Shown: in pieces, positions 1-64,000 of the stretch | How positions within the stretch are numbered: the first letter of the stretch is position 1 | Layout: every line of letters begins with the position of its first letter | Origin: Escherichia coli | Lineage (GTDB): Bacteria; Pseudomonadota; Gammaproteobacteria; Enterobacterales; Enterobacteriaceae | Reading direction: 5' to 3' (one strand) | Assembly: GCF_001677475.2 (NCBI RefSeq) | Contig: NZ_CP015229.1 | DNA length: 64,000 nt | Translations under genes and position numbers: made by a program | The notes under the pieces: generated by a model | The model's database searches: none | The model's input: the letters and a program-made list of their open reading frames with translations, nothing else | Told to the model about the DNA's origin: nothing

Positions 1-1393
1 CAGCCAGTGCACGTATAGCGGCGACAAAACAGGCCATCGGCGCAGTGGTGATCCCGGCACCAATTTGCCCGACTCCCGCTTGTTTGTGGGCGATACCCGT
101 ATTGATGACCGGTAAAATGCCGCGATCGGTAACTTTACGCGCATCAATCCCTGCTGCGGTGGGGGCAAAATTGAGGGCAGGAAGTGTAAATGCGGGGTTA
201 CCGCCGAGGGTGATTGCCTGCATCCGACGGCTGTTATTGGTGGCATCGGCAGGTGTGCCTCCCACAAATTTAACGATTGCCGGAGATGACGCCATCGCGA
301 AGCCACCTACACCAGCGGTTTCGGTAATTGCGCTATCGCCCAAGTCAGCAGCGGCGTCGTCAACGCCAAATCCAGGGAAGAACAGACCTTCAACTGCATT
401 GGCGGGAGCCTGGAACCAGCGATCGCCAGTACCGGAAAGCCGAATACCAAAATTCACCCCGTTACGCGCCATCACCGTAACCATTGAACTGAACGGTACA
501 TTGGCGGCGGCATCCATCATTGCTTTACAGGCAGCCATCGACAGATTGAGGAAGAAGTGATCGTTACCGGTGATAAATGCTACGACGCGCTGGATATGTT
601 CCTGTGGAAGAGAGCGGGCCAGCAATGCCGGGATCAGACGCTTAATCAGCAAACCGGTAGCGGCAGCATTGCGGTTATGAACTTCATCCCCCATATGTAG
701 CGCCTGCGCCATTAATGGCTTGAGTTCCAGCTCGCCGTGTTGTGCGATTGCTGCTTTCATTGCCGGAGCCAGTTCATCGCGCATCCAGGCCAGACGATTG
801 AGAACTTCGTCGTTATTGGCGCCAAAACGGAGAACCTTACCCAGACCTTCATTGAAATTACTAAAAGTACGATGACCGTTGGTTTTATTTTCCACCACCC
901 ATAACGGCATTGACGGGCTGATGATGCCTGCCATTGGTCCAACCGCGTGATAATGATGACAAGGGGCAAGGTCGATTTCGCCTGCGTTTATCTGGTTTTC
1001 TGCGTCTTGCTGGCTGGTGGCCCAACCTTCGTACAGCATGGCACCAATAATCGCCCCTTTTACCGGACCACACATCTCTTCCCAGGTAATCGGCGGGCCA
1101 GAGTGCAAAATACGTTTTTGTTCAGCCATTGCTGGAATGGCCTCTTTAGCGAGCATGACATCCACCAGCACGGGCTGTGCTTCGAGATAACGTGTCATGG
1201 CGATTTGGTTGGCATTTTCTACCAGTGGATGACGTAGCAACGATGCCAGATCCAATCCAGCGTCAATATCGCCTTGTGCTGGTGGCTGCCAGTTGAGTGC
1301 AATTGCGCTTCCCCCGGCATGTTGAATATTGTCAGCAAAACTGTGTAGTCCCGCGTTCACGACCTTCAAAGACTGATTAAATAAGGTATTCAT
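1..1393 (-). CDS. Putative YlbE/YahG-like protein (DUF1116 suggested by synteny), C-terminus beyond window start
   Basis: Hand translation of the minus strand from ATG at 1393-1391 (MNTLFNQSLKVVNAGLHSF...) stays open to position 1. Start overlaps the upstream stop as ATGA. Family assignment rests on position downstream of an fdrA-like gene, not on recognised motifs. Confidence 0.5.
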   Translation of the reverse strand, partial: MNTLFNQSLKVVNAGLHSFADNIQHAGGSAIALNWQPPAQGDIDAGLDLASLLRHPLVENANQIAMTRYLEAQPVLVDVMLAKEAIPAMAEQKRILHSGPPITWEEMCGPVKGAIIGAMLYEGWATSQQDAENQINAGEIDLAPCHHYHAVGPMAGIISPSMPLWVVENKTNGHRTFSNFNEGLGKVLRFGANNDEVLNRLAWMRDELAPAMKAAIAQHGELELKPLMAQALHMGDEVHNRNAAATGLLIKRLIPALLARSLPQEHIQRVVAFITGNDHFFLNLSMAACKAMMDAAANVPFSSMVTVMARNGVNFGIRLSGTGDRWFQAPANAVEGLFFPGFGVDDAAADLGDSAITETAGVGGFAMASSPAIVKFVGGTPADATNNSRRMQAITLGGNPAFTLPALNFAPTAAGIDARKVTDRGILPVINTGIAHKQAGVGQIGAGITTAPMACFVAAIRALA

Positions 1394-2949
1394 GCGTTTA
1401 GCCCCTTTTTCTGCAACTGAGTCTGTGCAACGGTGCTGGCCCATAGCGCCGCCTGTGCATTGCTGCTGGCGATGATGACCCCTGCATTTTGTAGTGCGCT
1501 TATCTGCTGGCTGCGTATTTGCGGATCAGCTTCCGTTCCGCAAACGTGCGCAATCAGCAACGGTGCGTTATTCATGTCGATGTGTGAAAGTTGGTCCAGT
1601 AATTCGCTGGCAGGCGTCGTGGAAGCGCCATAACCAAGTACCAGGTCGAATAACACGACGGCAGTGTGTGAGTCGTTGAGTTCGTTGAGCAGACGTTGAT
1701 TGCGCAGAGTCGGATCGATCATTGGATGCGGTTTGCCACGGGTGAAATCATCGTCGCCCATATCGATCAACGTGTGATCTTCGCTTTGCCAGATATTTGC
1801 CAGAGCACGATTACCCGCAACTGGCGTATTGGAAGCTGCGCTGAATCCCTTTTGTTGGCAGATAAGTTGCGCTTCGTAGCAGAAGGTTCCTCCGGCGAAA
1901 ACACCGCGTATCGCCTGGCGATGGGCTGGCAGGCGCTGGCAGGCGTTTTGTAACATTGTGAGATCGTCGCAGGGTACATCGGTTTCGACAGCCGGAAATG
2001 GCTGAGCATTCAGTAACGCCACAGCGATGTCGGCGGCGCTGGCAAGTGTGGTGGCGGCAGTGATATTGGGACGTGCCAGATCATGCGGATTCGCCCCGAG
2101 GAAATTCACCACCACGGGTTTTCCACAAGCCTCGGCGCGCTCCAGAATAGTCCGGGCAACGATCGGTGAAGGCGGTTTTGAAATAAGCACAATCACGCGA
2201 GTTTCATCGTCTTGCGCCAGCGCATCTAAAGCGAAGAGCATCGATATTCCACTAATCTCTTCACTGAGATCATGTCCGCCTGTTCCCAACGCCTGAGAAA
2301 TACCCGCTCCGAGCTGGTCGATTCGGCAAGTCACTTCCTGTAGCCCGGTGCCTGACGCGCCAATAACACCAATCGCTCCACGTTTCACCACATTGGCGAA
2401 GCCTAACGGAATGCCGTTAACGATGGCGGTTCCACAGTCAGGTCCCATTACGATGCGCTGACGTTCTCGGGCAAGTGTTTTGATGGATTTTTCCTGCGCG
2501 ATACTGACGTTATCGCTGAACATCATCACGTTCATTCCGAGGTTTAACGCTTTAATTGCTTCGGCGGCGGCGTAGTCTCCCGGTACAGAAATGAGTGCCA
2601 GGTTGGCTTCGGGTTCGGCTTCCAGTGCCATTTCCAGGCTGACCTTTTCCGGTGTTTTAATGCCACTACCCGTTTCATCATCGGGTTTGCTGGTCAGACG
2701 TTGCTGGGCCAGTACCAGTGCTTCATTGCAAATATCTTCTTCACCCATGACTGCAATCACTAAATCATTGGGACTGGCGTTGATTTCGTTACCCAGACCC
2801 ACATCGCGCAATTGTTCGAGATTATTGGGTGTTCCCATGACGACCGAAGCCTGTTGAATACCGGGCAATTTGCTGATTTGCGCGGAAATCTGCATCAGAG
2901 AAACCGAGTCCTGATAAAGATTGCTGAGAACTTTATGTTTAACTTTCAT
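1390..2949 (-). CDS. FdrA-like protein (succinyl-CoA synthetase alpha-like CoA-binding fold)
   Basis: 519 aa ORF; N-terminal YQDSVSLMQIS motif typical of FdrA/YahF; glycine-rich GVIGASGTG segment. Confidence 0.8.
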   Translation of the reverse strand: MKVKHKVLSNLYQDSVSLMQISAQISKLPGIQQASVVMGTPNNLEQLRDVGLGNEINASPNDLVIAVMGEEDICNEALVLAQQRLTSKPDDETGSGIKTPEKVSLEMALEAEPEANLALISVPGDYAAAEAIKALNLGMNVMMFSDNVSIAQEKSIKTLARERQRIVMGPDCGTAIVNGIPLGFANVVKRGAIGVIGASGTGLQEVTCRIDQLGAGISQALGTGGHDLSEEISGISMLFALDALAQDDETRVIVLISKPPSPIVARTILERAEACGKPVVVNFLGANPHDLARPNITAATTLASAADIAVALLNAQPFPAVETDVPCDDLTMLQNACQRLPAHRQAIRGVFAGGTFCYEAQLICQQKGFSAASNTPVAGNRALANIWQSEDHTLIDMGDDDFTRGKPHPMIDPTLRNQRLLNELNDSHTAVVLFDLVLGYGASTTPASELLDQLSHIDMNNAPLLIAHVCGTEADPQIRSQQISALQNAGVIIASSNAQAALWASTVAQTQLQKKGLNA

Positions 2950-3043
2950 GCTGTTACGCCTGTTTCATTCCGCCCGATAGTAAAATTCGGGCAAAGCATC
3001 CCCGTGTAGCGCCATAAATGAGCTACAGGAGAAAAGGTTGAAA

Positions 3044-3904
3044 TCAATTCATGGTGTTCAGGGTTCGAAAGCCATGCAGCATTCCTGCAAGGCAATCCAC
3101 TCCTGACGTTGCGCCAAATTGCATGACCTGTTCTGCACAGGATGCGATTGTCATTGCCGATGCGCCCCCAACCAGTTGTGCGAGTAACTGGCAAATCGGT
3201 TCTGAAAAATGCCCCCGAAGCGCACGCTCCAGATAATGACGACTGATGTCAGTGGTGTTGTGCGCATGTTGATCAATTGCCTGCTGCAACCGGTATTGAT
3301 GAGCGGCAAGTGGTGCAGGTAGTTGCCATAACCAGAGCGCTGCCAGATAGCCCAACAAATAGTCATCTCCATCGGGAGTTAAGCCTTTGCCAAAGCCGAT
3401 CAGTTGTGGCACCTGGCGTTCCAGCGCATCTGGATGTTCCATAATCTCTAATCCCTGGTGCGTGAGACTATCCGGCAGGTGCAATGTGCTTTGAACGTTA
3501 TGCTCCAGACAAAATAAAAGCCGTTGCGATGCCATCGTTGGGTAGTGCTGGAAAACCAAAGGGAACGCCTCAAGTGTCAGCCTTCCTCCCACAAATGACG
3601 GCTGCCAGAGCGTTGCGTTATCGAGAGCCACACAAAAGCGAGGTGTCTGCAGCAAGCCTGGGGTTAACTGAACGGGATCGGAATGGGCAATCTCTCTTCG
3701 CCAGTCCCAACGCTTAGGCAGCCAGACTCTGGCAGCATCAGGGAGATTCAGATACGTTTGCGCACACAACAGGGTGATGAATGTTCCCGCTTCTGAATAC
3801 AGATTTACCGCATGTTTAAAAGCACTGTGCAGACGTAAATCTTGCGTTTCATTCCACGGGAAAAGATATCCCAACGACGATGCGCAAAGCGTAACCTGTA
3901 CCAT
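3044..3904 (-). CDS. Putative YlbF/YahE-like protein (DUF2877 suggested)
   Basis: 286 aa ORF with a GKGLTPDGDD motif, sitting immediately upstream of the fdrA-like gene as in the fdrA-ylbE-ylbF and yahEFG paralogue sets. Confidence 0.5.
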   Translation of the reverse strand: MVQVTLCASSLGYLFPWNETQDLRLHSAFKHAVNLYSEAGTFITLLCAQTYLNLPDAARVWLPKRWDWRREIAHSDPVQLTPGLLQTPRFCVALDNATLWQPSFVGGRLTLEAFPLVFQHYPTMASQRLLFCLEHNVQSTLHLPDSLTHQGLEIMEHPDALERQVPQLIGFGKGLTPDGDDYLLGYLAALWLWQLPAPLAAHQYRLQQAIDQHAHNTTDISRHYLERALRGHFSEPICQLLAQLVGGASAMTIASCAEQVMQFGATSGVDCLAGMLHGFRTLNTMN

Positions 3905-3909
3905 CGGTG

Positions 3910-4578
3910 TTAGCCTTCCAGGCCTGCAATAATGGCTTTGGAATCAGTAACCCAACCGAAAATGGCACCTTGTGCTTTGATCATCTCCAGGGCGTATTTC
4001 TGGAATTCCGGGAAATAGGAGCCAACGCAATCTTCCGGGATGATGCACTCATAACCACGATCATTCGCTTCGCGCACGGTGGTGGTCACACAGACTTCCG
4101 TGGTTACTCCGCAAACAATCAGCGTTTTGATGCCGTGGTTTTGCAAAATCAGATGTAAGTCGGTTTGATAAAAAGCGCCTTTGCCGGGTTTATCAATCAC
4201 CGGTTCGCCTGCGACCGGGTACAGTTCAGGAATGATGTCATGACCTGCTTCACCTCTGACCAGAATGCGCCCCATCGGGCCTGCTTCACCAATAAAGGTT
4301 TTACCGCCGCGCGTCAGTTTGGCTGGTGGGCAGTCGCTTAAGTCTGCACGATGGCCTTCACGGGTATGAATAACCATAATTCCTTTTTGACGTGCGGCTG
4401 CCAGCACCTCTGTACATGGAGCGATAGCCGTGCGTACCAGTGAAACATCATTGCCCAGTGCCTCACCGAAGCCCCCTGCTTCGACAAAGTCACGCTGCAT
4501 GTCGATCATGACCAGTGCAGTTGTGCGCGGATCAAAAGGTAATTCAAAGGGTTGAGCCTGAAAAATGGATTGCGTCAT
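3910..4578 (-). CDS. Isochorismatase-family cysteine hydrolase (amidohydrolase-like)
   Basis: 222 aa ORF; MIDMQRDF aspartate motif near the N-terminus and LIVCGVTTEVCV cysteine motif; 5 nt from the next gene. Confidence 0.75.
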   Translation of the reverse strand: MTQSIFQAQPFELPFDPRTTALVMIDMQRDFVEAGGFGEALGNDVSLVRTAIAPCTEVLAAARQKGIMVIHTREGHRADLSDCPPAKLTRGGKTFIGEAGPMGRILVRGEAGHDIIPELYPVAGEPVIDKPGKGAFYQTDLHLILQNHGIKTLIVCGVTTEVCVTTTVREANDRGYECIIPEDCVGSYFPEFQKYALEMIKAQGAIFGWVTDSKAIIAGLEG

Positions 4579-4835
4579 GGTAAATCTCCTGTCTGATGTT
4601 TAAACGATCCAGTTGTTCTGAGAACGAGTATTCAGGAGAAAAGCGGCACAAAACAGGAAAAAAGTTTGCCGCACAGCAACGAAATTTTTGCATTCAGCAG
4701 GCGGCGTGATGACGAATGTGAAGGGGGTCAAATCGTGGCATACAGCAACAAAATTTTTGATGCTGTATGGTTTTGAGTTTAAAAAAATCGTTGAAATTGT
4801 GTGAGCTTAAGCACCTGAGTTAGCTGCTATGGTGG

Positions 4836-5645
4836 TTATTTTTTAACACCATACTGCTTAAACCACTCCAGCATACGCTGCCAGCCATCTTTTGCAGATG
4901 CGGCATGATAGCTCGGGCGATAATCAGCGTTGAATGCATGCCCGGCGTCCGGGTACACGATAATCTCTGCTTTCGCATTAGCAGCCCGCAGCGCCTGGCG
5001 CATGGTTTCAACGCTCTCCTGCGGAATGCTGTTATCCTGACCACCATATAAGCCGAGAACCGGCGCGTTAAGATCGGTTGCGATATCAACAGGTTGTTTC
5101 GGTGAATTCAGCGACTTATCGCCTGTCAGTTTGCCGTACCATGCCACCGCCGCTTTCAGTTGCGGGTTATGCGCAGCATACAGCCAGGTGATACGTCCAC
5201 CCCAGCAGAATCCGGTGATCATTAAACGATGAACATCGCCGCCGTTGCGGGAAGCCCAACTGGCGACATGATCGAGATCGGCCAGCACCTGCGAGTCAGG
5301 CACTTTTGCTACCAGACCGCTAAGCAACGTGGGGATATCGGCAAAATCATTCGGATCGCCTTCGCGGAAGTAAAGTTCAGGTGCGATAGCCAGATATCCC
5401 TCCAGCGCCAGACGGCGACAAATGTCGCGGATATGTTCATGCACGCCAAAAATTTCCTGCACTACAATGACCACTGGCAGTGGGCCATCGCTTTGCTTTG
5501 GTCTGGCATGGTAAGCAGGCATGTTATCCCCTTGTGAGGGGATAGAGGTGAAGCCCGCCGCAATCGCGTCGTCCGGGGTCTGAACGATGGTCGAAGCGAG
5601 AGGCGATGCAGCAGGTGCAAATCCAGATTGTTGTGTTGTTGCCAT
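4836..5645 (-). CDS. ysgA: Dienelactone hydrolase-family protein
   Basis: ORF 4836-5711; start placed at internal MATTQQSGF (about 270 aa); position upstream of udp matches K-12. Confidence 0.8.
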   Translation of the reverse strand: MATTQQSGFAPAASPLASTIVQTPDDAIAAGFTSIPSQGDNMPAYHARPKQSDGPLPVVIVVQEIFGVHEHIRDICRRLALEGYLAIAPELYFREGDPNDFADIPTLLSGLVAKVPDSQVLADLDHVASWASRNGGDVHRLMITGFCWGGRITWLYAAHNPQLKAAVAWYGKLTGDKSLNSPKQPVDIATDLNAPVLGLYGGQDNSIPQESVETMRQALRAANAKAEIIVYPDAGHAFNADYRPSYHAASAKDGWQRMLEWFKQYGVKK

Positions 5646-5765
5646 GGTATTCTCCGTACCCTTATAAAAATGTTGCGCAATGTTAACTATAGTCAGCATG
5701 CAACAAATCACATTGCCTGAATCGGCTCATCTTTTATGCAGTCCTGCAGAATGAAGAGTGATTTA

Positions 5766-5833
5766 TGTGATTTGCATCACTTTTGGTGGGTAAATTTATG
5801 CAACGCATTTGCGTCATGGTGATGAGTATCACG
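5766..5833 (+). promoter_or_regulatory. udp promoter region with two CRP-like sites about 52 bp apart
   Basis: TGTGAtttgcaTCACt at 5766-5781 and GTGAtgagtaTCAC at 5818-5833, upstream of udp. Confidence 0.6.
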
Positions 5834-5906
5834 AAAAAATGTTAAACCCTTCGGTAAAGTGTCTTTTTGCTTCTTCTGACTAAACCGATTCACAGAGGAG
5901 TTGTAT

Positions 5907-6668
5907 ATGTCCAAGTCTGATGTTTTTCATCTCGGCCTCACTAAAAACGATTTACAAGGGGCTACGCTTGCCATCGTCCCTGGCGACCCGGATCGTGTGG
6001 AAAAGATCGCCGCGCTGATGGATAAGCCGGTTAAGCTGGCATCTCACCGCGAATTCACCACCTGGCGTGCAGAGCTGGATGGTAAACCTGTTATCGTCTG
6101 CTCTACCGGTATCGGCGGCCCGTCTACCTCTATTGCTGTTGAAGAGCTGGCACAGCTGGGCATTCGCACCTTCCTGCGTATCGGTACAACGGGCGCTATT
6201 CAGCCGCATATTAATGTGGGTGATGTCCTGGTTACCACGGCGTCTGTCCGTCTGGATGGCGCGAGCCTGCACTTCGCACCGCTGGAATTCCCGGCTGTCG
6301 CTGATTTCGAATGTACGACTGCGCTGGTTGAGGCTGCGAAATCCATCGGCGCGACGACTCACGTTGGCGTGACGGCTTCTTCTGATACCTTCTACCCAGG
6401 TCAGGAACGTTACGATACTTACTCTGGTCGCGTAGTTCGTCACTTTAAAGGTTCTATGGAAGAGTGGCAGGCGATGGGCGTAATGAACTATGAAATGGAA
6501 TCTGCAACCCTGCTGACCATGTGTGCAAGTCAGGGTCTACGTGCCGGTATGGTAGCGGGTGTTATCGTTAACCGCACCCAGCAAGAGATCCCGAATGCTG
6601 AGACGATGAAACAAACTGAAAGCCAAGCGGTGAAAATCGTGGTGGAAGCGGCGCGTCGTCTGCTGTAA
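5907..6668 (+). CDS. udp: Uridine phosphorylase
   Basis: [36 protein letters not shown]-terminus; about 253 aa. Confidence 0.95.
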
Positions 6669-6686
6669 TCCTCTTCTCCTGTCTGA

Positions 6687-6717
6687 AGGCCGACGCGTTC
6701 GGCCTTTTGTATTTTTG
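6687..6717 (+). terminator. Intrinsic terminator after udp
   Basis: aaggccgacgcgttcggcctt hairpin followed by a T-rich tract. Confidence 0.7.
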
Positions 6718-6808
6718 CGTAGCGCCTCGCAGGAAATGCCTTTCCAACTGGACGTTTGTACAGCACAATTCTATTTTGTGCGGGTAAGTTGTTGCGTCAG
6801 GAGGCGTT

Positions 6809-8236
6809 GTGGATTTCTCAATCATGGTTTACGCAGTTATTGCGTTGGTGGGTGTGGCAATTGGCTGGCTGTTTGCCAGTTATCAACATGCGCAGCAAAA
6901 AGCCGAGCAATTAGCTGAACGTGAAGAGATGGTCGCGGAGTTAAGCGCGGCAAAACAACAAATTACCCAAAGTGAGCACTGGCGCGCTGAGTGCGAGTTA
7001 CTCAATAACGAAGTGCGCAGCCTGCAAAGTATTAACACCTCTCTGGAGGCCGATCTGCGTGAAGTAACCACGCGGATGGAAGCCGCACAGCAACATGCTG
7101 ACGATAAAATTCGCCAGATGATTAACAGCGAGCAGCGCCTCAGTGAGCAGTTTGAAAACCTCGCCAACCGTATTTTTGAGCACAGCAATCGCCGGGTTGA
7201 TGAGCAAAACCGTCAGAGTCTGAACAGCCTGTTGTCGCCGCTACGTGAACAACTGGACGGTTTCCGCCGTCAGGTTCAGGACAGCTTCGGTAAAGAAGCA
7301 CAAGAACGCCATACCCTGACCCACGAAATTCGCAATCTCCAGCAACTCAACGCGCAAATGGCCCAGGAGGCGATCAACCTGACGCGCGCGCTGAAAGGCG
7401 ACAATAAAACTCAGGGCAACTGGGGCGAGGTAGTATTGACGCGGGTGCTGGAGGCTTCCGGTCTGCGTGAAGGGTATGAATATGAAACCCAGGTCAGCAT
7501 CGAAAATGACGCCCGCTCGCGGATGCAGCCGGATGTCATCGTGCGGCTGCCGCAGGGAAAAGATGTGGTGATCGACGCCAAAATGACGCTGGTCGCCTAT
7601 GAACGCTATTTTAACGCCGATGACGACTACACCCGCGAAAGCGCGCTACAGGAACATATCGCGTCGGTGCGTAACCATATCCGTTTGCTGGGACGCAAAG
7701 ATTATCAACAGCTGCCGGGGCTGCGAACCCTGGATTACGTGCTGATGTTTATTCCCGTTGAACCCGCTTTTTTACTGGCGCTTGACCGCCAGCCGGAGCT
7801 GATCACCGAAGCGTTGAAAAACAATATCATGCTGGTTAGCCCGACCACGCTGCTGGTGGCGCTGCGCACTATCGCCAACCTCTGGCGCTATGAGCATCAA
7901 AGTCGTAACGCCCAGAAAATAGCCGATCACGCCAGCAAGCTGTACGACAAGATGCGTTTGTTCGTCGATGACATGTCAGCGATTGGTCAAAGTCTCGACA
8001 AAGCGCAGGATAACTACCGCCAGGCAATGAAAAAACTCTCTTCAGGTCGCGGAAATGTGCTGGCGCAGGCAGAAGCGTTCCGCGGTTTAGGAGTAGAAAT
8101 TAAACGCGAGATTAATCCGGATTTGGCTGAACAGGCGGTGAGCCAGGATGAAGAGTATCGACTTCGGTCGGTTCCGGAGCAGCCGAATGATGAAGCTTAT
8201 CAACGCGATGATGAATATAATCAGCAGTCGCGCTAG
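6809..8236 (+). CDS. rmuC: DNA recombination protein RmuC
   Basis: 475 aa ORF with N-terminal membrane anchor and long coiled-coil region; conserved position. Confidence 0.9.
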   Translation: MDFSIMVYAVIALVGVAIGWLFASYQHAQQKAEQLAEREEMVAELSAAKQQITQSEHWRAECELLNNEVRSLQSINTSLEADLREVTTRMEAAQQHADDKIRQMINSEQRLSEQFENLANRIFEHSNRRVDEQNRQSLNSLLSPLREQLDGFRRQVQDSFGKEAQERHTLTHEIRNLQQLNAQMAQEAINLTRALKGDNKTQGNWGEVVLTRVLEASGLREGYEYETQVSIENDARSRMQPDVIVRLPQGKDVVIDAKMTLVAYERYFNADDDYTRESALQEHIASVRNHIRLLGRKDYQQLPGLRTLDYVLMFIPVEPAFLLALDRQPELITEALKNNIMLVSPTTLLVALRTIANLWRYEHQSRNAQKIADHASKLYDKMRLFVDDMSAIGQSLDKAQDNYRQAMKKLSSGRGNVLAQAEAFRGLGVEIKREINPDLAEQAVSQDEEYRLRSVPEQPNDEAYQRDDEYNQQSR

Positions 8237-8330
8237 CCCATTGGGGGTAGTTAAGCCGGGTAGAAATCTAGGGCATCGACGCCCAATCTGTTACACTTCT
8301 GGAACAATTTTTTGATGAGCAGGCATTGAG

Positions 8331-9086
8331 ATGGTGGATAAGTCACAAGAAACGACGCACTTTGGTTTTCAGACCGTCGCGAAGGAACAAAAAGCGGATA
8401 TGGTCGCCCACGTTTTCCATTCCGTGGCATCAAAATACGATGTCATGAATGATTTGATGTCATTCGGTATTCATCGTTTGTGGAAGCGATTCACGATTGA
8501 TTGCAGCGGCGTACGTCGTGGGCAGACCGTGCTGGATCTGGCTGGTGGTACCGGTGACCTGACAGCGAAATTCTCCCGCCTGGTCGGTGAAACTGGCAAA
8601 GTGGTCCTTGCTGATATCAATGAATCTATGCTCAAAATGGGGCGCGAGAAACTGCGTAATATCGGCGTGATTGGCAACGTTGAGTATGTTCAGGCGAACG
8701 CCGAGGCGCTGCCGTTCCCGGATAACACCTTTGATTGCATCACCATTTCGTTTGGTCTGCGTAACGTCACCGACAAAGATAAAGCACTACGTTCAATGTA
8801 TCGCGTGCTGAAACCCGGCGGCCGCCTGCTGGTGCTTGAGTTCTCGAAACCGATTATCGAACCATTAAGCAAAGCTTATGACGCTTACTCCTTCCATGTT
8901 CTGCCGCGTATTGGCTCGCTGGTCGCGAATGACGCCGACAGCTACCGTTATCTGGCTGAATCCATCCGTATGCATCCCGATCAGGATACTCTGAAAGCCA
9001 TGATGCAAGATGCCGGATTCGAAAGTGTCGATTATTACAACCTGACGGCTGGCGTTGTGGCGCTGCATCGTGGGTATAAGTTCTGA
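8331..9086 (+). CDS. ubiE: Ubiquinone/menaquinone C-methyltransferase
   Basis: 251 aa; SAM-binding [11 protein letters not shown] motif. Confidence 0.95.
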
Positions 9087-9099
9087 CAGGAGACCGGAA

Positions 9100-11342
<2,243 letters not shown>

Positions 11343-11420
11343 TTTTTTCATCGCTCAAGGCGGGCCGTGTAACGTATAATGCGGCCTTGTTTAATCATCA
11401 TCTACCACAGAGGAACATGT

Positions 11421-11690
11421 ATGGGTGGTATCAGTATTTGGCAGTTATTGATTATTGCCGTCATCGTTGTACTGCTTTTTGGCACCAAAAAGCTCGGCTC
11501 CATCGGTTCCGATCTTGGTGCGTCGATCAAAGGCTTTAAAAAAGCAATGAGCGATGATGAACCAAAGCAGGATAAAACCAGTCAGGATGCTGATTTTACT
11601 GCGAAAACTATCGCCGATAAGCAGGCGGATACGAATCAGGAACAGGCTAAAACAGAAGACGCGAAGCGCCACGATAAAGAGCAGGTGTAA
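11421..11690 (+). CDS. tatA: Twin-arginine translocase subunit TatA
   Basis: [33 protein letters not shown], 89 aa. Confidence 0.95.
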
Positions 11691-11693
11691 TCC

Positions 11694-12209
11694 GTGTTTG
11701 ATATCGGTTTTAGCGAACTGCTATTGGTGTTCATCATCGGCCTCGTCGTTCTGGGGCCGCAACGACTGCCTGTGGCTGTAAAAACGGTCGCGGGCTGGAT
11801 TCGCGCGTTGCGTTCACTGGCGACAACGGTGCAGAACGAACTGACCCAGGAGTTAAAACTCCAGGAGTTTCAGGACAGTCTGAAAAAGGTTGAAAAGGCG
11901 AGCCTCACTAACCTGACGCCCGAACTGAAAGCGTCGATGGATGAACTACGCCAGGCCGCGGAGTCGATGAAGCGTTCCTACGTTGCAAACGATCCTGAAA
12001 AGGCGAGTGATGAAGCGCACACCATCCACAACCCGGTGGTGAAAGACAATGAAGCTGCGCATGAAGGCGTAACGCCTGCTGCTGCACAAACGCAGGCCAG
12101 TTCGCCGGAACAGAAGCCAGAAACCACGCCAGAGCCGGTGGTAAAACCTGCTGCGGACGCTGAACCGAAAACCGCTGCACCTTCCCCTTCGTCGAGTGAT
12201 AAACCGTAA
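11694..12209 (+). CDS. tatB: Twin-arginine translocase subunit TatB
   Basis: [26 protein letters not shown], 171 aa. Confidence 0.95.
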
Positions 12210-12211
12210 AC

Positions 12212-12988
12212 ATGTCTGTAGAAGATACTCAACCGCTTATCACGCATCTGATTGAGCTGCGTAAGCGTCTGCTGAACTGCATTATCGCGGTGATCGTGAT
12301 ATTCCTGTGTCTGGTCTATTTCGCCAATGACATCTATCACCTGGTATCCGCGCCATTGATCAAGCAGTTGCCGCAAGGTTCAACGATGATCGCCACCGAC
12401 GTGGCCTCACCGTTCTTTACGCCGATCAAGCTGACCTTTATGGTGTCGCTGATTCTGTCAGCGCCGGTGATTCTCTATCAGGTGTGGGCGTTTATCGCCC
12501 CAGCGCTGTATAAGCATGAACGTCGCCTGGTGGTGCCGCTGCTAGTTTCCAGCTCTCTGTTGTTTTATATCGGCATGGCGTTCGCCTACTTTGTGGTCTT
12601 TCCGCTGGCATTTGGCTTCCTTGCCAATACCGCGCCGGAAGGGGTACAGGTATCCACCGACATCGCCAGCTATTTAAGCTTCGTTATGGCGCTGTTTATG
12701 GCGTTTGGTGTCTCCTTTGAAGTGCCGGTGGCAATTGTGCTGTTGTGCTGGATGGGGATTACTTCGCCAGAGGATTTACGCAAAAAACGCCCGTATGTGC
12801 TGGTTGGCGCATTCGTTGTCGGGATGCTGCTGACGCCGCCGGATGTCTTCTCGCAAACGCTGTTGGCGATCCCGATGTACTGTCTGTTTGAAATCGGTGT
12901 CTTCTTCTCACGCTTTTACGTTGGTAAAGGGCGAAATCGGGAAGAGGAAAACGACGCTGAAGCAGAAAGCGAAAAAACTGAAGAATAA
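12212..12988 (+). CDS. tatC: Twin-arginine translocase subunit TatC
   Basis: 258 aa polytopic membrane protein in tatABC order. Confidence 0.95.
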
Positions 12989-13029
12989 ATTCAACCGCCC
13001 GTCAGGGCGGTTGTCATATGGAGTACAGG

Positions 13030-14342
<1,313 letters not shown>

Positions 14343-14463
14343 TTACGCTAAGTTAATTATATTCCCCAGTTTGCGTTGTACCGTCAGAGTTCACGCTAAT
14401 TTAACAAATTTACAGCATCGCAAAGATGAACGCCGTATAATGGGCGCAGATTAAGAGGCTACA

Positions 14464-15957
14464 ATGGACGCCATGAAATATAACGATTTACGCGACTTCT
14501 TGACGCTGCTTGAACAGCAGGGTGAGCTAAAACGTATCACGCTCCCGGTGGATCCGCATCTGGAAATCACTGAAATTGCTGACCGCACTTTGCGTGCCGG
14601 TGGGCCTGCGCTGTTGTTCGAAAACCCTAAAGGCTACTCAATGCCGGTGCTGTGCAACCTGTTCGGTACGCCAAAGCGCGTGGCGATGGGCATGGGGCAG
14701 GAAGATGTTTCGGCGCTGCGTGAAGTTGGTAAATTATTGGCGTTTCTGAAAGAGCCGGAGCCGCCAAAAGGTTTCCGCGACCTGTTTGATAAACTGCCAC
14801 AGTTTAAGCAAGTATTGAACATGCCGACAAAGCGGCTGCGTGGTGCGCCGTGTCAGCAAAAAATTATCTCCGGCGATGACGTCGATCTTCACCGTATCCC
14901 CATTATGACCTGCTGGCCGGAAGATGCCGCGCCACTGATTACCTGGGGGTTGACCGTGACGCGTGGCCCGCATAAAGAGCGGCAGAATCTGGGTATTTAT
15001 CGTCAACAGTTGATTGGTAAAAATAAGCTGATTATGCGCTGGCTGTCGCATCGCGGCGGCGCGCTGGATTTCCAGGAGTGGTGTGCGGCGCATCCGGGCG
15101 AACGTTTCCCGGTTTCTGTGGCGCTGGGTGCTGATCCCGCCACAATTCTCGGTGCAGTCACGCCCGTTCCAGATACGCTTTCAGAGTATGCGTTTGCCGG
15201 ATTGCTGCGCGGCACCAAGACCGAAGTGGTGAAGTGTATCTCCAATGACCTTGAAGTGCCCGCCAGTGCGGAGATTGTGCTGGAAGGGTATATCGAACAA
15301 GGCGAAACTGCGCCGGAAGGGCCGTATGGCGACCACACCGGTTACTATAACGAAGTCGATAGTTTCCCGGTATTTACCGTGACGCATATTACCCAGCGTG
15401 AAGATGCGATTTATCATTCCACCTATACCGGGCGTCCGCCGGATGAACCTGCGGTGCTGGGTGTCGCACTGAACGAAGTGTTTGTGCCGATTCTGCAAAA
15501 ACAGTTCCCGGAAATTGTCGATTTTTACCTGCCGCCGGAAGGCTGCTCTTATCGCCTGGCGGTAGTGACGATCAAAAAACAGTACGCCGGACACGCGAAG
15601 CGCGTCATGATGGGCGTCTGGTCGTTCTTACGCCAGTTTATGTACACTAAGTTTGTGATCGTTTGCGATGATGACGTCAACGCACGCGACTGGAACGATG
15701 TGATTTGGGCGATTACCACCCGTATGGACCCGGCGCGGGATACTGTTCTGGTAGAAAATACGCCTATTGATTATCTGGATTTTGCCTCGCCTGTCTCCGG
15801 GCTGGGTTCAAAAATGGGGCTGGATGCCACGAATAAATGGCCAGGGGAAACCCAGCGTGAATGGGGACGTCCCATCAAAAAAGATCCAGATGTTGTCGCG
15901 CATATTGACGCCATCTGGGATGAACTGGCTATTTTTAACAACGGTAAAAGCGCCTGA
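14464..15957 (+). CDS. ubiD: UbiD-family 3-octaprenyl-4-hydroxybenzoate decarboxylase
   Basis: 497 aa; conserved position. Confidence 0.95.
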
Positions 15958-16002
15958 TGCGCGTTTGTTTTGCCCTATTTATCGATCCGACAGAGAAAGC
16001 GC

Positions 16003-16704
16003 ATGACAACCTTAAGCTGTAAAGTGACCTCGGTAGAAGCTATCACGGATACCGTATATCGTGTCCGCATCGTGCCAGACGCGGCCTTTTCTTTTCGTGC
16101 TGGTCAGTATTTGATGGTAGTGATGGATGAGCGCGACAAACGTCCGTTCTCAATGGCCTCGACGCCGGATGAAAAAGGGTTTATCGAGCTGCATATTGGC
16201 GCTTCTGAAATCAACCTTTACGCAAAAGCAGTCATGGACCGCATCCTCAAAGATCATCAAATCGTGGTCGATATTCCCCACGGAGAAGCGTGGCTGCGCG
16301 ATGATGAAGAGCGTCCGATGATTTTGATTGCGGGCGGCACCGGGTTCTCTTATGCCCGCTCGATTTTGCTGACAGCGTTGGCGCGTAACCCAAACCGTGA
16401 TATCACCATTTACTGGGGCGGGCGTGAAGAGCAGCATCTGTATGATCTCTCCGAGCTTGAGGCGCTTTCGTTAAAGCACCCTGGTCTGCAAGTGGTGCCG
16501 GTGGTTGAACAACCGGAAGCGGGCTGGCGTGGGCGTACTGGCACCGTGTTAACGGCGGTATTGCAGGATCACGGTACGCTGGCAGAGCATGATATCTATA
16601 TTGCCGGACGTTTTGAGATGGCGAAAATCGCCCGTGATCTGTTTTGCAGTGAGCGTAATGCGCGGGAAGATCGCCTGTTTGGCGATGCGTTTGCATTTAT
16701 CTGA
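16003..16704 (+). CDS. fre: NAD(P)H-flavin reductase
   Basis: Start at [21 protein letters not shown] (233 aa); ferredoxin-NADP reductase fold. Confidence 0.9.
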
Positions 16705-16775
16705 GATATAAAAAACCCGCCCCTGACAGGCGGGAAGAACGGCAACTAAAACTTTATTCAGTGGCATTTAGATCT

Positions 16776-16884
16776 ATGTCGCATCCGGCAAACAATTGCC
16801 CGATGCGACGCTGTCGCGTCTTATCGTGCCTACAAATAGTTCTGAACCGTAGGCCGGATAAGGCGTTAACGCCGCATCCGGCAA
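16776..16884. repeat. REP/BIME-type palindromic repeat cluster
   Basis: gcatccggca...gcctacaaa...aggccggataaggcgttaacgccgcatccggca units between convergent fre and fadA. Confidence 0.8.
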
Positions 16885-16888
16885 GTGG

Positions 16889-18061
<1,173 letters not shown>

Positions 18062-20251
18062 TTAAGCCGTTTTCAGGTCGCCAACCGGACGGGCTGGCTC
18101 AACCGGGGGATAGTACGGTTCGTTATGACGTGCTTTATTACGCAGACCTTCCGGCACTTCATACAGCGGGCCGAGGTGCTGATATTGCTGTGCCATATCG
18201 AGGTATTTCGCGCTGCCGAGGGTGTCCAGCCAGCGGAACGCGCCGCCGTGGAACGGAGGGAAGCCCAGGCCGTAGACCAGCGCCATATCCGCTTCTGCCG
18301 GAGTGGCGATAATGCCCTCTTCCAGACAGCGCACCACTTCGTTGACCATCGGGATCATCATGCGGGCGATAATCTCTTCCTCGCTGAAATCGCGCTTCGG
18401 CTGGCTGACTTCTGCCAGCAGGTCGTCAACGGCGGCGTCTTCTTCTTTCTTCGGCTTACCTTTGCTGTCTTCTTTATAACGCCAGAAACCGAGGCCGTTC
18501 TTCTGACCAAAGCGGTTGGCATCAAACAGCGCGTCGATGGCATCGTGATAATCTTTCTGCATCCGCTGCGGGAAACCCGCTGCCATCACGGCCTGAGCGT
18601 GGTGCGCGGTATCAACCCCCACGACATCCAGCAGGTATGCCGGACCCATTGGCCAGCCGAACTGTTTTTCCATCACTTTGTCGATCTTGCGGAAATCCGC
18701 GCCGTCGCGCAGCAGCTGGCTGAAACCCGCGAAGTAGGGGAACAGCACGCGGTTAACGAAGAATCCGGGGCAGTCGTTAACCACAATCGGCGTTTTGCCC
18801 ATCTTGCTCGCCCAGGCGACGACTTTCGCGATAGTTTCGTCGGAGCTTTTCTCGCCGCGAATAATTTCCACCAACGGCATTCGGTGGACCGGGTTAAAGA
18901 AGTGCATCCCGCAGAAGTTTTCCGGACGTTCCAGCGCGTTGGCCAGCTCGCTGATAGGAATGGTTGAAGTGTTAGAGGCCAGCACGGTATCCGGGCGTAC
19001 TTTTTGTTCGGTTTCTGCCAGTACGGCTTTTTTCACTTTCGGGTTTTCAACAACCGCTTCTACCACAATATCCACGCGGTCAAATCCGGCGTAGTCGAGC
19101 GTTGGGTGGATCGTGGAGATCACGCCAGCCAGTTTCAGACCATCGATCTTGCCGCGCTCAAGCTGCTTGTTCAGCAGTTTCGCGGCTTCGGTCATGCCGA
19201 GGGTTAACGACTTGTCGTTAATATCTTTCATAACAACCGGCACGCCTTTCCATGCAGACTGGTAAGCGATGCCGCCGCCCATAATGCCTGCGCCCAGCAC
19301 AGCGGCCTGTTTTGGGGTTTCAACGTCTTTGGTGAGTTTCTTCGCTTTGCCTTTTACATATTGATCGTTAAGGAAAATGCCGACCAGTGCGCGAGCTTCG
19401 TTGGTATGCGCCAGCGGGACAAAACTTTTGTTTTCCAGATTTAAGGCTTCTTCACGACCAAAACGGGCCGCCGCTTCAATGGTTTTTACTGCGGTGATGG
19501 GGGCCGGATAATGTTTCCCCGCCGTTTGTGCGACCATCCCTTTAGCGATGGTGAAACTCATGGTGGCTTCAATCTTGCTCAGTTTTAGCGGTTCCAGCTT
19601 CGGCTGACGTTTCGCTTTCCAGTCGAGGTCGCCGTTAATGGCCTGGCGTAAAATCGCTATCGCCCCTTCAATCAGTTTTTCTGCTTTGACTACGCCATCC
19701 ACCAAACCGATTTTCAGCGCCTGATCCGCGCCGACATCTTTACCGGCGGCAATGATCTCCAGCGCACTGTCAGCGCCCAGCATACGTGGCATACGTACAG
19801 AACCGCCAAAGCCCGGCATGATGCCCAGTTTGGTTTCCGGCAGACCGATGCGCAGATCCGGCGTCGCCAGACGATAATCGGTCGCCAGCACGCATTCGCA
19901 GCCACCGCCCAGCGCATAGCCGTTGACGGCGGCAATGGTCGGCACCGGCAGATCTTCCAGGCGATTAAACACGCTATTGGCAAAGTGCAGCCATTGACTT
20001 AACTGTTCTTCAGGAACGAGGAACAGGGACAAAAATTCGGTGATATCAGCACCGACGATAAAGGCTGCTTTGTTCGAACGCAGCAGCAGCCCTTTTAGAT
20101 CTGATTGCTGTTCCAGCACGCCGATGGCCTCGCCGAGGCTGGCGACGGTCGCAGTGTCGAGTTTATTAACTGAACCTGGGGCATCAAATACCAGTTCGGC
20201 AATGCCATCTTCCAGCCAGTCAAGGTACAGGGTGTCGCCTTTGTAAAGCAT
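18062..20251 (-). CDS. fadB: Fatty acid oxidation complex alpha subunit
   Basis: Start at [16 protein letters not shown] (729 aa); the ORF track begins 42 codons upstream. Confidence 0.95.
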
Positions 20252-20276
20252 GTCAGTCTCCTGAATCCGCAAGGTG

Positions 20277-20293
20277 ATCTGGTCGTACCAGAT
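20277..20293. promoter_or_regulatory. FadR operator of the fadBA promoter
   Basis: atctggtcgtaccagat, a 17-bp palindrome matching the known fadB FadR site, 26 bp upstream of the fadB start. Confidence 0.8.
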
Positions 20294-20440
20294 GCATCGA
20301 AGTGTGTATTTTGTGTTAAAAATATGCAAATAAAAGATTAAAGAAATGCCGATCTGATCACGCTCGGCAGAAATCACGCTCTGGATGAACGATGTGCTAA
20401 GATGCGGAGACTTAAGGTCAAAAAAACAGAAGGGTAAAAA

Positions 20441-21772
20441 ATGGAATCACTGGCCTCGCTCTATAAAAATCATATAGCTACCTTACAAGAACGGACTCGC
20501 GATGCGCTGGCGCGCTTCAAACTGGATGCGTTACTTATTCACTCCGGCGAACTGTTCAACGTTTTTCTCGACGATCATCCCTATCCGTTTAAAGTGAACC
20601 CGCAATTCAAAGCGTGGGTGCCGGTAACTCAGGTGCCAAACTGCTGGTTGCTGGTGGATGGCGTGAACAAGCCGAAACTGTGGTTTTATCTGCCGGTTGA
20701 TTACTGGCACAACGTCGAACCGCTGCCGACCTCCTTCTGGACTGAAGATGTAGAAGTGATCGCGCTGCCGAAAGCCGATGGCATTGGTAGCCTGCTGCCT
20801 GCTGCGCGCGGGAATATCGGTTATATCGGTCCGGTGCCGGAGCGTGCGCTGCAACTGGGTATTGAGGCCAGCAACATCAACCCGAAAGGGGTGATCGACT
20901 ACCTGCATTACTACCGCTCCTTCAAAACCGAGTACGAACTGGCCTGTATGCGTGAAGCGCAGAAAATGGCGGTCAACGGTCATCGCGCGGCAGAAGAAGC
21001 GTTCCGTTCTGGCATGAGCGAGTTCGATATCAATATTGCCTATCTGACCGCGACCGGTCATCGTGATACCGACGTACCTTACAGCAACATTGTAGCGCTT
21101 AACGAACACGCTGCGGTGTTGCATTACACCAAACTGGACCACCAGGCACCGGAAGAGATGCGCAGCTTCCTGCTGGATGCCGGGGCCGAATATAACGGCT
21201 ATGCGGCTGACCTGACCCGTACCTGGTCGGCAAAAAGCGATAACGACTACGCACAGCTGGTGAAAGACGTAAATGATGAACAACTGGCGCTGATCGCCAC
21301 CATGAAAGCAGGCGTCAGCTATGTGGATTACCACATCCAGTTCCATCAGCGCATCGCCAAATTGCTGCGTAAACATCAAATCATCACCGATATGAGTGAA
21401 GAAGCGATGGTCGAAAACGATCTCACCGGACCGTTTATGCCGCACGGTATCGGTCATCCGCTGGGCCTGCAGGTGCATGACGTAGCTGGCTTTATGCAAG
21501 ATGATAGCGGTACGCACCTCGCGGCACCGGCAAAATATCCGTACCTGCGCTGCACCCGTATTCTCCAGCCGGGCATGGTGTTAACCATCGAGCCGGGTAT
21601 CTACTTCATCGAATCGCTACTGGCACCGTGGCGTGAAGGGCAGTTCAGTAAACACTTTAACTGGCAGAAAATTGAAGCACTGAAACCGTTCGGCGGCATT
21701 CGTATCGAAGACAACGTGGTGATCCACGAAAACAACGTGGAAAACATGACCCGGGATCTGAAACTGGCGTGA
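20441..21772 (+). CDS. pepQ: Xaa-Pro dipeptidase
   Basis: 443 aa M24 peptidase; divergent from fadB. Confidence 0.95.
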
Positions 21773-22386
21773 TGGAAAGCTGGTTAATTCCTGCGGCACC
21801 AGTCACGGTCGTTGAAGAGATCAAAAAGAGCCGCTTCATAACGATGTTGGCGCATACCGATGGCGTTGAGGCGGCGAAAGCGTTTGTTGAATCGGTGCGG
21901 GCAGAACACCCCGATGCCCGCCACCATTGCGTGGCGTGGGTGGCGGGTGCGCCGGATGATTCTCAACAGCTCGGTTTCTCTGACGACGGGGAACCGGCGG
22001 GAACGGCCGGTAAACCGATGCTCGCCCAACTAATGGGCAGCGGCGTCGGGGAAATTACCGCTGTGGTGGTGCGCTACTACGGCGGCATATTGCTTGGTAC
22101 CGGTGGGTTAGTGAAAGCGTATGGCGGCGGAGTGAATCAGGCGCTGCGCCAGCTAACGACCCAACGCAAGACGCCATTAACCGAATATACTTTGCAATGT
22201 GAATATAGTCAGTTAACCGGCATTGAAGCGTTGCTGGGGCAGTGTGACGGCAAAATTATCAACAGTGATTATCAGGCATTCGTTCTGCTGCGGGTGGCGC
22301 TTCCGGCGGCGAAAGTGGATGAATTTTCCGCAAAGCTGGCGGATTTTAGCCGTGGTTCATTGCAATTGTTAGCGATTGAAGAATAA
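21769..22386 (+). CDS. yigZ: IMPACT-family protein YigZ
   Basis: 205 aa; overlaps the pepQ stop. Confidence 0.85.
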
Positions 22387-22424
22387 TCCCCACTTCGTTT
22401 TGCAGAACTAAGGAAGCGGCAGAG

Positions 22425-23876
22425 ATGCATTTTCGCGCCATTACCCGAATCGTTGGACTACTGGTCATCTTATTTTCAGGGACCATGATTATCCCTGGGC
22501 TGGTAGCACTCATCTACCGGGATGGAGCGGGCCGCGCTTTTACCCAGACCTTTTTTGTCGCCCTCGCCATTGGCTCTATGCTGTGGTGGCCGAACCGCAA
22601 AGAGAAGGGCGAACTGAAATCCCGTGAGGGGTTTCTGATAGTGGTGCTGTTCTGGACCGTGCTGGGTAGTGTCGGTGCGCTCCCTTTTATCTTCTCGGAA
22701 AGCCCGAACCTCACGATTACCGATGCGTTTTTTGAATCTTTCTCTGGCCTGACCACCACCGGGGCCACTACGCTGGTGGGGCTGGATTCGCTCCCTCATG
22801 CCATCCTCTTTTATCGCCAGATGCTGCAATGGTTTGGCGGGATGGGGATCATCGTGTTAGCGGTTGCGATACTGCCTATCCTCGGCGTGGGTGGGATGCA
22901 GCTCTATCGCGCAGAAATGCCCGGCCCGCTGAAAGATAACAAAATGCGCCCGCGAATTGCGGAAACGGCGAAAACCCTGTGGTTGATTTATGTCTTGCTG
23001 ACCGTCGCCTGTGCGCTGGCGTTGTGGTTTGCCGGAATGGATGCCTTTGATGCCATCGGCCATAGCTTTGCGACTATCGCTATTGGCGGCTTCTCGACAC
23101 ATGATGCCAGTATCGGTTATTTCGACAGCCCGACTATTAACACTATCATTGCTATCTTTCTGCTGATCTCCGGCTGTAACTACGGTCTGCACTTTTCACT
23201 GTTAAGTGGGCGTAGTCTGAAGGTTTATTGGCGCGATCCGGAATTTCGCATGTTTATCGGCGTACAGTTTACGCTGGTGGTTATTTGTACACTCGTACTG
23301 TGGTTTCATAATGTCTACAGTTCGGCGCTGATGACAATTAACCAGGCGTTTTTCCAGGTGGTATCGATGGCGACAACCGCCGGGTTTACGACTGACAGCA
23401 TTGCCCGCTGGCCGCTCTTTTTGCCGGTACTGCTTTTATGTTCAGCTTTTATCGGCGGTTGCGCCGGGTCAACGGGCGGTGGCCTGAAAGTGATCCGCAT
23501 CCTGCTGCTGTTTAAGCAGGGGAACCGTGAGCTGAAACGACTGGTGCATCCGAACGCCGTCTATAGCATTAAGCTGGGGAATCGCGCACTGCCGGAACGT
23601 ATCCTCGAAGCCGTGTGGGGATTTTTCTCCGCCTATGCATTGGTGTTTATTGTCAGTATGCTGGCGATTATCGCCACGGGCGTGGATGACTTTTCTGCCT
23701 TTGCCTCGGTTGTTGCGACATTGAATAACCTGGGGCCAGGGCTTGGCGTGGTTGCTGATAACTTTACCAGTATGAACCCGGTGGCTAAATGGATCCTGAT
23801 TGCCAACATGCTGTTTGGTCGTCTCGAGGTCTTTACATTGCTGGTGCTCTTTACCCCGACTTTCTGGCGTGAATGA
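22425..23876 (+). CDS. trkH: Potassium uptake protein TrkH
   Basis: 483 aa polytopic membrane protein. Confidence 0.95.
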   Translation: MHFRAITRIVGLLVILFSGTMIIPGLVALIYRDGAGRAFTQTFFVALAIGSMLWWPNRKEKGELKSREGFLIVVLFWTVLGSVGALPFIFSESPNLTITDAFFESFSGLTTTGATTLVGLDSLPHAILFYRQMLQWFGGMGIIVLAVAILPILGVGGMQLYRAEMPGPLKDNKMRPRIAETAKTLWLIYVLLTVACALALWFAGMDAFDAIGHSFATIAIGGFSTHDASIGYFDSPTINTIIAIFLLISGCNYGLHFSLLSGRSLKVYWRDPEFRMFIGVQFTLVVICTLVLWFHNVYSSALMTINQAFFQVVSMATTAGFTTDSIARWPLFLPVLLLCSAFIGGCAGSTGGGLKVIRILLLFKQGNRELKRLVHPNAVYSIKLGNRALPERILEAVWGFFSAYALVFIVSMLAIIATGVDDFSAFASVVATLNNLGPGLGVVADNFTSMNPVAKWILIANMLFGRLEVFTLLVLFTPTFWRE

Positions 23877-23887
23877 TGGAGTAATAC

Positions 23888-24433
23888 GTGAAAACATTAA
23901 TTCTTTTCTCAACAAGGGACGGACAAACGCGCGAGATTGCCTCCTACCTGGCTTCGGAACTGAAAGAACTGGGGATCCAGACGGATGTCGCCAATGTGCA
24001 CCGCATTGAAGAACCACAATGGGAAAACTATGACCGTGTGGTCATTGGTGCTTCTATTCGCTATGGTCACTACCACTCTGCGTTCCAGGAATTTGTCAAA
24101 AAACATGCGACGCGACTGAATTCGATGCCGAGCGCCTTTTACTCCGTGAATCTGGTGGCGCGCAAACCGGAGAAGCGTACTCCACAGACCAACAGCTACG
24201 CGCGGAAGTTTCTGATGAACTCGCAATGGCGTCCCGATCGCTGCGCGGTCATTGCCGGGGCGCTGCGTTACCCACGTTATCGCTGGTACGACCGTTTTAT
24301 GATCAAGCTGATTATGAAGATGTCAGGCGGTGAAACGGATACGCGCAAAGAAGTTGTCTATACCGATTGGGAGCAGGTGGCGAATTTCGCCCGAGAAATC
24401 GCCCATTTAACCGACAAACCGACGCTGAAATAA
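23888..24433 (+). CDS. hemG: Protoporphyrinogen oxidase (flavodoxin-like)
   Basis: [22 protein letters not shown] flavodoxin N-terminus, 181 aa. Confidence 0.95.
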
Positions 24434-24460
24434 GCATAAAGAATAAAAAACGCGCATTCG

Positions 24461-24510
24461 GAAAATTATTTTAAATTTCCTCTTGTCAGGCCGGAATAAC
24501 TCCCTATAAT
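24461..24510 (+). promoter_or_regulatory. rRNA promoter P1 with UP element
   Basis: A/T-rich UP element 24461-24481; -35 ttgtca 24483-24488; -10 tataat 24505-24510; about 293 nt upstream of mature 16S. Confidence 0.85.
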
Positions 24511-24601
24511 GCGCCACCACTGACACGGAACAACGGCAAACACGCCGCCGGGTCAGCGGGGTTCTCCTGAGAATCTCAACAGAGAAAAGCAAAAAAAATG
24601 C

Positions 24602-24629
24602 TTGACTCTGTAGCGGGAAAGCGTATTAT
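24602..24629 (+). promoter_or_regulatory. rRNA promoter P2
   Basis: -35 ttgact 24602-24607 and -10 tattat 24624-24629. Confidence 0.8.
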
Positions 24630-24666
24630 GCACACCCCGCGCCGCTGAGAAAAAGCGAAGCGGCAC

Positions 24667-24679
24667 TGCTCTTTAACAA
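24667..24679 (+). promoter_or_regulatory. boxA antitermination element in rRNA leader
   Basis: tgctctttaacaa. Confidence 0.85.
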
Positions 24680-24810
24680 TTTATCAGACAATCTGTGTGG
24701 GCACTCGAAGATACGGATTCTTAACGTCGCAAGACGAAAAATGAATACCAAGTCTCAAGAGTGAACACGTAATTCATTACGAAGTTTAATTCTTTGAGCA
24801 TCAAACTTTT

Positions 24811-26352
<1,542 letters not shown>

Positions 26353-26420
26353 CCTTAAAGAACTGTGCTTTGCAGTGCTCACACAGATTGTCTGATGAAA
26401 ATGAGCAGTAAAACCTCTAC

Positions 26421-26497
<77 letters not shown>

Positions 26498-26539
26498 AAT
26501 TTGCACCGCAAATTTGAAGAGGTTTTAACTACATGTTAT

Positions 26540-26615
26540 GGGGCTATAGCTCAGCTGGGAGAGCGCCTGCTTTGCACGCAGGAGGTCTGCGGTTCGATCC
26601 CGCATAGCTCCACCA
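26540..26615 (+). tRNA. alaT: tRNA-Ala (UGC)
   Basis: ggggctatagctcagctgggagagcgcctgctttgcacgcagg...gctccacca, 76 nt. Confidence 0.97.
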
Positions 26616-26798
26616 TCTCTGTAGTGATTAAATAAAAAATACTTCAGAGTGTACCTGCAAAGGTTCACTGCGAAGTTTTGCTCTTTAAAAATCTGGATCA
26701 AGCTGAAAATTGAAACACTGAACAACGAAAGTTGTTCGTGAGTCTCTCAAATTTTCGCAACACGATGATGAATCGAAAGAAACATCTTCGGGTTGTGA

Positions 26799-29701
<2,903 letters not shown>

Positions 29702-29798
29702 ACAACGCCGAAGCTGTTTTGGCGGATGAGAGAAGATTTTCAGCCTGATACAGATTAAATCGACAGGTCAGAACATGACGTGTTGATAAAACAGAATT

Positions 29799-29918
29799 TG
29801 CCTGGCGGCCGTAGCGCGGTGGTCCCACCTGACCCCATGCCGAACTCAGAAGTGAAACGCCGTAGCGCCGATGGTAGTGTGGGGTCTCCCCATGCGAGAG
29901 TAGGGAACTGCCAGGCAT
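29799..29918 (+). rRNA. rrfA: 5S ribosomal RNA
   Basis: tgcctggcggccgtagcgcggtgg...gggaactgccaggcat, 120 nt. Confidence 0.98.
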
Positions 29919-29930
29919 CAAATTAAGCGA

Positions 29931-29957
29931 AAGGCCATCCGTCAGGGTGGCCTTTTT
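29931..29957 (+). terminator. rRNA operon intrinsic terminator
   Basis: ggccatccgtcagggtggcc hairpin followed by ttttt. Confidence 0.8.
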
Positions 29958-29975
29958 GCATTGGCGCAGAAAAAA

Positions 29976-30014
29976 ATGCCGGATGCGACGCTGGCGCGTC
30001 TTATCCAGCCTACT
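29976..30014. repeat. REP element
   Basis: tgccggatgcgacgctggcgcgtcttatccagcctac. Confidence 0.75.
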
Positions 30015-30019
30015 CTTGC

Positions 30020-30547
30020 TTATCCGTTCTGCTTTTGCATCCACTCCACCACAAAATCAGCCAGCCCCTCAACATCATTAATATCCAGTAATGCGACATC
30101 AAGATTAAGCGGCACATCACTGGCTACAGCAATAACATGCCTGTCTATCACTAATTCTTCAGGTCGATGTCCGGCTCCATCGCGAAACAGCACAATCTTT
30201 GCGATCTCTTCATGCTTAAACCCTTCGACCAGAATCAAATCCAGCTTTGAGGTATCCATTCGACTTGCGAGAAACTGTAGATCCAGCTCTTCTTCGTCTG
30301 GTGTTTCCGTCATCAAGGCCCATCGTTGCTGGCTGGCAACGATGGTTTGTGCCGCGCCAGCCTTGCGCAGCTCATAGCTATCTTTGCCAGGCTTATCAAC
30401 ATCCATATCATGGTGCGTATGCTTAATCAGCCCTGGACGGATCCCTCTGGCGCATAATGCCGGGATCAGTTTTTTCAAAAGCGTAGTTTTTCCGGTACCA
30501 CTCCACGCGGCAAAGGCGAGTAACGGTATCATCGTTTTTCCTGCCAT
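30020..30547 (-). CDS. mobB: Molybdopterin-guanine dinucleotide biosynthesis adapter MobB
   Basis: P-loop GTGKTT, 175 aa. Confidence 0.9.
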
Positions 30548-31113
30548 CGGGCAAGCTCCTCTGGCGTATTCACGTTAACAAATGCATCTTTATGATCGCT
30601 GAAATCAACCGCATGACCGCCAGCCAGACGCATAAATGCCATTACCCGGCGTTCTCCTGTTTGCAGATATTCTAGTAATAAAGGCTCAATTGCGCGGTTT
30701 ACCAGAGCAATAGTCGGGTGATCGCGTTCACCGTCGTGGACCCACACGACAGGCGCATCTTTGCGCTGATGATTAAGCCGGGCGGCTAAATCATGGGGAA
30801 TGTAAGGCGTATCGCACGGGCAAAACAAAAACCACTCACCCGCTTCCTGCTGCATTACTGAAAGCATTCCTGCCAGAGGGCCTGGGTAATCCGCCAGTGA
30901 ATCTTCAATCACTTTCAGACCGCTTGCCTGATAAATTTCCTGATGACGATTAGCATTAACAACGACGTGAGAGAGCTGCGTCATAAGCGCGTCAGCGACA
31001 TGTTGCCATAATGGTTTGCCGTTTAATTCAAGCAATCCTTTATCTACGCCGCCCATTCGTCTGGCTTTACCGCCCGCCAGCACAACGCCTGTTATCGTCG
31101 TCATCAGATTCAC
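30529..31113 (-). CDS. mobA: Molybdenum cofactor guanylyltransferase MobA
   Basis: 194 aa; [11 protein letters not shown] motif; overlaps mobB by 19 nt. Confidence 0.95.
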
Positions 31114-31182
31114 CGATATCGCCTCTTTTATTGTGGGATTGACCCTGCTAACGTGTCTGTCTCAAGAGTAAGGAGCATCACT

Positions 31183-31452
31183 ATGAAATGTAAACGTCTG
31201 AATGAAGTTATTGAACTCCTCCAGCCAGCCTGGCAAAAAGAGCCAGACCTTAACCTGCTGCAATTTTTGCAGAAACTGGCGAAAGAGTCAGGTTTTGACG
31301 GCGAACTGGCGGATTTGACGGATGACATTCTGATCTATCACCTGAAAATGCGTGATTCCGCGAAAGATGCGGTGATCCCGGGTTTGCAGAAAGATTATGA
31401 AGAAGACTTCAAAACGGCGCTGTTACGCGCTCGCGGCGTAATTAAAGAGTAA
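31183..31452 (+). CDS. yihD: DUF1040 protein YihD
   Basis: Start at [18 protein letters not shown], 89 aa. Confidence 0.85.
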
Positions 31453-31528
31453 AAGCTTGTAAGCGGCGCCACCAAAATCATCGTGAAATGATATCCTTCA
31501 TCATTCGTAATGTTTTCCGGATGATGGG

Positions 31529-32515
31529 ATGAATAACAGCGCTTTTACTTTCCAGACACTACACCCGGATACCATCATGGACGCTCTGTTTGAGCAAGGG
31601 ATCCGGGTGGATTCCGGTCTTACCCCGCTTAACAGCTATGAAAACCGTGTCTATCAATTTCAGGACGAAGATCGTCGACGTTTTGTCGTCAAATTTTATC
31701 GCCCTGAACGTTGGACAGCCGATCAAATCCTCGAAGAACATCAATTTGCGTTGCAGCTGGTAAATGATGAAGTTCCGGTCGCAGCACCTGTGGCCTTTAA
31801 CGGTCAGACTTTATTGAATCATCAGGGATTTTATTTCGCTGTTTTTCCAAGCGTCGGTGGTCGCCAGTTCGAAGCTGATAATATCGATCAGATGGAAGCG
31901 GTTGGGCGTTATTTAGGGCGTATGCACCAGACGGGGCGCAAACAGCTTTTTATCCATCGCCCGACCATCGGTCTGAATGAATATCTCATTGAGCCACGCA
32001 AGCTGTTTGAGGACGCTACACTGATACCTTCCGGGTTGAAAGCGGCATTCCTGAAAGCGACAGATGAGCTGATCGCCGCCGTTACAGCACACTGGCGGGA
32101 AGATTTCACCGTTCTGCGGCTACATGGAGACTGCCACGCCGGGAATATTCTCTGGCGCGATGGTCCAATGTTTGTTGATCTGGATGATGCACGTAATGGT
32201 CCAGCTATTCAGGATTTGTGGATGTTGCTCAATGGCGATAAAGCCGAGCAGCGGATGCAACTGGAAACTATTATTGAAGCTTATGAAGAATTTAGCGAGT
32301 TCGACACCGCTGAAATCGGACTGATTGAACCTTTACGCGCCATGCGTTTGGTTTATTATCTTGCCTGGCTAATGCGGCGTTGGGCTGATCCCGCGTTCCC
32401 GAAAAATTTCCCGTGGTTAACCGGGGAAGATTACTGGCTGCGACAGACGGCGACTTTTATAGAACAGGCAAAAGTTATACAAGAACCCCCTTTGCAATTA
32501 AGACCAATGTATTAA
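31529..32515 (+). CDS. srkA: Stress-response Ser/Thr kinase SrkA (RdoA)
   Basis: 328 aa; HGDCHAGNILW kinase motif. Confidence 0.9.
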   Translation: MNNSAFTFQTLHPDTIMDALFEQGIRVDSGLTPLNSYENRVYQFQDEDRRRFVVKFYRPERWTADQILEEHQFALQLVNDEVPVAAPVAFNGQTLLNHQGFYFAVFPSVGGRQFEADNIDQMEAVGRYLGRMHQTGRKQLFIHRPTIGLNEYLIEPRKLFEDATLIPSGLKAAFLKATDELIAAVTAHWREDFTVLRLHGDCHAGNILWRDGPMFVDLDDARNGPAIQDLWMLLNGDKAEQRMQLETIIEAYEEFSEFDTAEIGLIEPLRAMRLVYYLAWLMRRWADPAFPKNFPWLTGEDYWLRQTATFIEQAKVIQEPPLQLRPMY

Positions 32516-32531
32516 TCGGAGAGAGTAGATC

Positions 32532-33158
32532 ATGAAAAAGATTTGGCTGGCGCTGGCTGGTTTAGTTTTAGCGTTTAGCGCATCGGCGGCGCAGTATGAA
32601 GATGGTAAACAGTACACTACCCTGGAAAAACCGGTAGCTGGCGCGCCGCAAGTGCTGGAGTTTTTCTCTTTCTTCTGCCCGCACTGCTATCAGTTTGAAG
32701 AAGTTCTGCATATTTCTGATAACGTGAAGAAAAAACTGCCGGAAGGCGTGAAGATGACTAAATACCACGTCAACTTCATGGGTGGTGACCTGGGCAAAGA
32801 TCTGACTCAGGCATGGGCAGTGGCGATGGCACTGGGCGTGGAAGACAAAGTCACTGTTCCGCTGTTTGAAGGCGTACAGAAAACCCAGACCATTCGTTCA
32901 GCATCTGATATCCGCGATGTATTTATCAACGCAGGTATTAAAGGTGAAGAGTACGACGCGGCGTGGAACAGCTTCGTGGTGAAATCTCTGGTCGCTCAGC
33001 AGGAAAAAGCCGCAGCTGACGTGCAATTGCGTGGTGTTCCGGCGATGTTTGTTAACGGTAAATATCAGCTGAATCCGCAGGGTATGGATACCAGCAATAT
33101 GGATGTTTTTGTTCAGCAGTATGCTGATACTGTGAAATATCTGTCCGAGAAAAAATAA
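32532..33158 (+). CDS. dsbA: Periplasmic thiol:disulfide oxidoreductase DsbA
   Basis: Signal peptide and CPHC active site ([13 protein letters not shown]), 208 aa. Confidence 0.97.
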
Positions 33159-33176
33159 TTCAATGTAAATTACATA

Positions 33177-33205
33177 AAGCCCGTGAATATTCACGGGCTT
33201 TTTTT
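33177..33205 (+). terminator. Intrinsic terminator after dsbA
   Basis: agcccgtgaatattcacgggct hairpin plus T run. Confidence 0.8.
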
Positions 33206-33312
33206 ATTATTTAATAAATATAAATACATTCTGATAATGCATCCTGCCGCTGGACATTATTTCAGCATAAGTGGATATTCAAAGTTTTGCTGTTTTATCA
33301 GGGAATATTTAT

Positions 33313-34743
33313 ATGATACGTAAGTCAGCTACAGGTGTCATTGTTGCGTTAGCCGTTATCTGGGGTGGTGGCACATGGTACACAGGTACGCAAATTCAGC
33401 CAGGTGTCGAAAAGTTTATTAAAGATTTTAACGATGCTAAAAAGAAAGGTGAACATTCCTACGCGATGACATTAAGTTATAAAAATTTTGACAAAGGTTT
33501 TTTTAATTCCCATTTTCAGATGCAAATTATATTTGATAACGGTGCACCCGATCTCAATATCAAACCAGGCCAGAAAGTTGCATTTGATGTGGATGTTGAG
33601 CACGGTCCGTTACCCATCACAATGTTAATGCGTGGTAATGTCATCCCCGCACTGGTAGCGGCAAAAGTGAACTTAGTGAACAATGAACTGACACAACCGC
33701 TATTTATCGCCGCGAAAAATAAATCGCCCGTGGAAGCGACATTGCGATTCGCGTTTGGTGGCTCATTCTCTACGACATTAGATGTTGCCCCTGCAGAGTA
33801 TGGAAAGTTTTCTTTTGGTGAGGGCCAGTTTACTTTTAATGGTGATGGTAGTTCATTGTCTAACCTGGATATTGAAGGCAAAGTCGAAGATATTGTTCTG
33901 CAATTATCGCCATTGAACAAAGTAACGGCAAAAAGTTTTACCATTGATTCTCTGGCTCGATTAGAAGAAAAGAAATTTCCGGTTGGTGAAAGCGAGTCGA
34001 AATTTAATCAGATTAACATTATCAATCACGGGGAAGACGTTGCCCAAATCGATGCTTTCGTTGCAAAAACCAGGCTGGATCGCGTTAAAGACAAAGATTA
34101 TATCAATGTCAATCTGACCTACGAACTTGATAAGTTAACAAAAGGGAATCAGCAACTCGGTAGTGGTGAGTGGTCATTGATTGCTGAATCTATTGATCCC
34201 TCAGCGGTGCGCCAATTTATCATCCAGTATAACATTGCGATGCAGAAGCAGCTTGCTGCACACCCTGAGTTAGCAAACGATGAAGTTGCTCTGCAAGAAG
34301 TGAATGCTGCATTGTTCAAAGAGTATTTACCGTTATTACAAAAAAGTGAGCCGACCATTAAACAACCGGTAAGATGGAAGAATGCACTCGGCGAACTAAA
34401 TACCAATCTGGATATCAGTATTGCCGACCCAGCCAAATCCTCATCATCCACAAACAAAGATATTAAATCGCTTAATTTTGATGTGAAGTTACCGCTTAAT
34501 GTCGTCACAGAAACCGCAAAACAGCTTAATTTATCTGAAGGAATGGATGCGGAAAAAGCGCAAAAGCAGGCTGATAAACAAATCAGCGGGATGATGACAT
34601 TAGGTCAGATGTTTCAGTTAATCACGATTGACAACAATACCGCCTCGCTGCAGCTGCGTTATACACCGGGTAAAGTTGTTTTTAACGGACAGGAGATGAG
34701 CGAAGAAGAATTTATGTCTCGTGCCGGACGTTTTGTTCATTAA
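33313..34743 (+). CDS. yihF: DUF945 family protein YihF
   Basis: Start at MIRKSATGVIVALAVIWGGG (476 aa), signal-anchor N-terminus. Confidence 0.85.
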   Translation: MIRKSATGVIVALAVIWGGGTWYTGTQIQPGVEKFIKDFNDAKKKGEHSYAMTLSYKNFDKGFFNSHFQMQIIFDNGAPDLNIKPGQKVAFDVDVEHGPLPITMLMRGNVIPALVAAKVNLVNNELTQPLFIAAKNKSPVEATLRFAFGGSFSTTLDVAPAEYGKFSFGEGQFTFNGDGSSLSNLDIEGKVEDIVLQLSPLNKVTAKSFTIDSLARLEEKKFPVGESESKFNQINIINHGEDVAQIDAFVAKTRLDRVKDKDYINVNLTYELDKLTKGNQQLGSGEWSLIAESIDPSAVRQFIIQYNIAMQKQLAAHPELANDEVALQEVNAALFKEYLPLLQKSEPTIKQPVRWKNALGELNTNLDISIADPAKSSSSTNKDIKSLNFDVKLPLNVVTETAKQLNLSEGMDAEKAQKQADKQISGMMTLGQMFQLITIDNNTASLQLRYTPGKVVFNGQEMSEEEFMSRAGRFVH

Positions 34744-34752
34744 AATACTCAC

Positions 34753-34778
34753 TCGCCTCTGCTCATTCAGAGGCGAGT
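34753..34778. terminator. Hairpin between convergent yihF and yihG
   Basis: ctcgcctctg...cagaggcgag 10-bp stem. Confidence 0.6.
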
Positions 34779-34783
34779 AAAAC

Positions 34784-35716
34784 TTACTTATTCTGACGCT
34801 GTGATGACATGAGAGACGTCAGAAGTCGGTCCTTTTCCTGCCACAGTGAGTTCAGCCATTGCTGAAAATGGCGCTTAAAGCTTTTGTCATTGATGTAATC
34901 GCCATGTAACTCATCGGCAATAGGCTGTAAATCCACATGTACGACAATCCGCGTCAGTTTACCGCTTAACATATCGAAGAACGGCTGACGGTTATTGTCC
35001 GGATAACACAGCGTAACATTAAGCAGTTTATCGAATTGTTTACCCAGTACATTTAGCGCCATCGCAATGCCTGCCGCCTTTGGTGGCAACAAGTTTTGAA
35101 AAGTGGAGTGGGTTTGCTGATGTTTTTCTTGCGTGAAACGGGAGCCTTCAACGAAATTGACAATGGTGGTGGGATGCAGGCGAAACTTTTCACAAGAACG
35201 CCGAGTGGTTTCAACATCTTTACCACGTCGCTCCGGATGACGTAATAAATAAGCGCGGGAATAACGCTTCATAAACGGCATATCCAGCGCCCAGCACGCC
35301 AGGCCAAGAAATGGCACCCAGGCCAGTTGTTGCTTGAGGAAATATTTATTCATCGGAATGTGCTTACGAAACAGCACGCACAGTACGACAATATCTGCCC
35401 AACTACGGTGGTTACAAATAAGCAGATACCAGTTTTTCTTACTTAACCCTTCCAGCCCGTGAACTTCCCATTGCAGGTGTGGGTTCAGATGCAGTAATAC
35501 CGCCAGACCTTCACACCAGCAATACATCATAAAATCACAAAACCGCGAAACCTTTCGCCAAATGACTGGCACAGGTAGCAATAGTTTTACAATCCCGGCA
35601 ATGATGATCGGGACGGAACAAAAAATAGTGACCAAAATGGTCAATACGATACTCAGCAAAAGGGTTATCGCAGCGAGTATTCTCGTCATAATGAATTTAT
35701 TCAAAAGGTTAGCCAT
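34784..35716 (-). CDS. yihG: PlsC-family acyltransferase YihG
   Basis: Start at [10 protein letters not shown] (310 aa); ORF track extends to 35740. Confidence 0.85.
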
Positions 35717-35806
35717 AGACAGTACGCTAAAGAAGCGCAAGGCGCAGATTTTAGCAGAAAACGCCCCAAATAACGGATGATCCTTAAGGAGAAAAATAAT
35801 TCATAT

Positions 35807-35956
35807 CTATCCACATTAGAAAAAATCCCATTATCTCAATTATTAGGGAAGGCTTTATTTTTAACTGCATGAAAAACAAAGACAAACATCATACTGTAAA
35901 AAGCATGATAATAAATTAAAAGCGATGTAAATAATTTATGCACAAAGTTATCCACA
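35807..35956. promoter_or_regulatory. polA upstream region with DnaA boxes
   Basis: ctatccaca at 35807-35815 and perfect ttatccaca at 35948-35956. Confidence 0.7.
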
Positions 35957-36079
35957 TGACGATTTGCGAGCGATCCAGAAGATCTACAAAAGATTTTCAC
36001 GAAAAGCGGTGAAAAACTCATGTTTTCATCCTGTCTGTGGCATCCTTTACTCATAATCTGATAAACAGGCACGGACATT

Positions 36080-38866
36080 ATGGTTCAGATCCCCCAAAAT
36101 CCACTTATCCTTGTAGATGGTTCATCTTATCTTTATCGCGCATATCACGCGTTTCCCCCGCTGACTAACAGCGCAGGCGAGCCGACCGGTGCGATGTATG
36201 GTGTCCTCAACATGCTGCGCAGTCTGATCATGCAATATAAACCGACGCATGCAGCGGTGGTCTTTGACGCCAAGGGAAAAACCTTTCGTGATGAACTGTT
36301 TGAACATTACAAATCACATCGCCCGCCAATGCCGGACGATCTGCGAGCACAAATCGAACCTCTGCACGCGATGGTTAAAGCGATGGGACTGCCGCTGCTG
36401 GCGGTTTCTGGCGTAGAAGCGGACGACGTTATCGGTACTCTGGCGCGCGAAGCCGAAAAAGCCGGGCGTCCGGTGCTGATCAGCACTGGCGATAAAGATA
36501 TGGCGCAGCTGGTGACGCCAAATATTACGCTTATCAATACCATGACGAATACCATCCTCGGCCCGGAAGAGGTGGTGAATAAGTACGGCGTGCCGCCAGA
36601 ACTGATCATCGACTTCCTGGCGCTGATGGGTGACTCCTCTGATAACATTCCTGGCGTACCGGGTGTCGGTGAAAAAACCGCGCAGGCATTGCTGCAAGGT
36701 CTTGGCGGGCTGGATACGCTGTATGCCGAACCAGAAAAAATTGCTGGGTTGAGCTTCCGTGGCGCGAAAACAATGGCAGCGAAGCTCGAGCAAAACAAAG
36801 AAGTTGCTTATCTCTCATACCAGCTGGCGACGATTAAAACCGATGTTGAACTGGAGCTGACCTGTGAACAACTGGAAGTGCAGCAACCGGCAGCGGAAGA
36901 GTTGTTGGGGCTGTTCAAAAAATATGAGTTCAAACGCTGGACTGCTGATGTCGAAGCGGGCAAATGGTTACAGGCCAAAGGGGCAAAACCAGCCGCGAAG
37001 CCGCAGGAAACCAGTGTTGCAGACGAAGCACCAGAAGTGACGGCAACGGTGATTTCTTATGACAACTACGTCACCATCCTTGATGAAGAAACACTGAAAG
37101 CGTGGATTGCGAAGCTGGAAAAAACGCCGGTATTTGCATTTGATACTGAAACCGACAGCCTTGATAACATCTCTGCCAACCTGGTCGGGCTTTCTTTTGC
37201 TATCGAGCCAGGCGTAGCGGCATATATTCCGGTTGCTCATGATTATCTTGATGCGCCCGATCAAATCTCTCGCGAGCGTGCACTCGAGTTGCTAAAACCG
37301 CTGCTGGAAGATGAAAAGGCGCTGAAGGTCGGGCAAAACCTGAAATACGATCGCGGTATTCTGGCGAACTACGGCATTGAACTGCGTGGGATTGCGTTTG
37401 ATACCATGCTGGAGTCCTACATTCTCAATAGCGTTGCCGGGCGTCACGATATGGACAGCCTCGCGGAACGTTGGTTGAAGCACAAAACCATCACTTTTGA
37501 AGAGATTGCTGGTAAAGGCAAAAATCAACTGACCTTTAACCAGATTGCCCTCGAAGAGGCCGGACGTTACGCCGCCGAAGATGCTGATGTCACCTTGCAG
37601 TTGCATCTGAAAATGTGGCCGGACCTGCAAAAACACAAAGGGCCGTTGAACGTCTTCGAGAATATCGAAATGCCGCTGGTGCCGGTGCTTTCACGCATTG
37701 AACGTAACGGTGTGAAGATCGATCCGAAAGTTCTGCATAATCATTCTGAAGAGCTCACTCTGCGCCTGGCGGAGCTGGAAAAGAAAGCGCATGAAATTGC
37801 AGGTGAAGAATTTAACCTTTCTTCCACCAAGCAGTTACAAACCATTCTGTTTGAAAAACAGGGCATTAAACCGCTGAAGAAAACGCCGGGTGGCGCGCCG
37901 TCAACGTCGGAAGAGGTACTGGAAGAACTGGCGCTGGACTATCCGTTGCCAAAAGTGATTCTGGAGTATCGTGGTCTGGCGAAGCTGAAGTCGACTTACA
38001 CCGACAAGCTGCCGCTGATGATCAACCCGAAAACCGGGCGTGTGCATACCTCTTATCACCAGGCAGTAACTGCAACGGGACGTTTATCGTCAACCGATCC
38101 TAACCTGCAAAACATTCCGGTGCGTAACGAAGAAGGTCGTCGTATCCGCCAGGCGTTTATTGCGCCAGAGGATTATGTGATTGTCTCAGCGGACTACTCG
38201 CAGATTGAACTGCGCATTATGGCGCATCTCTCGCGTGACAAAGGCTTGCTGACCGCATTCGCGGAAGGAAAAGATATCCACCGAGCTACGGCGGCAGAAG
38301 TGTTTGGTTTGCCTCTGGAAACCGTCACCAGCGAGCAACGCCGTAGCGCGAAAGCGATCAACTTTGGTCTGATTTATGGCATGAGTGCTTTCGGTCTGGC
38401 GCGGCAATTGAACATTCCACGTAAAGAAGCGCAGAAGTACATGGACCTTTACTTCGAACGCTACCCTGGCGTGCTGGAGTATATGGAACGCACCCGTGCT
38501 CAGGCGAAAGAGCAGGGCTACGTTGAAACGCTGGACGGACGCCGTCTGTATCTGCCGGATATCAAATCCAGCAATGGTGCTCGTCGTGCAGCGGCTGAAC
38601 GTGCAGCTATTAACGCGCCAATGCAGGGAACCGCCGCCGACATTATCAAACGGGCGATGATTGCCGTTGATGCGTGGTTACAGGCTGAGCAACCGCGTGT
38701 GCGTATGATCATGCAGGTACACGATGAACTGGTATTTGAAGTTCATAAAGATGATGTCGATGCCGTCGCGAAGCAGATTCATCAACTGATGGAAAACTGT
38801 ACCCGTCTGGATGTGCCGTTGCTGGTGGAAGTGGGGAGTGGTGAAAACTGGGATCAGGCGCACTAA
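36080..38866 (+). CDS. polA: DNA polymerase I
   Basis: 928 aa; [25 protein letters not shown]-terminus. Confidence 0.98.
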
Positions 38867-39013
38867 GATTCGCCTGAACATGCCCTTTTTTCGTAAGTAA
38901 GCAACATAAGCTGTCACGTTTTGTGATGGCTATTAGAAATTCCTATGCAACAACTGAAAAAAAATTACAAAAAGTGCTTTCTGAACTGAACAAAAAAGAG
39001 TAAAGTTAGTCGC

Positions 39014-39122
39014 GTAGGGTACAGAGGTAAGATGTTCTATCTTTCAGACCTTTTACTTCACGTAATCGGATTTGGCTGAATATTTTAGCCGCCCCAGTCA
39101 GTAATGACTGGGGCGTTTTTTA
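39014..39122 (+). ncRNA. spf: Spot 42 small RNA
   Basis: gtagggtacagaggtaagatgttctatctttcagacc...gccccagtcagtaatgactggggcgtttttt, 109 nt with its own terminator. Confidence 0.95.
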
Positions 39123-39145
39123 TTGGGCGAAAGAAAAGATCCGTA

Positions 39146-39228
39146 ATGCCTGATACGCCATGTTTATCAGGCCAACGGTAAAATCGTAATCTATTGAATT
39201 TACGGGCCGGATATGCCACATCCGGCAC
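39146..39228. repeat. REP-like palindromic units
   Basis: gcctgatacgccatgtttatcaggc and gccggatatgccacatccggc hairpins. Confidence 0.65.
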
Positions 39229-39247
39229 AAGCATTAAGGCAAGAAAA

Positions 39248-39880
39248 TCATTCGCCGTCCTGCGTTTCTTCTACAGGCTGCATCTCGCTAAACCAGGTAT
39301 CCAGTTTCTGCCGCAGCTTGTCCACGCCTTGTTTCTTCAACGAAGAAAACGTTTCAACCTGCACATCACCGTTAAACGCCAGTACAGCTTCACGCACCAT
39401 ATTCAATTGCGCTTTACGTGCGCCGCTTGCCAGTTTGTCCGCTTTGGTCAGCAGCACCAGAACGGCGATATTGCTGTCTACCGCCCACTCAATCATCTGC
39501 TGATCCAAATCTTTCAGCGGATGGCGAATATCCATTAGCACCACCAGACCTTGCAGGCTCTGACGTTTTTCGAGGTATTCGCCGAGCGCGCGTTGCCATT
39601 TGCGCTTCATCTCTTCCGGGACTTCCGCGTAGCCATAGCCGGGCAGGTCAACCAGACGCTTGCCGTCAGCCACTTCAAACAGGTTGATAAGCTGGGTGCG
39701 CCCTGGGGTTTTTGAGGTACGAGCCAGGCTTTTCTGGTTAGTCAGCGTGTTCAGCGCGCTGGATTTACCTGCGTTGGAACGGCCTGCAAAAGCCACTTCA
39801 ATTCCGGTATCGGAAGGTAAGTGGCGAATATCAGGCGCACTCATCACAAAATGCGTCTGTTGATAATTCAAATTAGTCAA
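39248..39880 (-). CDS. engB: Ribosome biogenesis GTPase EngB (YihA)
   Basis: 210 aa; G1 motif GRSNAGKSS. Confidence 0.95.
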
Positions 39881-40150
39881 AGCGGTCGTCTCCGTCAGTC
39901 AAAGCTTTGCGGCGATTATACCTGAACCATAATAAAAGGCGGATTTTTCGGCGTGAGCGTTGTAAGTAAAAGCCATACGCTTTGTGAGACATTGCCGATA
40001 GTCTTTATGCGAAATAGCAGAGAAAATTCTGCGATGCATGTCAAATAAGCCATATAAATCAGTGAATTGCTTTTATATAAAACTCTGAAAATGTGCAAAT
40101 ACTGATGGCGGTTGATTGTTTGTTTAAAGCAAAGGCGTAAAGTAGCACCC

Positions 40151-40393
40151 ATAGAGCGAGGACGCTAACAGGAACAATGACTCAGGATGAGGGTCAGGAG
40201 CGCCAGGAGGCGAAGACAGAGGATTGTCAGGAAGACAAACGTCCGGAGACGTAATTAAACGGAAATGGAATCAACACGGATTGTTCCGGCTAATGGAAAA
40301 ACAGGGTGTGTTGGCGGCCTGCAAGGATTGTAAGACCCGTTAAGGGTTATGAGTCAGGAAAAAAGGCGACAGAGTAATCTGTCGCCTTTTTTC
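40151..40393 (+). ncRNA. csrC: CsrC small RNA (CsrA-sequestering)
   Basis: Many GGA motifs (caggatgagggtcaggagcgccaggaggcgaag...); ends in gcgacagagtaatctgtcgcctttttt terminator. Confidence 0.9.
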
Positions 40394-40461
40394 TTTGCTT
40401 GCTTTCTGTTAGATTCCGCCGCAAATCTATACTGAATAAAACGGCTAAAAGACGAACCATT

Positions 40462-40971
40462 ATGAAACCATCATCTTCAAACTCACGCAGCAAAGGTCAT
40501 GCAAAAGCGCGTCGAAAAACACGCGAGGAGCTGGATCAGGAAGCTCGTGACCGTAAGCGTCAGAAAAAACGTCGTGGTCATGCGCCGGGCAGCCGCGCAG
40601 CGGGCGGAAACACCACGTCAGGCAGCAAAGGCCAGAACGCACCGAAAGATCCACGTATTGGCAGTAAAACCCCTATTCCATTGGGCGTGACTGAAAAAGT
40701 CACCAAACAGCACAAACCGAAGAGTGAGAAACCTATGCTTTCACCGCAGGCGGAGTTGGAATTACTGGAAACGGATGAGCGTCTGGATGCGCTGCTGGAA
40801 CGTCTGGAAGCAGGCGAAACCCTGAGCGCCGAAGAGCAATCCTGGGTGGATGCTAAACTGGATCGTATTGATGAGTTGATGCAGAAACTCGGCCTCTCTT
40901 ATGACGATGACGAAGAAGAGGAAGAAGACGAGAAGCAAGAAGACATGATGCGTCTGCTACGGGGCAACTAA
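40462..40971 (+). CDS. yihI: Der GTPase-activating protein YihI
   Basis: Start at [19 protein letters not shown] (169 aa); basic N-terminus, acidic C-terminus. Confidence 0.9.
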
Positions 40972-41159
40972 CGGATTGCCGCCGTGGGCCTTCCCGTTCT
41001 GCTGATAACCCTTCCGGTTATATGTTATCTGGTGTGGTTATTCGTTAAACTACAGCGGTTGTCGCGGCGACAAAAGTGGCTGCGCAACCGGCTGATGACC
41101 CGAAACGGGCATCCGCCGGTACGCCGTAGCCGCCAGAGACGCCATCGGAAGGAGTGAGC

Positions 41160-42533
41160 ATGTCTGTACAGCAAATCGACTGGGATCTGGCCCTGATCCA
41201 GAAATATAACTATTCCGGGCCACGATACACCTCGTACCCGACCGCGCTGGAGTTTTCAGAAGACTTCGGCGAACAGGCGTTTTTACAAGCCGTGGCGCGC
41301 TATCCTGAGCGTCCATTATCTCTCTACGTACATATTCCGTTCTGCCATAAGCTTTGTTACTTCTGCGGTTGCAATAAGATTGTTACTCGCCAGCAGCACA
41401 AGGCCGATCAGTATCTGGACGCGCTGGAGCAAGAAATCGTCCATCGTGCACCGCTGTTCGCCGGGCGTCACGTCAGCCAATTGCACTGGGGCGGCGGAAC
41501 GCCGACGTATCTGAATAAAGCGCAAATCAGCCGCCTGATGAAGCTGCTGCGTGAAAACTTCCAGTTCAATGCCGATGCGGAGATTTCGATCGAAGTCGAT
41601 CCGCGGGAAATCGAACTGGATGTACTCGATCATTTACGCGCCGAAGGCTTTAATCGCCTGAGCATGGGCGTGCAGGACTTCAACAAAGAAGTGCAACGTC
41701 TGGTTAACCGCGAGCAGGATGAAGAGTTCATCTTTGCACTGCTTAACCATGCGCGTGAGATTGGTTTTACCTCCACCAACATCGACCTGATTTACGGCCT
41801 GCCGAAACAGACGCCGGAGAGTTTCGCCTTTACCCTGAAACGTGTGGCGGAGCTGAACCCCGATCGTCTGAGTGTCTTTAACTATGCGCATCTGCCGACC
41901 ATTTTTGCTGCTCAGCGCAAAATCAAAGATGCTGACCTGCCGAGTCCGCAGCAAAAACTCGATATCCTGCAGGAAACCATCGCCTTCCTGACGCAATCGG
42001 GCTATCAGTTTATCGGTATGGATCACTTTGCCCGTCCTGATGACGAGCTGGCGGTGGCCCAGCGTGAAGGCGTGCTGCATCGTAACTTCCAGGGCTACAC
42101 CACTCAGGGCGATACCGATCTGCTGGGGATGGGCGTTTCCGCCATCAGCATGATTGGCGACTGCTACGCGCAGAACCAGAAAGAGTTGAAGCAGTACTAT
42201 CAGCAAGTGGATGAACAAGGCAATGCGCTGTGGCGTGGTATTGCGCTAACGCGTGATGACTGTATTCGCCGCGATGTGATTAAGTCGCTCATCTGCAACT
42301 TCCGTCTGGATTACGCCCCTATTGAGCAACAGTGGGATTTGCACTTCGCAGATTACTTTGCGGAAGATCTCAAGCTGCTCGCCCCGTTAGCAAAAGATGG
42401 GCTGGTGGATGTGGATGAGAAGGGAATACAGGTGACGGCGAAAGGTCGCTTGCTGATCCGCAACATTTGCATGTGCTTTGATACCTATCTGCGCCAGAAA
42501 GCGCGGATGCAGCAGTTCTCTCGGGTGATTTAA
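41160..42533 (+). CDS. hemN: Oxygen-independent coproporphyrinogen III oxidase (radical SAM)
   Basis: MSVQQIDWDLALIQKYNYSGPRY; CxxxCxxC motif (CHKLCYFC). Confidence 0.95.
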   Translation: MSVQQIDWDLALIQKYNYSGPRYTSYPTALEFSEDFGEQAFLQAVARYPERPLSLYVHIPFCHKLCYFCGCNKIVTRQQHKADQYLDALEQEIVHRAPLFAGRHVSQLHWGGGTPTYLNKAQISRLMKLLRENFQFNADAEISIEVDPREIELDVLDHLRAEGFNRLSMGVQDFNKEVQRLVNREQDEEFIFALLNHAREIGFTSTNIDLIYGLPKQTPESFAFTLKRVAELNPDRLSVFNYAHLPTIFAAQRKIKDADLPSPQQKLDILQETIAFLTQSGYQFIGMDHFARPDDELAVAQREGVLHRNFQGYTTQGDTDLLGMGVSAISMIGDCYAQNQKELKQYYQQVDEQGNALWRGIALTRDDCIRRDVIKSLICNFRLDYAPIEQQWDLHFADYFAEDLKLLAPLAKDGLVDVDEKGIQVTAKGRLLIRNICMCFDTYLRQKARMQQFSRVI

Positions 42534-42600
42534 ATAGTGAATGGCGCTTCGTTTACAAAGTAGAAAACGAAAGCGCCATCAATGTGCTGAGAACAAGATT

Positions 42601-42688
42601 GCCTGATGCGCTACGCTTATCAGGCCTACAAAACCTGTTGAAAATATTGCTTTTGTAGGCCGGATAAGGCGTTCACGCCGCATCCGGC
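42601..42688. repeat. REP/BIME elements
   Basis: gcctgatgcgctacgcttatcaggcctac and gtaggccggataaggcgttcacgccgcatccggca. Confidence 0.8.
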
Positions 42689-42722
42689 ATGAACAAAGAG
42701 CACTTCATCAGCAATCTGAAAC

Positions 42723-42833
42723 TCAACTAAACAGCCCAATCATCGCGGCACACAGCACGGCAGCAACGGCAGTTTGCGGTGTGTGGCTGTCAACTGCGCC
42801 ACTCGATACCAGATTAATTATTGATTCCAGCAT
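42723..42833 (-). CDS. yshB: Small membrane protein (36 aa), YshB-like
   Basis: Minus-strand ORF MLESIINLVSSGAVDSHTPQTAVAAVLCAAMIGLFS; too short for the ORF track; sits between hemN and glnG. Confidence 0.6.
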   Translation of the reverse strand: MLESIINLVSSGAVDSHTPQTAVAAVLCAAMIGLFS

Positions 42834-42944
42834 AATGACTCTCCCCGTTTTCCGGGCAAGATCATACTGAACTTATCGGAACAGTAAAGCGCAAAATACC
42901 AGCAATTTGCGCTCAATAATCAATCTTTACACACAAGCCGTGAA

Positions 42945-44354
42945 TCACTCCATCCCCAGCTCTTTTAACTTCCGCGTCAGAGTGTTACGCCCCCAGCCGA
43001 GTAGCCGCGCCGCTTCCTGTTTATGTCCTTGCGTATATCGCAACGCGGTCGTCAGTAACGTCCGCTCCAGCTCAGGCTGCGCTTCGGAAAGCAGATTTTG
43101 ATGACCGGAACGCAGCGCCCTGTCTGCCCACTGCGCTAACAGCGTCGCCCAACTGTCCGGTTGCATTTGCGAAGTACTCTCCGCAACCGTTGATTCAAAC
43201 AGTTCACCGGGCAAATCCTGAATCAACACTTCCTGCCCGGCGGCCATCACCGTTAGCCAGCGGCAGGTGTTTTCCAGCTGGCGCACGTTGCCTGGCCACG
43301 CCAGACGCGTCAGAGCAGCTTCGGTTTCCGGATGCAGCAACTTCGCTTCTACGCCCAGTTCACGCGCGGCAACCTGTAAAAAATGGCGCGCCAGACGGGG
43401 AATATCTTCCCGACGTTCGCGCAGCGGCGGCAGATGAACGCGGATAACGTTCAGGCGGTGGAACAGATCCTCACGGAACTTGCCTTCCTGCACCCGCTGT
43501 TCAAGATTCTGGTGAGTGGCAGCGATAATCCGCACATCTACTTTCACCGGCGCATAGCCGCCAACGCGATAAAACTGACCATCTGCCAGTACGCGCAGCA
43601 AACGCGTCTGCACATCCAGCGGCATATCGCCAATTTCATCGAGGAATAATGTACCGCCATCAGCCTGTTCAAAACGCCCCTGACGAATGGTATTCGCGCC
43701 GGTAAACGCGCCTTTCTCGTGGCCAAACAGTTCTGATTCGATCAAATCTTTTGGGATAGCTGCCATATTCAGCGCGATAAACGGCGCTTTGGCGCGCGGA
43801 CTGTGGCGATGCAGGGCATGAGCGACCAGTTCTTTACCGGTACCGGATTCGCCGTTAATCAGCACGCTAATAGAAGAACGCGAAAGCCGACCGATAATAC
43901 GGAACACGTCCTGCATGGCTGGCGCTTCGCCGATGATATCGGTCGTTGGGCCGTTAAGCTGAACATTACGCGGCTGCTGCTGTTCCTGATAATGGCTGAT
44001 GGCGCGCTCAACCAGCGCCACGGCTTCGTCGATATCAAACGGTTTGGGCAGATAATCAAACGCCCCTTGTTGATAGGCGCTGACGGCAGCATCCAGATCG
44101 GAATGTGCGGTCATGATGATGACCGGAAGCATCGGATGGCGCTGTTTAATCTGCTTGAGCAGTGCCAGTCCGTCCATTCCCGGCATACGGATATCTGAAA
44201 GCAGCACATCCGGCGTTTTGCTCGCCAGCGCCTCCAGTACCTCCGCGCCGTTCTCAAATGTCGTACAGGTTAAACCCGCTCCAGCGAGCGCACGTTCAAG
44301 CACCCAACGGATGGAACTATCGTCATCGACTACCCAGACTATCCCTCGTTGCAT
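42945..44354 (-). CDS. glnG: Nitrogen regulation response regulator NtrC
   Basis: Start at [23 protein letters not shown] (469 aa); sigma54-activator AAA+ domain (GESGTGKE). Confidence 0.97.
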
Positions 44355-44365
44355 AAACGTCACCT

Positions 44366-45415
44366 TTATTTCCTGATAGGCAGGTAAACCGAGAACTCGG
44401 TATGCCCTGGCCAACTGGTAAATTCAATTTTGCCTGAATGCTGATCAATCAAATTACGAGCGATGGATAAGCCAAGCCCGGTGCCACCTTCGCGGCCGCT
44501 GACCATCGGGTAAAACAGCGTATCCTGCAAATGAGGCGGAATGCCCGGCCCGTTATCTTCCACATCAATCCGCGCCGCCAGCCGGTAGCGCTCGCCGTGT
44601 AAGGTCAGTTGAAACGCGGTGCGGGTACGCAGAATGATTTCACCGCCTTCCGGCCCCAGCGCCTGTAGCGCATTGCGCACAATATTCAGGAGCACTTGCT
44701 CAATTTGATCCGGGTCGTGCGCCAGTTCCGGCAGGCTGGGGTCGTAATCACGAATCAACCGCACGTTGTCCGGCAGTTCCATCGACACCAGCGTCACCAC
44801 ACGTTCAGCCACTTTATGAATACTTTCGGTAACGCGCGTACCGGGCAGCTGCGGCCCCAACAGACGGTCGACCAGATTTCGCAGCCGGTCCGCCTGTTCG
44901 ATAATCACTTTGGTATATTCGAGTAGTGACGGGTCAGGTAATGCTTTGCTGAGTAGCTGCGCCGCGCCCCGTAAACCGCCAAGCGGATTTTTAATCTCAT
45001 GTGCCAGGCCGCGCACTAAATCACGGGCAGCAACCTGCTGGGCGTGCTGTAGCTGTTCCTGACTTAAGCGGCGCTGGTTATCCATCGGTGCCATCTCCAG
45101 CAGGATCATGCCGTCCGGCATACGCTGGGCCGTCACAGAAAGGATATGCGAACGCCCGTCGATGACCAGCGTCACTTCGTTATCGGTAAAACCTTGCCCC
45201 GCCTCCAGACTTTCTTGCATCAGCTCGATATTTAATGAGAAGTAGCTCAACAGTTCCGGTAACGGCGTACCAAACAATTTGCGGGAGCTTTGGGCGAGCA
45301 GTTGTTGCGCGGCGGGGTTGGCGTAATGGATCGCCAGGTTGTCATCGATTAACAAAATACTGTTAATCAGCGAGTTGAGGATCTGCCCAGCATCGGGCTG
45401 CGTGCCTGTTGCCAT
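44366..45415 (-). CDS. glnL: Nitrogen regulation sensor kinase NtrB
   Basis: 349 aa; histidine kinase H box (HEIKNPL). Confidence 0.97.
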
Positions 45416-45436
45416 AAAGCAGTCTCCTGAACAGGT

Positions 45437-45453
45437 TGCACCATTTTAGTGCA
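45437..45453. promoter_or_regulatory. NtrC-binding palindrome at the glnL promoter
   Basis: tgcaccattttagtgca. Confidence 0.8.
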
Positions 45454-45503
45454 TTATAGCTTTTTACGGATAAAAAGCGCGAAGCATCAGAGAATTGACG
45501 GAG

Positions 45504-45733
45504 AAAAAAGCCCATGCAGAGATGGGCTGAAATTTCCACGGCAACTAAAAACCAGTCCCATCAGGCTATTTTATTTGCCATTTTGAACCTGGGCAGTGCT
45601 CGAACTCCTCACGTACCAGTGTACGCTCCGGGTTCTGCGCGCTGTCCGTGTTCAAACTGGCTGCAACAATTACGCCAGATGGGCCTGGTTTGAACCTCCG
45701 GCGTTGTTGCGCCGGGTAGTACAACTTCAACTA
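45504..45733 (-). ncRNA. glnA 3' UTR, candidate GlnZ-type 3'-derived sRNA
   Basis: Minus-strand terminator (agcccatctctgcatgggct plus T run, plus coordinates 45504-45529) lies about 200 nt beyond the glnA stop. Confidence 0.5.
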
Positions 45734-47143
45734 TTAGACGCTGTAGTACAGCTCAAACTCTACCGGATGCGGAGTCATACGCACGCGGTCATCTTCTTCG
45801 CGACGCAGAGCGATGTACGCATCGATCGCTTCATCCGTGAACACGCCACCGGCTTTCAGGAACTCGCGATCCAGATCCAGTTCGTTCAGTGCTTCTTCCA
45901 GAGAGCCTGCAACCTGTGGGATCTCTTTCGCTTCTTCTGGCGGCAGGTCATACAGGTTTTTGTCCATGGCTTCGCCCGGATGGATCTTGTTCTTGATACC
46001 ATCAAGACCGGCCATCAGCAGGGCAGCAAAGCACAGGTACGGGTTAGCCGCCGGGTCCGGGAAACGTACTTCGATACGACGTGCTTTCGGAGAAGAAACC
46101 ACCGGAATACGGATAGACGCAGAACGGTTACGCGCAGAGTAAGCCAGCATTACCGGTGCTTCGTAGCCCGGGACCAGACGCTTGTAAGAGTTGGTGGTCG
46201 GGTTTGCCAGGGCGTTAATCGCTTTAGCGTGTTTGATTACGCCGCCAATGTAGTACAGCGCCTGCTCAGACAGACCTGCGTATTTATCGCCCGCGAACAG
46301 GTTAACGCCGTTTTTAGACAGTGACATGTGGCAGTGCATACCGGAGCCGTTATCACCGAACATCGGTTTTGGCATAAAGGTCGCAGTTTTACCGAAGCGG
46401 TGCGCTACGTTGTGCACAACATATTTGTAGATCTGAATTTCGTCAGCTTTTTTGGTCATGGTATTGAAGCGGGTAGCCACTTCGTTCTGACCAGCAGTCG
46501 CTACTTCGTGGTGATGGGCTTCAACCACCAGACCCATCTGTTCCATCACCAGACACATTTCAGAACGAATATCCTGAGCAGAGTCTACCGGTGGAACCGG
46601 GAAGTAACCGCCTTTCACTGCCGGACGGTGACCTTTGTTACCACCTTCGTATTGGGTGGAGGAGTTCCATGCGCCTTCGATATCGTCGATAGCAACGTGG
46701 GAACCGGAGATAGATGATCCGAAACGGATGTCATCGAACAGGAAGAATTCAGGTTCTGGCCCGAACAGTACGGTGTCGGCAATGCCAGTGGAACGCAGGT
46801 AATCTTCGGCGCGCTTCGCAATAGAGCGCGGGTCACGGTCATAGCCTTGCAGGGTGCCAGGTTCAAGGATGTCGCAACGGATAATCAGGGTAGAGTCGGC
46901 GAAGAACGGGTCAATCACTGCGGTGGATGCGTCTGGCATCAGCACCATGTCGGATTCGTTAATGCCTTTCCAGCCGCCAATCGAGGAGCCGTCAAACATT
47001 TTGCCTTCTTCGAAGAATTCAGCATTCACCTGATGAGCAGGGATAGTGACGTGCTGTTCTTTACCTTTGGTATCGGTGAAGCGCAAATCAACAAACTTCA
47101 CTTCGTGCTCGTTCAGCATCGTCAGTACGTGTTCAGCGGACAT
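45734..47143 (-). CDS. glnA: Glutamine synthetase
   Basis: 469 aa; [31 protein letters not shown]. Confidence 0.98.
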
Positions 47144-47226
47144 ACTTTAACTCTCCTGGATTGGTCATTGTCGTCGTGGTAACGAAATCTGCAATTATTT
47201 TGGCCGTGTCGCCGTAAAAAAGATAA

Positions 47227-47243
47227 AGCGAAAACTGTGCCAA
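47227..47243 (-). promoter_or_regulatory. sigma54 promoter glnAp2
   Basis: Minus-strand TTGGCACAGTTTTCGCT with -24 GG and -12 GC, about 85 nt upstream of the glnA ATG. Confidence 0.85.
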
Positions 47244-47296
47244 CTTTTAAATTGCCCCTAAAAGGCGTTATCATGCTTAACATCGTGCAAAAGGGC

Positions 47297-47364
47297 TGCA
47301 CCATGATGTGAATGTTGCACCAATATAGTGCTTCAATGGAAACATTAAGCACCATATTGGTGCA
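47297..47364. promoter_or_regulatory. NtrC enhancer sites upstream of glnAp2
   Basis: tgcaccatgatgtg (47297-47310), tgcaccaatatagtgct (47316-47332) and gcaccatattggtgca (47349-47364), roughly 110 and 140 bp from the promoter. Confidence 0.8.
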
Positions 47365-47515
47365 ATGACCTTTGGATAACCCTTTTTATGCTCCGTGAAA
47401 GCGATCACAAAGGGACTCTGCAATACTTGTTTGCGGAGGATGTTTGTGATCCTGTTTTGTAGTGCGATTAATCCGTGTACAATAACGCGCTATTTCTAAT
47501 GCCTGAGGCAAAGTT

Positions 47516-49339
47516 GTGATCGAAAAATTGCGTAATATCGCCATCATCGCGCACGTAGACCATGGTAAAACCACCCTGGTAGACAAGCTGCTCCAACAAT
47601 CCGGTACGTTCGACTCTCGTGCCGAAACCCAAGAGCGCGTGATGGACTCCAACGATTTGGAGAAAGAGCGTGGGATTACCATCCTCGCGAAAAACACCGC
47701 TATCAAATGGAATGATTACCGTATCAACATCGTTGATACCCCGGGGCACGCCGACTTCGGTGGTGAAGTTGAACGTGTAATGTCCATGGTAGACTCAGTG
47801 CTGCTGGTGGTTGACGCATTTGACGGCCCGATGCCGCAAACGCGCTTCGTAACCAAAAAAGCGTTTGCTTACGGCCTGAAGCCGATTGTTGTTATCAACA
47901 AAGTTGACCGCCCTGGCGCGCGTCCTGACTGGGTTGTGGATCAGGTATTCGATCTGTTCGTTAACCTCGACGCGACCGACGAGCAGCTGGACTTCCCGAT
48001 CGTTTACGCTTCTGCGCTGAACGGTATCGCGGGTCTGGACCACGAAGATATGGCGGAAGACATGACTCCGCTGTATCAGGCGATTGTTGACCACGTTCCT
48101 GCGCCGGACGTTGACCTTGACGGTCCGTTCCAGATGCAGATTTCTCAGCTCGATTACAACAGCTATGTTGGCGTTATCGGCATTGGCCGCATCAAGCGCG
48201 GTAAAGTGAAGCCGAACCAGCAGGTTACTATCATCGATAGCGAAGGCAAAACCCGCAACGCGAAAGTCGGTAAAGTGCTGGGCCACCTCGGTCTGGAACG
48301 TATCGAAACTGATCTGGCGGAAGCTGGCGATATCGTTGCGATCACGGGCCTTGGCGAACTGAACATTTCTGACACCGTTTGCGACACGCAAAACGTTGAA
48401 GCGCTGCCGGCACTCTCCGTTGATGAGCCGACCGTTTCTATGTTCTTCTGCGTTAACACCTCACCGTTCTGCGGTAAAGAAGGTAAGTTCGTAACGTCTC
48501 GTCAGATCCTGGATCGTCTGAACAAAGAACTGGTACACAACGTTGCGCTGCGCGTAGAAGAAACCGAAGACGCCGATGCGTTCCGCGTTTCTGGTCGTGG
48601 CGAACTGCACCTGTCTGTTCTGATCGAAAACATGCGTCGTGAAGGTTTCGAACTGGCGGTATCCCGTCCGAAAGTTATCTTCCGTGAAATCGACGGTCGT
48701 AAACAAGAGCCGTATGAAAACGTGACTCTGGACGTTGAAGAACAGCATCAGGGTTCTGTAATGCAGGCGCTGGGCGAACGTAAAGGCGACCTGAAAAACA
48801 TGAATCCAGACGGTAAAGGCCGCGTACGTCTCGACTACGTGATCCCAAGCCGTGGTCTGATTGGCTTCCGTTCTGAGTTCATGACCATGACTTCCGGTAC
48901 TGGTCTGCTGTACTCCACCTTCAGCCACTACGACGACGTACGTCCGGGTGAAGTGGGTCAGCGTCAGAACGGCGTACTGATCTCTAACGGTCAGGGTAAA
49001 GCGGTCGCGTTCGCGCTGTTCGGTCTGCAGGATCGCGGTAAGCTGTTCCTCGGTCACGGTGCAGAAGTTTACGAAGGTCAGATTATCGGTATTCATAGCC
49101 GCTCTAACGACCTGACTGTAAACTGCCTGACCGGTAAGAAACTGACCAACATGCGTGCTTCCGGTACTGACGAAGCCGTTGTTCTGGTTCCGCCTATCCG
49201 CATGACTCTGGAACAAGCTCTGGAGTTCATCGATGATGACGAACTGGTAGAAGTGACTCCGACCTCTATCCGTATTCGTAAACGTCACCTGACGGAAAAT
49301 GATCGTCGTCGCGCTAACCGCGCACCGAAAGACGATTAA
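47516..49339 (+). CDS. typA: Ribosome-associated translational GTPase TypA/BipA
   Basis: GTG start; [17 protein letters not shown]1 motif; 607 aa. Confidence 0.97.
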
Positions 49340-49356
49340 TTTCGTTTTTTAGCCAT

Positions 49357-49389
49357 AAAAAACCTGCCAGCGATGGCAGGTTTTTTTTT
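49357..49389 (+). terminator. Intrinsic terminator after typA
   Basis: cctgccagcgatggcagg hairpin followed by nine T. Confidence 0.85.
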
Positions 49390-49555
49390 ACCTGTCGTGA
49401 GCGCACACCAATGCGAGTATCTCCCTTATAAGTCTGTGATTACGTCAATAGAGAGCTTTGTCACAATTATCTGCAAAGTCATACGCCGTTAATTGCTTTC
49501 TTTTTTGGCGTAAGCGTAAGATGCTTCATCTGGTTTAAACCAAAAGGATTAAACA

Positions 49556-50266
49556 ATGGCGGAGAATCAATCCACCGTAGAAAATGCAAAAGAGAAACTG
49601 GATCGGTGGTTGAAAGATGGCATCACCACGCCGGGTGGAAAACTCCCTTCAGAAAGAGAGCTGGGAGAACTGCTGGGCATTAAACGTATGACGCTGCGCC
49701 AGGCGTTGTTGAACCTCGAGGCAGAATCCAAAATCTTCCGTAAAGATCGTAAGGGGTGGTTCGTGACCCAGCCGCGATTTAATTACAGTCCGGAGCTGTC
49801 GGCGAGCTTTCAGCGGGCCGCAATTGAGCAAGGGCGAGAGCCTTCCTGGGGGTTTACCGAGAAAAACCGTACCAGCGATATTCCCGAGACGCTCGCGCCA
49901 CTGATTGCAGTGACGCCATCAACTGAACTCTATCGCATCACCGGCTGGGGGGCGCTGGAAGGACATAAAGTTTTCTATCACGAAACATATATTAATCCTG
50001 AAGTTGCTCCGGGTTTTATTGAACAACTTGAAAACCACTCATTTTCTGCAGTCTGGGAAAAGTGCTACCAAAAAGAGACGGTAGTAAAAAAATTGATTTT
50101 CAAACCCGTCAGAATGCCGGGCGATATCAGCAAGTATCTTGGCGGTTCTGCGGGTATGCCTGCGATCTTAATTGAAAAGCATCGCGCCGACCAGCAAGGC
50201 AATATTGTCCAGATAGATATTGAATATTGGCGATTTGAGGCCGTAGACCTCATCATTAATCTGTAG
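49556..50266 (+). CDS. yihL: Putative GntR-type transcriptional regulator YihL
   Basis: 236 aa; N-terminal HTH (LPSERELGELLGIKRMTLRQAL). Confidence 0.8.
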   Translation: MAENQSTVENAKEKLDRWLKDGITTPGGKLPSERELGELLGIKRMTLRQALLNLEAESKIFRKDRKGWFVTQPRFNYSPELSASFQRAAIEQGREPSWGFTEKNRTSDIPETLAPLIAVTPSTELYRITGWGALEGHKVFYHETYINPEVAPGFIEQLENHSFSAVWEKCYQKETVVKKLIFKPVRMPGDISKYLGGSAGMPAILIEKHRADQQGNIVQIDIEYWRFEAVDLIINL

Positions 50267-50273
50267 GTGTTTT

Positions 50274-51254
50274 ATGGTGACAATAAATAACGCAAGAAAG
50301 ATTCTACAACGTGTCGACACTCTTCCTCTTTATTTACATGCTTATGCCTTTCATTTAAATATGCGGCTGGAAAGAGTGTTGCCTGCTGATTTACTTGATA
50401 TCGCAAGTGAAAATAATCTACGTGGCGTCAAAATCCATGTTCTGGATGGCGAGCGTTTTTCTCTTGGTAATATGGACGATAAAGAACTCTCTGCCTTTGG
50501 GGATAAAGCCCGCCGTCTGAACCTTGATATTCATATTGAAACCAGTGCCTCAGATAAAAAATCTATTGACGAAGCCGTCGCCATCGCGTTGAAAACTGGG
50601 GCATCCTCCGTACGTTTTTATCCGCGTTATGAAGGTAATTTGCGCGACGTATTATCGATTATCGCTAACGACATTGCCTATGTACGGGAAACGTATCAGG
50701 ACAGCGGCCTGACTTTTACGATCGAGCAGCATGAAGATTTAAAAAGTCATGAGCTGGTGTCGCTGGTCAAAGAAAGTGAGATGGAGTCTCTTTCCTTACT
50801 GTTTGATTTTGCGAACATGATCAATGCAAATGAGCATCCCATCGACGCTTTAAAAACGATGGCACCGCATATTACCCAGGTCCATATCAAAGATGCCTTG
50901 ATCGTTAAAGAACAGGGTGGCCTGGGTCATAAAGCCTGTATTTCAGGTCAGGGGGATATGCCCTTCAAAGCGTTATTAACGCACCTTATCTGCCTGGGTG
51001 ATGATGAGCCGCAGGTGACGGCATATGGCCTGGAAGAAGAGGTTGATTATTATGCGCCGGCGTTCCGCTTTGAAGACGAAGATGATAATCCGTGGATCCC
51101 TTATCGCCAGATGAGTGAAACACCCCTACCAGAAAATCATTTACTGGATGCGCGGTTACGTAAAGAAAAAGAAGATGCAATTAATCAGATAAATCATGTG
51201 CGTAACGTACTACAACAAATCAAACAAGAGGCAAACTATCTTCTGAACCACTAA
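50274..51254 (+). CDS. yihM: Sugar phosphate isomerase/epimerase-family (TIM barrel) protein YihM
   Basis: 326 aa; conserved position. Confidence 0.8.
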   Translation: MVTINNARKILQRVDTLPLYLHAYAFHLNMRLERVLPADLLDIASENNLRGVKIHVLDGERFSLGNMDDKELSAFGDKARRLNLDIHIETSASDKKSIDEAVAIALKTGASSVRFYPRYEGNLRDVLSIIANDIAYVRETYQDSGLTFTIEQHEDLKSHELVSLVKESEMESLSLLFDFANMINANEHPIDALKTMAPHITQVHIKDALIVKEQGGLGHKACISGQGDMPFKALLTHLICLGDDEPQVTAYGLEEEVDYYAPAFRFEDEDDNPWIPYRQMSETPLPENHLLDARLRKEKEDAINQINHVRNVLQQIKQEANYLLNH

Positions 51255-51355
51255 TAAGTTTTAACTCATACGCAGTTAATAAAACCATTCCATATGAATG
51301 GTCGGTATCTTATTGCCTTTAAAACAGTGATTTTAAAAATCGCTTAGGGGATGTT

Positions 51356-52621
51356 ATGCTCACGAAAAAGAAATGGGCGTTATTTAGTCTATTAACACTG
51401 TGTGGCGGTACAATTTATAAATTACCGTCGCTGAAAGATGCGTTTTATATCCCGATGCAGGAATATTTCCATTTGACCAATGGTCAAATTGGTAATGCTA
51501 TGTCGGTAAACTCATTTGTCACCACAGTGGGCTTTTTTCTGTCTATTTATTTTGCCGATAAACTACCGCGCAGATACACCATGTCACTCTCACTCATTGC
51601 GACAGGATTACTGGGTGTTTATTTGACGACAATGCCGGGGTATTGGGGCATCCTCTTTGTCTGGGCGCTATTTGGCGTTACTTGCGACATGATGAACTGG
51701 CCGGTCTTGCTCAAGTCGGTAAGTCGATTGGGCAATAGCGAACAACAAGGTCGGTTGTTTGGCTTCTTCGAAACAGGGCGTGGCATTGTCGATACCGTGG
51801 TGGCATTTTCTGCGTTGGCAGTATTTACCTGGTTTGGCAGTGGCTTATTGGGTTTTAAAGCAGGCATCTGGTTCTATTCCCTTATTGTGATTGCCGTAGG
51901 CATTATTATTTTCTTTGTCCTGAATGACAAAGAAGAGGCACCGTCCGTTGAGGTGAAAAAAGAAGACGGAGCATCGCAAAACACCAGTATGACCTCGGTG
52001 CTGAGAGACAAAACCATCTGGCTTATCGCTTTCAACGTCTTCTTCGTTTACGCGGTTTACTGTGGCCTGACATTCTTCATTCCATTCCTGAAAAACATCT
52101 ATCTATTGCCCGTTGCGTTGGTGGGGGCTTACGGCATCATTAACCAATATTGTCTGAAAATGATTGGAGGACCGATTGGTGGCATGATTTCAGATAAGAT
52201 CCTGAAATCGCCGAGTAAATATCTATGCTACACCTTTATCATCAGTACCGCTGCGCTCGTACTGTTGATTATGCTGCCGCACGAAAGTATGCCGGTCTAT
52301 TTAGGGATGGCATGTACATTAGGCTTTGGCGCGATAGTCTTTACACAGCGAGCCGTATTTTTTGCACCTATCGGCGAAGCAAAAATTGCTGAAAATAAAA
52401 CAGGCGCGGCGATGGCGTTGGGTAGCTTTATTGGTTACGCCCCGGCGATGTTCTGCTTCAGTCTGTATGGCTACATTCTGGATTTAAATCCGGGGATTAT
52501 TGGCTACAAAATCGTGTTTGGCATTATGGCCTGCTTCGCATTCTGTGGTGCGGTGGTTTCCGTAATGCTGGTTAAGCGTATTAGCCAACGTAAGAAAGAG
52601 ATGCTGGCGGCTGAAGCTTAA
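51356..52621 (+). CDS. yihN: MFS transporter YihN
   Basis: 421 aa polytopic membrane protein. Confidence 0.85.
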   Translation: MLTKKKWALFSLLTLCGGTIYKLPSLKDAFYIPMQEYFHLTNGQIGNAMSVNSFVTTVGFFLSIYFADKLPRRYTMSLSLIATGLLGVYLTTMPGYWGILFVWALFGVTCDMMNWPVLLKSVSRLGNSEQQGRLFGFFETGRGIVDTVVAFSALAVFTWFGSGLLGFKAGIWFYSLIVIAVGIIIFFVLNDKEEAPSVEVKKEDGASQNTSMTSVLRDKTIWLIAFNVFFVYAVYCGLTFFIPFLKNIYLLPVALVGAYGIINQYCLKMIGGPIGGMISDKILKSPSKYLCYTFIISTAALVLLIMLPHESMPVYLGMACTLGFGAIVFTQRAVFFAPIGEAKIAENKTGAAMALGSFIGYAPAMFCFSLYGYILDLNPGIIGYKIVFGIMACFAFCGAVVSVMLVKRISQRKKEMLAAEA

Positions 52622-52626
52622 TTAAT

Positions 52627-52649
52627 GGCCGGATGTGCTTAATCCGGCC
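52627..52649. terminator. Hairpin between convergent yihN and the DeoR regulator gene
   Basis: ggccgga tgtgcttaa tccggcc, 7-bp stem. Confidence 0.5.
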
Positions 52650-52680
52650 AACGAAAACCGTATCAACCGAAGTTTCAATT

Positions 52681-53469
52681 TCAGGATACTTCTTGCTCAG
52701 CAACCACCAGTTCAACATTCTCTTCACTTAACAACTGGCAGAAAGAATTGGGAGGCGGGGCATCAGTAAAAAAAGCCCTGACATTCCGTGCATTGCCAAT
52801 TGAAACGGCAGCAGACGCGGCAAACTTCGTATGATCGGCCACTAACAATGTATTCCGCGCATGTTTAATCATCGTTCTTGCGACTAACGCTTCATTGACA
52901 TCAAATTCCAGTAGGGTGCCGTCATGTTCAATGGCACCTATACTGGTGATTAAATAATCTGCGCGGAAGCCTTCAATAAAATCCACGGCTCCTGGGCCGA
53001 TAATCCCGCCGTTATGAGCGCGTAAAGTGCCTCCCGGCACCATCACTTCAATATCCTGATTCTTATAAAGAATCTGTGCCACACGTAGGCTGTTAGTGAT
53101 AATGCGTAAATCACGACGGTTGAGTAATGCCCTGGCAACGGCTTCTACGGTTGTACCGATGGTGATAAAGACGGTACAGCGTTCGGGAAGGTAATCGGCG
53201 ACTGCCTCAGCGATCGCCCGTTTCTCGGCGGTGAGCGAAAGTTCCCGTTGCTCAAAAGCGGTATTCATGACGCTGGAGACGCGCCCGGCCCCTCCATGAT
53301 GACGGGTGATCAACCCCTGCTCACTGAGTTTTCGGATATCCCGGCGCACGGTTTGCGTTGAAACATCCAGCAGTTGTGCCAGTTCTTCAATATTCATATA
53401 ACCGCGTTCTGCGATTAGATGAACGAGTTGGTCATGGCGTGGATTACCTGTCACTTCGATGATACTCAT
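52681..53469 (-). CDS. DeoR-family transcriptional repressor (YihW/CsqR-like)
   Basis: 262 aa; N-terminal HTH (IEELAQLLDVSTQTVRRDIRKL) and sugar-phosphate-binding C-terminal domain; homologous but not identical to K-12 YihW as I recall it. Confidence 0.85.
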   Translation of the reverse strand: MSIIEVTGNPRHDQLVHLIAERGYMNIEELAQLLDVSTQTVRRDIRKLSEQGLITRHHGGAGRVSSVMNTAFEQRELSLTAEKRAIAEAVADYLPERCTVFITIGTTVEAVARALLNRRDLRIITNSLRVAQILYKNQDIEVMVPGGTLRAHNGGIIGPGAVDFIEGFRADYLITSIGAIEHDGTLLEFDVNEALVARTMIKHARNTLLVADHTKFAASAAVSIGNARNVRAFFTDAPPPNSFCQLLSEENVELVVAEQEVS

Positions 53470-53508
53470 GAATACTCCCTTGCCCCTCCTCGGTATATGT
53501 TTACCATT

Positions 53509-54405
53509 TTACGCATAAAGTGACAAAAATGATTCGGTTTGCTCACGATTAGGAATGCCGGCCCGACCGCCAGGCTGGGTACATTTCATCGCGGCAACCG
53601 CACTGGCAAAACGAATAGCCTCTTTTGTTGGCATTTTTTCTGCCAACGCTACCGCGAGTGCGCCGTGAAAAACATCGCCTGCTCCAGTGGTATCAACCAC
53701 ATTGACAGAAAATGCCTCCTGTTGACACAAATGATCATCTTCAATCCACAACGATCCTTCAGAACCCAGCGTAACATACACTTTACCTGCTGTTTGTGTC
53801 GTTGCCTGGAACAAACCTTCTTCAGGTGACTGCAGGCCAGTCATGCGTTTCAGCCCCGGTGTTGAGAACACGGCGTGATCGGCAAGCGCGACAAGTGGAG
53901 AAATATCCTGCGGTGTCATATCGGCGTCTAAAAGCGTTGTCACCCCCGCAAGGCGCGCTAGCGAGAATGCTTTTTCAGTACCGCTATGCCAGCGAACATC
54001 GGCCAGAATCAGATCATAACGAGAGAAATCGATCGCTTCTAACCATTCGGCATCAGTACCGAGATCGGGACTTGGATAATTAACGATAATCCGTTCGCCA
54101 TGCTGATCAACGAGGATCGCTGATTGCGACGAACGGGCGTTAGGATATCGGCGGCAAAATGCGGTATTGACGCCCCAACCCTCAAGTTCTGCAAGTAAGG
54201 TATTTCCACAACTGTCATCGCCGACGCGACCGATGAAATCAACCTCCACGCCAAGCTTTGCGATTGCAACAGCGGCTGTTGCTGCCGGGCCGCCACCAAT
54301 CTCAAGATAATGATTTGCCTGATATTTCCCGCCGCCATCCGGCAGAGTGAGCAAAGAATAAATCCTGTCCTGAACTGTGATACCCACGCATGCAATTTTT
54401 GTCAT
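53509..54405 (-). CDS. PfkB-family sugar kinase (YihV-like)
   Basis: Start at [16 protein letters not shown]; [11 protein letters not shown] and [12 protein letters not shown] motifs; ORF track extends to 54456. Confidence 0.85.
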
Positions 54406-54577
54406 ATTTGTCTTGTCCTGTTTAATTTTGTCGTCTTTGGTCAATTTAAATGACACAAATGATCAAATTAGTGATGTGTGTCGTGTTTTTGAACATAAAT
54501 TACAAATATGCTCAAAAACAGACGAAAACGAATTTTCAATTGTCATTATTTTGTCAATGTCAGACAGGAGAGTATTC

Positions 54578-55456
54578 ATGGCAACCATTGCATTTCTCGG
54601 GCTGGGGCAGATGGGTAGCCCAATGGCTAACAATCTATTGCGAAAAGGGCATTCATTGCAGGTATTTGATGTCAATGCACAGGCCGTCGATGCGCTAGTT
54701 ACGCAGGGGGCCACTGCGGCACAAACCCCAGCGGAAGCGGCAGCAGGCGCTGAATTTATCATCACTATGCTTCCCAATGGTGACATTGTTCGACAGGTTC
54801 TGTTGGGGGAAAAAGGCGTCTGTGAGGCTGTTTCATCTGACGCGTTATTGATTGATATGTCGACTATTCATCCCTTACAGACCGATGCATTAATACGGGA
54901 GTTACAAGAAAAAGGCATCAGTATGATGGACGCCCCCGTGGGCAGAACATCCGTGAATGCGATTGATGGCACATTGCTGATTTTAGCGGGTGGCACTGAT
55001 GAGCAGATTGCGCGTGCACGCCCGATTCTCATGTGCATGGGTAATGAGCTGGTCGAGGCTGGCGGCCCAGGAATGGGGATCCGCGTGAAGCTAATTAACA
55101 ACTATATGAGCATTGCGCTTAATGCGCTGTCCTCCGAGGCCGCTGTGTTATGTGAGTCACTGGGATTAAATCTTGATGTCGCAATTAAGGTGATGAGTGG
55201 TACGGCAGCAGGGAAAGGACATTTTACGACCACCTGGCCTGGCAAAGTGCTGAAAGGCGATCTTTCACCCGCCTTCATGGTGGATCTGGCGTTGAAAGAT
55301 CTGCGTATTGCAGTTGACGTCGCTCGGGAGACGGGGGCACCGCTCAATATGGGGATTGCAGCAGAAAGTTATTACGCCGCAGCAAGTCAAGACGGCAAAG
55401 GGCGGCAGGACTGGAGCGCCCTGCTAAATCAGGTTCGCCAGCAGGCTGGTCTTTAA
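54578..55456 (+). CDS. NAD-dependent beta-hydroxyacid dehydrogenase-family reductase (YihU-like)
   Basis: Start at [20 protein letters not shown] (Rossmann GLGQMG) with RBS caggagag upstream; about 292 aa. Confidence 0.85.
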
Positions 55457-55480
55457 TTTTATCTATTAACAGGAGTTTCT

Positions 55481-56368
55481 ATGTCATCCCACTTCACCCC
55501 ATTTACGCTGAAAGATATCTCCCGCCCAGGTGGTGGATTCGCCATGTTAGCTGTCGATCAGCGTGAGGCCATGCGCCTGATGTTTGCGGCAGCAGGGCAG
55601 CCCAAACCCATCGCCGACAGTGTACTCACCGATTTTAAAGTTGCCGCGACCCGAATCCTTTCTCCTTATGCTTCTGCCGTTCTGGCGGATAAACAATTTT
55701 GTCTTGAGCAAATAGTCGAGCAGGGCGCTGTTGCTAATTCTTGCGGCCTGATTGTCGCTGCCGATCTTTTTATCCCAGGTAATGGCATCCCGGTTGATAG
55801 CGTTGAAATAGATATGTCCGTCGACCCGCATAAAGCCCGTGAAATGGGGGCTAAGGCAATGAAATTACTTGTACTCTGGCGTGAAGATGAACCCGCAGAG
55901 GAACGTCTGGCAATGGTTGATAAATTTGTTCGTCGCTGCCGTAGTGCCGGACTGGTTAGCATTATTGAACCTGTGGTGCGTCCACCTCGTCGCGGTTGGG
56001 ACTTTGATCGTGAAAGCGCCATTGCCGCGGCCGCCGCAGAGCTTGGTGGAACAGAGGCTGATCTTTACAAAGCCGAGATGCCATTAGGGGGCAAAGGCGA
56101 TGAAAAAACCTTACTTGCCGCCTGTCAGCAACTTAACGATCAGATGAAGATGCCGTGGGTAATTCTTTCTTCTGGCGTTGATGCCGATATTTTTGGCCGT
56201 GCAGTAAGTATTGCCATGAAAGGTGGGGCGTCGGGCTTCCTGGCTGGACGAGCGGTTTGGGCGTCGGTTGTTGGTGCACAAGATCCACAAACTATGCTGC
56301 GCGATGTCTCCGTTCCACGCTTGCAACGGCTGGCTGAAATTGTCGATGAAGGTATCGCGCAACGCTAA
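55481..56368 (+). CDS. Class I (LacD-like) ketose-phosphate aldolase (YihT-like)
   Basis: 295 aa; [14 protein letters not shown] and [12 protein letters not shown] motifs. Confidence 0.85.
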
Positions 56369-56400
56369 TCCCCTATGGATATCGATTCTGGAGAATAACA

Positions 56401-57411
56401 ATGGATAAAAGTACCCAGGTTTTATTTTCAGATATTGGGAAAGTCACCACTCAATATGTTGAAGTACCACACCAGGAACTTAAACCGCACGAAGTGCGGA
56501 TTGCGCCTGTGTTCTATGGGATATGCGGTTCGGATCTGCATGTTCTGAAAGGCGGTCATCCGTTTGCCAAACCACCTGTCGTCCCCGGTCATGAAATTGC
56601 AGCGCGCGTTGCGGAAGTTGGCAGCGACGTTAAAAATGTACAGCCGGGCGATCATGTTGTGGTCGATCCCATCATGGCTTGCATGGAATGCCGAGCCTGC
56701 AAAGCAGGACGTTTTAATCTTTGTGAACCACCGCAGGTTGCTGGTTTTCGCGCACCGGGCTTTGCTCGCTCACAACACATTGTTCCTGCGCGTAATTGCC
56801 ATGTCGCACCAGCCTCTTTACCGCTAAAAGTGTTAGCCTTTGCCGAACCGGCGGCTTGTGCTCGTCACTGCGTTAACCGAATGCCGAAAGCTTCTCTGGA
56901 AAGCGTACTGGTGATTGGTGCCGGAACGATAGGCTTATCCATCGTGCAGGCACTGCGCATTATGGGGGCAGGTAAGATTACCGTGATTGAACCTGACGCT
57001 GCCAAACGCGCGCTGGCGTTAAAGCTGGGCGCAGCAGAAGTTTGGGCACCAGGTGAGCTGGCCGCAGATGTGCGATTTACGGGGGCGATTGATGTCGTTG
57101 CAGCGCAGGCCACGCTTAACGATGCATGTACCCGTGTATATGCCGGAGGCACCGTCGTGTGCATGGGCGTACCAAGTGGGCCGCGTGAAATACCATTACC
57201 TATGATGCAACGTTTCGAGCGTGACTTGCTCAACTCTGGCATGTACATCCCTGAAGATTTCGATGCTGTTATCGAATGGCTGGCGGATGGGCGGTTTGAT
57301 ACCAGTGAACTGGTTACCGATTTATTTGCCATTGAGGATGCAGCGGCGGCATTCGAACGCGCGCAGCAAAATGACTCCATAAAGGTCATGCTGCAATTTG
57401 CGCCGGAATGA
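56401..57411 (+). CDS. Zinc-dependent medium-chain dehydrogenase/reductase
   Basis: 336 aa; catalytic-zinc GHE motif (PVVPGHEIAARV), four-cysteine structural zinc cluster (CMECRACKAGRFNLC), Rossmann VIGAGTIGL. Confidence 0.85.
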   Translation: MDKSTQVLFSDIGKVTTQYVEVPHQELKPHEVRIAPVFYGICGSDLHVLKGGHPFAKPPVVPGHEIAARVAEVGSDVKNVQPGDHVVVDPIMACMECRACKAGRFNLCEPPQVAGFRAPGFARSQHIVPARNCHVAPASLPLKVLAFAEPAACARHCVNRMPKASLESVLVIGAGTIGLSIVQALRIMGAGKITVIEPDAAKRALALKLGAAEVWAPGELAADVRFTGAIDVVAAQATLNDACTRVYAGGTVVCMGVPSGPREIPLPMMQRFERDLLNSGMYIPEDFDAVIEWLADGRFDTSELVTDLFAIEDAAAAFERAQQNDSIKVMLQFAPE

Positions 57412-57480
57412 TTTTCTAAATCTCTGTCTGGCGCTGCGTCACGTCAGCGCCACCCTACAACAATTAAAAAGGACACTGCG

Positions 57481-58914
57481 ATGAGTCAAATCACCAGTCC
57501 TGCAACTTATTCAATTAGTCGGCCACAGGACGTAATTGATATTGTTAATAAGAACTCTGCAATCAACACCAGTATCGGCGTTATTTTTATTGCTTTGGGC
57601 GGCATATTGATTGATGCCTACCAGGCGGCGATGGTGGGGTTTGGTAATAAATACATTGCCGCTCAATTCGGCATTTCGCCGGGTCTTGCTGCAACCGTCA
57701 ATGCATCAGTATTAATCGCCGCGTTAATTGGCGGTTTATTAGCGAACCGAGTAATAAACCGCTTTGGGCAAAAGCGGGCATTTATTATTGGCATGGGGCT
57801 GTGCACCATCGGTGCTGCAGCGGTAGCTATTGCTCCCAGTATCTGGTGGGTGCTGGTGTGCCGCGTCATCATGGGCTTTGGTTTAGGCATCGACTTCCCT
57901 TTGGCAACCAATGCCGTGGCAGAGCTTCGTGGTTCAACGTCGAAGAAAACCGGAACGTCGGTCAACCTCTGGCAAATGGCCTGGTATGTTTCGACAACCG
58001 TTGTTTATTTGGTGCTTTTGCCGCTGCTTCTGTCGGGTATCGCTGAAGAACAATTGTGGCGTTACGGAATATTCATCGGAGCTATTTTTGCAGTCATCTT
58101 CATGATTTTGCGTTACTTCTTTATTGGTGAATCCGCAATGTGGGCTGCACGCGTCGGGCGTTACCAGGAAGCGTGCGACATTCTGGGAAAACGTTATGGT
58201 GTTCAGGCTCGCGTTGCGGCATCGGGTACAACAGAAGCGAAATTCTCGGAAAAAGCAGAGAATAAATACAGTGGTGGATATGGCATCTTATTTAATGATC
58301 GTTACCGCAAACGCACCATTCTTGGTTGTGTCGTGGCAACCATGCAGGCGTGGCAATATAACGCCGTAGGTGTTTATCTTCCTCTTACGTTGGCGGGAAT
58401 AATAAGTGGCGGGCTTACTGGCGCGTTGACCGGTTCTGCCGTCGTGAATGCCCTTTGTGGGGTGACAGGTGGGATGATCGGCTCGTTTATTCTCCAACGA
58501 CTGGGTACTCGCCGACAGTCGATGTATGGATTTGCTGTTGTGACCTTAGCATTGCTGTCGTTAGGCGCACTGGCAACGACTAATCCCTGGCTGTCTTTAG
58601 GGTTATTGGGATCAATTATTTTCTTCCATTCAGCGGGTCCTGGTGGGCTGGGCATGACCATTGCCACACTCTCTTATCCTCCCGCTATTCGTCCTACTGG
58701 GGTCGGATTTGCCCGCGCTATTATGCGCACAGGGGCAATTGCAGGACTCATTTTCTGGCCGATGCTGTGGGGTACGTTGAAAACTGAAGCGTTTTATTGG
58801 TTGGCAATTGTGCCATTCCTGGGGTTCCTGACCTGCGTATTGATTAATTGGGAACCTTTGGGAGCAAATGTTGATGCTGAGGATGCAGAGGTTCTGGCTG
58901 AATTGAAGAAATAA
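57481..58914 (+). CDS. MFS transporter, subfamily unclear
   Basis: 477 aa polytopic membrane protein with a central hydrophilic loop. Confidence 0.8.
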   Translation: MSQITSPATYSISRPQDVIDIVNKNSAINTSIGVIFIALGGILIDAYQAAMVGFGNKYIAAQFGISPGLAATVNASVLIAALIGGLLANRVINRFGQKRAFIIGMGLCTIGAAAVAIAPSIWWVLVCRVIMGFGLGIDFPLATNAVAELRGSTSKKTGTSVNLWQMAWYVSTTVVYLVLLPLLLSGIAEEQLWRYGIFIGAIFAVIFMILRYFFIGESAMWAARVGRYQEACDILGKRYGVQARVAASGTTEAKFSEKAENKYSGGYGILFNDRYRKRTILGCVVATMQAWQYNAVGVYLPLTLAGIISGGLTGALTGSAVVNALCGVTGGMIGSFILQRLGTRRQSMYGFAVVTLALLSLGALATTNPWLSLGLLGSIIFFHSAGPGGLGMTIATLSYPPAIRPTGVGFARAIMRTGAIAGLIFWPMLWGTLKTEAFYWLAIVPFLGFLTCVLINWEPLGANVDAEDAEVLAELKK

Positions 58915-58951
58915 ATTAATGCGCATCGGCTTAAACCGATGCGCATTAATT
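58914..58951. repeat. 16-bp perfect inverted repeat (stem-loop or operator)
   Basis: aattaatgcgcatcgg cttaaa ccgatgcgcattaatt, starting at the stop codon of the upstream transporter gene. Confidence 0.8.
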
Positions 58952-59012
58952 CAAACTGCCCACGTTTAGTGGTTCGTATCCCAGATTTCTCGCCTACCAG
59001 GAGAGGAAAATT

Positions 59013-60362
59013 ATGTCTGAAAAGTTACCCGCACCGCGTGAAGGGCTTTCCGGTAAAGCCATGAGACGTGTCGTTATGGGCAGTTTCGCAGGCGCGTTAA
59101 TGGAATGGTATGACTTCTTTATTTTTGGCACGGCAGCAGGACTGGTATTTGCACCGCTGTTTTATCCAGACAGCGATCCTTTTATAGGTCTTATAGCTTC
59201 CTTTGCGACCTTTGGTGTCGGTTTTCTGACTCGTCCTTTAGGTGGCATCGTCTTTGGTCATTTTGGCGATAAAATCGGGCGAAAAATAACACTTATCTGG
59301 ACGCTGGCTATTGTCGGTTGCTCCACATTTTTGATTGGTTTTATTCCGACGTATCAGGAAATTGGCATTTGGGCACCGCTTGTATTAATGGTGCTGCGTT
59401 TGATTCAGGGCTTTGGTCTTGGTGGCGAGTACGGCGGAGCGGCATTGATGACCATAGAATCAGCGCCCGAATCCCGACGCGGATTTTTAGGTTCACTCCC
59501 GCAAACGGCTGCGTCTGTGGGTATTATGCTGGCAACCGGTATTTTTGCTCTCTGTAACCATTTTCTTACTTCGGAGCAGTTTCTCTCCTGGGGATGGCGC
59601 ATTCCGTTTTGGCTTTCTGCGGTGATGTTGATCGTTGGGCTGTTTATCCGCCTGCATACCGAAGAAACGCTGGATTTTCAAAAGCAAAAAACGACGAATA
59701 ATAAAGAAAAGTCCGTTCCTCCGTTGATTGAATTATTCAAAAAACATCCACGAAATATTTTATTGGCACTGGGTGCGAGGCTGGCGGAAAGTGTCTCCTC
59801 TAATATTATTAACGCCTTTGGTATTGTCTATATTTCCAGCCAATTAGCATTGTCGCGAGATATTCCCCTGACGGGTATGTTGATTGCCTCGGCGATCGGT
59901 ATTTTCAGTTGTCCATTGGTTGGATGGTTATCAGATCGTATAGGTCAAAAAAGTCTGTATTTGTCGGGAGCAGGATTTTGTGTCCTGTTCGCGTTTCCTT
60001 TCTTCTTATTACTGGATAGCAAAAGTACGCTCATCATCTGGTGCAGTATGATCCTCGGCTACAACTTAGGTCCGACGATGATGTTTGCCGTGCAGCCAAC
60101 ACTTTTCACCCGCATGTTCGGTACCAAAGTACGATATACCGGCCTTTCTTTTGCTTATCAATTTTCCGCGATTCTTGGCGGACTAAGCCCCCTTATCGCC
60201 TCAAGTTTGCTGGCGCTAGGGGGAGGAAAACCGTGGTATGTCGCTCTGTTTTTATTTGCTGTCTCAGTTCTTTCCTTTGTTTGCGTCTGGCTGATTGAGC
60301 CGACCGATGAACAAGAAACCGCTTCTTACCGCTACATCAGGGAACAATCTCATGAAAACTGA
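59013..60362 (+). CDS. MFS transporter of metabolite:H+ symporter type (ProP/KgtP/ShiA-like)
   Basis: 449 aa; WYDFFIFG and GLGGEYGGAALM signature segments. Confidence 0.8.
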   Translation: MSEKLPAPREGLSGKAMRRVVMGSFAGALMEWYDFFIFGTAAGLVFAPLFYPDSDPFIGLIASFATFGVGFLTRPLGGIVFGHFGDKIGRKITLIWTLAIVGCSTFLIGFIPTYQEIGIWAPLVLMVLRLIQGFGLGGEYGGAALMTIESAPESRRGFLGSLPQTAASVGIMLATGIFALCNHFLTSEQFLSWGWRIPFWLSAVMLIVGLFIRLHTEETLDFQKQKTTNNKEKSVPPLIELFKKHPRNILLALGARLAESVSSNIINAFGIVYISSQLALSRDIPLTGMLIASAIGIFSCPLVGWLSDRIGQKSLYLSGAGFCVLFAFPFFLLLDSKSTLIIWCSMILGYNLGPTMMFAVQPTLFTRMFGTKVRYTGLSFAYQFSAILGGLSPLIASSLLALGGGKPWYVALFLFAVSVLSFVCVWLIEPTDEQETASYRYIREQSHEN

Positions 60363-61239
60363 ACGAAAAAACGAGCATTACCTGGCGCTACAACAGGCGT
60401 TTGACGCGCCATGGCCTGGGCCTGTAGGAGAGTTAGTGACGCTGGAAAAAGGCAATATTCACCTGCAGATTTATCCGCATGATGGTGCCAGGATAACCTC
60501 GTTAAAGGCATTTGGTTCTGAAGTATTACGCCAATGGCAGCCGCAGCGCAGAGCTTTTCAGTATGGCTGTTTCCCAATGGTGCCGTGGGCAGGGCGACTG
60601 GGGAATGCGACGCTGAATGCTGGTGGGCAATGTTATTCTTTACCCGCCAATAAACCACCACATGCGTTGCATGGTATGGCTTGTTACTCAACGTGGGAAA
60701 TCATCGACAAAACAATAGATTCCCTGACTTTACGTATGCCCCTGGCTTCACCGTGGCCCTGGCAAGGGGAAGTGATTCAGACTTTTTTGCTGGAGAACGA
60801 TGCGCTGGTTTTGCAACTGGAAATCCATTCACATACCGATACATTCCCGGCCTCTGCAGGCTGGCATCCGTGGTTTGCGAAAAAGCTGACTCCGCAAAAT
60901 ACAGAATCGTTGCAGGTGCTTTTTGATGCGGACTGGCAAGAGGAAGCGGGTAGTGATGAACTGCCAACTGGAAATCGCATCTCTCCTCAAGCTGGTCCCT
61001 GGGATGACTGTTTTGGTTTTTATGACGGGGTGAAGGTTAAGTTACTGTGGCCTGGTAAACTCACGATGACCATGACCTCTTCTGCAAACAGTCTGGTGGT
61101 ATTTGATAAACAGCCCGATGCCACCTGTGTTAATCCGCTTACTCAGGCACCTAACGCAATAAATCTAACGCCGGAATTGGTGACATCAGATAAGCCGCTG
61201 GTCATCGAAACTCGTTGGCAATTTACACCTGAATCTTAA
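60352..61239 (+). CDS. Aldose 1-epimerase family protein (YihR-like mutarotase)
   Basis: Start at MKTERKNEHYLALQQAFD, overlapping the upstream transporter stop by 11 nt; ORF track starts at 60295. Confidence 0.75.
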   Translation: MKTERKNEHYLALQQAFDAPWPGPVGELVTLEKGNIHLQIYPHDGARITSLKAFGSEVLRQWQPQRRAFQYGCFPMVPWAGRLGNATLNAGGQCYSLPANKPPHALHGMACYSTWEIIDKTIDSLTLRMPLASPWPWQGEVIQTFLLENDALVLQLEIHSHTDTFPASAGWHPWFAKKLTPQNTESLQVLFDADWQEEAGSDELPTGNRISPQAGPWDDCFGFYDGVKVKLLWPGKLTMTMTSSANSLVVFDKQPDATCVNPLTQAPNAINLTPELVTSDKPLVIETRWQFTPES

Positions 61240-61249
61240 CCATTCATCT

Positions 61250-61290
61250 ATTGCGAAAAAGCCAGTGAAATTACTCTGCTTTTTCGCAAT
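61250..61290. repeat. 13-bp perfect inverted repeat with 15-nt loop
   Basis: attgcgaaaaagc cagtgaaattactct gctttttcgcaat, 11 nt after the mutarotase stop. Confidence 0.75.
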
Positions 61291-61379
61291 CAGCATCACA
61301 AGATTACCCTTATTGCCACATAGCCAAACCCATCCTTTCCCGCTACAGTTAATTTCTTGTGGCGCGAAAGGAGGCAAAA

Positions 61380-61979
61380 ATGCTCTATATCTTTGATTTA
61401 GGTAATGTGATTGTCGATATCGACTTTAACCGTGTGCTGGGAGCCTGGAGCGATTTAACGCGTATTCCGCTGGCATCTCTTAAGAAGAGTTTTCATATGG
61501 GGGAGGCGTTTCATCAGCATGAGCGTGGGGAAATTAGCGACGAAGCGTTCGCAGAGGCGCTGTGTCATGAGATGGCTCTACCGCTAAGCTACGAGCAGTT
61601 CTCCCACGGTTGGCAGGCAGTGTTTGTCGCGCTGCGCCCGGAAGTGATCGCCATCATGCATAAACTGCGTGAGCAGGGGCATCGCGTGGTGGTGCTTTCC
61701 AATACCAACCGCCTGCATACCACCTTCTGGCCGGAAGAATACCCGGAAATTCGTGATGCTGCTGACCATATCTATCTGTCGCAAGATCTGGGGATGCGCA
61801 AACCTGAAGCACGAATTTACCAGCATGTTTTGCAGGCGGAAGGTTTTTCACCCAGCGATACGGTCTTTTTCGACGATAACGCCGATAATATAGAAGGAGC
61901 CAATCAGCTGGGCATTACCAGCATTCTGGTGAAAGATAAAACCACCATCCCGGACTATTTCGCGAAGGTGTTATGCTAA
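61380..61979 (+). CDS. yihX: HAD-family alpha-D-glucose-1-phosphate phosphatase YihX
   Basis: Start at [16 protein letters not shown] (199 aa); HAD motif I. Confidence 0.9.
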
Positions 61980-62845
61980 AAACCATTCAGGACAAAGCCA
62001 GGCACCGTACCCGTCCACTATGGGCCTGGCTAAAACTACTCTGGCAACGCATTGATGAGGACAACATGACAACCCTGGCAGGTAACCTTGCCTATGTGTC
62101 GTTGCTCTCATTAGTGCCGCTGGTTGCCGTTGTTTTTGCGCTTTTCGCCGCTTTTCCCATGTTTTCCGACGTCAGCATTCAGTTGCGTCACTTTATTTTT
62201 GCCAACTTTCTGCCTGCTACTGGCGATGTTATTCAGCGGTATATCGAACAATTTGTTGCCAATTCCAACAAGATGACCGCCGTTGGCGCGTGCGGGCTGA
62301 TCGTCACAGCGCTATTGTTGATGTACTCCATCGATAGCGCGTTGAATACCATCTGGCGCAGTAAACGAGCGCGACCAAAAATTTACTCGTTTGCCGTGTA
62401 CTGGATGATTTTAACGCTGGGGCCGCTGCTGGCAGGGGCCAGTCTGGCGATCAGTTCCTATTTGCTCTCCCTGCGCTGGGCGAGCGATCTCAATACTGTC
62501 ATCGACAACGTGCTGCGTATTTTTCCGTTGCTGTTGTCGTGGATCTCCTTCTGGTTGCTGTACAGCATTGTTCCTACCATCCGCGTACCTAACCGCGACG
62601 CGATTGTCGGCGCGTTTGTCGCCGCGCTCCTGTTCGAAGCAGGAAAGAAAGGTTTCGCGCTTTATATCACCATGTTCCCGTCATATCAGCTCATTTACGG
62701 TGTGCTGGCGGTGATCCCCATTCTCTTCGTCTGGGTCTACTGGACATGGTGTATCGTCTTGCTTGGCGCGGAAATTACTGTCACTCTCGGGGAATACCGC
62801 AAACTAAAACAAGCTGCTGAACAAGAAGAAGACGACGAACCATGA
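61973..62845 (+). CDS. yihY: YihY/BrkB-family inner membrane protein
   Basis: 290 aa polytopic membrane protein; overlaps the yihX stop. Confidence 0.9.
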
Positions 62846-63279
62846 TTGCATTAATTCAACGCGTAACCCGTGCCAGCGTCACCGTGGAGGGAGAAGTGAC
62901 GGGCGAAATTGGCGCGGGACTTTTGGTGTTATTGGGTGTCGAAAAGGATGACGACGAACAGAAAGCAAACCGTCTGTGCGAGCGTGTGCTCGGCTACCGC
63001 ATCTTTAGCGATGCCGAAGGCAAGATGAATCTCAACGTGCAACAGGCGGGCGGCAGTGTACTGGTGGTTTCCCAGTTTACCCTCGCCGCAGATACCGAAC
63101 GGGGGATGCGCCCAAGTTTCTCCAAAGGCGCATCACCGGATCGCGCAGAGGCGTTATATGACTATTTCGTCGAACGCTGCCGCCAGCAAGAGATGAACAC
63201 GCAAACAGGACGCTTCGCTGCCGATATGCAAGTATCGCTGGTCAATGATGGCCCCGTGACATTCTGGTTGCAGGTATGA
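62842..63279 (+). CDS. dtd: D-aminoacyl-tRNA deacylase
   Basis: 145 aa; [19 protein letters not shown]-terminus and SQFTLAAD motif. Confidence 0.95.
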
Positions 63280-64000
63280 GCCAGCTTCCAGGGTTGTCAC
63301 GGGAAACAAGAGAGAGTATCGCTATGTATCACCTTCGGGTTCCACAAACAGAAGAAGAATTAGAGCGTTACTATCAGTTTCGCTGGGAAATGTTGCGTAA
63401 GCCCCTGCATCAACCAAAAGGTTCGGAACGCGACGCGTGGGATGCGATGGCGCATCACCAGATGGTCGTCGACGAGCAGGGTAATTTGGTGGCAGTAGGG
63501 CGGCTGTATATTAATGCCGACAATGAAGCGTCCATTCGCTTTATGGCCGTTCATCCCGACGTGCAGGACAAAGGGCTAGGAACGCTGATGGCGATGACCC
63601 TGGAGTCGGTGGCGCGTCAGGAAGGCGTTAAGCGCGTGACCTGTAGCGCCCGTGAAGACGCGGTGGAGTTTTTCGCCAAGCTGGGTTTTGTTAATCAGGG
63701 AGAAATCACCACGCCAACCACCACGCCGATTCGCCATTTTTTGATGATTAAACCTGTCGCCACTCTGGATGATATTTTGCATCGCGGCGACTGGTGCGCG
63801 CAGCTGCAACAGGCGTGGTACGAACATATCCCGCTAAGCGAAAAAATGGGCGTGCGCATTCAACAATATACCGGGCAAAAATTTATCACTACCATGCCAG
63901 AAACCGGCAATCAGAATCCGCACCATACGCTGTTTGCCGGGAGTTTATTCTCACTGGCAACGCTCACCGGTTGGGGGCTTATCTGGCTGATGCTGCGCGA
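63276..64000 (+). CDS. yiiD: GNAT acetyltransferase/thioesterase fusion protein YiiD, 5' part only
   Basis: ATG at 63276 overlaps the dtd stop (ATGA); [35 protein letters not shown]...; frame stays open to the window end. Confidence 0.8.

What the first reader, a model, noticed from the sequence alone, without database searches (positions are those of the whole stretch)
1..4578. Accessory FdrA-like operon with an isochorismatase-family hydrolase next to ysgA
In K-12 as I recall it, ysgA directly follows metE. Here a four-gene minus-strand operon (hydrolase, putative DUF2877-like, FdrA-like, putative DUF1116-like) lies downstream of ysgA and continues beyond the window. FdrA, YlbE and YlbF in the allantoin region have been proposed to form a carbamoyl-transfer system working with carbamate kinase, and K-12 has a second set (yahEFG). 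This would be a third set, uniquely led by a cysteine amidohydrolase, suggesting an amide or ureide substrate is hydrolysed first. I predict a carbamate kinase-like gene just beyond position 1.
Basis: partly seen in the sequence, partly recalled or inferred. Interest (0 to 1): 0.7.

Follow-up and report, generated by a model that had tools for sequence, protein, structure and literature searches.

The report
Probable triuret-breakdown operon beside ysgA
The four genes are real and belong to an already catalogued, mobile eight-gene Escherichia island module of unknown function, which most likely breaks down triuret (a uric-acid oxidation product) or a close relative and gains ammonia and ATP through carbamoyl phosphate.

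Summary
Window 1-4578 (minus strand) holds an intact cysteine hydrolase, an AllH/DUF2877 protein, an FdrA/AllF protein and an AllG/DUF1116 protein that lacks only its last 10 codons. They are a third paralogous set (25-48% identity to both AllFGH and YahEFG). 1559 of 5426 complete E. coli genomes carry it, and almost all also carry allFGH.

The locus is not new. It is part of the published tkt1 genomic island between metE and ysgA, and it also sits on 82 conjugative plasmids.

What appears to be new is the functional reading. The hydrolase is 59% identical to crystallised triuret hydrolase TrtA and carries all 15 TrtA residues checked, including all six that separate TrtA from biuret hydrolase. 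In 68 of 80 species-level genomes across several phyla this hydrolase type lies next to one distinct AllF/AllG clade, usually with carbamate kinase.

Best reading: triuret is deamidated, then carbamoyl groups are transferred to phosphate, yielding ATP. This is inferred, not tested.

The parts
3910..4578 (-). TrtA-type cysteine (isochorismatase-like) hydrolase, 222 aa; first gene of the operon
   Evidence: ORF.
- Best solved relative is Herbaspirillum TrtA (6XIX/6XJ4/6XJE): 271 bits, 59% identity. BiuH structures score about 234 bits and RutB 101 bits.
- NCBIfam BiuH scores 279 bits, below its cutoff of 370.
- Catalytic triad D26/K130/C163, the cis-peptide pair V158-T159 and ligand residues F31, E74, K133, Q203 are all present.
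- All six positions that separate TrtA from BiuH carry the TrtA residue: F37, N43, A135, E161, Y188, I206.
- The control with BiuH structures shows Y, Y, S/A, D, T, V at the same positions.
3044..3904 (-). AllH-family (formerly DUF2877) subunit paralog, 286 aa
   Evidence: Pfam PF11392, E 7e-27, residues 168-278.
- 32% identical to AllH over 115 aa and 25.5% to YahE.
- Orthologs at 40-64% identity in Citrobacter, Salmonella, Edwardsiella, Serratia and Caballeronia.
- It is the fastest-evolving gene of the module and is missing in some lineages.
1390..2949 (-). AllF/FdrA-family subunit paralog, 519 aa
   Evidence: NCBIfam NF004760, 495 bits against a cutoff of 433. Pfam CoA_binding plus Ligase_CoA.
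- 40.8% identical to AllF and 41.9% to YahF.
- Falls in a clade separate from AllF and YahF.
1..1393 (-). AllG-family (formerly DUF1116) subunit paralog; 464 of about 474 codons, cut by the window edge
   Evidence: Continuous frame from ATG 1393 to position 1. Pfam PF06545, E 1.5e-98.
- 98.5% identical to the 474-aa protein of the nearest relative.
- 48.4% identical to AllG and 46.9% to YahG.
- Its start overlaps the F stop codon as ATGA, which suggests translational coupling.
4579..4835 (-). Upstream control region of the operon, between the ysgA stop codon and the hydrolase start codon; also the right-hand junction of the island
   Evidence: The alignment with K-12 and relatives puts the island junction directly after the ysgA stop codon. 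GGAG lies 8 nt before the ATG. No sigma-54 promoter match lies in this region, and the only sigma-70-type match in 1-6000 is on the other strand. The function of this region is inferred only.
4739..4769 (.). 31-bp near-perfect palindrome CATACAGCAACAAAA-T-TTTTGATGCTGTATG; candidate operator for the LysR regulator
   Evidence: Inverted repeat I3, 93% complementary. A matching palindrome sits at -190 in E. coli E69, Citrobacter amalonaticus and Rahnella rivi, and at -132 in Budvicia. Binding has not been tested.
4673..4690 (.). Second copy of the palindrome half-site (ACAGCAACGAAATTTTTG), 69 bp from the first
   Evidence: Direct repeat D1, 94% identity. Its role is inferred.

Best explanation
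The four genes are the front half of a mobile eight-gene catabolic module. Its order is: TrtA-type hydrolase, AllH-like, AllF-like, AllG-like, carbamate kinase, a stand-alone AH_C protein, an NCS1 permease and a LysR regulator.

The most likely substrate is triuret (carbonyldiurea) or a very similar linear oligo-ureide. The proposed sequence of steps is:
1. The permease imports the compound.
2. The hydrolase removes one terminal amide as ammonia, giving carboxybiuret. This is the published TrtA reaction.
3. The F/G/H complex, a paralog of oxamic transcarbamylase, transfers the remaining terminal carbamoyl group(s) to phosphate. The favoured substrates are carboxybiuret and then allophanate.
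4. Carbamate kinase converts carbamoyl phosphate plus ADP to ATP and carbamate, which decays to ammonia and CO2.
5. The AH_C protein is assigned, tentatively, to decarboxylating an N-carboxylated intermediate.

The net result would be complete release of nitrogen without urease, biuret hydrolase or allophanate hydrolase, and up to two ATP per triuret.

What is shown here: gene content, family membership, the TrtA-type active-site residues, and conserved linkage across phyla. What is inferred: the substrate, the order of steps, what the F/G/H complex acts on, and the role of AH_C.
For: 1. Hydrolase type. It is 59% identical to crystallised TrtA, carries all 15 TrtA residues checked (triad, cis-peptide pair, ligands and discriminators), and matches TrtA at 6 of 6 positions that separate it from BiuH. 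The BiuH controls behave as published (PMC7948467).
2. Linkage. Among 80 species-level genomes with a hydrolase 66-99% identical to this one, 68 have AllF-like and AllG-like genes within 10 kb. Of these, 63 also have carbamate kinase, 54 AH_C, 53 AllH-like and 49 the permease.
3. Linkage survives rearrangement. Gene order differs in Pseudovibrio, Crenobacter, a Desulfotomaculum MAG and others. The taxa span Gamma-, Beta- and Alphaproteobacteria, Mycolicibacterium, Chloroflexi and Firmicutes.
4. A distinct enzyme clade. The linked F and G proteins form one clade, separate from AllF/G and YahF/G.
5. Alternative partners. No locus with F/G carries a BiuH-signature paralog. The two loci that do carry one (L078, L082) lack F/G. 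This suggests F/G(H) plus the kinase replaces the hydrolytic BiuH route.
6. Precedent for the chemistry. AllFGH converts oxalurate plus phosphate to carbamoyl phosphate plus oxamate, and AllK then makes ATP (PMC11326118, PMC9843812). Carboxybiuret and allophanate are N-carbamoyl compounds with a terminal carboxylate, like oxalurate.
7. Independent hint. In nitrifier MAGs, trtA/biuH clusters that include allFGHK lack the carboxybiuret decarboxylase trtB (PMC12625717).
8. It moves as a unit. The same eight genes are flanked by IS elements on a plasmid carrying eitABCD, lie on 82 conjugative plasmids, and have unrelated flanks in Caballeronia, Edwardsiella and Serratia.
Against: - No enzyme of this module has been assayed.
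- The hydrolase forms its own tight subclade (80-88% identity across bacterial classes) and is only 59% identical to the assayed TrtA. A related but different substrate is therefore possible.
- The discriminating residues were defined only against BiuH, not against other possible specificities.
- The substrate of the F/G/H complex is unknown. Biuret, allophanate, carboxybiuret and oxalurate are all chemically conceivable.
- AllH-like is absent from several lineages that keep T-F-G-K, although all three subunits were needed for oxamic transcarbamylase activity in E. coli (PMC11326118).
- Comammox clusters reported elsewhere hold trtA, biuH, atzF and allFGHK together (PMC12625717). So the F/G/H route does not always replace BiuH.
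- The role of AH_C is a guess.
- The left half of the operon was not seen in the window itself.
Confidence: 0.5

Rival explanations
1. Same mechanism, different substrate. The hydrolase deamidates biuret (acting like BiuH) or another small acyl-urea or ureide. The F/G/H complex then phosphorolyses the product, for example allophanate to carbamoyl phosphate plus carbamate.
For: - The best NCBIfam model is BiuH (E 1.9e-83), and some sources name relatives 'biuret amidohydrolase'.
- The hydrolase subclade is distinct from the assayed TrtA.
- A natural generalist BiuH is known (PMC7948467).
Against: - The score of 279 bits is below the BiuH equivalog cutoff of 370.
- All six discriminating positions carry the TrtA residue, not the BiuH residue.
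- TrtA is about 10,000-fold less active on biuret, and single substitutions towards BiuH did not switch its specificity (PMC7948467).
Confidence: 0.2
2. A second oxalurate pathway that goes one step further. The F/G/H complex is a redundant oxamic transcarbamylase, and the cysteine hydrolase acts last as an oxamate (or similar amide) amidase that releases the final nitrogen.
For: - Homology to AllFGH and AllK.
- The LysR regulator's second-best NCBIfam match is AllS.
- Gene order does not prove the order of the reactions.
- PMC11326118 describes oxamate as the product of the transcarbamylase step, and no E. coli enzyme that uses oxamate further came up in this work.
Against: - F/G/H are as far from AllFGH as YahEFG is and form a separate clade conserved across phyla.
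- They coexist with allFGH in essentially every carrier genome.
- The hydrolase keeps the residues that bind the far ureido group of triuret (E74, K133, Q203), which a two-carbon amide would not need (PMC7948467).
- No allantoin genes accompany the module in any of the loci examined.
Confidence: 0.1
3. A pyrimidine-degradation (Rut-like) module, as suggested for this region (GR29) in the BEN2908 genome paper. The hydrolase would work like RutB and the permease would import cytosine or uracil.
For: PMC12928451 notes 31.8% identity to RutB and 26.5% to CodB. NCBIfam gives weak RutB and cytosine-permease hits.
Against: - RutB scores 109 bits against a cutoff of 378. RutB structures score 101 bits against 271 for TrtA.
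- The permease scores 146 bits against the cytosine-permease cutoff of 326.
- No RutA or other Rut genes lie in the module.
Confidence: 0.04
4. The FdrA-like protein is an acyl-CoA synthetase, as its RefSeq name says, and the operon activates an organic acid rather than transferring carbamoyl groups.
For: CoA_binding and Ligase_CoA domains, and similarity to the alpha subunit of succinyl-CoA ligase.
Against: - The only assayed family member, AllFGH, is a carbamoyltransferase (PMC11326118).
- The gene is tightly linked to carbamate kinase in 63 of 80 loci, which makes sense only if carbamoyl phosphate is produced.
Confidence: 0.03

Closest known systems
AllFGH oxamic transcarbamylase plus AllK carbamate kinase of E. 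coli (formerly fdrA-ylbE-ylbF-ybcF), allantoin regulon
   Same: The same three protein families (AllF, AllG, AllH) sit next to a carbamate kinase. The expected chemistry is the same: an N-carbamoyl group is transferred to phosphate, and the kinase then makes ATP.
   Different: - Only 41%, 48% and 32% identical, and in a separate clade.
- Gene order is H-F-G-K instead of F-G-H-K.
- No allantoin genes are nearby.
- It is preceded by a TrtA-type hydrolase and followed by AH_C and an NCS1 permease.
- It is accessory and mobile rather than core.
YahEFG-YahI-YahJ cluster of E. coli K-12 (function unknown)
   Same: The same gene order (DUF2877, FdrA-like, DUF1116, carbamate-kinase-like), a LysR regulator, and an amide-bond hydrolase in the cluster.
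   Different: - 25-47% identical.
- The Yah hydrolase, YahJ, is annotated 'amidohydrolase family protein' and lies at the far end of the cluster, whereas here a cysteine hydrolase comes first.
- The Yah cluster has no AH_C protein and no NCS1 permease.
TrtA-TrtB-BiuH-AtzF triuret pathway of Herbaspirillum sp. BH-1 (PMC7948467)
   Same: The first enzyme is of the same type (59% identity, identical active-site and discriminating residues). The probable substrate and first product (carboxybiuret) are the same.
   Different: No BiuH, TrtB or AtzF. Instead there is the F/G/H complex, carbamate kinase and a free AH_C domain. The downstream route would therefore be phosphorolytic and ATP-yielding rather than purely hydrolytic.
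trtA/biuH clusters collocated with allFGHK (and sometimes codB) in comammox Nitrospira and ammonia-oxidising archaea (PMC12625717)
   Same: The same association of a TrtA/BiuH-type hydrolase with AllFGH-type genes, carbamate kinase and a cytosine-permease-like transporter.
   Different: - Those authors read the association as two adjacent pathways (triuret/biuret plus oxalurate).
- The comammox clusters also hold biuH and atzF.
- Orthology of their F/G/H genes to this clade was not tested here.
tkt1 genomic island of ExPEC, between metE and ysgA (PMC3349570); c4763 crystal structure 5C5Z
   Same: It is the same locus. ORFs APECO1_2632-2639 correspond to this module. c4763 is identical to the AH_C protein of the closest relative.
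   Different: That work characterised tkt1 and the island's prevalence (phylogroup B2 APEC, UPEC, NMEC). The yahEFG-like genes were listed as hypothetical, and no substrate was proposed.

Membership tests
AllFGH-type carbamoyltransferase (oxamic transcarbamylase family) | Three adjacent genes encoding AllF (CoA_binding plus Ligase_CoA), AllG (PF06545) and AllH (PF11392) proteins | tested here: met
AllFGH-type carbamoyltransferase (oxamic transcarbamylase family) | A carbamate kinase gene adjacent to the three subunit genes | tested here: met
   Met in relatives only, because the gene lies about 25 nt beyond the window edge.; present in 63 of 80 loci.
AllFGH-type carbamoyltransferase (oxamic transcarbamylase family) | Orthology to E. 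coli AllF/AllG/AllH and location in the allantoin regulon | tested here: not met
   41%/48%/32% identity, a separate clade, and a different locus. It is a paralog, not the oxalurate enzyme itself.
AllFGH-type carbamoyltransferase (oxamic transcarbamylase family) | Phosphate-dependent formation of carbamoyl phosphate from an N-carbamoyl substrate | not testable with these tools
   Needs an enzyme assay.
TrtA triuret hydrolase | Isochorismatase-like fold with the D-K-C triad and the V-T cis-peptide pair | tested here: met
   D26, K130, C163 and V158-T159. Orthologs carry PF00857.
TrtA triuret hydrolase | Triuret-binding residues (F29, E72, K132, Q202) and TrtA-versus-BiuH consensus residues (F35, N41, A134, E160, Y187, I205) | tested here: met
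   All are identical in the window protein. BiuH controls differ as published.
TrtA triuret hydrolase | Genomic clustering with biuH (and trtB or atzF) | tested here: not met
   No BiuH-signature paralog lies within 10 kb in any of the 68 loci that carry F/G. None lies in the E. coli island either.
TrtA triuret hydrolase | High, selective activity on triuret | not testable with these tools
   Needs an enzyme assay.
BiuH biuret amidohydrolase | NCBIfam equivalog NF050097 score at or above its cutoff, and the BiuH consensus residues | tested here: not met
   279 bits against a cutoff of 370. None of the 6 discriminating positions carries the BiuH residue.
RutB ureidoacrylate amidohydrolase | TIGR03614 score at or above its cutoff | tested here: not met
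   108.7 bits against a cutoff of 377.95.
tkt1 genomic island of ExPEC | Insertion between metE and ysgA, with isochorismatase-yahE-yahF-yahG-like genes at the ysgA end | tested here: met
   The ysgA-side junction and the gene order match. The metE side lies outside the window and was seen only in a relative.

The most novel reading that the evidence does not exclude
The module encodes an undescribed phosphorolytic, ATP-yielding route for triuret.
- It would include a new enzyme activity: a carboxybiuret/allophanate:phosphate carbamoyltransferase formed by a distinct AllF/G/H clade.
- Urease-negative enterobacteria could then ferment, and fully extract nitrogen from, a compound formed when uric acid meets peroxynitrite.
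- Its enrichment in B2 ExPEC and on conjugative plasmids often recovered from poultry and human urine would then reflect use of a nutrient derived from inflammation or uric acid in the urinary tract and in birds.
Probability: 0.3. Interest if true: 0.75.

Novelty: new variant of a known kind. Interest (0 to 1): 0.55.

Why it matters
- Function for catalogued genes. It would assign a concrete, testable function to a set of ExPEC-associated genes that have been catalogued since 2012 and include a crystallised protein of unknown role.
- A wider enzyme family. It would extend the recently defined three-subunit transcarbamylase family beyond oxalurate.
- A second triuret route. It would add a route that yields energy and needs no BiuH, AtzF or urease.
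- A recurring pattern explained. It would account for why TrtA/BiuH-type genes repeatedly sit beside allFGHK-type genes in very different microbes, including nitrifiers.
- Easy to test. Ordinary laboratory strains differ at this site: BL21 carries the operon (H21), and K-12 has none there.

Tried and rejected
- AH_C protein as TrtB. I considered that the small AH_C protein might be the carboxybiuret decarboxylase TrtB. This was rejected because TrtB groups with AtzH and HpxZ in PMC12625717, whereas this protein is PF21986 AH_C.
- Nitrogen-regulated promoter. No sigma-54 match lies in 4579-4835, and window-wide matches are at chance level. The simple sigma-70 and terminator scan gave nothing convincing.
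- RNA element in the 94-nt H-F spacer. Spacer length varies from 23 to 324 nt among relatives, and Rfam finds nothing in 1-4835.
- E. coli E69 as the window's source. It is only 95.4% identical.
- Extra conserved partner genes in distant lineages. The Mycolicibacterium locus has a generic amidase 3 kb away on the other strand, of unclear relevance. The Chloroflexi loci use a different permease family of about 530 aa that has no NCBIfam match.
- Papers not available. The c4763 structure paper and Aukema et al. 2020 were not in the library.
- Literature check. No held paper links triuret with carbamate kinase apart from PMC12625717, and none gives a function for yahEFG.


Full report
**1. What is in the window**

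On the minus strand of 1-4578 there are four intact genes (frame check):
- A 222-aa hydrolase (3910-4578).
- A 286-aa protein (3044-3904).
- A 519-aa protein (1390-2949).
- A fourth gene that starts at ATG 1393, overlaps the preceding stop codon as ATGA, and stays open to position 1.

The fourth gene has 464 codons here and 474 in the closest relative, so only 10 codons are missing.

- PF11392 AllH (formerly DUF2877), E 7e-27.
- PF06545 AllG (formerly DUF1116), E 1.5e-98.

The FdrA-type protein passes the NCBIfam FdrA cutoff (495 bits against 433). It has CoA_binding and Ligase_CoA domains.

ysgA, udp, rmuC and ubiE follow, as in K-12. In K-12, ysgA lies 39 bp from metE. In the window the inserted DNA starts directly after the ysgA stop codon.

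**2. It is a third paralogous set**

| Window protein | Identity to All protein | Identity to Yah protein |
|---|---|---|
| F | AllF 40.8% | YahF 41.9% |
| G | AllG 48.4% | YahG 46.9% |
| H | AllH 32% (over 115 aa only) | YahE 25.5% |

These distances are about the same as those between the All and Yah proteins themselves.

Counts among 5426 complete E. coli genomes:
- This operon: 1559.
- allFGH: 5421.
- yahEFG: 5109.

At least 1242 genomes must therefore hold all three sets. The window itself cannot show whether its own genome has the other two.

**3. What lies beyond the window edge**

The nearest complete genome is 98.2% identical over the first 15 kb of the window. In it the operon continues with:
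- Carbamate kinase, whose start lies about 25 nt past window position 1.
- A 129-aa protein made only of the allophanate-hydrolase C-terminal domain (PF21986).
- An NCS1 permease of the CodB type.
- A LysR regulator whose best NCBIfam matches are PunR and AllS.

The 129-aa protein is identical to PDB 5C5Z, the 'UPEC-specific' protein c4763.

Further towards metE that genome has hxlB, a PTS gene, tkt and an RpiR regulator. This is the published 16-kb tkt1 genomic island of phylogroup B2 ExPEC, where these genes are listed as an isochorismatase, yahE, yahF, yahG, a carbamate kinase, a hypothetical protein, a permease and a regulator (PMC3349570).

The eight genes also travel alone:
- On a 199-kb plasmid carrying eitABCD they are bounded by IS elements.
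- 82 conjugative plasmids in PLSDB carry them (78 Escherichia, 4 Klebsiella), many from poultry or human urine.

**4. What kind of hydrolase it is**

NCBIfam's best model is biuret hydrolase BiuH, but the score is below its cutoff (279 bits against 370). RutB scores far lower.

Against solved structures, the best match is triuret hydrolase TrtA of Herbaspirillum (6XIX, 271 bits, 59% identity). It scores ahead of two BiuH structures (about 234 bits) and RutB (101 bits).

The TrtA paper names the functional residues:
- The catalytic triad.
- The cis-peptide pair.
- The residues that bind triuret.
- Six positions whose consensus differs between TrtA and BiuH.

All of these are identical to TrtA in the window protein. 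As a control, both crystallised BiuH proteins show the published BiuH residues (Y, Y, S/A, D, T, V) at those six positions in the same alignment.

**5. Comparative genomics**

A scan of one genome per species found 316 relatives of the hydrolase, and the best 80 loci (66-99% identity) were kept. I annotated them locally against the module proteins.

| Gene found within 10 kb of the hydrolase | Loci (of 80) |
|---|---|
| AllF-like and AllG-like | 68 |
| ...those two plus carbamate kinase | 63 |
| ...those two plus AH_C | 54 |
| ...those two plus AllH-like | 53 |
| ...those two plus NCS1 permease | 49 |
| All seven genes | 41 |

- The order T-H-F-G-K-C-P(-R) holds in Enterobacterales, Caballeronia, Paraburkholderia, Silvimonas and Dyella.
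- Vibrio, Photobacterium and Shewanella place the regulator first.
- Pseudovibrio, Crenobacter, a Desulfotomaculum MAG and a gammaproteobacterial MAG have rearranged orders.
- Mycolicibacterium keeps only T-F-G-K. Chloroflexi MAGs keep T-H-F-G-K.
- Flanking genes differ everywhere they were examined.

Every main hydrolase in the set carries the TrtA residue pattern. Together with Herbaspirillum TrtA they form a clade that excludes the BiuHs.

With two exceptions, the linked F and G proteins form one clade separate from AllF/G and YahF/G. The exceptions are an extra Yah-like set in Avibacterium and the set in the Desulfotomaculum MAG.

The loci without F/G fall into three groups:
- Short or truncated contigs (L027, L070, L062, L088).
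- One locus with 75% hydrolase identity (L055).
- Hydrolases at 66-71% identity.

Two of the last group (L078, L082) carry a BiuH-signature paralog. Those two and L085 also carry a different large permease. No locus with F/G has a BiuH paralog.

**6. Mechanism**

Established facts:
- TrtA converts triuret to carboxybiuret plus ammonia (PMC7948467).
- AllFGH converts oxalurate plus phosphate to carbamoyl phosphate plus oxamate, and AllK then makes ATP (PMC11326118, PMC9843812).

Inference: in this module a TrtA-type enzyme produces an N-carbamoyl compound with a terminal carboxylate. That compound resembles oxalurate. A dedicated F/G/H paralog could strip carbamoyl groups from it onto phosphate.

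I favour carboxybiuret, and then allophanate, as the substrates for three reasons:
- The module has no BiuH and no AtzF.
- From general knowledge, not tested here, many host genera are urease-negative, so a route through urea would strand half the nitrogen.
- In nitrifier MAGs, the clusters that contain allFGHK lack the carboxybiuret decarboxylase trtB.

If this is right, one triuret would give four ammonia, three CO2 and up to two ATP.

In full-length allophanate hydrolase the AH_C domain has been proposed to decarboxylate N-carboxycarbamate. I recall this from Fan et al., J Biol Chem 2013, and did not check it here. A similar decarboxylation of an N-carboxy intermediate is my tentative role for the free AH_C protein.

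**7. Regulation**

The 257-bp upstream region contains a 31-bp near-perfect palindrome (4739-4769) and a second half-site copy 69 bp away. The palindrome recurs at the same distance from the start codon in E. coli E69, Citrobacter amalonaticus and Rahnella rivi. It is a reasonable candidate for a LysR operator, but binding is untested. No sigma-54 promoter is present there.

**8. Prior knowledge and novelty**

What was already known:
- The locus is annotated in RefSeq.
- It was published as part of the tkt1 island in 2012.
- It was described again as region GR29 in 2026, with a pyrimidine-degradation guess (PMC12928451).
- It contains a crystallised protein.
- Collocation of trtA/biuH with allFGHK was noted in nitrifier MAGs in 2025, but read as two neighbouring pathways (PMC12625717).

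In the library searched, no paper proposes that the F/G/H paralog processes the TrtA product. The entity is therefore known. The functional reading is a new variant of known systems, and it rests on inference.

**9. Limits**
- Nothing here is biochemical.
- The hydrolase subclade is only 59% identical to the assayed enzyme.
- The AllH-like gene is dispensable in some lineages.
- The left half of the module was observed only in relatives.

Noticed in passing
window 1-15000 (and 4579-9100): Both the island genes and the flanking core genes are at most about 98% identical to any of 5426 complete E. coli genomes (97.4-98.2%). The window therefore comes from a divergent Escherichia lineage. The island has diverged about as much as the core, so it is not a recent arrival in that lineage.
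   Followed up: partly
L016, L022, L043, L044, L048, L056, L061 and Mycolicibacterium loci L069, L071, L073, L074, L079, L081, L084: The AllH-like gene is missing, and the hydrolase gene is followed directly by the F gene, while F, G and usually the kinase are kept. Where present, H is also by far the fastest-evolving module gene: about 40% identity between E. coli and Caballeronia, against 66-84% for the other genes. This is odd, because all three subunits were required for the E. coli oxalurate enzyme.
   Followed up: partly
proteins P0121-P0240; loci L010-L057: The hydrolase is unusually conserved, at 80-88% identity between Enterobacterales, Vibrionales, Pasteurellales, Burkholderiales, Neisseriales and Xanthomonadales. 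This points to strong constraint, recent horizontal spread of the module, or both.
   Followed up: no
L002 1-1420; On the plasmid, an ankyrin-repeat gene and another LysR gene (annotations like those of K-12 yahD and yahB) lie about 7 kb from the module. The K-12 yahEFG query also hit 119 plasmid places, and 108 records matched at only 60-80% identity. A further Yah-like set may therefore be plasmid-borne.
   Followed up: no
L022 (Avibacterium gallinarum) 2699-13900: Two sets lie in tandem: a Yah-like F/G pair with its own LysR gene, then the TrtA-type hydrolase with a module-type F/G pair and AH_C.
   Followed up: no
L011 (record titled Chryseobacterium sp. 18061): A complete module with 86% hydrolase identity and Enterobacterales-like gene order sits in a Bacteroidota-labelled assembly. 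The likely explanations are contamination, a mislabelled record or very recent transfer.
   Followed up: no
window 2950-3043: The 94-nt spacer between the H and F genes contains two short inverted repeats (TGTAGC...GCTACA and GCCCGA...TCGGGC). Spacer length is not conserved in other genera, and Rfam finds nothing there.
   Followed up: partly
window 6669-6808: udp and rmuC are adjacent here. APEC O1 is reported to have a six-ORF islet between them (PMC3349570; ORFs).
   Followed up: no
window 9454-49392: The rest of the window looks like ordinary Escherichia core. It holds an rRNA operon with tRNA-Ile and tRNA-Ala (24811-29916) and the small RNAs Erse, Spot 42, CsrC, ES222 and STnc370.
   Followed up: partly

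What the first reader, a model, noticed from the sequence alone, without database searches (positions are those of the whole stretch)
1390..1393. ATGA stop-start overlap between the FdrA-like gene and the downstream gene
The fdrA-like TGA stop (1392-1390 on the minus strand) shares two bases with the ATG of the downstream gene (1393-1391). This arrangement is typical of translationally coupled subunits of one complex.
Basis: seen in the sequence. Interest (0 to 1): 0.3.

Follow-up and report, generated by a model that had tools for sequence, protein, structure and literature searches.

The report
Ordinary stop-start overlap, FdrA/AllG-like genes
The four-base ATGA where one gene's stop overlaps the next gene's start is real, but it is the commonest gene junction in bacteria; here it joins two genes whose E. 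coli relatives are subunits of the enzyme oxamic transcarbamylase.

Summary
Confirmed and mostly ordinary. On the minus strand the fdrA-like ORF (2949..1390, 519 aa) ends with TGA at 1392-1390. The next ORF starts with ATG at 1393-1391 and stays open to the window edge (464 codons; 474 aa in full-length relatives). RefSeq annotates the same 4-nt overlap in E. coli.

The downstream protein is an AllG/YlbE (DUF1116) homologue. An AllH-like gene lies upstream. The genes sit in the accessory "tkt1 island" of ExPEC-type E. coli, found in about 29% of complete genomes.

The ATG at 1393 is the best-supported start. Long-form orthologues from many phyla begin at the same Met, and it has the best Shine-Dalgarno sequence. 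Residues 5-42 are homologous to the C-terminal tail of canonical AllF, so the F/G gene boundary has moved by one roughly 40-aa module between paralogous operons.

"One complex" is supported by homology: untagged AllG co-eluted with His-tagged AllF and AllH as active oxamic transcarbamylase. F-to-G adjacency is tight in 69 of 76 related loci.

Translational coupling is plausible but untested. The exact ATGA occurs in only 24 of 76 related loci, the Shine-Dalgarno sequence is not masked by predicted RNA structure, and -4 overlaps are the most common junction in E. coli. Low interest.

The parts
1390..1393 (-). ATGA stop/start overlap: ATG (1393-1391) of the allG-like gene and TGA (1392-1390) of the fdrA-like gene.
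   Evidence: Read directly. ORF table and translations. Same annotation in RefSeq E. coli.
1390..2949 (-). fdrA/allF-like gene, 519 aa, short form that lacks the C-terminal tail of canonical AllF (555 aa).
   Evidence: Pfam PF00549 (5.5e-41) and PF02629. NCBIfam FdrA NF004760 scores 494.8 bits against a cut-off of 433 and covers only profile positions 7-498 of 555. 41% identical to K-12 AllF. PDB 3DMY at 2.4e-84.
1..1393 (-). allG/ylbE-like gene (DUF1116), long form. 464 codons lie in the window; the last 10 codons and the stop lie beyond the window edge (474 aa in L001).
   Evidence: Pfam PF06545 AllG, 1.5e-98. 48% identical to K-12 AllG over residues 58-465. Orthologues of 467-480 aa cover at least 98% of the protein. 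PDB 3CLQ covers residues 57-465 only.
1268..1381 (-). N-terminal module of the AllG-like protein (residues 5-42, LFxQxLxVxNxGLxxFAxxI...WQPPAxGD). It is homologous to the C-terminal tail of canonical AllF (residues 507-544).
   Evidence: NCBIfam FdrA profile positions 507-544 match residues 5-42 at E 3.8e-05. BLASTP aligns AllF 509-544 with residues 7-42, 36% identity, E 2e-4. A tblastn HSP with the long G protein runs through the allF TAA into allG in K-12, in the same frame. The module is conserved in alignment A1.
1402..1407 (-). Shine-Dalgarno-like AAGGGG inside the 3' end of fdrA, 8 nt before the ATG.
   Evidence: Duplex with the 16S 3' end is -7.0 kcal/mol, equal to or better than most annotated starts in the window. 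It is unpaired in the centroid fold. A purine-rich motif sits at the same place in most related loci.
1442..1444 (-). Rejected alternative start: an in-frame ATG 17 codons upstream, which would give a 55-nt overlap. The 2012 APEC O1 annotation of 'yahG' used it.
   Evidence: Found. APEC O1 coordinates are in PMC3349570. It has a weaker, badly spaced Shine-Dalgarno sequence. It arises from the conserved FdrA 'xWAS' codons (cTA TGG GCC), and the extension peptide is not conserved. It is absent from most related loci.
3044..3904 (-). allH/ylbF-like gene (DUF2877), 286 aa, 94 nt upstream of fdrA. It would be the third subunit of the predicted enzyme.
   Evidence: Pfam PF11392 AllH, 5e-27. RefSeq product 'oxamate carbamoyltransferase subunit AllH family protein'.
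3910..4578 (-). Cysteine hydrolase (isochorismatase family, biuret-amidohydrolase-like, below the equivalog cut-off). First gene of the cluster, 5 nt before allH-like.
   Evidence: Pfam PF00857, 5.9e-48. NCBIfam BiuH 279 bits against a cut-off of 370. RefSeq annotation.

Best explanation
The ATGA is a genuine -4 stop/start junction inside one operon. The operon order is cysteine hydrolase, allH-like, fdrA/allF-like, allG-like, then (beyond the window) carbamate kinase, an allophanate-hydrolase-related protein, a cytosine-permease-family transporter and a LysR regulator. It lies in the accessory tkt1 island of E. coli.

The F-like and G-like proteins are paralogues of two of the three subunits of oxamic transcarbamylase (AllFGH). 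They most likely form, with the AllH-like protein, a related phosphorolytic carbamoyl-transferring enzyme. Its carbamoyl phosphate would be used by the linked carbamate kinase.

Translation of the G-like protein starts at the ATG at 1393, guided by the AAGGGG Shine-Dalgarno sequence embedded in the last codons of fdrA. Ribosomes terminating fdrA at the TGA are positioned on that start and probably reinitiate there (termination-reinitiation). This would tie G output to F output, on top of some independent initiation.

Shown here: the overlap, the start position, the family assignments, the shifted F/G boundary, and the tight F-G adjacency across phyla. Inferred: complex formation of this particular pair, its substrate, and any coupling.
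For: - Sequence and ORFs.
- Family assignments.
- Identical RefSeq annotation, and presence in 1559 of 5426 complete E. coli genomes.
- Start position. 120 listed orthologues, nearly all 467-480 aa, cover at least 98% of the protein. Met1 aligns in all long forms. A start codon lies at or within a few codons of the expected position in 80 loci from many phyla. The best Shine-Dalgarno energy and spacing belong to 1393.
- Boundary shift. Residues 5-42 of G match the AllF tail, positions 507-544. K-12 allF and allG are in one frame, separated only by TAA plus 9 nt. K-12 yahF/yahG have the same short-F/long-G layout with a 1-nt overlap.
- Junction survey, n=76. Spacing is -4 in 24 loci, -1 in 5, -8 or -11 in 4, a 2-24 nt gap in 36, and more than 25 nt in 7. 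55% fall within -8..+6, against 24% of all co-directional E. coli pairs (PMC10666635). The H-to-F junction in the same loci is looser.
- No promoter-like or terminator-like site at the junction.
- Literature. AllF-AllG-AllH purified together as active OXTCase (PMC11326118). Four of five E. coli ATGA pairs are coupled by termination-reinitiation (PMC6728339). Coupling decays within about 20-40 nt, and close pairs are 4.5-fold enriched for complexes (PMC10666635).
Against: - No experiment exists on this pair: no ribosome profiling, no N-terminal proteomics, no pull-down.
- The exact ATGA is not conserved. Close relatives have TAA plus a 4-16 nt gap, so selection acts on proximity rather than on the overlap itself.
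- The junction RNA is less structured than shuffled controls (z +1.07 and +1.64), and the Shine-Dalgarno sequence is good. Independent initiation is therefore possible, and coupling may be partial or negligible, as for bioBF.
- In the OXTCase paper the complex was weak: with only AllH tagged, AllF and AllG washed away.
- AlphaFold2 on a fused F+G chain gave pTM of only 0.60, so there is no in-silico confirmation of an interface.
- The junction statistics are not corrected for phylogeny.
Confidence: 0.7

Rival explanations
1. The overlap is a neutral by-product of compact operon organisation. The G-like gene is translated essentially independently from its own Shine-Dalgarno sequence, and the ATGA adds no meaningful coupling. 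F and G may still be subunits of one enzyme.
For: - -4 is the commonest spacing in E. coli, and one mutation turns ATGN into ATGA (PMC10666635).
- The overlap is present in only 24 of 76 orthologous junctions. It is replaced by 4-16 nt gaps in close relatives and by a 9-nt gap in canonical allF-allG.
- The Shine-Dalgarno sequence is strong and accessible, and no masking structure is predicted.
- bioBF is an E. coli ATGA pair without coupling (PMC6728339).
- ubiJ/ubiB in this window also overlap by ATGA.
Against: - Four of five tested E. coli ATGA pairs were coupled, even ones with good Shine-Dalgarno sequences.
- 55% of F-G junctions lie within the -8..+6 range that allows reinitiation, against 24% genome-wide.
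- F-G is tighter than H-F in the same operons.
Confidence: 0.25
2. The downstream protein really starts at the upstream in-frame ATG (1444-1442), as in the original APEC O1 annotation. That would give a 55-nt out-of-frame overlap rather than ATGA.
For: - It is the first ATG of the open frame; the in-frame stop lies at 1528-1526.
- The APEC O1 record lists yahG 4323383..4324858 overlapping yahF 4324804.. by 55 nt (PMC3349570).
- A start codon recurs near -17 or -18 codons in a few relatives.
Against: - That ATG is generated by the conserved FdrA Trp-Ala-Ser codons, and the 17-residue extension is not conserved.
- Most related loci have no start codon, or have a stop, in that stretch.
- Its Shine-Dalgarno-like match is weaker and only 3 nt from the ATG.
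- Homology to the AllF tail and to all long-form orthologues begins at or after Met1 of the 1393 start.
- PGAP places the start at 1393 in every E. coli record examined.
Confidence: 0.04
3. The downstream protein starts at a later in-frame codon (TTG 1369, GTG 1360 or ATG 1198), so there is no overlap.
For: In-frame TTG, GTG and ATG codons exist at codons 9, 12 and 66. Canonical AllG (419 aa) aligns only from residue 58.
Against: - Residues 1-42 are conserved across phyla: M1, L4, F5, Q7, L9, V11, N13, G15, F19, W35, P37, P38 and G41 are invariant or nearly so in A1.
- These residues are homologous to a real protein segment, the AllF tail.
- The later candidates have little or no Shine-Dalgarno pairing (+0.9, -3.5 and +1.9 kcal/mol).
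Confidence: 0.01

Closest known systems
E. coli K-12 allF-allG-allH-allK (fdrA-ylbE-ylbF-ybcF), oxamic transcarbamylase plus catabolic carbamate kinase (Kim & Kim 2024, PMC11326118)
   Same: The same three protein families are present (Pfam Ligase_CoA/CoA_binding, AllG, AllH), with a linked carbamate kinase. Identity is 41% for F and 48% for G. F and G are immediately adjacent on one strand. The three proteins are needed together for activity and were purified together.
   Different: - Gene order is H-F-G here, not F-G-H.
- The F/G boundary lies about 50 codons earlier: F is 519 aa rather than 555, and G is 474 aa rather than 419, so the tail module is on G.
- The junction is a 4-nt overlap rather than TAA plus 9 nt in the same frame.
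- The genomic context is the tkt1 accessory island, with a cysteine hydrolase, an allophanate-hydrolase-related protein and a cytosine-permease-family transporter. It is not the allantoin regulon.
- The substrate is unknown.
E. coli K-12 yahE-yahF-yahG-(yahH)-yahI cluster (uncharacterised paralogues)
   Same: Same H-F-G order, the same short-F (515 aa) and long-G (472 aa) architecture with the N-terminal module on G, a stop/start overlap at the F-G junction, and a carbamate-kinase-like gene downstream.
   Different: The overlap is 1 nt (TGATG) rather than 4. Identity is only 42% and 46%, so this is a separate paralogue, not the same locus. The accessory genes differ (ankyrin protein YahD, amidohydrolase YahJ). 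The function is also unknown.
Native E. coli -4 (ATGA) gene pairs shown to be translationally coupled by termination-reinitiation: hyfHI, astDB, ydbH/ynbE, menDH (Huber et al. 2019 and 2023)
   Same: Co-directional genes, an NTGA overlap, and a Shine-Dalgarno motif inside the 3' end of the upstream gene. The downstream gene lies in the -1 frame of the upstream gene.
   Different: Coupling has not been measured for this pair. Huber et al. proposed local RNA structure that suppresses de novo initiation, and no such structure is predicted here.

Membership tests
AllF/AllG/AllH-type carbamoyltransferase gene set (oxamic transcarbamylase family) | An FdrA/AllF-family protein (HMA-like N domain, CoA_binding and Ligase_CoA domains). 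| tested here: met
   PF00549 at 5.5e-41 and PF02629 at 1.3e-10. NCBIfam NF004760 scores 494.8 bits, above the 433 cut-off. Near-identical cluster members carry precomputed PF27530.
AllF/AllG/AllH-type carbamoyltransferase gene set (oxamic transcarbamylase family) | An AllG (DUF1116, PF06545) protein encoded next to it. | tested here: met
   PF06545 at 1.5e-98. 48% identical to K-12 AllG. Model to 3CLQ gives TM 0.90.
AllF/AllG/AllH-type carbamoyltransferase gene set (oxamic transcarbamylase family) | An AllH (DUF2877, PF11392) protein in the same operon. | tested here: met
   PF11392 at 5e-27 for ORF 3904..3044.
AllF/AllG/AllH-type carbamoyltransferase gene set (oxamic transcarbamylase family) | A linked catabolic carbamate kinase. 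| tested here: met
   It lies outside the window. In collinear E. coli, arcC overlaps the end of the G-like gene by 8 nt.
Oxamic transcarbamylase proper (orthologue of allFGH, allantoin pathway) | Location in the allantoin regulon next to allECD, with F-G-H order and a 555-aa F plus 419-aa G. | tested here: not met
   The cluster is inserted between metE and ysgA. The order is H-F-G with a 519-aa F and a 474-aa G. Identity to AllF and AllG is only 41% and 48%. Strains carrying it also have the canonical locus type (L002).
Oxamic transcarbamylase proper (orthologue of allFGH, allantoin pathway) | Catalyses oxalurate + Pi <-> carbamoyl phosphate + oxamate. | not testable with these tools
   This needs an enzyme assay. 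The accompanying genes suggest a different ureido or carbamoyl substrate.
Translationally coupled -4 overlapping gene pair (termination-reinitiation) | Co-directional genes with an NTGA stop/start overlap on one transcript. | tested here: met
   ATGA at 1393-1390. No promoter-like or terminator-like site between the genes.
Translationally coupled -4 overlapping gene pair (termination-reinitiation) | A Shine-Dalgarno motif within the 3' end of the upstream gene at a functional distance. | tested here: met
   AAGGGG at 1407-1402, 8 nt from the ATG, -7.0 kcal/mol.
Translationally coupled -4 overlapping gene pair (termination-reinitiation) | Translation of the downstream gene depends on translation of the upstream gene reaching its stop. 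| not testable with these tools
   This needs reporter or ribosome-profiling experiments. Only indirect evidence is available: 55% of orthologous junctions lie within -8..+6.
Heteromeric complex subunits | Physical association of the two gene products. | tested here: inconclusive
   Association is shown only for the paralogues AllF and AllG, by co-elution (PMC11326118). AlphaFold2 on a fused F+G chain gave pTM 0.60 and no PAE output. No solved F-G complex is in the PDB. The boundary-shift evidence argues for association.

The most novel reading that the evidence does not exclude
F and G behave as one protein split at a movable point. The roughly 40-aa module (residues 5-42 of the G-like protein, equivalent to AllF 507-544) would be the docking element that holds the two chains together. 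It can be encoded on either side of the stop/start, so the tight junction (ATGA here, TGATG in yahFG, TAA plus 9 nt in frame in allFG) would be the scar of a gene fission whose position has drifted. Its function would be to make the two chains at one site for co-translational assembly. A more extreme version is that a -1 slip at the in-frame heptamers G_AAA_AAG or A_AAG_GGG (1411-1402) yields a small amount of a true F-G fusion protein.
Probability: 0.3. Interest if true: 0.35.

Novelty: new member of a known kind. Interest (0 to 1): 0.15.

Why it matters
The practical value is mainly in annotation.
- It settles a start-codon conflict for a gene present in about 29% of complete E. coli genomes. 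The old APEC O1 record has a 55-nt overlap; current PGAP has a 4-nt overlap.
- It links three uncharacterised genes of the ExPEC-associated tkt1 island to the recently discovered three-subunit oxamic transcarbamylase family.

The shifted F/G boundary is a small but useful clue for structural work on AllFGH, whose quaternary structure is still unknown. It points to the AllF tail / G N-terminal module as a candidate F-G interface, and it suggests F and G should be co-expressed from their native junction.

The overlap itself adds nothing new to what is known about translational coupling.

Tried and rejected
- **Natural F-G fusion proteins.** I searched with a chimeric query made of the last 150 aa of F plus the first 150 aa of G. 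The only proteins spanning both halves, P0134 and P0149, come from frameshift-ridden long-read contigs with fragmented genes and garbage C-termini. I rejected them as artefacts.
- **AlphaFold2.** G alone (14 sequences) gave mean pLDDT 72, with the N-terminal module at 39-62. A direct F+G concatenation with 17 paired sequences gave mean pLDDT 79.6 and pTM 0.60, with the module at 40-77. The gain is not specific to the module, because the whole G body improved with the better alignment. No PAE or coordinates are returned, so the interface question stays open. Foldseek against the PDB found only single chains, 3CLQ and 3DMY.
- **RNA structure masking the start.** None was found. The junction folds less well than shuffled controls. 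Rfam found nothing in 1-6000.
- **Polymorphisms among E. coli alleles as a test of which frame is constrained upstream of 1393.** Only two substitution events fall in the 51-nt stretch, so the test is uninformative.
- **Programmed -1 frameshifting.** The heptamers occur in E. coli, Edwardsiella and one other locus only, and overlap the Shine-Dalgarno sequence. I treat them as a by-product.
- **Promoter and terminator scan of 1-6000.** Nothing lies at or near the junction, and overall counts are below the shuffle expectation.
Full report
**1. Observation**

On the minus strand the window reads ...CAG AAA AAG GGG CTA AAC GCA TGA ATA CCT.... A 519-aa ORF (2949..1390) ends with TGA at 1392-1390. 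The ATG at 1393-1391 opens a second frame that has no stop down to base 1 (464 codons). The ORF lister therefore does not show it, because it runs off the window.

**2. What the genes are**

- The upstream protein has Ligase_CoA and CoA_binding domains and passes the NCBIfam FdrA model (494.8 bits against a cut-off of 433). It aligns only to profile positions 7-498 of 555.
- The downstream protein is an AllG/DUF1116 protein (PF06545, 1.5e-98).
- The gene before fdrA (3904..3044) is AllH/DUF2877. Before that lies an isochorismatase-family cysteine hydrolase that resembles biuret amidohydrolase but scores below its cut-off.

The first 4.6 kb of the window matches 1559 of 5426 complete E. coli genomes at 90-99% identity, including about 125 plasmid copies. 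In a collinear genome, RefSeq annotates fdrA and a "YlbE family protein" with the same 4-nt overlap. These are followed by carbamate kinase (8-nt overlap), an allophanate-hydrolase-related protein, a cytosine-permease-family transporter and a LysR regulator.

[quoted passage not shown] The rest of the window is ordinary E. coli chromosome, running from udp to glnA.

**3. Where the downstream gene starts**

The frame is open for 44 codons upstream of 1393, with its stop at 1528-1526, and it contains one earlier ATG at 1444. The 2012 APEC O1 table used that codon, giving a 55-nt overlap. So the start is a real annotation conflict. The evidence favours 1393.

- Orthologues of 467-480 aa from Enterobacterales, Burkholderiales, Vibrionales and others cover at least 98% of the protein and align from Met1.
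- In 80 loci fetched from a GTDB-wide scan (Proteobacteria, Actinobacteria, Chloroflexi, Firmicutes, Bacteroidetes, Verrucomicrobia, Planctomycetes and others), a start codon lies at or within a few codons of the position predicted from the alignment. Most of these loci have no start codon further upstream.
- The 1444 ATG is created by the conserved FdrA Trp-Ala-Ser codons (cTA TGG GCC), and the peptide it would add is not conserved.
- AAGGGG lies 8 nt before 1393 and pairs with the anti-Shine-Dalgarno sequence at -7.0 kcal/mol. The value for 1444 is -5.8 with a 3-nt spacing, and the later in-frame TTG and GTG codons give +0.9 and -3.5.
- Residues 5-42 are homologous to a real protein segment, described next. 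This also rules out a later start.

**4. The shifted gene boundary**

Canonical K-12 AllF is 555 aa and AllG is 419 aa. Here F is 519 aa and G is 474 aa.

- Residues 5-42 of the G-like protein match positions 507-544 of the FdrA profile (E 3.8e-05).
- They also match AllF residues 509-544 directly (36% identity).
- In K-12, a tblastn alignment of the long G protein runs from the allF tail straight through the stop into allG. The two genes are in one frame...LERLQ* GVP MFTS..., that is TAA GGG GTT CCC ATG.

So the same colinear sequence is cut before the roughly 40-aa module in this locus and in K-12 yahF/yahG (515 and 472 aa, TGATG overlap). It is cut after the module in allF/allG. A segment that can be attached to either partner is a Rosetta-stone-like argument that F and G work as one unit. 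I found no description of this in the papers I read.

**5. Are F and G one complex?**

For the paralogues, yes, within limits. allF, allG and allH are all required for oxamic transcarbamylase. Untagged AllG co-eluted with His-AllF and AllH-His in an active preparation. With only AllH tagged, however, the others washed off, and the stoichiometry is unknown (PMC11326118).

For this pair I have only inference from homology (41% and 48% identity), the boundary shift, and gene-neighbourhood conservation. The junction survey of 76 loci with an upstream F gene gave the following spacings:

| F-to-G spacing | Loci |
|---|---|
| -4 | 24 |
| -1 | 5 |
| -8 or -11 | 4 |
| gap of 2-24 nt | 36 |
| gap of more than 25 nt | 7 |

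G therefore follows F within 24 nt or less in 69 of 76 loci. The H-to-F junction in the same loci is looser: 19 of 28 lie within 24 nt or less.

AlphaFold2 on a concatenated F+G chain gave pTM 0.60, which is inconclusive. The PDB holds only single chains, 3CLQ and 3DMY.

**6. Is translation coupled?**

In favour:
- -4 overlaps are the configuration in which termination-reinitiation has been demonstrated in E. coli, for 4 of 5 native pairs (PMC6728339).
- Coupling falls off steeply within about 20-40 nt (PMC10666635).
- 55% of F-G junctions fall within -8..+6, against 24% of all co-directional E. coli pairs. The binomial p is 3e-9, not corrected for phylogeny.

Against, or limiting:
- The exact ATGA is not conserved. 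Serratia oryzae, Edwardsiella, mycobacteria and several other lineages have it. Budvicia, Caballeronia, Paraburkholderia and Silvimonas have TAA plus 4-16 nt.
- The Shine-Dalgarno sequence is good, and the junction RNA is less structured than shuffled controls (z +1.07 and +1.64). De novo initiation is therefore not obviously suppressed.
- bioBF shows that an E. coli ATGA pair can be uncoupled.

In general, 30.4% of closely spaced E. coli pairs encode complexes, against 6.8% of distant ones. The overlap alone is weak evidence for a complex. ubiJ/ubiB overlap by ATGA in this same window.

**7. Most likely mechanism**

The genes are transcribed as one operon, with no promoter-like or terminator-like site at the junction. 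Ribosomes finishing fdrA terminate at a TGA that overlaps the allG-like ATG. The AAGGGG sequence in the last fdrA codons holds the 30S or 70S ribosome there, and a share of these ribosomes reinitiate. Free 30S subunits can probably also initiate at this site.

The products, together with the AllH-like protein, would form a carbamoyl-transferring enzyme related to OXTCase, feeding carbamoyl phosphate to the linked carbamate kinase. The substrate is unknown. The neighbouring genes (a biuret-hydrolase-like cysteine hydrolase, an allophanate-hydrolase-related protein and a cytosine-permease-family transporter) point to some ureido or carbamoyl nitrogen compound rather than allantoin.

**8. Comparison and novelty**

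The locus is a member of the AllF/AllG/AllH family by domain content. It is not the allantoin-pathway orthologue, because context, order, boundary and identity all differ. It shares its architecture with yahEFG.

The overlap is a textbook -4 junction that is already annotated in more than 1500 genomes. The only new element is the recognition that the F/G boundary differs by one module between paralogous operons. Interest is low (0.15).

Noticed in passing
window 1402-1411 (minus strand): Two slippery-type heptamers lie in the fdrA frame (G_AAA_AAG and A_AAG_GGG), 9-18 nt before the ATGA. The allG-like frame is the -1 frame of fdrA and is open for 44 codons upstream, so a -1 slip would make an F-G fusion protein. 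The motif is present only in E. coli alleles, Edwardsiella (L005) and L040 among 30 overlapping loci, and it overlaps the Shine-Dalgarno sequence. It is probably incidental.
   Followed up: partly
window 1442-1444; APEC O1 NC_008563 4324804..4324858: The published APEC O1 island table starts 'yahG' at the upstream ATG, giving a 55-nt overlap with 'yahF'. Current PGAP records use the 4-nt overlap. This is an annotation conflict in the literature (PMC3349570).
   Followed up: yes
L086 (plasmid pEM22-18-53_3, NZ_CP063462.1) 3173-11351: The whole eight-gene cluster, from cysteine hydrolase to the LysR regulator, also occurs on E. coli plasmids at about 93% identity. It is flanked by IS and transposase remnants, and about 125 plasmid places were found. 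The cluster therefore moves as a unit, separately from the tkt/ptsG part of the tkt1 island.
   Followed up: partly
window 1-4578 plus L001 4382-9393: This is a third AllFGH-like paralogue set in E. coli, besides allFGHK and yahEFGI. It is combined with a biuret-amidohydrolase-like cysteine hydrolase (279 bits against a cut-off of 370), a small allophanate-hydrolase-related protein and a cytosine-permease-family transporter. That suggests catabolism of an unidentified ureido or carbamoyl compound in ExPEC strains.
   Followed up: no
window 9702-9705: A second ATGA stop/start overlap lies in the same window, between ubiJ and ubiB, with a CTGGAGG Shine-Dalgarno sequence upstream. It illustrates how common the arrangement is.
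   Followed up: yes
window 13809-13812: The convergent genes tatD (+) and rfaH (-) overlap by 4 nt at their 3' ends.
   Followed up: no
window 45550-45697: There is a 148-bp insertion relative to E. coli AF39, which is otherwise collinear at about 98% identity. It lies in the glnA-glnL intergenic region. It may be a small repetitive element and was not identified.
   Followed up: no
L090 487-1727 (E. coli TB354): In at least one E. coli genome the fdrA-like gene of this cluster is a frameshifted pseudogene with about 320 bp missing, while the allG-like gene stays intact. The cluster is therefore dispensable in some strains.
   Followed up: no

What the first reader, a model, noticed from the sequence alone, without database searches (positions are those of the whole stretch)
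3910..4578. First gene of the island is an isochorismatase-fold hydrolase with a likely Asp-Lys-Cys triad
The protein carries the N-terminal DMQRDF aspartate motif and a VCGVTTEVCV cysteine motif, as in enzymes of this fold that hydrolyse small amides (ureidoacrylate, biuret, N-carbamoylsarcosine, nicotinamide). Its position at the head of the operon makes it the probable substrate-defining enzyme.
Basis: partly seen in the sequence, partly recalled or inferred. Interest (0 to 1): 0.45.

Follow-up and report, generated by a model that had tools for sequence, protein, structure and literature searches.

The report
Likely triuret hydrolase in ExPEC island
The gene is real and encodes a small cysteine amidase whose active site matches the known triuret hydrolase TrtA at all 15 positions checked. 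It heads a mobile gene cassette, common in extraintestinal pathogenic E. coli, that probably converts a urate-oxidation product into ammonia and ATP.

Summary
A 222-aa ORF lies on the minus strand (4578->3910). It is an isochorismatase-like cysteine hydrolase (Pfam 7e-48) with triad D26/K130/C163. Both quoted motifs are present, and the catalytic Cys is the second one in VCGVTTEVCV.

Its closest solved relative is TrtA, the triuret hydrolase (PDB 6XIX, 59% identity), ahead of biuret hydrolase BiuH (52-53%) and far ahead of RutB, CSHase and PncA. All 15 catalytic and specificity positions defined for TrtA are identical to TrtA, and five differ from every BiuH compared. It scores 279 bits on NCBI's BiuH model (cutoff 370), much as characterised TrtA does (256).

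The gene is APECO1_2632 of the known 16-kb metE-ysgA "tkt1" island of B2 ExPEC. It is the first gene of a cassette: hydrolase, AllH-like, AllF-like, AllG-like, carbamate kinase, free-standing allophanate-hydrolase C-domain, NCS1 permease, LysR.

That linkage holds in 58 of 62 species loci. The cassette also sits on 82 conjugative plasmids. Relatives at 69-71% identity instead sit next to BiuH, AtzF or AtzE.

Inferred, not shown: triuret is cleaved to 1-carboxybiuret, then degraded phosphorolytically to carbamoyl phosphate and ATP rather than by BiuH/AtzF. I rate it a new variant of a known kind, of moderate interest.

The parts
3910..4578 (-). trtA-like gene: a 222-aa isochorismatase-like cysteine hydrolase (APECO1_2632 homologue). 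Triad D26/K130/C163, cis-peptide pair V158-T159, TrtA-type specificity residues F37, N43, A135, E161, Y188, Q203, I206.
4586..4590 (-). Shine-Dalgarno AGGAG, 7 nt upstream of the ATG
   Evidence: read from the sequence
4579..4835 (-). 257-nt intergenic leader/promoter region between ysgA and the hydrolase gene. No consensus sigma-70 site on this strand and no Rfam element.
4739..4769 (.). Imperfect palindrome CATACAGCAACAAAA-T-TTTTGATGCTGTATG (15-nt arms, 93% complementary), about 185 nt upstream of the ATG. Candidate operator, possibly for the cassette's LysR regulator.
   Evidence: related motif at the same distance in Citrobacter, Buttiauxella and Rahnella loci
4673..4690 (.). Second copy of the half-site (ACAGCAACGAAATTTTTG), about 112 nt upstream of the ATG
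   Evidence: conserved at -110 to -132 in Serratia, Edwardsiella, Citrobacter and Buttiauxella loci
3044..3904 (-). AllH-like (DUF2877) gene, 286 aa, starting 5 nt after the hydrolase stop
   Evidence: Pfam AllH PF11392, 7e-27
1390..2949 (-). AllF/FdrA-like gene, 519 aa
   Evidence: (NF004760 FdrA, 495 bits > cutoff 433)
1..1393 (-). AllG/YlbE-like (DUF1116) gene, overlapping AllF-like by 4 nt. Its 3' end is cut off by the window edge (about 31 nt missing).
   Evidence: colinear with L001 11969-13393; Pfam AllG in orthologous loci
4846..4847 (.). Right junction of the metE-ysgA ('tkt1') island. E. coli K-12 homology starts at 4847, a few codons inside the 3' end of ysgA (ysgA = 4836-5645, minus).

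Best explanation
The ORF encodes an isochorismatase-like (IHL) cysteine amidohydrolase of the TrtA (triuret hydrolase) type. SHOWN: the fold; the triad D26-K130-C163; identity to TrtA at all 15 catalytic, substrate-contact and second-shell positions; exclusion from the BiuH clade; and a conserved position as first gene of a cassette. The cassette order is hydrolase, AllH-like, AllF-like, AllG-like, carbamate kinase, free-standing allophanate-hydrolase C-domain (AH_C), NCS1 permease, LysR regulator. INFERRED, step 1: C163 attacks the terminal carbamoyl carbon of triuret (H2N-CO-NH-CO-NH-CO-NH2), or of a very close acyl-ureide. This releases NH3 and, after hydrolysis of the thioester, 1-carboxybiuret, as in TrtA. 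INFERRED, step 2 (weaker): the cassette has no BiuH or AtzF. I propose that the AllFGH-like enzyme, a paralogue of oxamate carbamoyltransferase (oxalurate + Pi -> oxamate + carbamoyl-P), phosphorolyses the ureido end of 1-carboxybiuret and/or allophanate (or biuret). Carbamate kinase would then convert the carbamoyl phosphate to ATP + NH3 + CO2. The AH_C protein would handle an N-carboxy intermediate or act as a scaffold. The NCS1 permease would import the substrate, and the AllS/PunR-like LysR protein would regulate the operon.
For: Fold and triad. Closest solved structure is TrtA 6XIX (E 4.6e-80, 58.7% identity), against BiuH at 51.6-53.1% and RutB at E 6e-28. The TrtA paper (PMC7948467) defines D24, F29, E72, K129, K132, V157-T158, C162 and Q202, plus the TrtA-versus-BiuH discriminators F35, N41, A134, E160, Y187 and I205. 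The window protein reads DFFNEKKAVTECYQI, identical to TrtA, whereas the BiuHs read DFYYEKK(S/A)ITDCTQV. BiuH NCBIfam model: true BiuHs 422-426 bits, cutoff 370, TrtA 256, window protein 279. The BiuH clade has 100% bootstrap and excludes the window protein. Relatives at 69-71% identity to the query, with the same 15-residue signature, sit beside triuret/carboxybiuret/allophanate enzymes: BiuH with a Urt-type ABC transporter (L077), BiuH with AtzF (L081), and AtzF with an AtzE-family 1-carboxybiuret amidohydrolase (L067). Linkage to AllF/AllG holds in 58 of 62 species-level loci, to carbamate kinase in 56 and to AH_C in 56, across Proteobacteria, Mycolicibacterium and Chloroflexi. AllFGH is an experimentally shown acyl-urea phosphorylase (PMC11326118). 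The regulator is closest to the purine-related PunR and AllS. Purifying selection: 28 of 29 nucleotide differences are synonymous.
Against: There are no enzymology or growth data for this protein or cassette. Identity to the one characterised TrtA is only 59%. NJ bootstrap for monophyly with TrtA is 55% when rooted on RutB. The TrtA paper itself shows that specificity depends on subtle positioning of Q202, so residue identity is strong but not proof. The defining genomic partners of known TrtA (BiuH, AtzF) are absent here. The substrate of the AllFGH-like enzyme is unknown, and the role of AH_C is not explained by simple phosphorolysis. The AllH-like gene is missing in several lineages. An NCS1 'cytosine permease'-type transporter might point to a ring compound. 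The one paper that saw biuH/trtA next to allFGHK read them as two separate pathways (PMC12625717).
Confidence: 0.6

Rival explanations
1. It is an amidase for a different small acyl-ureide or diamide whose product is the true substrate of the AllFGH-like transcarbamoylase. One example is oxaluramide -> oxalurate + NH3, followed by oxalurate + Pi -> oxamate + carbamoyl-P. Another urate or pyrimidine oxidation product is also possible.
For: The downstream enzymes are paralogues of oxamate carbamoyltransferase and catabolic carbamate kinase (PMC11326118). The classical triuret partners BiuH and AtzF are missing. The permease is of the NCS1 family and the regulator is AllS/PunR-like. Oxaluramide and similar compounds were not among the substrates tested on TrtA.
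Against: All 15 pocket and second-shell residues equal TrtA, an enzyme reported as 'ultraspecific'. Close relatives sit next to BiuH, AtzE and AtzF, which act on products of triuret. This route gives no role to the strongly conserved AH_C protein.
Confidence: 0.2
2. It is a biuret hydrolase (BiuH): biuret -> allophanate + NH3. Some automatic annotations of homologues say this ('biuret amidohydrolase' in JGI records).
For: Best NCBIfam model is BiuH (E 2e-83). It is 52-53% identical to two crystallised BiuHs. JGI names for homologues agree. Allophanate would be a plausible oxalurate-like substrate for the AllFGH-like enzyme.
Against: The score of 279 is below the curated cutoff of 370, whereas real BiuHs score 422-426. 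Five discriminating residues are TrtA-type, not BiuH-type, and a sixth (A135) also matches TrtA. The protein lies outside the 100%-supported BiuH clade. TrtA with the same residues has about 1e-5 relative activity on biuret.
Confidence: 0.08
3. It is a RutB-like ureidoacrylate/peroxyureidoacrylate amidohydrolase in a pyrimidine-nitrogen salvage module. The BEN2908 genome paper suggested this for the same island (GR29).
For: About 32% identity to RutB and a CodB-like permease in the cassette (PMC12928451).
Against: The RutB model scores 109 bits against a cutoff of 378. RutB is 50 orders of magnitude weaker than TrtA in the PDB search. There are no RutA, C, D, E or F homologues in the cassette.
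Confidence: 0.04
4. It is a true isochorismatase (EntB/PhzD-like) or a nicotinamidase/pyrazinamidase.
For: Only the Pfam family name and legacy annotations ('putative isochorismatase hydrolase', 'nicotinamidase-related amidase').
Against: It has the nucleophilic Cys and the Asp-Lys-Cys triad of the amidase branch. It has no aryl-carrier domain or siderophore context. The PncA model scores 48 bits against a cutoff of 174, over the C-terminal part only.
Confidence: 0.01

Closest known systems
TrtA, triuret hydrolase of Herbaspirillum sp. BH-1 (PDB 6XIX/6XJE/6XJ4; Tassoulas, Elias & Wackett 2021, PMC7948467)
   Same: Same IHL fold and similar length (222 vs 223 aa). 58.7% identity. Identical catalytic triad, cis-peptide pair, substrate-contact residues (E72, K132, Q202 equivalents) and all six TrtA-versus-BiuH discriminating residues.
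   Different: The genomic partners differ. Known TrtA is clustered with BiuH, AtzF and sometimes TrtB. Here there are none of these, but an AllFGH-like transcarbamoylase, carbamate kinase, a stand-alone AH_C and an NCS1 permease. The host range also differs: enteric and marine Proteobacteria, ExPEC islands and plasmids, rather than mainly plant-associated bacteria. Activity is untested.
BiuH, biuret hydrolase (Rhizobium leguminosarum 6AZO; Rhodococcus sp. Mel 6XJM)
   Same: Same subfamily and same triad, 52-53% identity, and best NCBIfam hit.
   Different: Below the family cutoff (279 vs 370). F/N/E/Y/I at the discriminating positions instead of Y/Y/D/T/V. Outside the BiuH clade.
AllFGH oxamate (oxamic) transcarbamoylase plus AllK carbamate kinase of the E. 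coli anaerobic allantoin pathway (PMC11326118, PMC9843812)
   Same: The three genes downstream of the hydrolase belong to the AllH, AllF/FdrA and AllG/YlbE families and are followed by a carbamate kinase. The logic is that of an ATP-yielding phosphorolysis of an N-acylurea.
   Different: They are paralogues, not orthologues: about 40% identity to FdrA, 46% to YahG and 47% to YqeA according to PMC12928451. They are linked to an IHL amidase and an AH_C protein instead of AllB/C/D/E. The substrate is unknown.
Allophanate hydrolase AtzF/AH (PDB 4GYR, 4ISS) and the AtzE route for 1-carboxybiuret
   Same: The cassette's 129-aa protein is homologous to the AH C-terminal domain (residues ~497-619 of 4GYR). 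Relatives of the hydrolase sit next to full AtzF and AtzE-family genes.
   Different: The amidase-signature domain that does the chemistry in AtzF and AtzE is absent from the cassette. Only the C-domain is kept, as a free-standing protein.
RutB ureidoacrylate amidohydrolase (PDB 8BKD)
   Same: IHL fold, triad, and action on a ureido compound.
   Different: Distant: E 6e-28, 109 bits against a cutoff of 378. No Rut partners.

Membership tests
Isochorismatase-like hydrolase (IHL) superfamily, cysteine-hydrolase branch | Pfam PF00857 domain covering the protein | tested here: met
   E=7e-48, residues 20-213 against model positions 1-173 of 175
Isochorismatase-like hydrolase (IHL) superfamily, cysteine-hydrolase branch | Asp-Lys-Cys catalytic triad at the aligned positions | tested here: met
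   D26, K130 and C163 align with TrtA D24/K129/C162 and with the BiuH triad
Isochorismatase-like hydrolase (IHL) superfamily, cysteine-hydrolase branch | Conserved cis-peptide pair before the catalytic Cys (V157-T158 in TrtA) | tested here: inconclusive
   The residues V158-T159 are conserved. The cis conformation itself cannot be read from sequence.
TrtA (triuret hydrolase) | Substrate-contact residues D24, F29, E72, K132, Q202 | tested here: met
   D26, F31, E74, K133 and Q203 are identical (residue roles from PMC7948467)
TrtA (triuret hydrolase) | TrtA-versus-BiuH discriminating residues F35, N41, A134, E160, Y187, I205 | tested here: met
   F37, N43, A135, E161, Y188 and I206 are all TrtA-type. 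70 of 77 cassette-linked homologues are identical, and 7 carry A->S, a change that is neutral in TrtA.
TrtA (triuret hydrolase) | Closer to characterised TrtA than to BiuH, and outside the BiuH clade | tested here: met
   58.7% vs 51.6-53.1% identity. PDB E-values 4.6e-80 vs 1e-68. BiuH clade bootstrap is 100% and excludes it.
TrtA (triuret hydrolase) | Monophyly with characterised TrtA | tested here: inconclusive
   NJ bootstrap is 55% when rooted with RutB, and the inner branching is unresolved
TrtA (triuret hydrolase) | Genomic clustering with biuH and atzF (how TrtA was discovered) | tested here: not met
   No BiuH or AtzF in the E. coli island or in 58 of 62 related loci. This context is present only in more distant relatives: L077, L081 and L067.
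TrtA (triuret hydrolase) | Specific hydrolysis of triuret to 1-carboxybiuret + NH3 | not testable with these tools
   Needs an enzyme assay
BiuH (biuret hydrolase, NCBIfam NF050097) | Score above the curated equivalog cutoff (370 bits) | tested here: not met
   279.2 bits. Controls: BiuH 422-426, TrtA 256.
BiuH (biuret hydrolase, NCBIfam NF050097) | BiuH consensus residues Y, Y, D, T, V at the discriminating positions | tested here: not met
   The window protein has F, N, E, Y, I
RutB (TIGR03614) | Score above cutoff, and a Rut operon context | tested here: not met
   108.7 bits against 377.95. No rutA or rutC-F neighbours.
EntB-type isochorismatase | No nucleophilic Cys; aryl-carrier domain and/or siderophore or phenazine context | tested here: not met
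   The Cys is present. The protein is a single domain of 222 aa. Its neighbours are AllH/F/G-like genes and ysgA.
AllFGH/AllK-type carbamoyl-phosphate-yielding ureide module (for the downstream genes) | AllH, AllF and AllG family genes plus carbamate kinase in one operon | tested here: met
   Pfam AllH 7e-27. FdrA model 495 bits > 433. Pfam AllG in orthologous loci. arcC TIGR00746 366.5 bits > 358.25.
AllFGH/AllK-type carbamoyl-phosphate-yielding ureide module (for the downstream genes) | Oxalurate as substrate | not testable with these tools
   The proteins are only about 40-47% identical to the K-12 paralogues (PMC12928451). Specificity determinants are unknown.

The most novel reading that the evidence does not exclude
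The cassette encodes a previously undescribed, ATP-yielding phosphorolytic route for polyuret catabolism. TrtA-type hydrolysis of triuret gives 1-carboxybiuret. An AllFGH-like carbamoyltransferase then strips its carbamoyl units as carbamoyl phosphate (via allophanate). Carbamate kinase turns these into ATP + NH3 + CO2, replacing the hydrolytic BiuH/AtzF or AtzE/AtzF routes. The cassette is carried on the B2-ExPEC metE-ysgA island and on ColV-type conjugative plasmids. It would let urease-negative E. coli use triuret, which arises when peroxynitrite or peroxide oxidises urate and has been detected in human urine. This would provide nitrogen and energy in urine, inflamed tissue or uricotelic bird hosts.
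Probability: 0.35. Interest if true: 0.75.

Novelty: new variant of a known kind. Interest (0 to 1): 0.55.

Why it matters
The metE-ysgA 'tkt1' island has been known since 2012 as one of the genomic islands most strongly associated with B2 ExPEC (UPEC, NMEC, APEC). Eight of its genes have never been given a function. The only published guess in the library searched is 'RutB-like, pyrimidine nitrogen' (PMC3349570, PMC12928451).

This analysis gives the first gene a specific, testable substrate: triuret, a product of urate oxidation found in human urine. It also shows that the hydrolase is coupled to a carbamoyl-phosphate/ATP-generating module in 58 of 62 species-level loci and on conjugative virulence-type plasmids.

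If confirmed, three things follow. It would add a third, energy-conserving way to finish triuret/biuret/cyanuric-acid nitrogen mineralisation. It would extend the substrate range of the newly discovered AllFGH class of transcarbamoylases. It would link a host oxidative-stress metabolite to ExPEC fitness. It would also correct widespread mis-annotation ('biuret amidohydrolase', 'nicotinamidase-related amidase', 'isochorismatase', and 'Glu-tRNA amidotransferase' for PDB 5C5Z).

Tried and rejected
(1) The plus-strand reading of 3910-4578 is full of stops. The gene is on the minus strand.

(2) A riboswitch in the 257-nt leader was considered, because guanidine/ykkC riboswitches control urea-carboxylase and allophanate-hydrolase genes. 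The Rfam scan of 1-6000 at E<=1 found only a chance sRNA hit at 19.8 bits. Rejected.

(3) The consensus sigma-70 and terminator scan of 2900-6000 found fewer sites than shuffles, and none usable on the minus strand upstream of the gene. It was uninformative.

(4) TrtB (carboxybiuret decarboxylase) as the identity of the 129-aa protein was rejected. TrtB is treed with AtzH and HpxZ in the supplement of PMC12625717. The cassette protein is the AH C-domain family.

(5) Rooted NJ bootstrap to prove monophyly with TrtA gave only 55%. A first attempt timed out.

(6) Literature searches for triuret with carbamate kinase, for the APEC O1 locus tags, and for N-carboxycarbamate gave nothing beyond the papers cited. 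One broad triuret/ExPEC search was uninformative. Aukema et al. 2020 (PMC6952224) is not held.

(7) The low-GC stretches of the window (32-36 kb, 50-52 kb) were checked as possible further islands. They are E. coli chromosomal genes also found in other strains: the first stretch in nearly all genomes, the second in most (yihF/dsbA/polA; yihL-N).

(8) No structure prediction was run. At 59% identity to a crystal structure it would add nothing decisive.
Full report
**1. The observation**

The interval 3910-4578 is an intact ORF, but on the minus strand. The plus-strand translation is broken by stops. The minus strand gives a 222-aa protein starting at the ATG at 4578, preceded by AGGAG 7 nt upstream.

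The protein contains ...VMIDMQRDF... (D26-F31) and ...LIVCGVTTEVCV... Pfam assigns one Isochorismatase domain (PF00857, E=7e-48, residues 20-213).

Compared with the same gene in E. coli AF39, 28 of 29 nucleotide differences are synonymous. The gene is therefore real, expressed-looking and under purifying selection.

**2. Where it is**

The window is an Escherichia chromosome segment: ysgA, udp, rmuC, ubiE, ubiJ, ubiB, tatABCD and onward. The core part is 98.6-98.7% identical to E. coli K-12 and ATCC 8739.

K-12 homology begins only at 4847, a few codons inside the 3' end of ysgA. Everything to the left belongs to the known 16-kb metE-ysgA island. That is the 'tkt1 genomic island' of APEC O1, called GR29 in strain BEN2908. 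It is strongly associated with phylogroup-B2 ExPEC (PMC3349570; PMC12928451).

The gene is the homologue of APECO1_2632, 'putative isochorismatase hydrolase'. A stretch covering at least 80% of window 1-6000 is present in 1497 of 5426 complete E. coli genomes.

In E. coli AF39 the minus-strand gene order is as follows:
- cysteine hydrolase
- AllH-family protein (DUF2877)
- FdrA/AllF-like protein
- YlbE/AllG-like protein (DUF1116)
- carbamate kinase
- 129-aa 'allophanate hydrolase-related' protein
- 'cytosine permease' (NCS1 family)
- LysR regulator

A separate RpiR/tkt1/ptsG-like/hxlB module and then metE follow. The window contains the first three genes and most of the fourth. 'First gene of the island' is thus correct for the operon and for the ysgA-proximal edge, but the island runs off the window.

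**3. What the protein is**

The ranking against solved structures is:

| Structure | E-value |
|---|---|
| TrtA triuret hydrolase, 6XIX/6XJ4 | 4.6e-80 |
| BiuH, Rhodococcus 6XJM | 8e-69 |
| BiuH, Rhizobium 6AZO | 1.6e-68 |
| RutB | 5.6e-28 |
| Pyrazinamidase 1ILW | 3e-16 |
| N-carbamoylsarcosine amidase 1NBA | 2.4e-10 |

In a MAFFT alignment the query is 58.7% identical to TrtA and 51.6-53.1% identical to the two BiuHs. TrtA itself is 46.7-49.8% identical to BiuH.

The TrtA paper (PMC7948467) defines several groups of residues:
- the triad D24/K129/C162
- the cis-peptide pair V157-T158
- the ligand contacts E72, K132 and Q202 (Q202 comes from the other subunit), with F29 closing on the substrate by van der Waals contact
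- six positions that separate TrtA from BiuH consensus: F35, N41, A134, E160, Y187 and I205

Mutation of four of the six positions (F35Y, N41Y, Y187T, E160D) lowered triuret activity, A134S was neutral, and no result is reported for I205.

At these 15 positions the window protein reads D F F N E K K A V T E C Y Q I, identical to TrtA.

NCBI's curated BiuH model behaves consistently:

| Protein | Bits (cutoff 370) |
|---|---|
| True BiuHs | 422-426 |
| Characterised TrtA | 256 |
| TrtA-likes adjacent to BiuH | 268-270 |
| Window protein | 279 |

In an NJ bootstrap rooted on E. coli RutB, the BiuH clade has 100% support and excludes the window protein. Monophyly of everything else with TrtA gets only 55%, and the inner order is unresolved.

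The conclusion is that this is an IHL cysteine amidase of the TrtA type, and not BiuH, RutB, PncA or an isochorismatase.

**4. Context across genomes**

Homologues of 79-88% identity occur in Enterobacterales, Vibrionaceae, Shewanella, Pasteurellaceae, Burkholderiales, Dyella and Psychrobacter.

Pfam-annotated contigs from Caballeronia, Photobacterium and Psychrobacter show the same gene order: Isochorismatase, AllH, AllF, AllG, AA_kinase, AH_C, Transp_cyt_pur, with or without LysR.

A scan of one genome per species found 316 stretches encoding relatives. I analysed the best 80, at 99-67% identity. Among the 62 loci with at least 7 kb of flank on both sides, the following lie within 9 kb of the hydrolase:

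| Partner | Loci of 62 |
|---|---|
| AllF-like | 58 |
| AllG-like | 58 |
| Carbamate kinase | 56 |
| AH_C | 56 |
| AllH-like | 46 |
| NCS1 permease | 46 |
| LysR | 40 |

These loci include Mycolicibacterium, Chloroflexi and alphaproteobacterial MAGs.

The exceptions are informative. All three carry the same 15-residue signature.
- L077 (69% identity to the query) has a genuine BiuH (73% to Rhizobium BiuH) and a UrtABC-type transporter next to it.
- L081 (71%) has BiuH (79%) and a full-length AtzF (839 bits).
- L067 (71%) is flanked by AtzF (802 bits) and an AtzE-family amidohydrolase (727 bits). AtzE is the enzyme that deaminates 1-carboxybiuret, the product of TrtA.

Three alternative downstream modules are therefore attached to the same hydrolase type: BiuH+AtzF, AtzE+AtzF, and AllF/G(/H)+carbamate kinase+AH_C. 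The first two are known to consume triuret-derived intermediates.

The cassette alone, without the tkt1 module, also lies on 82 conjugative plasmids of E. coli and Klebsiella at about 94% identity. The one I inspected is IncFIB/IncFIC. The 12 listed records include isolates from turkey, chicken, pig and human urine, blood, sputum and faeces. It is a self-contained mobile unit.

**5. Mechanism**

Shown: family, triad, pocket identity to TrtA, operon position and the conserved linkage.

Inferred, step 1. C163, activated by D26 and K130, attacks the terminal carbamoyl carbon of triuret, releasing NH3. Hydrolysis of the thioester gives 1-carboxybiuret, as demonstrated for TrtA by 13C-NMR. I put about 0.6-0.7 on triuret being the physiological substrate.

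Inferred, step 2. E. coli AllFGH is an N-acylurea phosphorylase (oxalurate + Pi -> oxamate + carbamoyl-P). With AllK it is the only way urease-negative enterics recover ureido nitrogen, and it yields ATP (PMC11326118; PMC9843812).

1-Carboxybiuret (-OOC-NH-CO-NH-CO-NH2) and allophanate (-OOC-NH-CO-NH2) are carboxylated N-acylureas like oxalurate (-OOC-CO-NH-CO-NH2). This comparison rests on my own chemical reasoning. I therefore propose that the AllF/G/H-like enzyme removes carbamoyl units from 1-carboxybiuret and/or allophanate as carbamoyl phosphate. Carbamate kinase then makes ATP + NH3 + CO2.

An alternative is decarboxylation to biuret, perhaps by AH_C, followed by biuret + Pi -> urea + carbamoyl-P. 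I give about 0.4-0.45 to a phosphorolytic continuation of some kind.

The role of AH_C is unexplained. In AtzF/AH this domain has been proposed to act on N-carboxycarbamate, or to serve as a scaffold. That is from memory of Fan et al. 2013 and Balotra et al. 2015 and was not checked here.

The regulator's best models are PunR (286 bits) and AllS (214 bits), both purine-related and both below cutoff. The permease is only distantly CodB-like (146 bits against a cutoff of 326).

**6. Comparison with what is known**

As a protein it works like TrtA and most probably is one. It fails one defining feature of the family as published, clustering with biuH and atzF, and its activity is untested.

A 2025 metagenomic paper noted biuH and putative trtA collocated with allFGHK, and sometimes codB, in comammox and archaeal ammonia oxidisers. 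It interpreted these as two adjacent pathways, triuret/biuret plus oxalurate (PMC12625717).

In the library searched, no paper links triuret with carbamate kinase other than that one. The E. coli genes appear only in the 2012 island paper and the 2026 BEN2908 paper, which guessed 'RutB-like pyrimidine nitrogen acquisition'.

The hydrolase is thus a new member of a known family. The cassette is a new variant of known ureide-degradation logic.

**7. Verdict**

Interest is moderate at 0.55. A routine-looking annotation turns into a specific, cheaply testable hypothesis for a long-unexplained ExPEC-associated island and for the substrate range of AllFGH-type enzymes. All functional steps remain inference from sequence and context.

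Noticed in passing
window 4739-4769 and 4673-4690: An imperfect 31-bp palindrome (CATACAGCAACAAAA-T-TTTTGATGCTGTATG) sits about 185 nt upstream of the hydrolase ATG. A direct copy of its half-site sits about 112 nt upstream. Related motifs occur at the same distances in Serratia, Citrobacter, Edwardsiella, Buttiauxella, Budvicia and Rahnella loci, but not in Vibrionaceae or Burkholderiales loci. It is probably an operator pair for the cassette's LysR regulator.
   Followed up: partly
window 4846/4847 (3' end of ysgA, 4836-5645 minus): The island junction lies inside the last codons of ysgA. K-12 homology starts at 4847, so island-bearing strains have a different ysgA C-terminus (...YGVKK*) from K-12.
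   Followed up: partly
L001 10614-11003 (E. coli AF39; left of the window): The cassette's 129-aa AH_C protein is 100% identical to PDB entry 5C5Z, deposited as 'Glutamyl-tRNA amidotransferase'. That name looks wrong: the protein is homologous only to the C-terminal, non-amidase domain of allophanate hydrolase (4GYR residues 497-619).
   Followed up: partly
L090 (plasmid NZ_CP059908.1, 5398-13576) and 81 other PLSDB plasmids: The eight-gene cassette without the tkt1 module is carried on 82 plasmids, all typed conjugative, at about 94% identity (78 E. coli, 4 Klebsiella). The listed records include isolates from turkey, chicken, pig and human urine, blood and sputum. On the inspected IncFIB/IncFIC plasmid it lies near bacteriocin-immunity and iron-ABC-transport genes.
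   Followed up: partly
loci L009, L015, L042, L043, L047, L055, L060, L068-L073, L078, L080, L083: The AllH-like gene is by far the least conserved cassette member (25-60% identity against 70-87% for AllG-like). It is undetectable, or there is no room for it, in several lineages. For example, in Mycolicibacterium the AllF-like gene starts about 15 nt after the hydrolase. In E. coli AllFGH all three subunits were reported as the enzyme.
   Followed up: no
L001 8382-9287 (LysR of the cassette): The regulator's best family matches are PunR (286 bits, cutoff 345) and AllS (214 bits, cutoff 372), both regulators of purine-related genes. This hints that the inducer is a purine-derived compound.
   Followed up: no
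window 1390-4578 vs L001: Divergence within the island is mosaic. The hydrolase gene is 95.7% identical in DNA to E. coli AF39 but differs at only 1 amino acid. The AllF-like gene is 98.8% identical in DNA but differs at 7 amino acids, and the AllH-like gene is 97.2% identical with 9 amino-acid differences. This suggests recombination between cassette alleles and different constraint on each gene.
   Followed up: no
L010 (CACSKA010000007.1, 'Chryseobacterium sp. 18061'): A contig labelled Chryseobacterium carries the complete cassette at 86% identity. Its hydrolase groups with Buttiauxella in the tree. It is probably a contaminating or mislabelled enterobacterial contig.
   Followed up: no
window 30500-37000 and 49500-53000: The two lowest-GC stretches of the window (0.42-0.45) are not islands. 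They are chromosomal genes found in other E. coli (yihF, srkA, dsbA, yihG, polA; yihL, yihM, yihN). The first stretch is at most 98.7% identical to any of 5426 complete E. coli genomes. The source strain is therefore somewhat apart from the sequenced majority there.
   Followed up: yes
L067 8134-13986 (Gammaproteobacteria MAG): A TrtA-type hydrolase lies between a full AtzF and an AtzE-family amidohydrolase. This arrangement implies triuret -> 1-carboxybiuret -> AtzE route without BiuH. I did not find this combination described in the papers read.
   Followed up: partly

What the first reader, a model, noticed from the sequence alone, without database searches (positions are those of the whole stretch)
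4579..4835. Near-identical 21-bp direct repeat in the island's upstream control region
acagcaacgaaatttttgcat (4673-4693) and acagcaacaaaatttttgatg (4742-4762) differ at only three positions and lie 69 bp apart, 95-185 bp upstream of the first gene of the operon. The second copy is embedded in a 7-bp inverted repeat (tacagca-N13-tgctgta). These look like a pair of operator or activator sites.
Basis: seen in the sequence. Interest (0 to 1): 0.4.

Follow-up and report, generated by a model that had tools for sequence, protein, structure and literature searches.

The report
LysR-type operator pair of an island operon
The repeat is real and is best read as two binding boxes for a LysR-family regulator (a relative of PunR) that switches on an accessory, still uncharacterised ureide-breakdown operon; it is a conserved but ordinary kind of bacterial promoter architecture.

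Summary
The repeat is at the stated coordinates. ACAGCAAC[G/A]AAATTTTTG occurs at 4673-4690 and 4742-4759, matching at 17 of 18 positions, 69 bp apart. Copy 2 is the centre of a 31-bp near-perfect palindrome (4739-4769).

Both features exceed shuffled controls. Both are conserved upstream of the orthologous 8-gene operon in Enterobacterales and Vibrionales. The promoter-proximal box is also conserved in Burkholderiales, Neisseriales and Xanthomonadales.

The family core is TCAAA-N3-TTTGA, a T-N11-A LysR-type box. The proximal copy lies a constant 56-58 bp upstream of a conserved -10 hexamer, which puts it near -65. A conserved second block near -43 follows it. This is the classic LysR recognition-site/activation-site layout.

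The operon is always linked to one LysR-type gene, which lies outside the window in E. coli. Loci without that gene lack the box. This regulator is a paralogue of PunR, shares its recognition helix, and PunR's validated punC operator has the same core and the same 58-bp distance to a -10-like hexamer.

Conserved CRP-like sites sit at fixed distances from the boxes. This is a new member of a known kind. Binding and the transcription start were not measured.

The parts
4739..4769 (-). Distal box D: a 31-bp near-perfect palindrome. In operon orientation it reads CATACAGCATCAAAA-A-TTTTGTTGCTGTATG. Centre at 4754, about -134 from the inferred start.
   Evidence: I3: 15-nt arms, 93% complementary. 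27.1 bits with the family matrix, the best site in the whole 64-kb window. Conserved as CATCAA-N5-TTTGc in 20 Enterobacterales. One copy per island-bearing E. coli genome.
4673..4697 (-). Proximal box P, the putative recognition site. In operon orientation it reads CTGAATGCAAAAATTTCGTTGCTGT. Centre at 4685, about -65.
   Evidence: 11.6 bits. TGCAAAAnnTTCGTTGCTG is conserved in Enterobacterales. The centre lies 56-58 bp from the last T of the -10 in about 30 lineages.
4653..4670 (-). Activation-site-like block GGCAAACTTTTTTCCTGT, centre about 4663 (about -43). It overlaps a weak -35 (cTGTTT).
   Evidence: The conserved block AAAT/C-nTTT-nCTGT in alignment A2 equals AAATCATTTCGCTGT in Silvimonas, Dyella, Amantichitinum and Caballeronia. 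5.3 bits, the third-best matrix match in the intergenic region.
4627..4632 (-). Inferred sigma-70 -10 hexamer AATACT (TATACT in most other genera). The start is inferred near 4620.
   Evidence: Nearly invariant block in A2. Constant distance to P. The strict consensus scan found no full -35/-10 pair on this strand, as expected for an activator-dependent promoter. The start was not measured.
4717..4732 (-). CRP-like site 2: TTTGA-CCCCCT-TCACA (9 of 10 core positions), centre 4724.5, lying between D and P.
   Evidence: It is conserved 29.5-30.5 bp from the D centre across Enterobacterales. Binding is inferred only.
4800..4815 (-). CRP-like site 1: GGTGC-TTAAGC-TCACA (8 of 10 core positions), centre 4807.5, 53.5 bp upstream of D.
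   Evidence: TCACA is invariant in A2. The same position (53.5-54.5 bp upstream of D) holds a perfect TGTGAGCTAGCTCACA in Shewanella.
4774..4793 (-). Possible weak third box D' (CAACGATTTTTTTAAACTCA), about 30 bp upstream of D.
   Evidence: I2: 75% complementary to P. Below 3 bits in the window. However, 9-15-bit sites lie 31-32 bp upstream of D in Citrobacter, Rahnella, Serratia, Budvicia and Limnobaculum.
4586..4590 (-). Shine-Dalgarno sequence AGGAG of the first gene.
   Evidence: Conserved in A2.
3910..4578 (-). First gene of the operon: an isochorismatase-family cysteine hydrolase related to TrtA and BiuH.
1390..3904 (-). The next operon genes inside the window: AllH-like (3044-3904) and FdrA-like (1390-2949). 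The YlbE-like gene starts below 1390. The rest of the operon and the LysR gene lie beyond the window start.

Best explanation
The two repeat copies are DNA boxes for the LysR-type regulator (LTTR) encoded at the far end of the same accessory operon. That gene lies outside the window. The regulator is a paralogue of PunR and AllS. The shared core is the T-N11-A-type dyad TCAAA-N3-TTTGA.

Proximal copy P (centre 4685) is the recognition site, at about -65. Together with the conserved block at about -43 it would hold a regulator tetramer that recruits sigma-70 RNA polymerase. The promoter has a good -10 (AATACT, 4632-4627) and almost no -35. This would activate the minus-strand operon: TrtA/BiuH-like hydrolase, AllH/FdrA/YlbE-like carbamoyltransferase, carbamate kinase, AH_C protein and NCS1 permease.

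Distal copy D (centre 4754, about -134) is a much stronger, fully palindromic box. It most likely acts as a high-affinity anchor that helps occupy the weaker P box. This would work through regulator-regulator contacts across bent DNA, with CRP bound at 4717-4732 (and probably 4800-4815) providing the bend and catabolite control.

Shown here: the sequences, their conservation, their fixed geometry, the linkage to the regulator gene, and the identity of the core with the PunR operator.

Inferred: which protein binds, activation rather than repression, the transcription start, CRP binding, and cooperation between D and P.
For: - The repeat and palindrome exceed chance.
- In alignment A2 of 20 Enterobacterales upstream regions, both boxes, the -43 block, the -10 hexamer and two TCACA elements are the conserved islands in otherwise diverged DNA with 53% mean column identity. 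The differences between the window and E. coli strain HCP5S3 avoid the arms of D, P, the -43 block and the -10.
- The E. coli 18-mer alone recovers sites at the same offsets in Serratia, Citrobacter, Edwardsiella, Buttiauxella, Budvicia and Crenobacter.
- Other orders carry ATCAAAnnnTTTGAT-type boxes upstream of the orthologous operon.
- The core is about 9-fold enriched in the 300 bp upstream compared with the rest of the 20-kb loci: 3.42 versus 0.37 per kb.
- 44 of 47 loci with the linked LysR gene have a site of at least 10 bits. Only 2 of 33 loci without it do. Caballeronia sordidicola has the operon between flagellar genes, with no LysR gene and no box.
- In Neisseriales the single box lies in the divergent LysR-operon intergenic region.
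- The P centre lies 56-58 bp from the last T of the -10 in about 30 lineages, and 67 bp in Neisseriales.
- The regulator's best NCBIfam match is PunR at 286 bits. It is 35% identical to K-12 PunR. The recognition helix VPSA[IV]SYT[IV][KR] is shared with PunR.
- The published, ChIP-exo- and EMSA-validated PunR operator consensus is TsttwTCAAwAwwwTTGaaGGCA (PMC8376909).
- The K-12 punC operator shares the 12-nt core CAAAATTTTTGA with D. It also shares the same 58-bp distance to a -10-like hexamer.
- D-to-P spacings fall into classes of 69-70, 79-81 and 100-103 bp, differing by about one and three helical turns.
- CRP-like cores lie 29.5-30.5 bp from a box centre, with perfect TGTGA-N6-TCACA cores in three genera.
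Against: - No binding, expression or start-site data exist for this locus. The -65 and -134 positions rest on a predicted -10.
- P alone scores only 11.6 bits, no better than five chance hits elsewhere in the window. In E. coli it deviates from T-N11-A at both end positions.
- The matrix was built from upstream sites, so the enrichment figures are partly circular.
- The loci without LysR are mostly distant, GC-rich taxa, and the Fisher test ignores phylogeny.
- The regulator gene is not in the window and is not adjacent to the boxes in E. coli.
- Because the core equals PunR's, the chromosomal PunR could be the binder, or an additional one.
- The D-to-P spacing classes represent only a few independent events.
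Confidence: 0.75

Rival explanations
1. The boxes are real protein sites, but a different factor occupies them. Candidates are the chromosomal PunR (same core) and, at P, CytR sandwiched between CRP sites. P reads AATGCAAA-N6-GTTGCTGT, which resembles inverted CytR octamers (GTTGCATT, recalled from memory).
For: The core is identical to the validated punC operator, and the left flank CTGnnTGCAAAA is shared between P and that operator. CRP-like sites flank the boxes.
Against: - The boxes co-occur with the island regulator gene rather than with punR or cytR.
- They are present in Neisseriales, Burkholderiales and Xanthomonadales in the classic divergent or linked LTTR arrangement.
- The TGCAA/GTTGC flanks of P are absent from the Vibrionales P boxes (CATCAAAnnnTTTGAT).
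- The flanks of D (GCATC...GATGC) differ from the PunR consensus flanks.
Confidence: 0.12
2. The distal palindrome acts as an RNA hairpin at the 3' end of the ysgA transcript (a terminator or stabiliser). The second copy would then be incidental.
For: On the minus strand the palindrome folds into a long hairpin. The 151-nt region folds at -28.2 kcal/mol, with a z-score of -3.4. It lies about 70 nt after the ysgA stop codon.
Against: - No U tract follows the hairpin (CCACGAUUUGACC), and the terminator scan did not call it.
- The box is conserved upstream of the operon in genera where ysgA is not the neighbour.
- Conservation is at the sequence level in the loop-proximal core (TCAAA/TTTGA), as expected for a protein site.
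- The whole intergenic region belongs to the island, not to ysgA.
- There is no Rfam match.
Confidence: 0.04
3. The repeat is a non-functional by-product of island insertion, such as an att or target-site duplication, a transposon end, or a chance AT-rich duplication.
For: The region lies within about 270 bp of the island's right junction.
Against: - Both copies lie on the same side of the junction, 69 bp apart.
- They are conserved in many genera with different insertion sites.
- The shuffle tests exclude chance.
- No other copy occurs in L001 or in the window.
Confidence: 0.02

Closest known systems
PunR (YdhB) operator at the punC promoter of E. coli K-12 (PMC8376909)
   Same: - Same LTTR subfamily. 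PunR is the best NCBIfam hit and the recognition helix is shared.
- Same dyad core: TCAAwAwwwTTGa in the PunR consensus, and CAAAATTTTTGA identical over 12 nt with box D.
- Same 58-bp distance from box centre to a -10-like hexamer as box P.
- PunR is an activator, and its site lies upstream of its target promoter.
   Different: - The regulator is a paralogue, not PunR: 35% identity, and 286 bits against the 345-bit cut-off.
- The flanks differ (GCATC/GATGC against sttw/aaGGCA).
- There are two boxes here, 69 bp apart, against the single reported punC box.
- The regulator gene is at the operon's end rather than divergent.
- The target is a catabolic operon, not a transporter.
Classic LysR-type promoter layout: recognition site near -65 with T-N11-A, activation site near -35 to -45 (general knowledge of the family)
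   Same: A dyad T-N11-A family consensus. The recognition box lies at about -63 to -65 relative to a conserved -10. There is a second conserved block about 22 bp downstream, a weak -35, and a linked regulator gene that is divergent in Neisseriales.
   Different: - There is an additional, stronger palindromic box about 70 to 100 bp further upstream, which is not part of the textbook layout.
- The E. coli P box deviates from T-N11-A at its ends.
- The regulator gene is usually co-directional, at the operon's end or directly upstream.
AllS-dependent control of the allantoin genes allDCE and allFGHK (PMC12535856)
   Same: AllS is the second-best family match for the regulator, at 213 bits. The target operons encode paralogous FdrA/YlbE/YlbF-type carbamoyltransferase subunits and a carbamate kinase.
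   Different: The AllS recognition helix differs (KTTATISYRIK). No comparable box was seen in the allD-allF intergenic region: none of the matrix hits of at least 8 bits in L083 falls there.
AtzR at atzDEF of Pseudomonas sp. ADP (from memory, not checked here)
   Same: An LTTR that activates a cyanuric acid, biuret and allophanate catabolic operon from a recognition-site plus activation-site arrangement. Functionally it is the nearest analogue for a BiuH/TrtA-like pathway.
   Different: No sequence relationship was tested. AtzR is divergently encoded and its promoter is sigma-54 dependent, whereas no sigma-54 element was seen here.

Membership tests
LysR-type (LTTR) regulated promoter | Dyad-symmetric T-N11-A box | tested here: met
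   The family consensus across about 45 loci is TCAAA-N3-TTTGA, which is T-N11-A. In the window, D reads T-N11-T on the operon strand with one arm end deviating, and P reads G-N11-T.
LysR-type (LTTR) regulated promoter | Recognition site centred near -65 (range -80 to -50) from the transcription start | tested here: inconclusive
   The P centre lies 58 bp upstream of the last T of the conserved -10 (56-58 bp in about 30 lineages). That places it near -65 if that T is at -7. The start itself was not measured.
LysR-type (LTTR) regulated promoter | Second, weaker activation site overlapping or abutting -35 | tested here: met
   A conserved block AAAT(C)ATTTCGCTGT / GCAAACTTTTTTCCTGT lies 22 bp downstream of P. 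It scores 5.3 bits.
LysR-type (LTTR) regulated promoter | Cognate LysR-family gene linked to the target operon | tested here: met
   A gene with HTH_1 and LysR_substrate domains lies at the operon's end in E. coli. It is linked in 47 of 80 loci and divergent in Neisseriales. It lies outside the 64-kb window.
LysR-type (LTTR) regulated promoter | Regulator binds the boxes and inducer changes the footprint | not testable with these tools
   This needs EMSA, DNase footprinting or ChIP.
PunR regulon (orthologous PunR operator) | Match to the PunR operator consensus TsttwTCAAwAwwwTTGaaGGCA | tested here: inconclusive
   The core TCAA-A-www-TTG matches, with 12 nt identical to the K-12 operator. The flanks do not match (GCATC/GATGC against sttw/aaGGCA).
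PunR regulon (orthologous PunR operator) | Regulator is PunR itself | tested here: not met
   The linked regulator scores 286 bits against the equivalog cut-off of 345, and is 35% identical to PunR. It is a paralogue. Whether chromosomal PunR also binds was not tested.
CRP-dependent promoter | TGTGA-N6-TCACA site, conserved | tested here: met
   4717-4732 matches 9 of 10 core positions and 4800-4815 matches 8 of 10. TCACA is invariant or nearly so in 20 genera, and three genera have perfect cores.
CRP-dependent promoter | Site centred at a class I or class II position (-41.5, -61.5, -71.5, and so on) and cAMP-CRP dependence | tested here: inconclusive
   The inferred centres are -104.5 and -187.5. 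The spacing is fixed relative to the LTTR boxes (29.5-30.5 bp) rather than to the -10. Dependence on CRP is not testable here.
Intrinsic terminator (of ysgA) | GC-rich hairpin followed by a U tract | tested here: not met
   The hairpin is possible but is AU-rich in its upper stem and has no U tract. The scan did not call it.
CytR/CRP nucleoprotein operator | Paired GTTGCATT-type octamers between tandem CRP sites, conserved with cytR | tested here: not met
   Only the enterobacterial P box resembles the octamers. The Vibrionales, Neisseriales and Burkholderiales boxes lack them. The CytR consensus itself is recalled from memory.
Known RNA family (Rfam) | Match at the gathering score | tested here: not met
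   Only two sub-threshold hits, at 19.8 and 19.4 bits against gathering scores of 49 and 50.

The most novel reading that the evidence does not exclude
The two boxes and two CRP sites could form a helically phased, looped complex of LTTR tetramers and CRP. In it, a high-affinity remote palindrome would load a deliberately weak promoter-proximal box. Because the boxes share PunR's core, the island operon could also be wired into the host's adenine-sensing PunR circuit.

The controlled operon would then be an undescribed ATP-yielding route for triuret or biuret-type ureides, which are uric-acid oxidation products found in urine. It is carried by about a quarter of E. coli strains, including ExPEC lineages.
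Probability: 0.15. Interest if true: 0.6.

Novelty: new member of a known kind. Interest (0 to 1): 0.35.

Why it matters
- The analysis assigns a concrete operator motif (GCATCAAA-N3-TTTGATGC), a promoter map and a candidate regulator to an accessory E. coli operon at the metE-ysgA island. The one paper found that mentions this island, which calls it GR 29, only speculates about its function.
- The operon occurs in 1499 of 5426 complete E. coli genomes and is widely conserved in Proteobacteria.
- With this map, a regulator-promoter reporter could be used to screen for the unknown inducer, such as triuret, biuret or related ureides, and so for the pathway's substrate.
- As a piece of regulatory biology it is a standard LysR design with one less usual feature: a strong remote second box with conserved phasing and fixed CRP partners.

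Tried and rejected
- **Sigma-54 / NtrC promoter.** I read the minus strand for TGGCAC-N5-TTGC and GG-N10-GC and found no candidate (by eye).
- **Sigma-70 consensus scan.** No full -35/-10 pair was found on the operon strand. The -10 was found only through conservation.
- **Other regulator boxes.** FNR (TTGAT-N4-ATCAA), PurR, ArgR, NAC (ATA-N9-TAT), AllR/IclR and RutR boxes were compared by eye from remembered consensus sequences. None fits both copies, and these were not pursued.
- **Terminator-like call at 4680-4668.** Rejected. It is a 5-pair stem with G-T pairs that overlaps the conserved P and activation-site block.
- **Rfam.** Nothing reached threshold.
- **Autoregulatory box at the regulator gene.** No box was found in the permease-LysR spacer of E. 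coli or upstream of the LysR gene in Vibrionales.
- **Regulon search.** A 37-nt D query found only the island locus in E. coli genomes. BLAST cannot see diverged 13-bp cores, so this does not exclude weak sites elsewhere.
- **AllS comparison.** No matrix hit fell in the allD-allF intergenic region.
- **Literature.** Searches for the operon found only context notes and no functional study.

Full report
**Setting**

The window is Escherichia DNA. Its 3800-5800 stretch is 96-97% identical to many E. coli chromosomes.

The finding's interval, 4579-4835, is the spacer between two minus-strand features. One is the stop codon of ysgA (4836). The other is the ATG (4578) of a 222-aa cysteine hydrolase gene (3910-4578).

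That hydrolase gene opens an eight-gene minus-strand operon. It is annotated in E. coli strain HCP5S3 as follows:
- cysteine hydrolase
- AllH-family protein
- FdrA
- YlbE-family protein
- carbamate kinase
- allophanate-hydrolase-related protein
- cytosine-type permease
- LysR-family regulator

The window begins inside the YlbE-like gene, so the last five genes, including the regulator, lie outside it.

The whole spacer belongs to an accessory island between metE and ysgA. It matches 1499 of 5426 complete E. coli genomes and nothing in the others. Alignment with K-12 puts the island's right junction at about 4846, inside the last codons of ysgA. One paper lists the island as 'GR 29 metE..ysgA' and only speculates on its function (PMC12928451).

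Yes. The 18-mers at 4673-4690 and 4742-4759 match at 17 of 18 positions, with a 69-bp start-to-start spacing.

The inverted repeat around copy 2 is larger than reported. It has 15-nt arms, 14 of 15 complementary, around one central base, which gives a 31-bp palindrome at 4739-4769.

In 2000 dinucleotide-preserving shuffles of the spacer, a 17/18 repeat never occurred and a 14/15 palindrome occurred once. The 18-mer has no other match with up to 3 mismatches in the 64-kb window, where 0.21 are expected. It has no other match in the 26-kb annotated E. coli locus either.

**Conservation**

I fetched 80 loci that encode relatives of the hydrolase from one genome per species. The operon is conserved in Enterobacterales, Vibrionales/Alteromonadales, Burkholderiales, Neisseriales and Xanthomonadales. 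Partial versions occur in mycobacteria, Chloroflexi and Alphaproteobacteria.

The position of the LysR gene varies by lineage:
- at the operon's end in Enterobacterales and Burkholderiales
- directly upstream on the same strand in Vibrio, Photobacterium and Shewanella
- divergent in Crenobacter, Craterilacuibacter and Laribacter

An alignment of 20 enterobacterial upstream regions has 53% mean column identity. It shows discrete conserved blocks. In operon orientation they are:
1. TCACA
2. the distal box, CATCAA-N5-TTTGc
3. T(T/A)TGA-N6-TCACA
4. the proximal box, TGCAAAAnnTTCGTTGCTG
5. AAAT/C-nTTT-nCTGT
6. TA(T/A)ACT
7. AGGAG
8. ATG

The E. coli 18-mer alone already recovers sites at matching offsets in distant genera. 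In the other orders the same places carry ATCAAAnnnTTTGAT-type dyads. The family core is therefore TCAAA-N3-TTTGA, which is a T-N11-A box.

This core is about nine times denser in the 300 bp upstream of the operon than elsewhere in the 20-kb loci: 3.42 versus 0.37 per kb. I built a symmetrised 25-nt matrix from 36 seed sites; its consensus is GCATCAAAAATTTTGATGC. It scores as follows:
- box D: 27.1 bits, the best site in the whole window
- box P: 11.6 bits
- the block downstream of P: 5.3 bits

**Which protein?**

A site of at least 10 bits lies upstream of the operon in 44 of 47 loci with the linked LysR gene. The same holds for only 2 of 33 loci without it. The caveats are that the loci are not phylogenetically independent, the LysR-less loci are mostly distant GC-rich taxa, and the matrix was trained on upstream sites.

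A cleaner contrast exists within Caballeronia. Loci with the LysR gene carry TTCGAGAAATT(T/C)GAT plus the downstream block. C. sordidicola has the operon between flhF and flhA, with no regulator gene and no box.

The regulator has HTH_1 and LysR_substrate domains. Its best curated family is PunR (286 bits, below the 345-bit equivalog cut-off), followed by AllS at 213 bits. It is 35% identical to K-12 PunR.

In a 14-sequence alignment the recognition-helix segment VPSA[IV]SYT[IV][KR] is shared by all orthologues and by PunR. AllS does not share it.

PunR's operator was defined by footprinting, ChIP-exo, fluorescence polarisation and EMSA as TsttwTCAAwAwwwTTGaaGGCA (PMC8376909). The K-12 operator, ctgcctgCAAAATTTTTGAaaccag, shares a 12-nt core with box D. 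Its centre lies exactly 58 bp from the last T of a TACACT hexamer. Box P has the same distance to AATACT.

The simplest reading is that a PunR-family paralogue recognises a PunR-like core with its own flanks.

**Geometry and mechanism**

The centre of the promoter-proximal box lies 56-58 bp upstream of the last T of the conserved -10 in about 30 gamma- and betaproteobacterial lineages. It lies 67 bp upstream, one helical turn more, in the Neisseriales.

If that T is at -7, the start in the window is near 4620. The inferred positions then follow:

| Element | Inferred position |
|---|---|
| Box P | about -65 |
| Conserved downstream block | about -43 |
| Dyad at 4717-4732 | about -104.5 |
| Box D | about -134 |
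| Dyad at 4800-4815 | about -187.5 |

The -35 region is poor (cTGTTT), and the strict sigma-70 scan finds nothing on this strand. This fits an activator-dependent promoter. P plus the -43 block matches the textbook LysR recognition-site/activation-site arrangement.

D is the unusual part. It is a stronger, fully symmetric box well upstream. D-to-P distances fall into three classes: 69-70 bp (Escherichia, Citrobacter, Edwardsiella, some Serratia and Rahnella), 79-81 bp (Buttiauxella, Budvicia, Limnobaculum) and 100-103 bp (Vibrionales, Shewanella, Halomonas). The classes differ by about one and three helical turns, which suggests face-specific cooperation. They represent only a few independent events.

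The two TCACA blocks fit CRP sites: TTTGA-N6-TCACA matches 9 of 10 core positions and GGTGC-N6-TCACA matches 8 of 10. Across genera such sites keep 29.5-30.5 bp from a box centre, or 53.5-54.5 bp upstream of D. Shewanella, Thorsellia and Avibacterium have perfect cores.

I therefore propose that CRP bends the DNA and helps regulator molecules bound at D support occupancy of the weak P box. This step is inference.

Several genera carry a weak third box 31-32 bp upstream of D. The corresponding window sequence (4774-4793) resembles P in inverted orientation but scores below 3 bits.

**Alternatives**

- **RNA hairpin at the ysgA 3' end.** It is possible on energetic grounds. However, it lacks a U tract, the scan did not call it, and it cannot explain conservation where ysgA is absent.
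- **Insertion scar.** Conservation across insertion contexts excludes it.
- **CytR or other known boxes.** They fit only the enterobacterial P variant, or nothing at all.
- **Binding by chromosomal PunR.** This cannot be excluded and is the most interesting loose end.
- **Known RNA family.** No Rfam family matches.

No second full-length copy of D exists in any E. coli genome at BLAST sensitivity. No box lies in front of the regulator gene. The circuit therefore looks dedicated to this operon.

**What the operon may do (context, inferred)**

The hydrolase is closest to the solved triuret hydrolase TrtA (6XIX, 271 bits), then to biuret hydrolase BiuH (6XJM, 235 bits). It scores below the BiuH equivalog cut-off, at 277 against 370 bits.

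The remaining genes parallel oxamate carbamoyltransferase AllFGH and carbamate kinase AllK (PMC11326118 and PMC9843812). There is also an allophanate-hydrolase C-terminal-domain protein and an NCS1 permease. Co-location of biuH with allFGHK and codB has been noted in nitrifier genomes as a putative pathway (PMC12625717).

A ureide (triuret or biuret-like) catabolic route that yields carbamoyl phosphate and ATP is plausible but untested. Its substrate or an intermediate would be the regulator's likely inducer.

**Verdict**

This is a new member of a well-known kind, of modest general interest. It is practically useful for working out an uncharacterised accessory pathway.

Noticed in passing
window 4836-4850 (ysgA 3' end); L084 5355-5375: The island's right junction lies inside the last codons of ysgA. 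K-12 YsgA ends ...QYGGKKSL*, while island-bearing strains and the window end ...QYGVKK*. Homology to K-12 resumes at CACCATACTGCTTAAACC.
   Followed up: partly
window 1-4578 and L002 10001-18188: An eight-gene operon with no functional study found in the literature searched. It encodes a TrtA/BiuH-like hydrolase, AllH/FdrA/YlbE-like subunits, carbamate kinase, an AH_C-domain protein, an NCS1 permease and an LTTR. The hydrolase is unusually conserved, at 80-88% amino-acid identity across Enterobacterales, Vibrionales, Burkholderiales and Xanthomonadales.
   Followed up: partly
L001 1-4400: In some E. coli strains, such as HCP5S3, the metE-ysgA island also carries a ptsG-like PTS gene, a transketolase gene and a MurR/RpiR regulator gene beyond the LysR gene. 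In strain E69 (L002) the LysR gene is followed directly by metE.
   Followed up: no
L002 17215-17291: The spacer between the permease and LysR genes contains a hairpin followed by TTT (GGCTGAATCT-GGAG-AGATTCAGCC GCTTT). The regulator may therefore be transcribed partly independently of the operon. No LTTR box is present there.
   Followed up: partly
L004 (record titled Chryseobacterium sp. 18061): This locus and its upstream region align closely with Buttiauxella izardii. The contig is probably enterobacterial contamination or a mislabelled assembly.
   Followed up: no
window 4754 versus E. coli genomes: 1497 E. coli genomes differ from the 37-nt D query at a single base. In the one strain aligned, HCP5S3, that base lies in the degenerate N3 centre of box D: CAAAAAATTTG against CAAAAATTTTG in the window. 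In that same strain everything from P to the ATG is 100% identical, although the whole spacer is only about 94.6% identical to other E. coli genomes.
   Followed up: yes
L034 7700-20660 (Caballeronia sordidicola): The operon, without a regulator gene, is inserted between the flagellar genes flhF and flhA/flhB. It has a different upstream region with a consensus TATAAT.
   Followed up: partly
L057, L058, L068, L055 (Neisseriales): These loci have a single box in the divergent LysR-operon spacer. The box lies 67 bp rather than 57-58 bp from the -10-like hexamer, one helical turn further than in all other lineages.
   Followed up: no

What the first reader, a model, noticed from the sequence alone, without database searches (positions are those of the whole stretch)
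5766..5833. Tandem CRP-like sites at the udp promoter with CytR-type spacing
Two sites matching TGTGA-N6-TCAC lie 52 bp apart centre to centre, the arrangement used by CytR/CRP-regulated nucleoside catabolism promoters. This is expected biology and supports the udp call.
Basis: partly seen in the sequence, partly recalled or inferred. Interest (0 to 1): 0.15.

Follow-up and report, generated by a model that had tools for sequence, protein, structure and literature searches.

The report
Known CRP/CytR-controlled udp promoter
The two sites are real and are the long-characterised CRP-CytR-CRP control region of the Escherichia coli uridine phosphorylase (udp) promoter, so the finding is correct but ordinary.

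Summary
TGTGATTTGCATCACT (5766-5781) and GGTGATGAGTATCACG (5818-5833) lie in the ysgA/udp intergenic region of an E. coli genome, with centres 52 bp apart. The proximal site starts GGTGA, so it matches 8 of the 9 specified bases rather than all 9.

- The promoter is base-for-base identical to K-12 from 5759 to the udp ATG.
- The published natural udp CytR operator oligonucleotide matches 5790-5821 exactly, between the two sites.
- A published CRP ChIP-seq peak in ETEC lists the same two sites at ysgA/udp.
- Cap-selected long reads in K-12 start the udp transcript at window 5863 and end it at 6710.
- The -10 hexamer TAAAGT (5855-5860) begins 29.5 bp after the proximal centre, which is class II geometry (about -41.5).

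Across 102 udp upstream regions, a CRP-like pair at 52/53 bp occurs in 37/41 Enterobacterales, 10/24 Vibrionales and 0/37 other taxa. Shuffles give 0.19 such regions.

Mechanism, from the literature: the proximal CRP activates transcription. CytR bound between the two CRP dimers blocks that activation until cytidine releases it.

Verdict: already known, low interest.

The parts
5763..5784 (.). Distal CRP site (22-mer TTATGTGATTTGCATCACTTTT; core 16-mer 5766-5781; centre 5773.5). It lies about -92.5/-93.5 from the geometric transcription start.
   Evidence: Sequence and exact motif match. The core half-sites are conserved while the N6 spacer varies across 29 Enterobacterales. Listed with one spacer difference under a CRP ChIP-seq peak in ETEC (PMC4287617).
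5797..5815 (.). CytR operator: left octamer TATGCAAC 5797-5804, spacer GCA 5805-5807, right octamer TTTGCGTC 5808-5815.
   Evidence: Lies inside the exact match (5790-5821) to the natural udp operator used for NMR and binding studies, which is described as having a 3-bp spacing with the left half-site the better match (bioRxiv 10.1101/2021.02.28.433298). ATG(C/T)AA and the TTT..TCA columns are conserved in Enterobacteriaceae.
5815..5836 (.). Proximal CRP site (22-mer CATGGTGATGAGTATCACGAAA; core 16-mer 5818-5833; centre 5825.5). It sits at the class II position.
   Evidence: Sequence and a one-mismatch motif hit. GTGA...TCACGAAA is the most conserved block of the alignment. Identical to the site listed under the ETEC CRP ChIP-seq peak.
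5855..5860 (+). -10 hexamer TAAAGT of the udp promoter. No recognisable -35 element: CGAAAA at 5832-5837 lies under the proximal CRP site.
   Evidence: A TA.AGT-type hexamer starts 29.5 bp after the proximal CRP centre in Enterobacterales and Vibrionaceae alike. The consensus sigma-70 scan finds no stand-alone promoter in 5500-6850, as expected for an activator-dependent promoter.
5863..5867 (+). Transcription start zone. The cap-mapped 5' end is at 5863 (K-12 4016387). The start expected from the -10 position is 5866-5867.
   Evidence: SMRT-Cappable-seq operon table: 4016387-4017234, forward, b3831, 76 and 50 reads in two conditions (PMC6131387, supplementary file 3). Coordinates were mapped through the gap-free alignment with K-12.
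5895..5900 (+). Shine-Dalgarno sequence GAGGAG of udp.
   Evidence: Sequence. AGGAG is conserved upstream of the ATG in the alignment.
5907..6668 (+). udp coding sequence (253 aa plus stop), encoding uridine phosphorylase.
   Evidence: NCBIfam NF008383 equivalog at 528.8 bits (cutoff 262) and TIGR01718 at 438.5 bits. 252/253 identical to K-12 Udp. RefSeq annotation of identical DNA.
6685..6717 (+). Intrinsic terminator of the monocistronic udp transcript. The mapped 3' end is at 6710.
   Evidence: Terminator-like hairpin plus T run. The SMRT-Cappable-seq 3' end at K-12 4017234 equals window 6710.
4836..5645 (-). ysgA (dienelactone hydrolase family), the divergent neighbour. Context only.
   Evidence: ORF list and RefSeq annotation of matching DNA.

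Best explanation
This is the udp promoter (udpP) of Escherichia coli, a cAMP-CRP-activated, CytR-repressed promoter of the nucleoside-catabolism regulon.

Shown here:
- The anatomy of the region.
- Its identity to K-12.
- Its conservation across species.
- Its agreement with published ChIP-seq, operator and transcript-end data.

Taken from the literature:
- cAMP-CRP bound at the proximal site (centre 5825.5, about -41.5) overlaps the missing -35 element and recruits RNA polymerase as a class II activator. It is the only CRP site needed for activation.
- A second CRP dimer binds the distal site 52 bp upstream, five helical turns away and on the same face of the DNA.
- CytR, a LacI-family dimer with weak intrinsic DNA affinity, binds the octamer pair TATGCAAC-GCA-TTTGCGTC (5797-5815) between them.
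- CytR is held there by protein-protein contacts with both CRP dimers. This masks CRP's activating surface, so the effect is anti-activation.
- Cytidine binding to CytR breaks the CytR-CRP cooperativity and restores activation.

The resulting transcript is monocistronic, running from about 5863-5867 to 6710.
For: - Sites and spacing.
- The intergenic region is present at >=95% identity in 5425 of 5426 complete E. coli genomes and is annotated ysgA/udp.
- Gap-free identity with K-12 across the promoter.
- Exact match of 5790-5821 to the published natural udp CytR operator.
- CRP ChIP-seq peak at ysgA/udp with these sites (PMC4287617).
- Cap-mapped start at 5863 and 3' end at 6710 (PMC6131387), matching the predicted terminator.
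- The 52/53-bp pair is present in 37/41 Enterobacterales and 10/24 Vibrionales but 0/37 other taxa. Shuffles give 0.19 and other spacings 0-3. This taxonomic range is the one reported for CytR (PMC3454398).
- Phylogenetic footprint: the CRP half-sites, the ATGCAA motif, the -10 hexamer and their spacing are conserved while the N6 spacers vary.
- The 30-bp gap between the two 22-mers equals the '30 or 31 bp' reported as conserved for udp (PMC3454398).
- The mechanism (anti-activation, one CRP site for activation, two for repression) is as summarised in PMC3454398 and PMC4581735, both citing Brikun et al. 1996.
- deoC, nupG and cdd in K-12 show the same cassette under the same scoring.
Against: - Nothing substantive contradicts this reading.
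- The cap-mapped 5' end (5863) is 3-4 nt upstream of the start expected from the -10 hexamer. Taken literally, that puts the proximal site at -37.5 rather than -41.5. That dataset clusters starts within 5 bp.
- I could not read the primary papers (Brikun 1996; Gavigan 1999), so the published start-site numbering is not verified here.
- No binding or expression experiment exists for this particular strain.
- The cytR and crp genes lie outside the window and were not checked.
Confidence: 0.96

Rival explanations
1. The two palindromic motifs are chance matches in an AT-rich intergenic region and have no regulatory role.
For: Single TGTGA-N6-TCAC-like sites are not enriched in the window: 19 found against 12.5 +/- 4.4 expected. 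The proximal site is imperfect.
Against: A pair of this quality and spacing arises in only 3 of 300 simulated windows. The pair is conserved at exactly 52/53 bp in 47 of 102 udp upstream regions, against 0.19 in shuffles. Only the half-site cores are conserved. A CRP ChIP-seq peak lies on these sites.
Confidence: 0.01
2. The sites, or at least the distal one, serve the divergent ysgA promoter instead of, or in addition to, udp. The distal site would act as a class I CRP site about 94 bp upstream of a putative ysgA start.
For: The region is shared by divergent genes, and the ChIP-seq table assigns the peak to 'ysgA / udp'. On the minus strand a TATAGT hexamer (5691-5686) would place the distal centre near -94.5. 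That position is my inference from the sequence.
Against: No ysgA start was found in the transcript table I could read, which may be truncated. The fixed distance of the proximal site to the udp -10 hexamer and ATG is conserved across genera. The literature attributes both sites to udp control. An additional role at ysgA is not excluded; an exclusive one is.
Confidence: 0.08
3. The tandem sites act as a purely synergistic class III CRP activator pair, without CytR involvement.
For: Two CRP sites near -41.5 and -93.5 is also a class III arrangement. This rests on general knowledge of CRP promoters.
Against: An exact copy of the characterised CytR operator lies between them. The literature states that only one CRP site takes part in activation at udp, while both are needed for CytR repression (PMC3454398). 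The pair architecture is confined to the taxa reported to have CytR.
Confidence: 0.03

Closest known systems
E. coli K-12 udp promoter (udpP): CRP1-CytO-CRP2 (Brikun et al. 1996, J Bacteriol 178:1614; Gavigan et al. 1999, JBC 274:16010; both cited but not readable here)
   Same: Identical sequence from 5759 through the udp ATG, with no indels. Identical CytR operator. Same flanking genes, ysgA and udp.
   Different: One substitution at 5758 (A here, G in K-12), 8 bp upstream of the distal core. Udp differs at one residue, Q240 for H. On the far side of ysgA the window carries extra genes that K-12 lacks. None of these touches the promoter.
deoP2 promoter of the deoCABD operon, the prototype CytR/CRP tandem-site promoter
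   Same: Two CRP-like sites, with a TGCAA-type CytR motif between them and a nucleoside-catabolism operon downstream. Measured here on K-12: the pair is 53 bp apart with 'atgcaaacttgtaag' between.
   Different: Spacing is 53 bp rather than 52. According to the literature the CytR half-sites are adjacent (0-bp spacer) in deoP2 and separated by 3 bp in udp. The CRP cores of deoP2 score lower (8/10 and 8/10).
nupG and cdd promoters (CytR regulon)
   Same: CRP-like pairs flank TTGCAA/GTTGCAT motifs.
   Different: The pairs found with my scoring are 50 bp apart. According to PMC3454398, two CRP sites take part in activation at these promoters, and cdd has three CRP sites. At udp only one site activates.
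Class II CRP-dependent promoters (for example galP1)
   Same: The proximal CRP site overlaps the -35 region, and its centre lies 29.5 bp upstream of the first base of the -10 hexamer, which corresponds to -41.5. There is no consensus -35 element.
   Different: udpP has an additional upstream CRP site and a CytR operator, which add repressor control.

Membership tests
CytR/cAMP-CRP-regulated promoter (CRP-CytO-CRP cassette) | Two CRP-binding sites roughly five helical turns apart (50-53 bp centre to centre). | tested here: met
   Centres at 5773.5 and 5825.5, 52 bp apart. The same scoring gives 53, 50 and 50 bp at K-12 deoC, nupG and cdd. The 30-bp gap between the 22-mers matches the '30 or 31 bp' reported for udp.
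CytR/cAMP-CRP-regulated promoter (CRP-CytO-CRP cassette) | A CytR operator (a pair of octamers related to GTTGCATT/AATGCAAC) lies between the CRP sites, within 5 nt of at least one of them and asymmetrically placed. | tested here: met
   TATGCAAC-GCA-TTTGCGTC at 5797-5815. The right octamer abuts the proximal 22-mer (5815-5836), and the left octamer is 12 bp from the distal 22-mer. Exact match to the published operator. The placement rule is quoted from PMC3454398.
CytR/cAMP-CRP-regulated promoter (CRP-CytO-CRP cassette) | CRP occupies the sites in vivo. | tested here: met
   By literature comparison only. A CRP ChIP-seq peak in ETEC H10407 at ysgA/udp lists an identical proximal site and a distal site differing by one spacer base (PMC4287617). 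Not measured in this strain.
CytR/cAMP-CRP-regulated promoter (CRP-CytO-CRP cassette) | Transcription is repressed by CytR in a CRP-dependent way and induced by cytidine. | not testable with these tools
   Reported for K-12 udp, whose promoter sequence is identical (Brikun 1996, as cited).
CytR/cAMP-CRP-regulated promoter (CRP-CytO-CRP cassette) | The regulated gene belongs to nucleoside uptake or catabolism. | tested here: met
   The downstream gene is uridine phosphorylase: NF008383 at 528.8 bits against a cutoff of 262, and 252/253 identical to K-12 Udp.
CytR/cAMP-CRP-regulated promoter (CRP-CytO-CRP cassette) | The genome encodes CytR and CRP. | not tested
   By my recollection of the K-12 map, cytR and crp lie outside the 64-kb window. 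The host is E. coli, where both genes are standard, but I did not check.
Class II CRP-dependent promoter | The CRP site is centred near -41.5 relative to the transcription start and overlaps a weak or absent -35 element. | tested here: met
   The -10 hexamer TAAAGT at 5855-5860 puts -41.5 at 5825.5. This geometry is conserved across Enterobacterales and Vibrionaceae. No consensus sigma-70 promoter is found. Caveat: the cap-mapped 5' end at 5863 would give -37.5, and that dataset clusters starts within 5 bp.

The most novel reading that the evidence does not exclude
The udp promoter may carry an additional, undescribed pyrimidine-sensing layer at initiation. Three observations raise the possibility:
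- A run of five T (5864-5868) sits exactly at the start zone.
- A T run of at least 4 at that position is kept in Escherichia, Citrobacter, Enterobacter, Serratia and Proteus.
- The cap-mapped 5' end (5863) lies 3-4 nt upstream of the geometric start.

Together these could reflect UTP-dependent start-site choice or reiterative transcription, as is known for the codBA, upp and pyrBI promoters (from my own knowledge of those systems). The evidence does not exclude this and does not support it beyond the sequence pattern. The T run is absent in Photorhabdus, Pantoea/Erwinia, Yersinia and Vibrio.
Probability: 0.06. Interest if true: 0.35.

Novelty: already known. Interest (0 to 1): 0.05.

Why it matters
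It matters little as a discovery. This is a textbook example of combinatorial control, in which an activator (CRP) also serves as the docking platform for a weak repressor (CytR). Confirming it has three uses:
- It anchors the annotation of the window as an E. coli ysgA-udp-rmuC-ubiE region.
- It validates the udp call and its monocistronic transcript.
- It shows that the first-stage reader can recognise a real regulatory architecture from sequence alone.

The cross-species tally (37/41 Enterobacterales, 10/24 Vibrionales, 0/37 others) independently reproduces the published comparative-genomics picture with a newer genome set.

Tried and rejected
**Papers not held**
- Brikun 1996 (PMC177846), Gavigan 1999 and Pedersen & Valentin-Hansen 1997 (PMC1169813). 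I therefore could not confirm the published numbering of the CRP sites. My recollection of -41.5/-93.5 or -40.5/-92.5 is memory only.

**Transcription-start datasets that gave nothing**
- Thomason 2015 is not held.
- The Cappable-seq supplements had no entry in range.
- Conway 2014 has no supplements held.
- The Kim 2012 table is cut before 4.0 Mb.
- Only SMRT-Cappable-seq gave a start.

**Other checks that led nowhere**
- The CRP ChIP-exo paper (PMC5957442) has no udp entry.
- A literature search on position numbers returned only noise.
- An Rfam scan of 5500-6900 at E<=1 found nothing. This removes a structured-RNA explanation for the conservation of the short leader.
- The consensus sigma-70 scan found no promoter. 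I read this as expected for an activator-dependent promoter, not as evidence against one.

**Errors corrected**
- I first placed the udp ATG at 5908, which caused a frame error. The correct position is 5907, so K-12 coordinate = window + 4010524.
- My first notebook entry has the ATG wrong by one base, and the second still gives the two ATGCAAC copies one base too high. The final note has the right values.

**Rejected explanations**
- Chance palindromes.
- A CRP-only class III activator pair.
- Exclusive use of the sites by ysgA.

Full report
**What is in the sequence.** The finding lies in the 261-bp intergenic region between a minus-strand gene ending its 5' side at 5645 and a plus-strand gene starting at 5907.
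- The distal motif is TGTGA-TTTGCA-TCAC-T at 5766-5781. It matches TGTGA-N6-TCAC exactly.
- The proximal motif is GGTGA-TGAGTA-TCAC-G at 5818-5833. It has one mismatch, G for T at the first base.
- Against the symmetric ten-base core TGTGA-N6-TCACA the two sites score 9/10 and 8/10.

**Is it more than chance?**
- Taken singly, no. Sites with up to one mismatch number 19 in the window, against 12.5 +/- 4.4 in shuffles.
- As a pair, yes. The window holds one pair scoring >=8/10 and >=9/10 with 50-55 bp spacing. Only 3 of 300 simulated windows with the same dinucleotide content hold any such pair.
- Conservation is far stronger evidence, and is described under "Independent evidence from other species" below.

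**Where the window comes from.**
- The 276-bp stretch 5640-5915 is found at >=95% identity in 5425 of 5426 complete E. coli genomes, always annotated ysgA | udp.
- It aligns without gaps to K-12 MG1655. The only difference is at 5758, so K-12 coordinate = window + 4010524.
- The downstream protein is uridine phosphorylase. NCBIfam NF008383 scores 528.8 bits against a cutoff of 262, and the protein is 252/253 identical to K-12 Udp.
- The experimental literature on the K-12 udp promoter therefore applies directly.

**Anatomy between and around the sites.**
- Extended to 22-mers, the CRP sites are 5763-5784 and 5815-5836. That leaves a 30-bp gap. [quoted passage not shown]
- Inside the gap lies TATGCAAC-GCA-TTTGCGTC (5797-5815).
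- The natural udp CytR operator used in NMR and binding work is 5'-GTAAATTTATGCAACGCATTTGCGTCATGGTG-3'. It is described as two 8-bp recognition motifs with a 3-bp spacing, the left one being the better match (bioRxiv 10.1101/2021.02.28.433298; also PMC9422980). It matches window 5790-5821 exactly.
- The operator abuts the proximal CRP site and is 12 bp from the distal one. This fits the published rule that a CytR operator lies within 5 nt of at least one CRP operator and is placed asymmetrically.
- Downstream, TAAAGT (5855-5860) is the only plausible -10 hexamer. The position 17 bp upstream of it (CGAAAA, 5832-5837) is not a -35 element and lies under the proximal CRP site.
- The consensus promoter scan finds nothing in the region, as expected for an activator-dependent promoter.
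- With -12 at 5855, the proximal centre is at -41.5 and the distal centre at -93.5. This is the class II position plus a site five helical turns further upstream.

**Transcript ends.**
- SMRT-Cappable-seq on K-12 (PMC6131387, supplementary file 3) lists a b3831 transcript from 4016387 to 4017234 in two growth conditions, with 76 and 50 reads. In window coordinates this is 5863 to 6710.
- The 3' end falls just after the hairpin at 6685-6707, at the start of the T-rich tail that the terminator scan found.
- The 5' end is 37.5 bp downstream of the proximal centre. That is 3-4 nt upstream of the start expected from the -10 hexamer.
- The dataset merges starts within 5 bp, and the start zone is a T5 run. 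I treat the difference as within method tolerance, but record it.
- A minor start at 4016185 (window 5661, 17 reads, one condition) is also listed.

**CRP occupancy.** Haycocks et al. 2015 (PMC4287617, Table 1) list a CRP ChIP-seq peak in ETEC H10407 assigned to ysgA/udp. Its predicted sites are GGTGATGAGTATCACG, identical to 5818-5833, and TGTGATTTGAATCACT, which differs from 5766-5781 at one spacer base.

**Independent evidence from other species.**
- I scanned one genome per species for a degenerate coding pattern of the Udp motif [16 protein letters not shown]. I then extracted 260 bp upstream of the start codon from 104 loci, 102 of them from other species.
- For pairs of CRP-like sites (each site >=7/10, at least one >=8/10), the histogram of spacings has 44 pairs at 52 bp and 8 at 53 bp. 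No other spacing exceeds 7.
- A 52/53-bp pair is present in 47 of 102 regions. Shuffled regions give 0.19 on average (maximum 2), and six control spacings give 0-3.
- By taxon the count is 37/41 Enterobacterales, 10/24 Vibrionales and 0/37 others (Shewanella, Pseudoalteromonas, Aeromonas, Psychromonas, Actinobacteria, Lachnospiraceae and more).
- That range is the one reported for CytR itself.
- I anchored an ungapped alignment of 29 Enterobacterales on the distal site. Conservation peaks at TGTGAT / TCAC, at ATG(C/T)AA, at TTT..TCA, at GTGA / TCACGAAA and at TTC.GTA.AGT. The N6 spacers and flanks vary freely.
- For example, a divergent E. coli lineage (L067) changes both spacers (TTTGCA to TTGGTG, and TGAGTA to TGGCTG) but none of the core bases.
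- The -10 hexamer keeps its 29.5-bp offset from the proximal centre even in Vibrionaceae.

**Comparison within the regulon.** The same scoring was applied to K-12 upstream regions.
- deoC: a pair at 53 bp with atgcaaacttgtaag between.
- nupG: a pair at 50 bp with ttttgcaa...gtttgcaa between.
- cdd: a pair at 50 bp with cgttgcata between.

"CytR-type spacing" is therefore a fair description.

**Mechanism.** The following steps come from the literature, not from my tests (PMC3454398; PMC4581735; both citing Brikun et al. 1996 and Valentin-Hansen et al. 1996).
- cAMP-CRP alone activates transcription. At udp only one CRP site takes part in activation; I take this to be the proximal one, from its class II position.
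- CytR binds its operator weakly on its own. It is stabilised by contacts with the two flanking CRP dimers.
- The resulting complex prevents CRP from activating RNA polymerase (anti-activation).
- Cytidine binding to CytR dissolves the cooperativity without abolishing CytR's intrinsic DNA binding.

What I have shown is the anatomy, its identity to the characterised promoter, its conservation, and its agreement with published ChIP-seq and transcript-end data.

**Rivals.**
- Chance palindromes are excluded by conservation and ChIP-seq.
- A CytR-free class III pair is contradicted by the exact CytR operator between the sites, and by the restriction of the pair to the taxa reported to have CytR.
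- Use of the distal site by the divergent ysgA promoter cannot be excluded as an additional role. I found no ysgA start in the data available.
- An Rfam scan found no RNA family in 5500-6900.

**Verdict.** This is the known udp promoter, so novelty is "already known" and interest is low.

Noticed in passing
window 5863-5880: The cap-mapped udp 5' end (K-12 4016387 = window 5863; PMC6131387) lies 3-4 nt upstream of the start expected from the -10 hexamer. The start zone is a T5 run (5864-5868) followed by GCTTCT. This T run is conserved in Escherichia, Citrobacter, Enterobacter, Serratia and Proteus, but not in Photorhabdus, Pantoea/Erwinia, Yersinia or Vibrio. It could be mapping tolerance, or a sign of start-site heterogeneity or slippage.
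   Followed up: partly
window 5661: A minor forward 5' end upstream of udp is listed in SMRT-Cappable-seq (K-12 4016185; 17 reads, one condition). It lies 16 bp from the ysgA start codon, and the transcript would read through both CRP sites. I saw no convincing -10 hexamer for it. TATAAA at 5663-5668 lies just downstream of the mapped end, not upstream.
   Followed up: no
window 5697-5712: A second copy of the CytR-type heptamer ATGCAAC lies at 5698-5704, exactly 100 bp upstream of the one in the operator (5798-5804). It sits next to a TCACA half-site (5708-5712), and together they form a weak 7/10 CRP-like 16-mer, CATGCAACAAATCACA. It is conserved in E. albertii with one change. It lies in the presumed ysgA promoter region and may be chance.
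   Followed up: partly
window 2600-4835: On the far side of ysgA, where K-12 and strain E2865 have metE (40 bp away in K-12), the window carries extra genes. These are an fdrA-like gene, a DUF2877/AllH-family gene (3044-3904, minus strand) and a cysteine hydrolase (3910-4578, minus strand). The hydrolase is closest to biuret amidohydrolase BiuH but scores 279 bits, below the cutoff of 370. This block occurs in 1559 of 5426 complete E. coli genomes, and on some plasmids. The best identity is only 96.4%, whereas the udp promoter has 100% matches. ysgA here is 269 aa against 271 aa in K-12, so its 3' end differs.
   Followed up: partly
window 4717-4815: Two further CRP-like 16-mers lie 83 bp apart in the gap upstream of the minus-strand cysteine hydrolase gene: TGTGAAGGGGGTCAAA at 4717 (9/10) and TGTGAGCTTAAGCACC at 4800 (8/10). 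This may indicate CRP control of the accessory block, or may be chance.
   Followed up: no
window 47394-47409: This is the only other exact TGTGA-N6-TCAC match in the window: TGTGATCGCTTTCAC on the minus strand, scoring 9/10 as CGTGAAAGCGATCACA. I did not examine its context.
   Followed up: no
L029, L018, L036, L075 (Yersinia artesiana, Acerihabitans, Rosenbergiella, Arsenophonus): These four Enterobacterales lack a detectable 52/53-bp CRP pair upstream of udp, as do 14 of 24 Vibrionales. Many of the Vibrio regions keep one strong site about 100-116 bp from the ATG. This could reflect loss or divergence of the distal site, or a threshold effect of my simple scoring.
   Followed up: no
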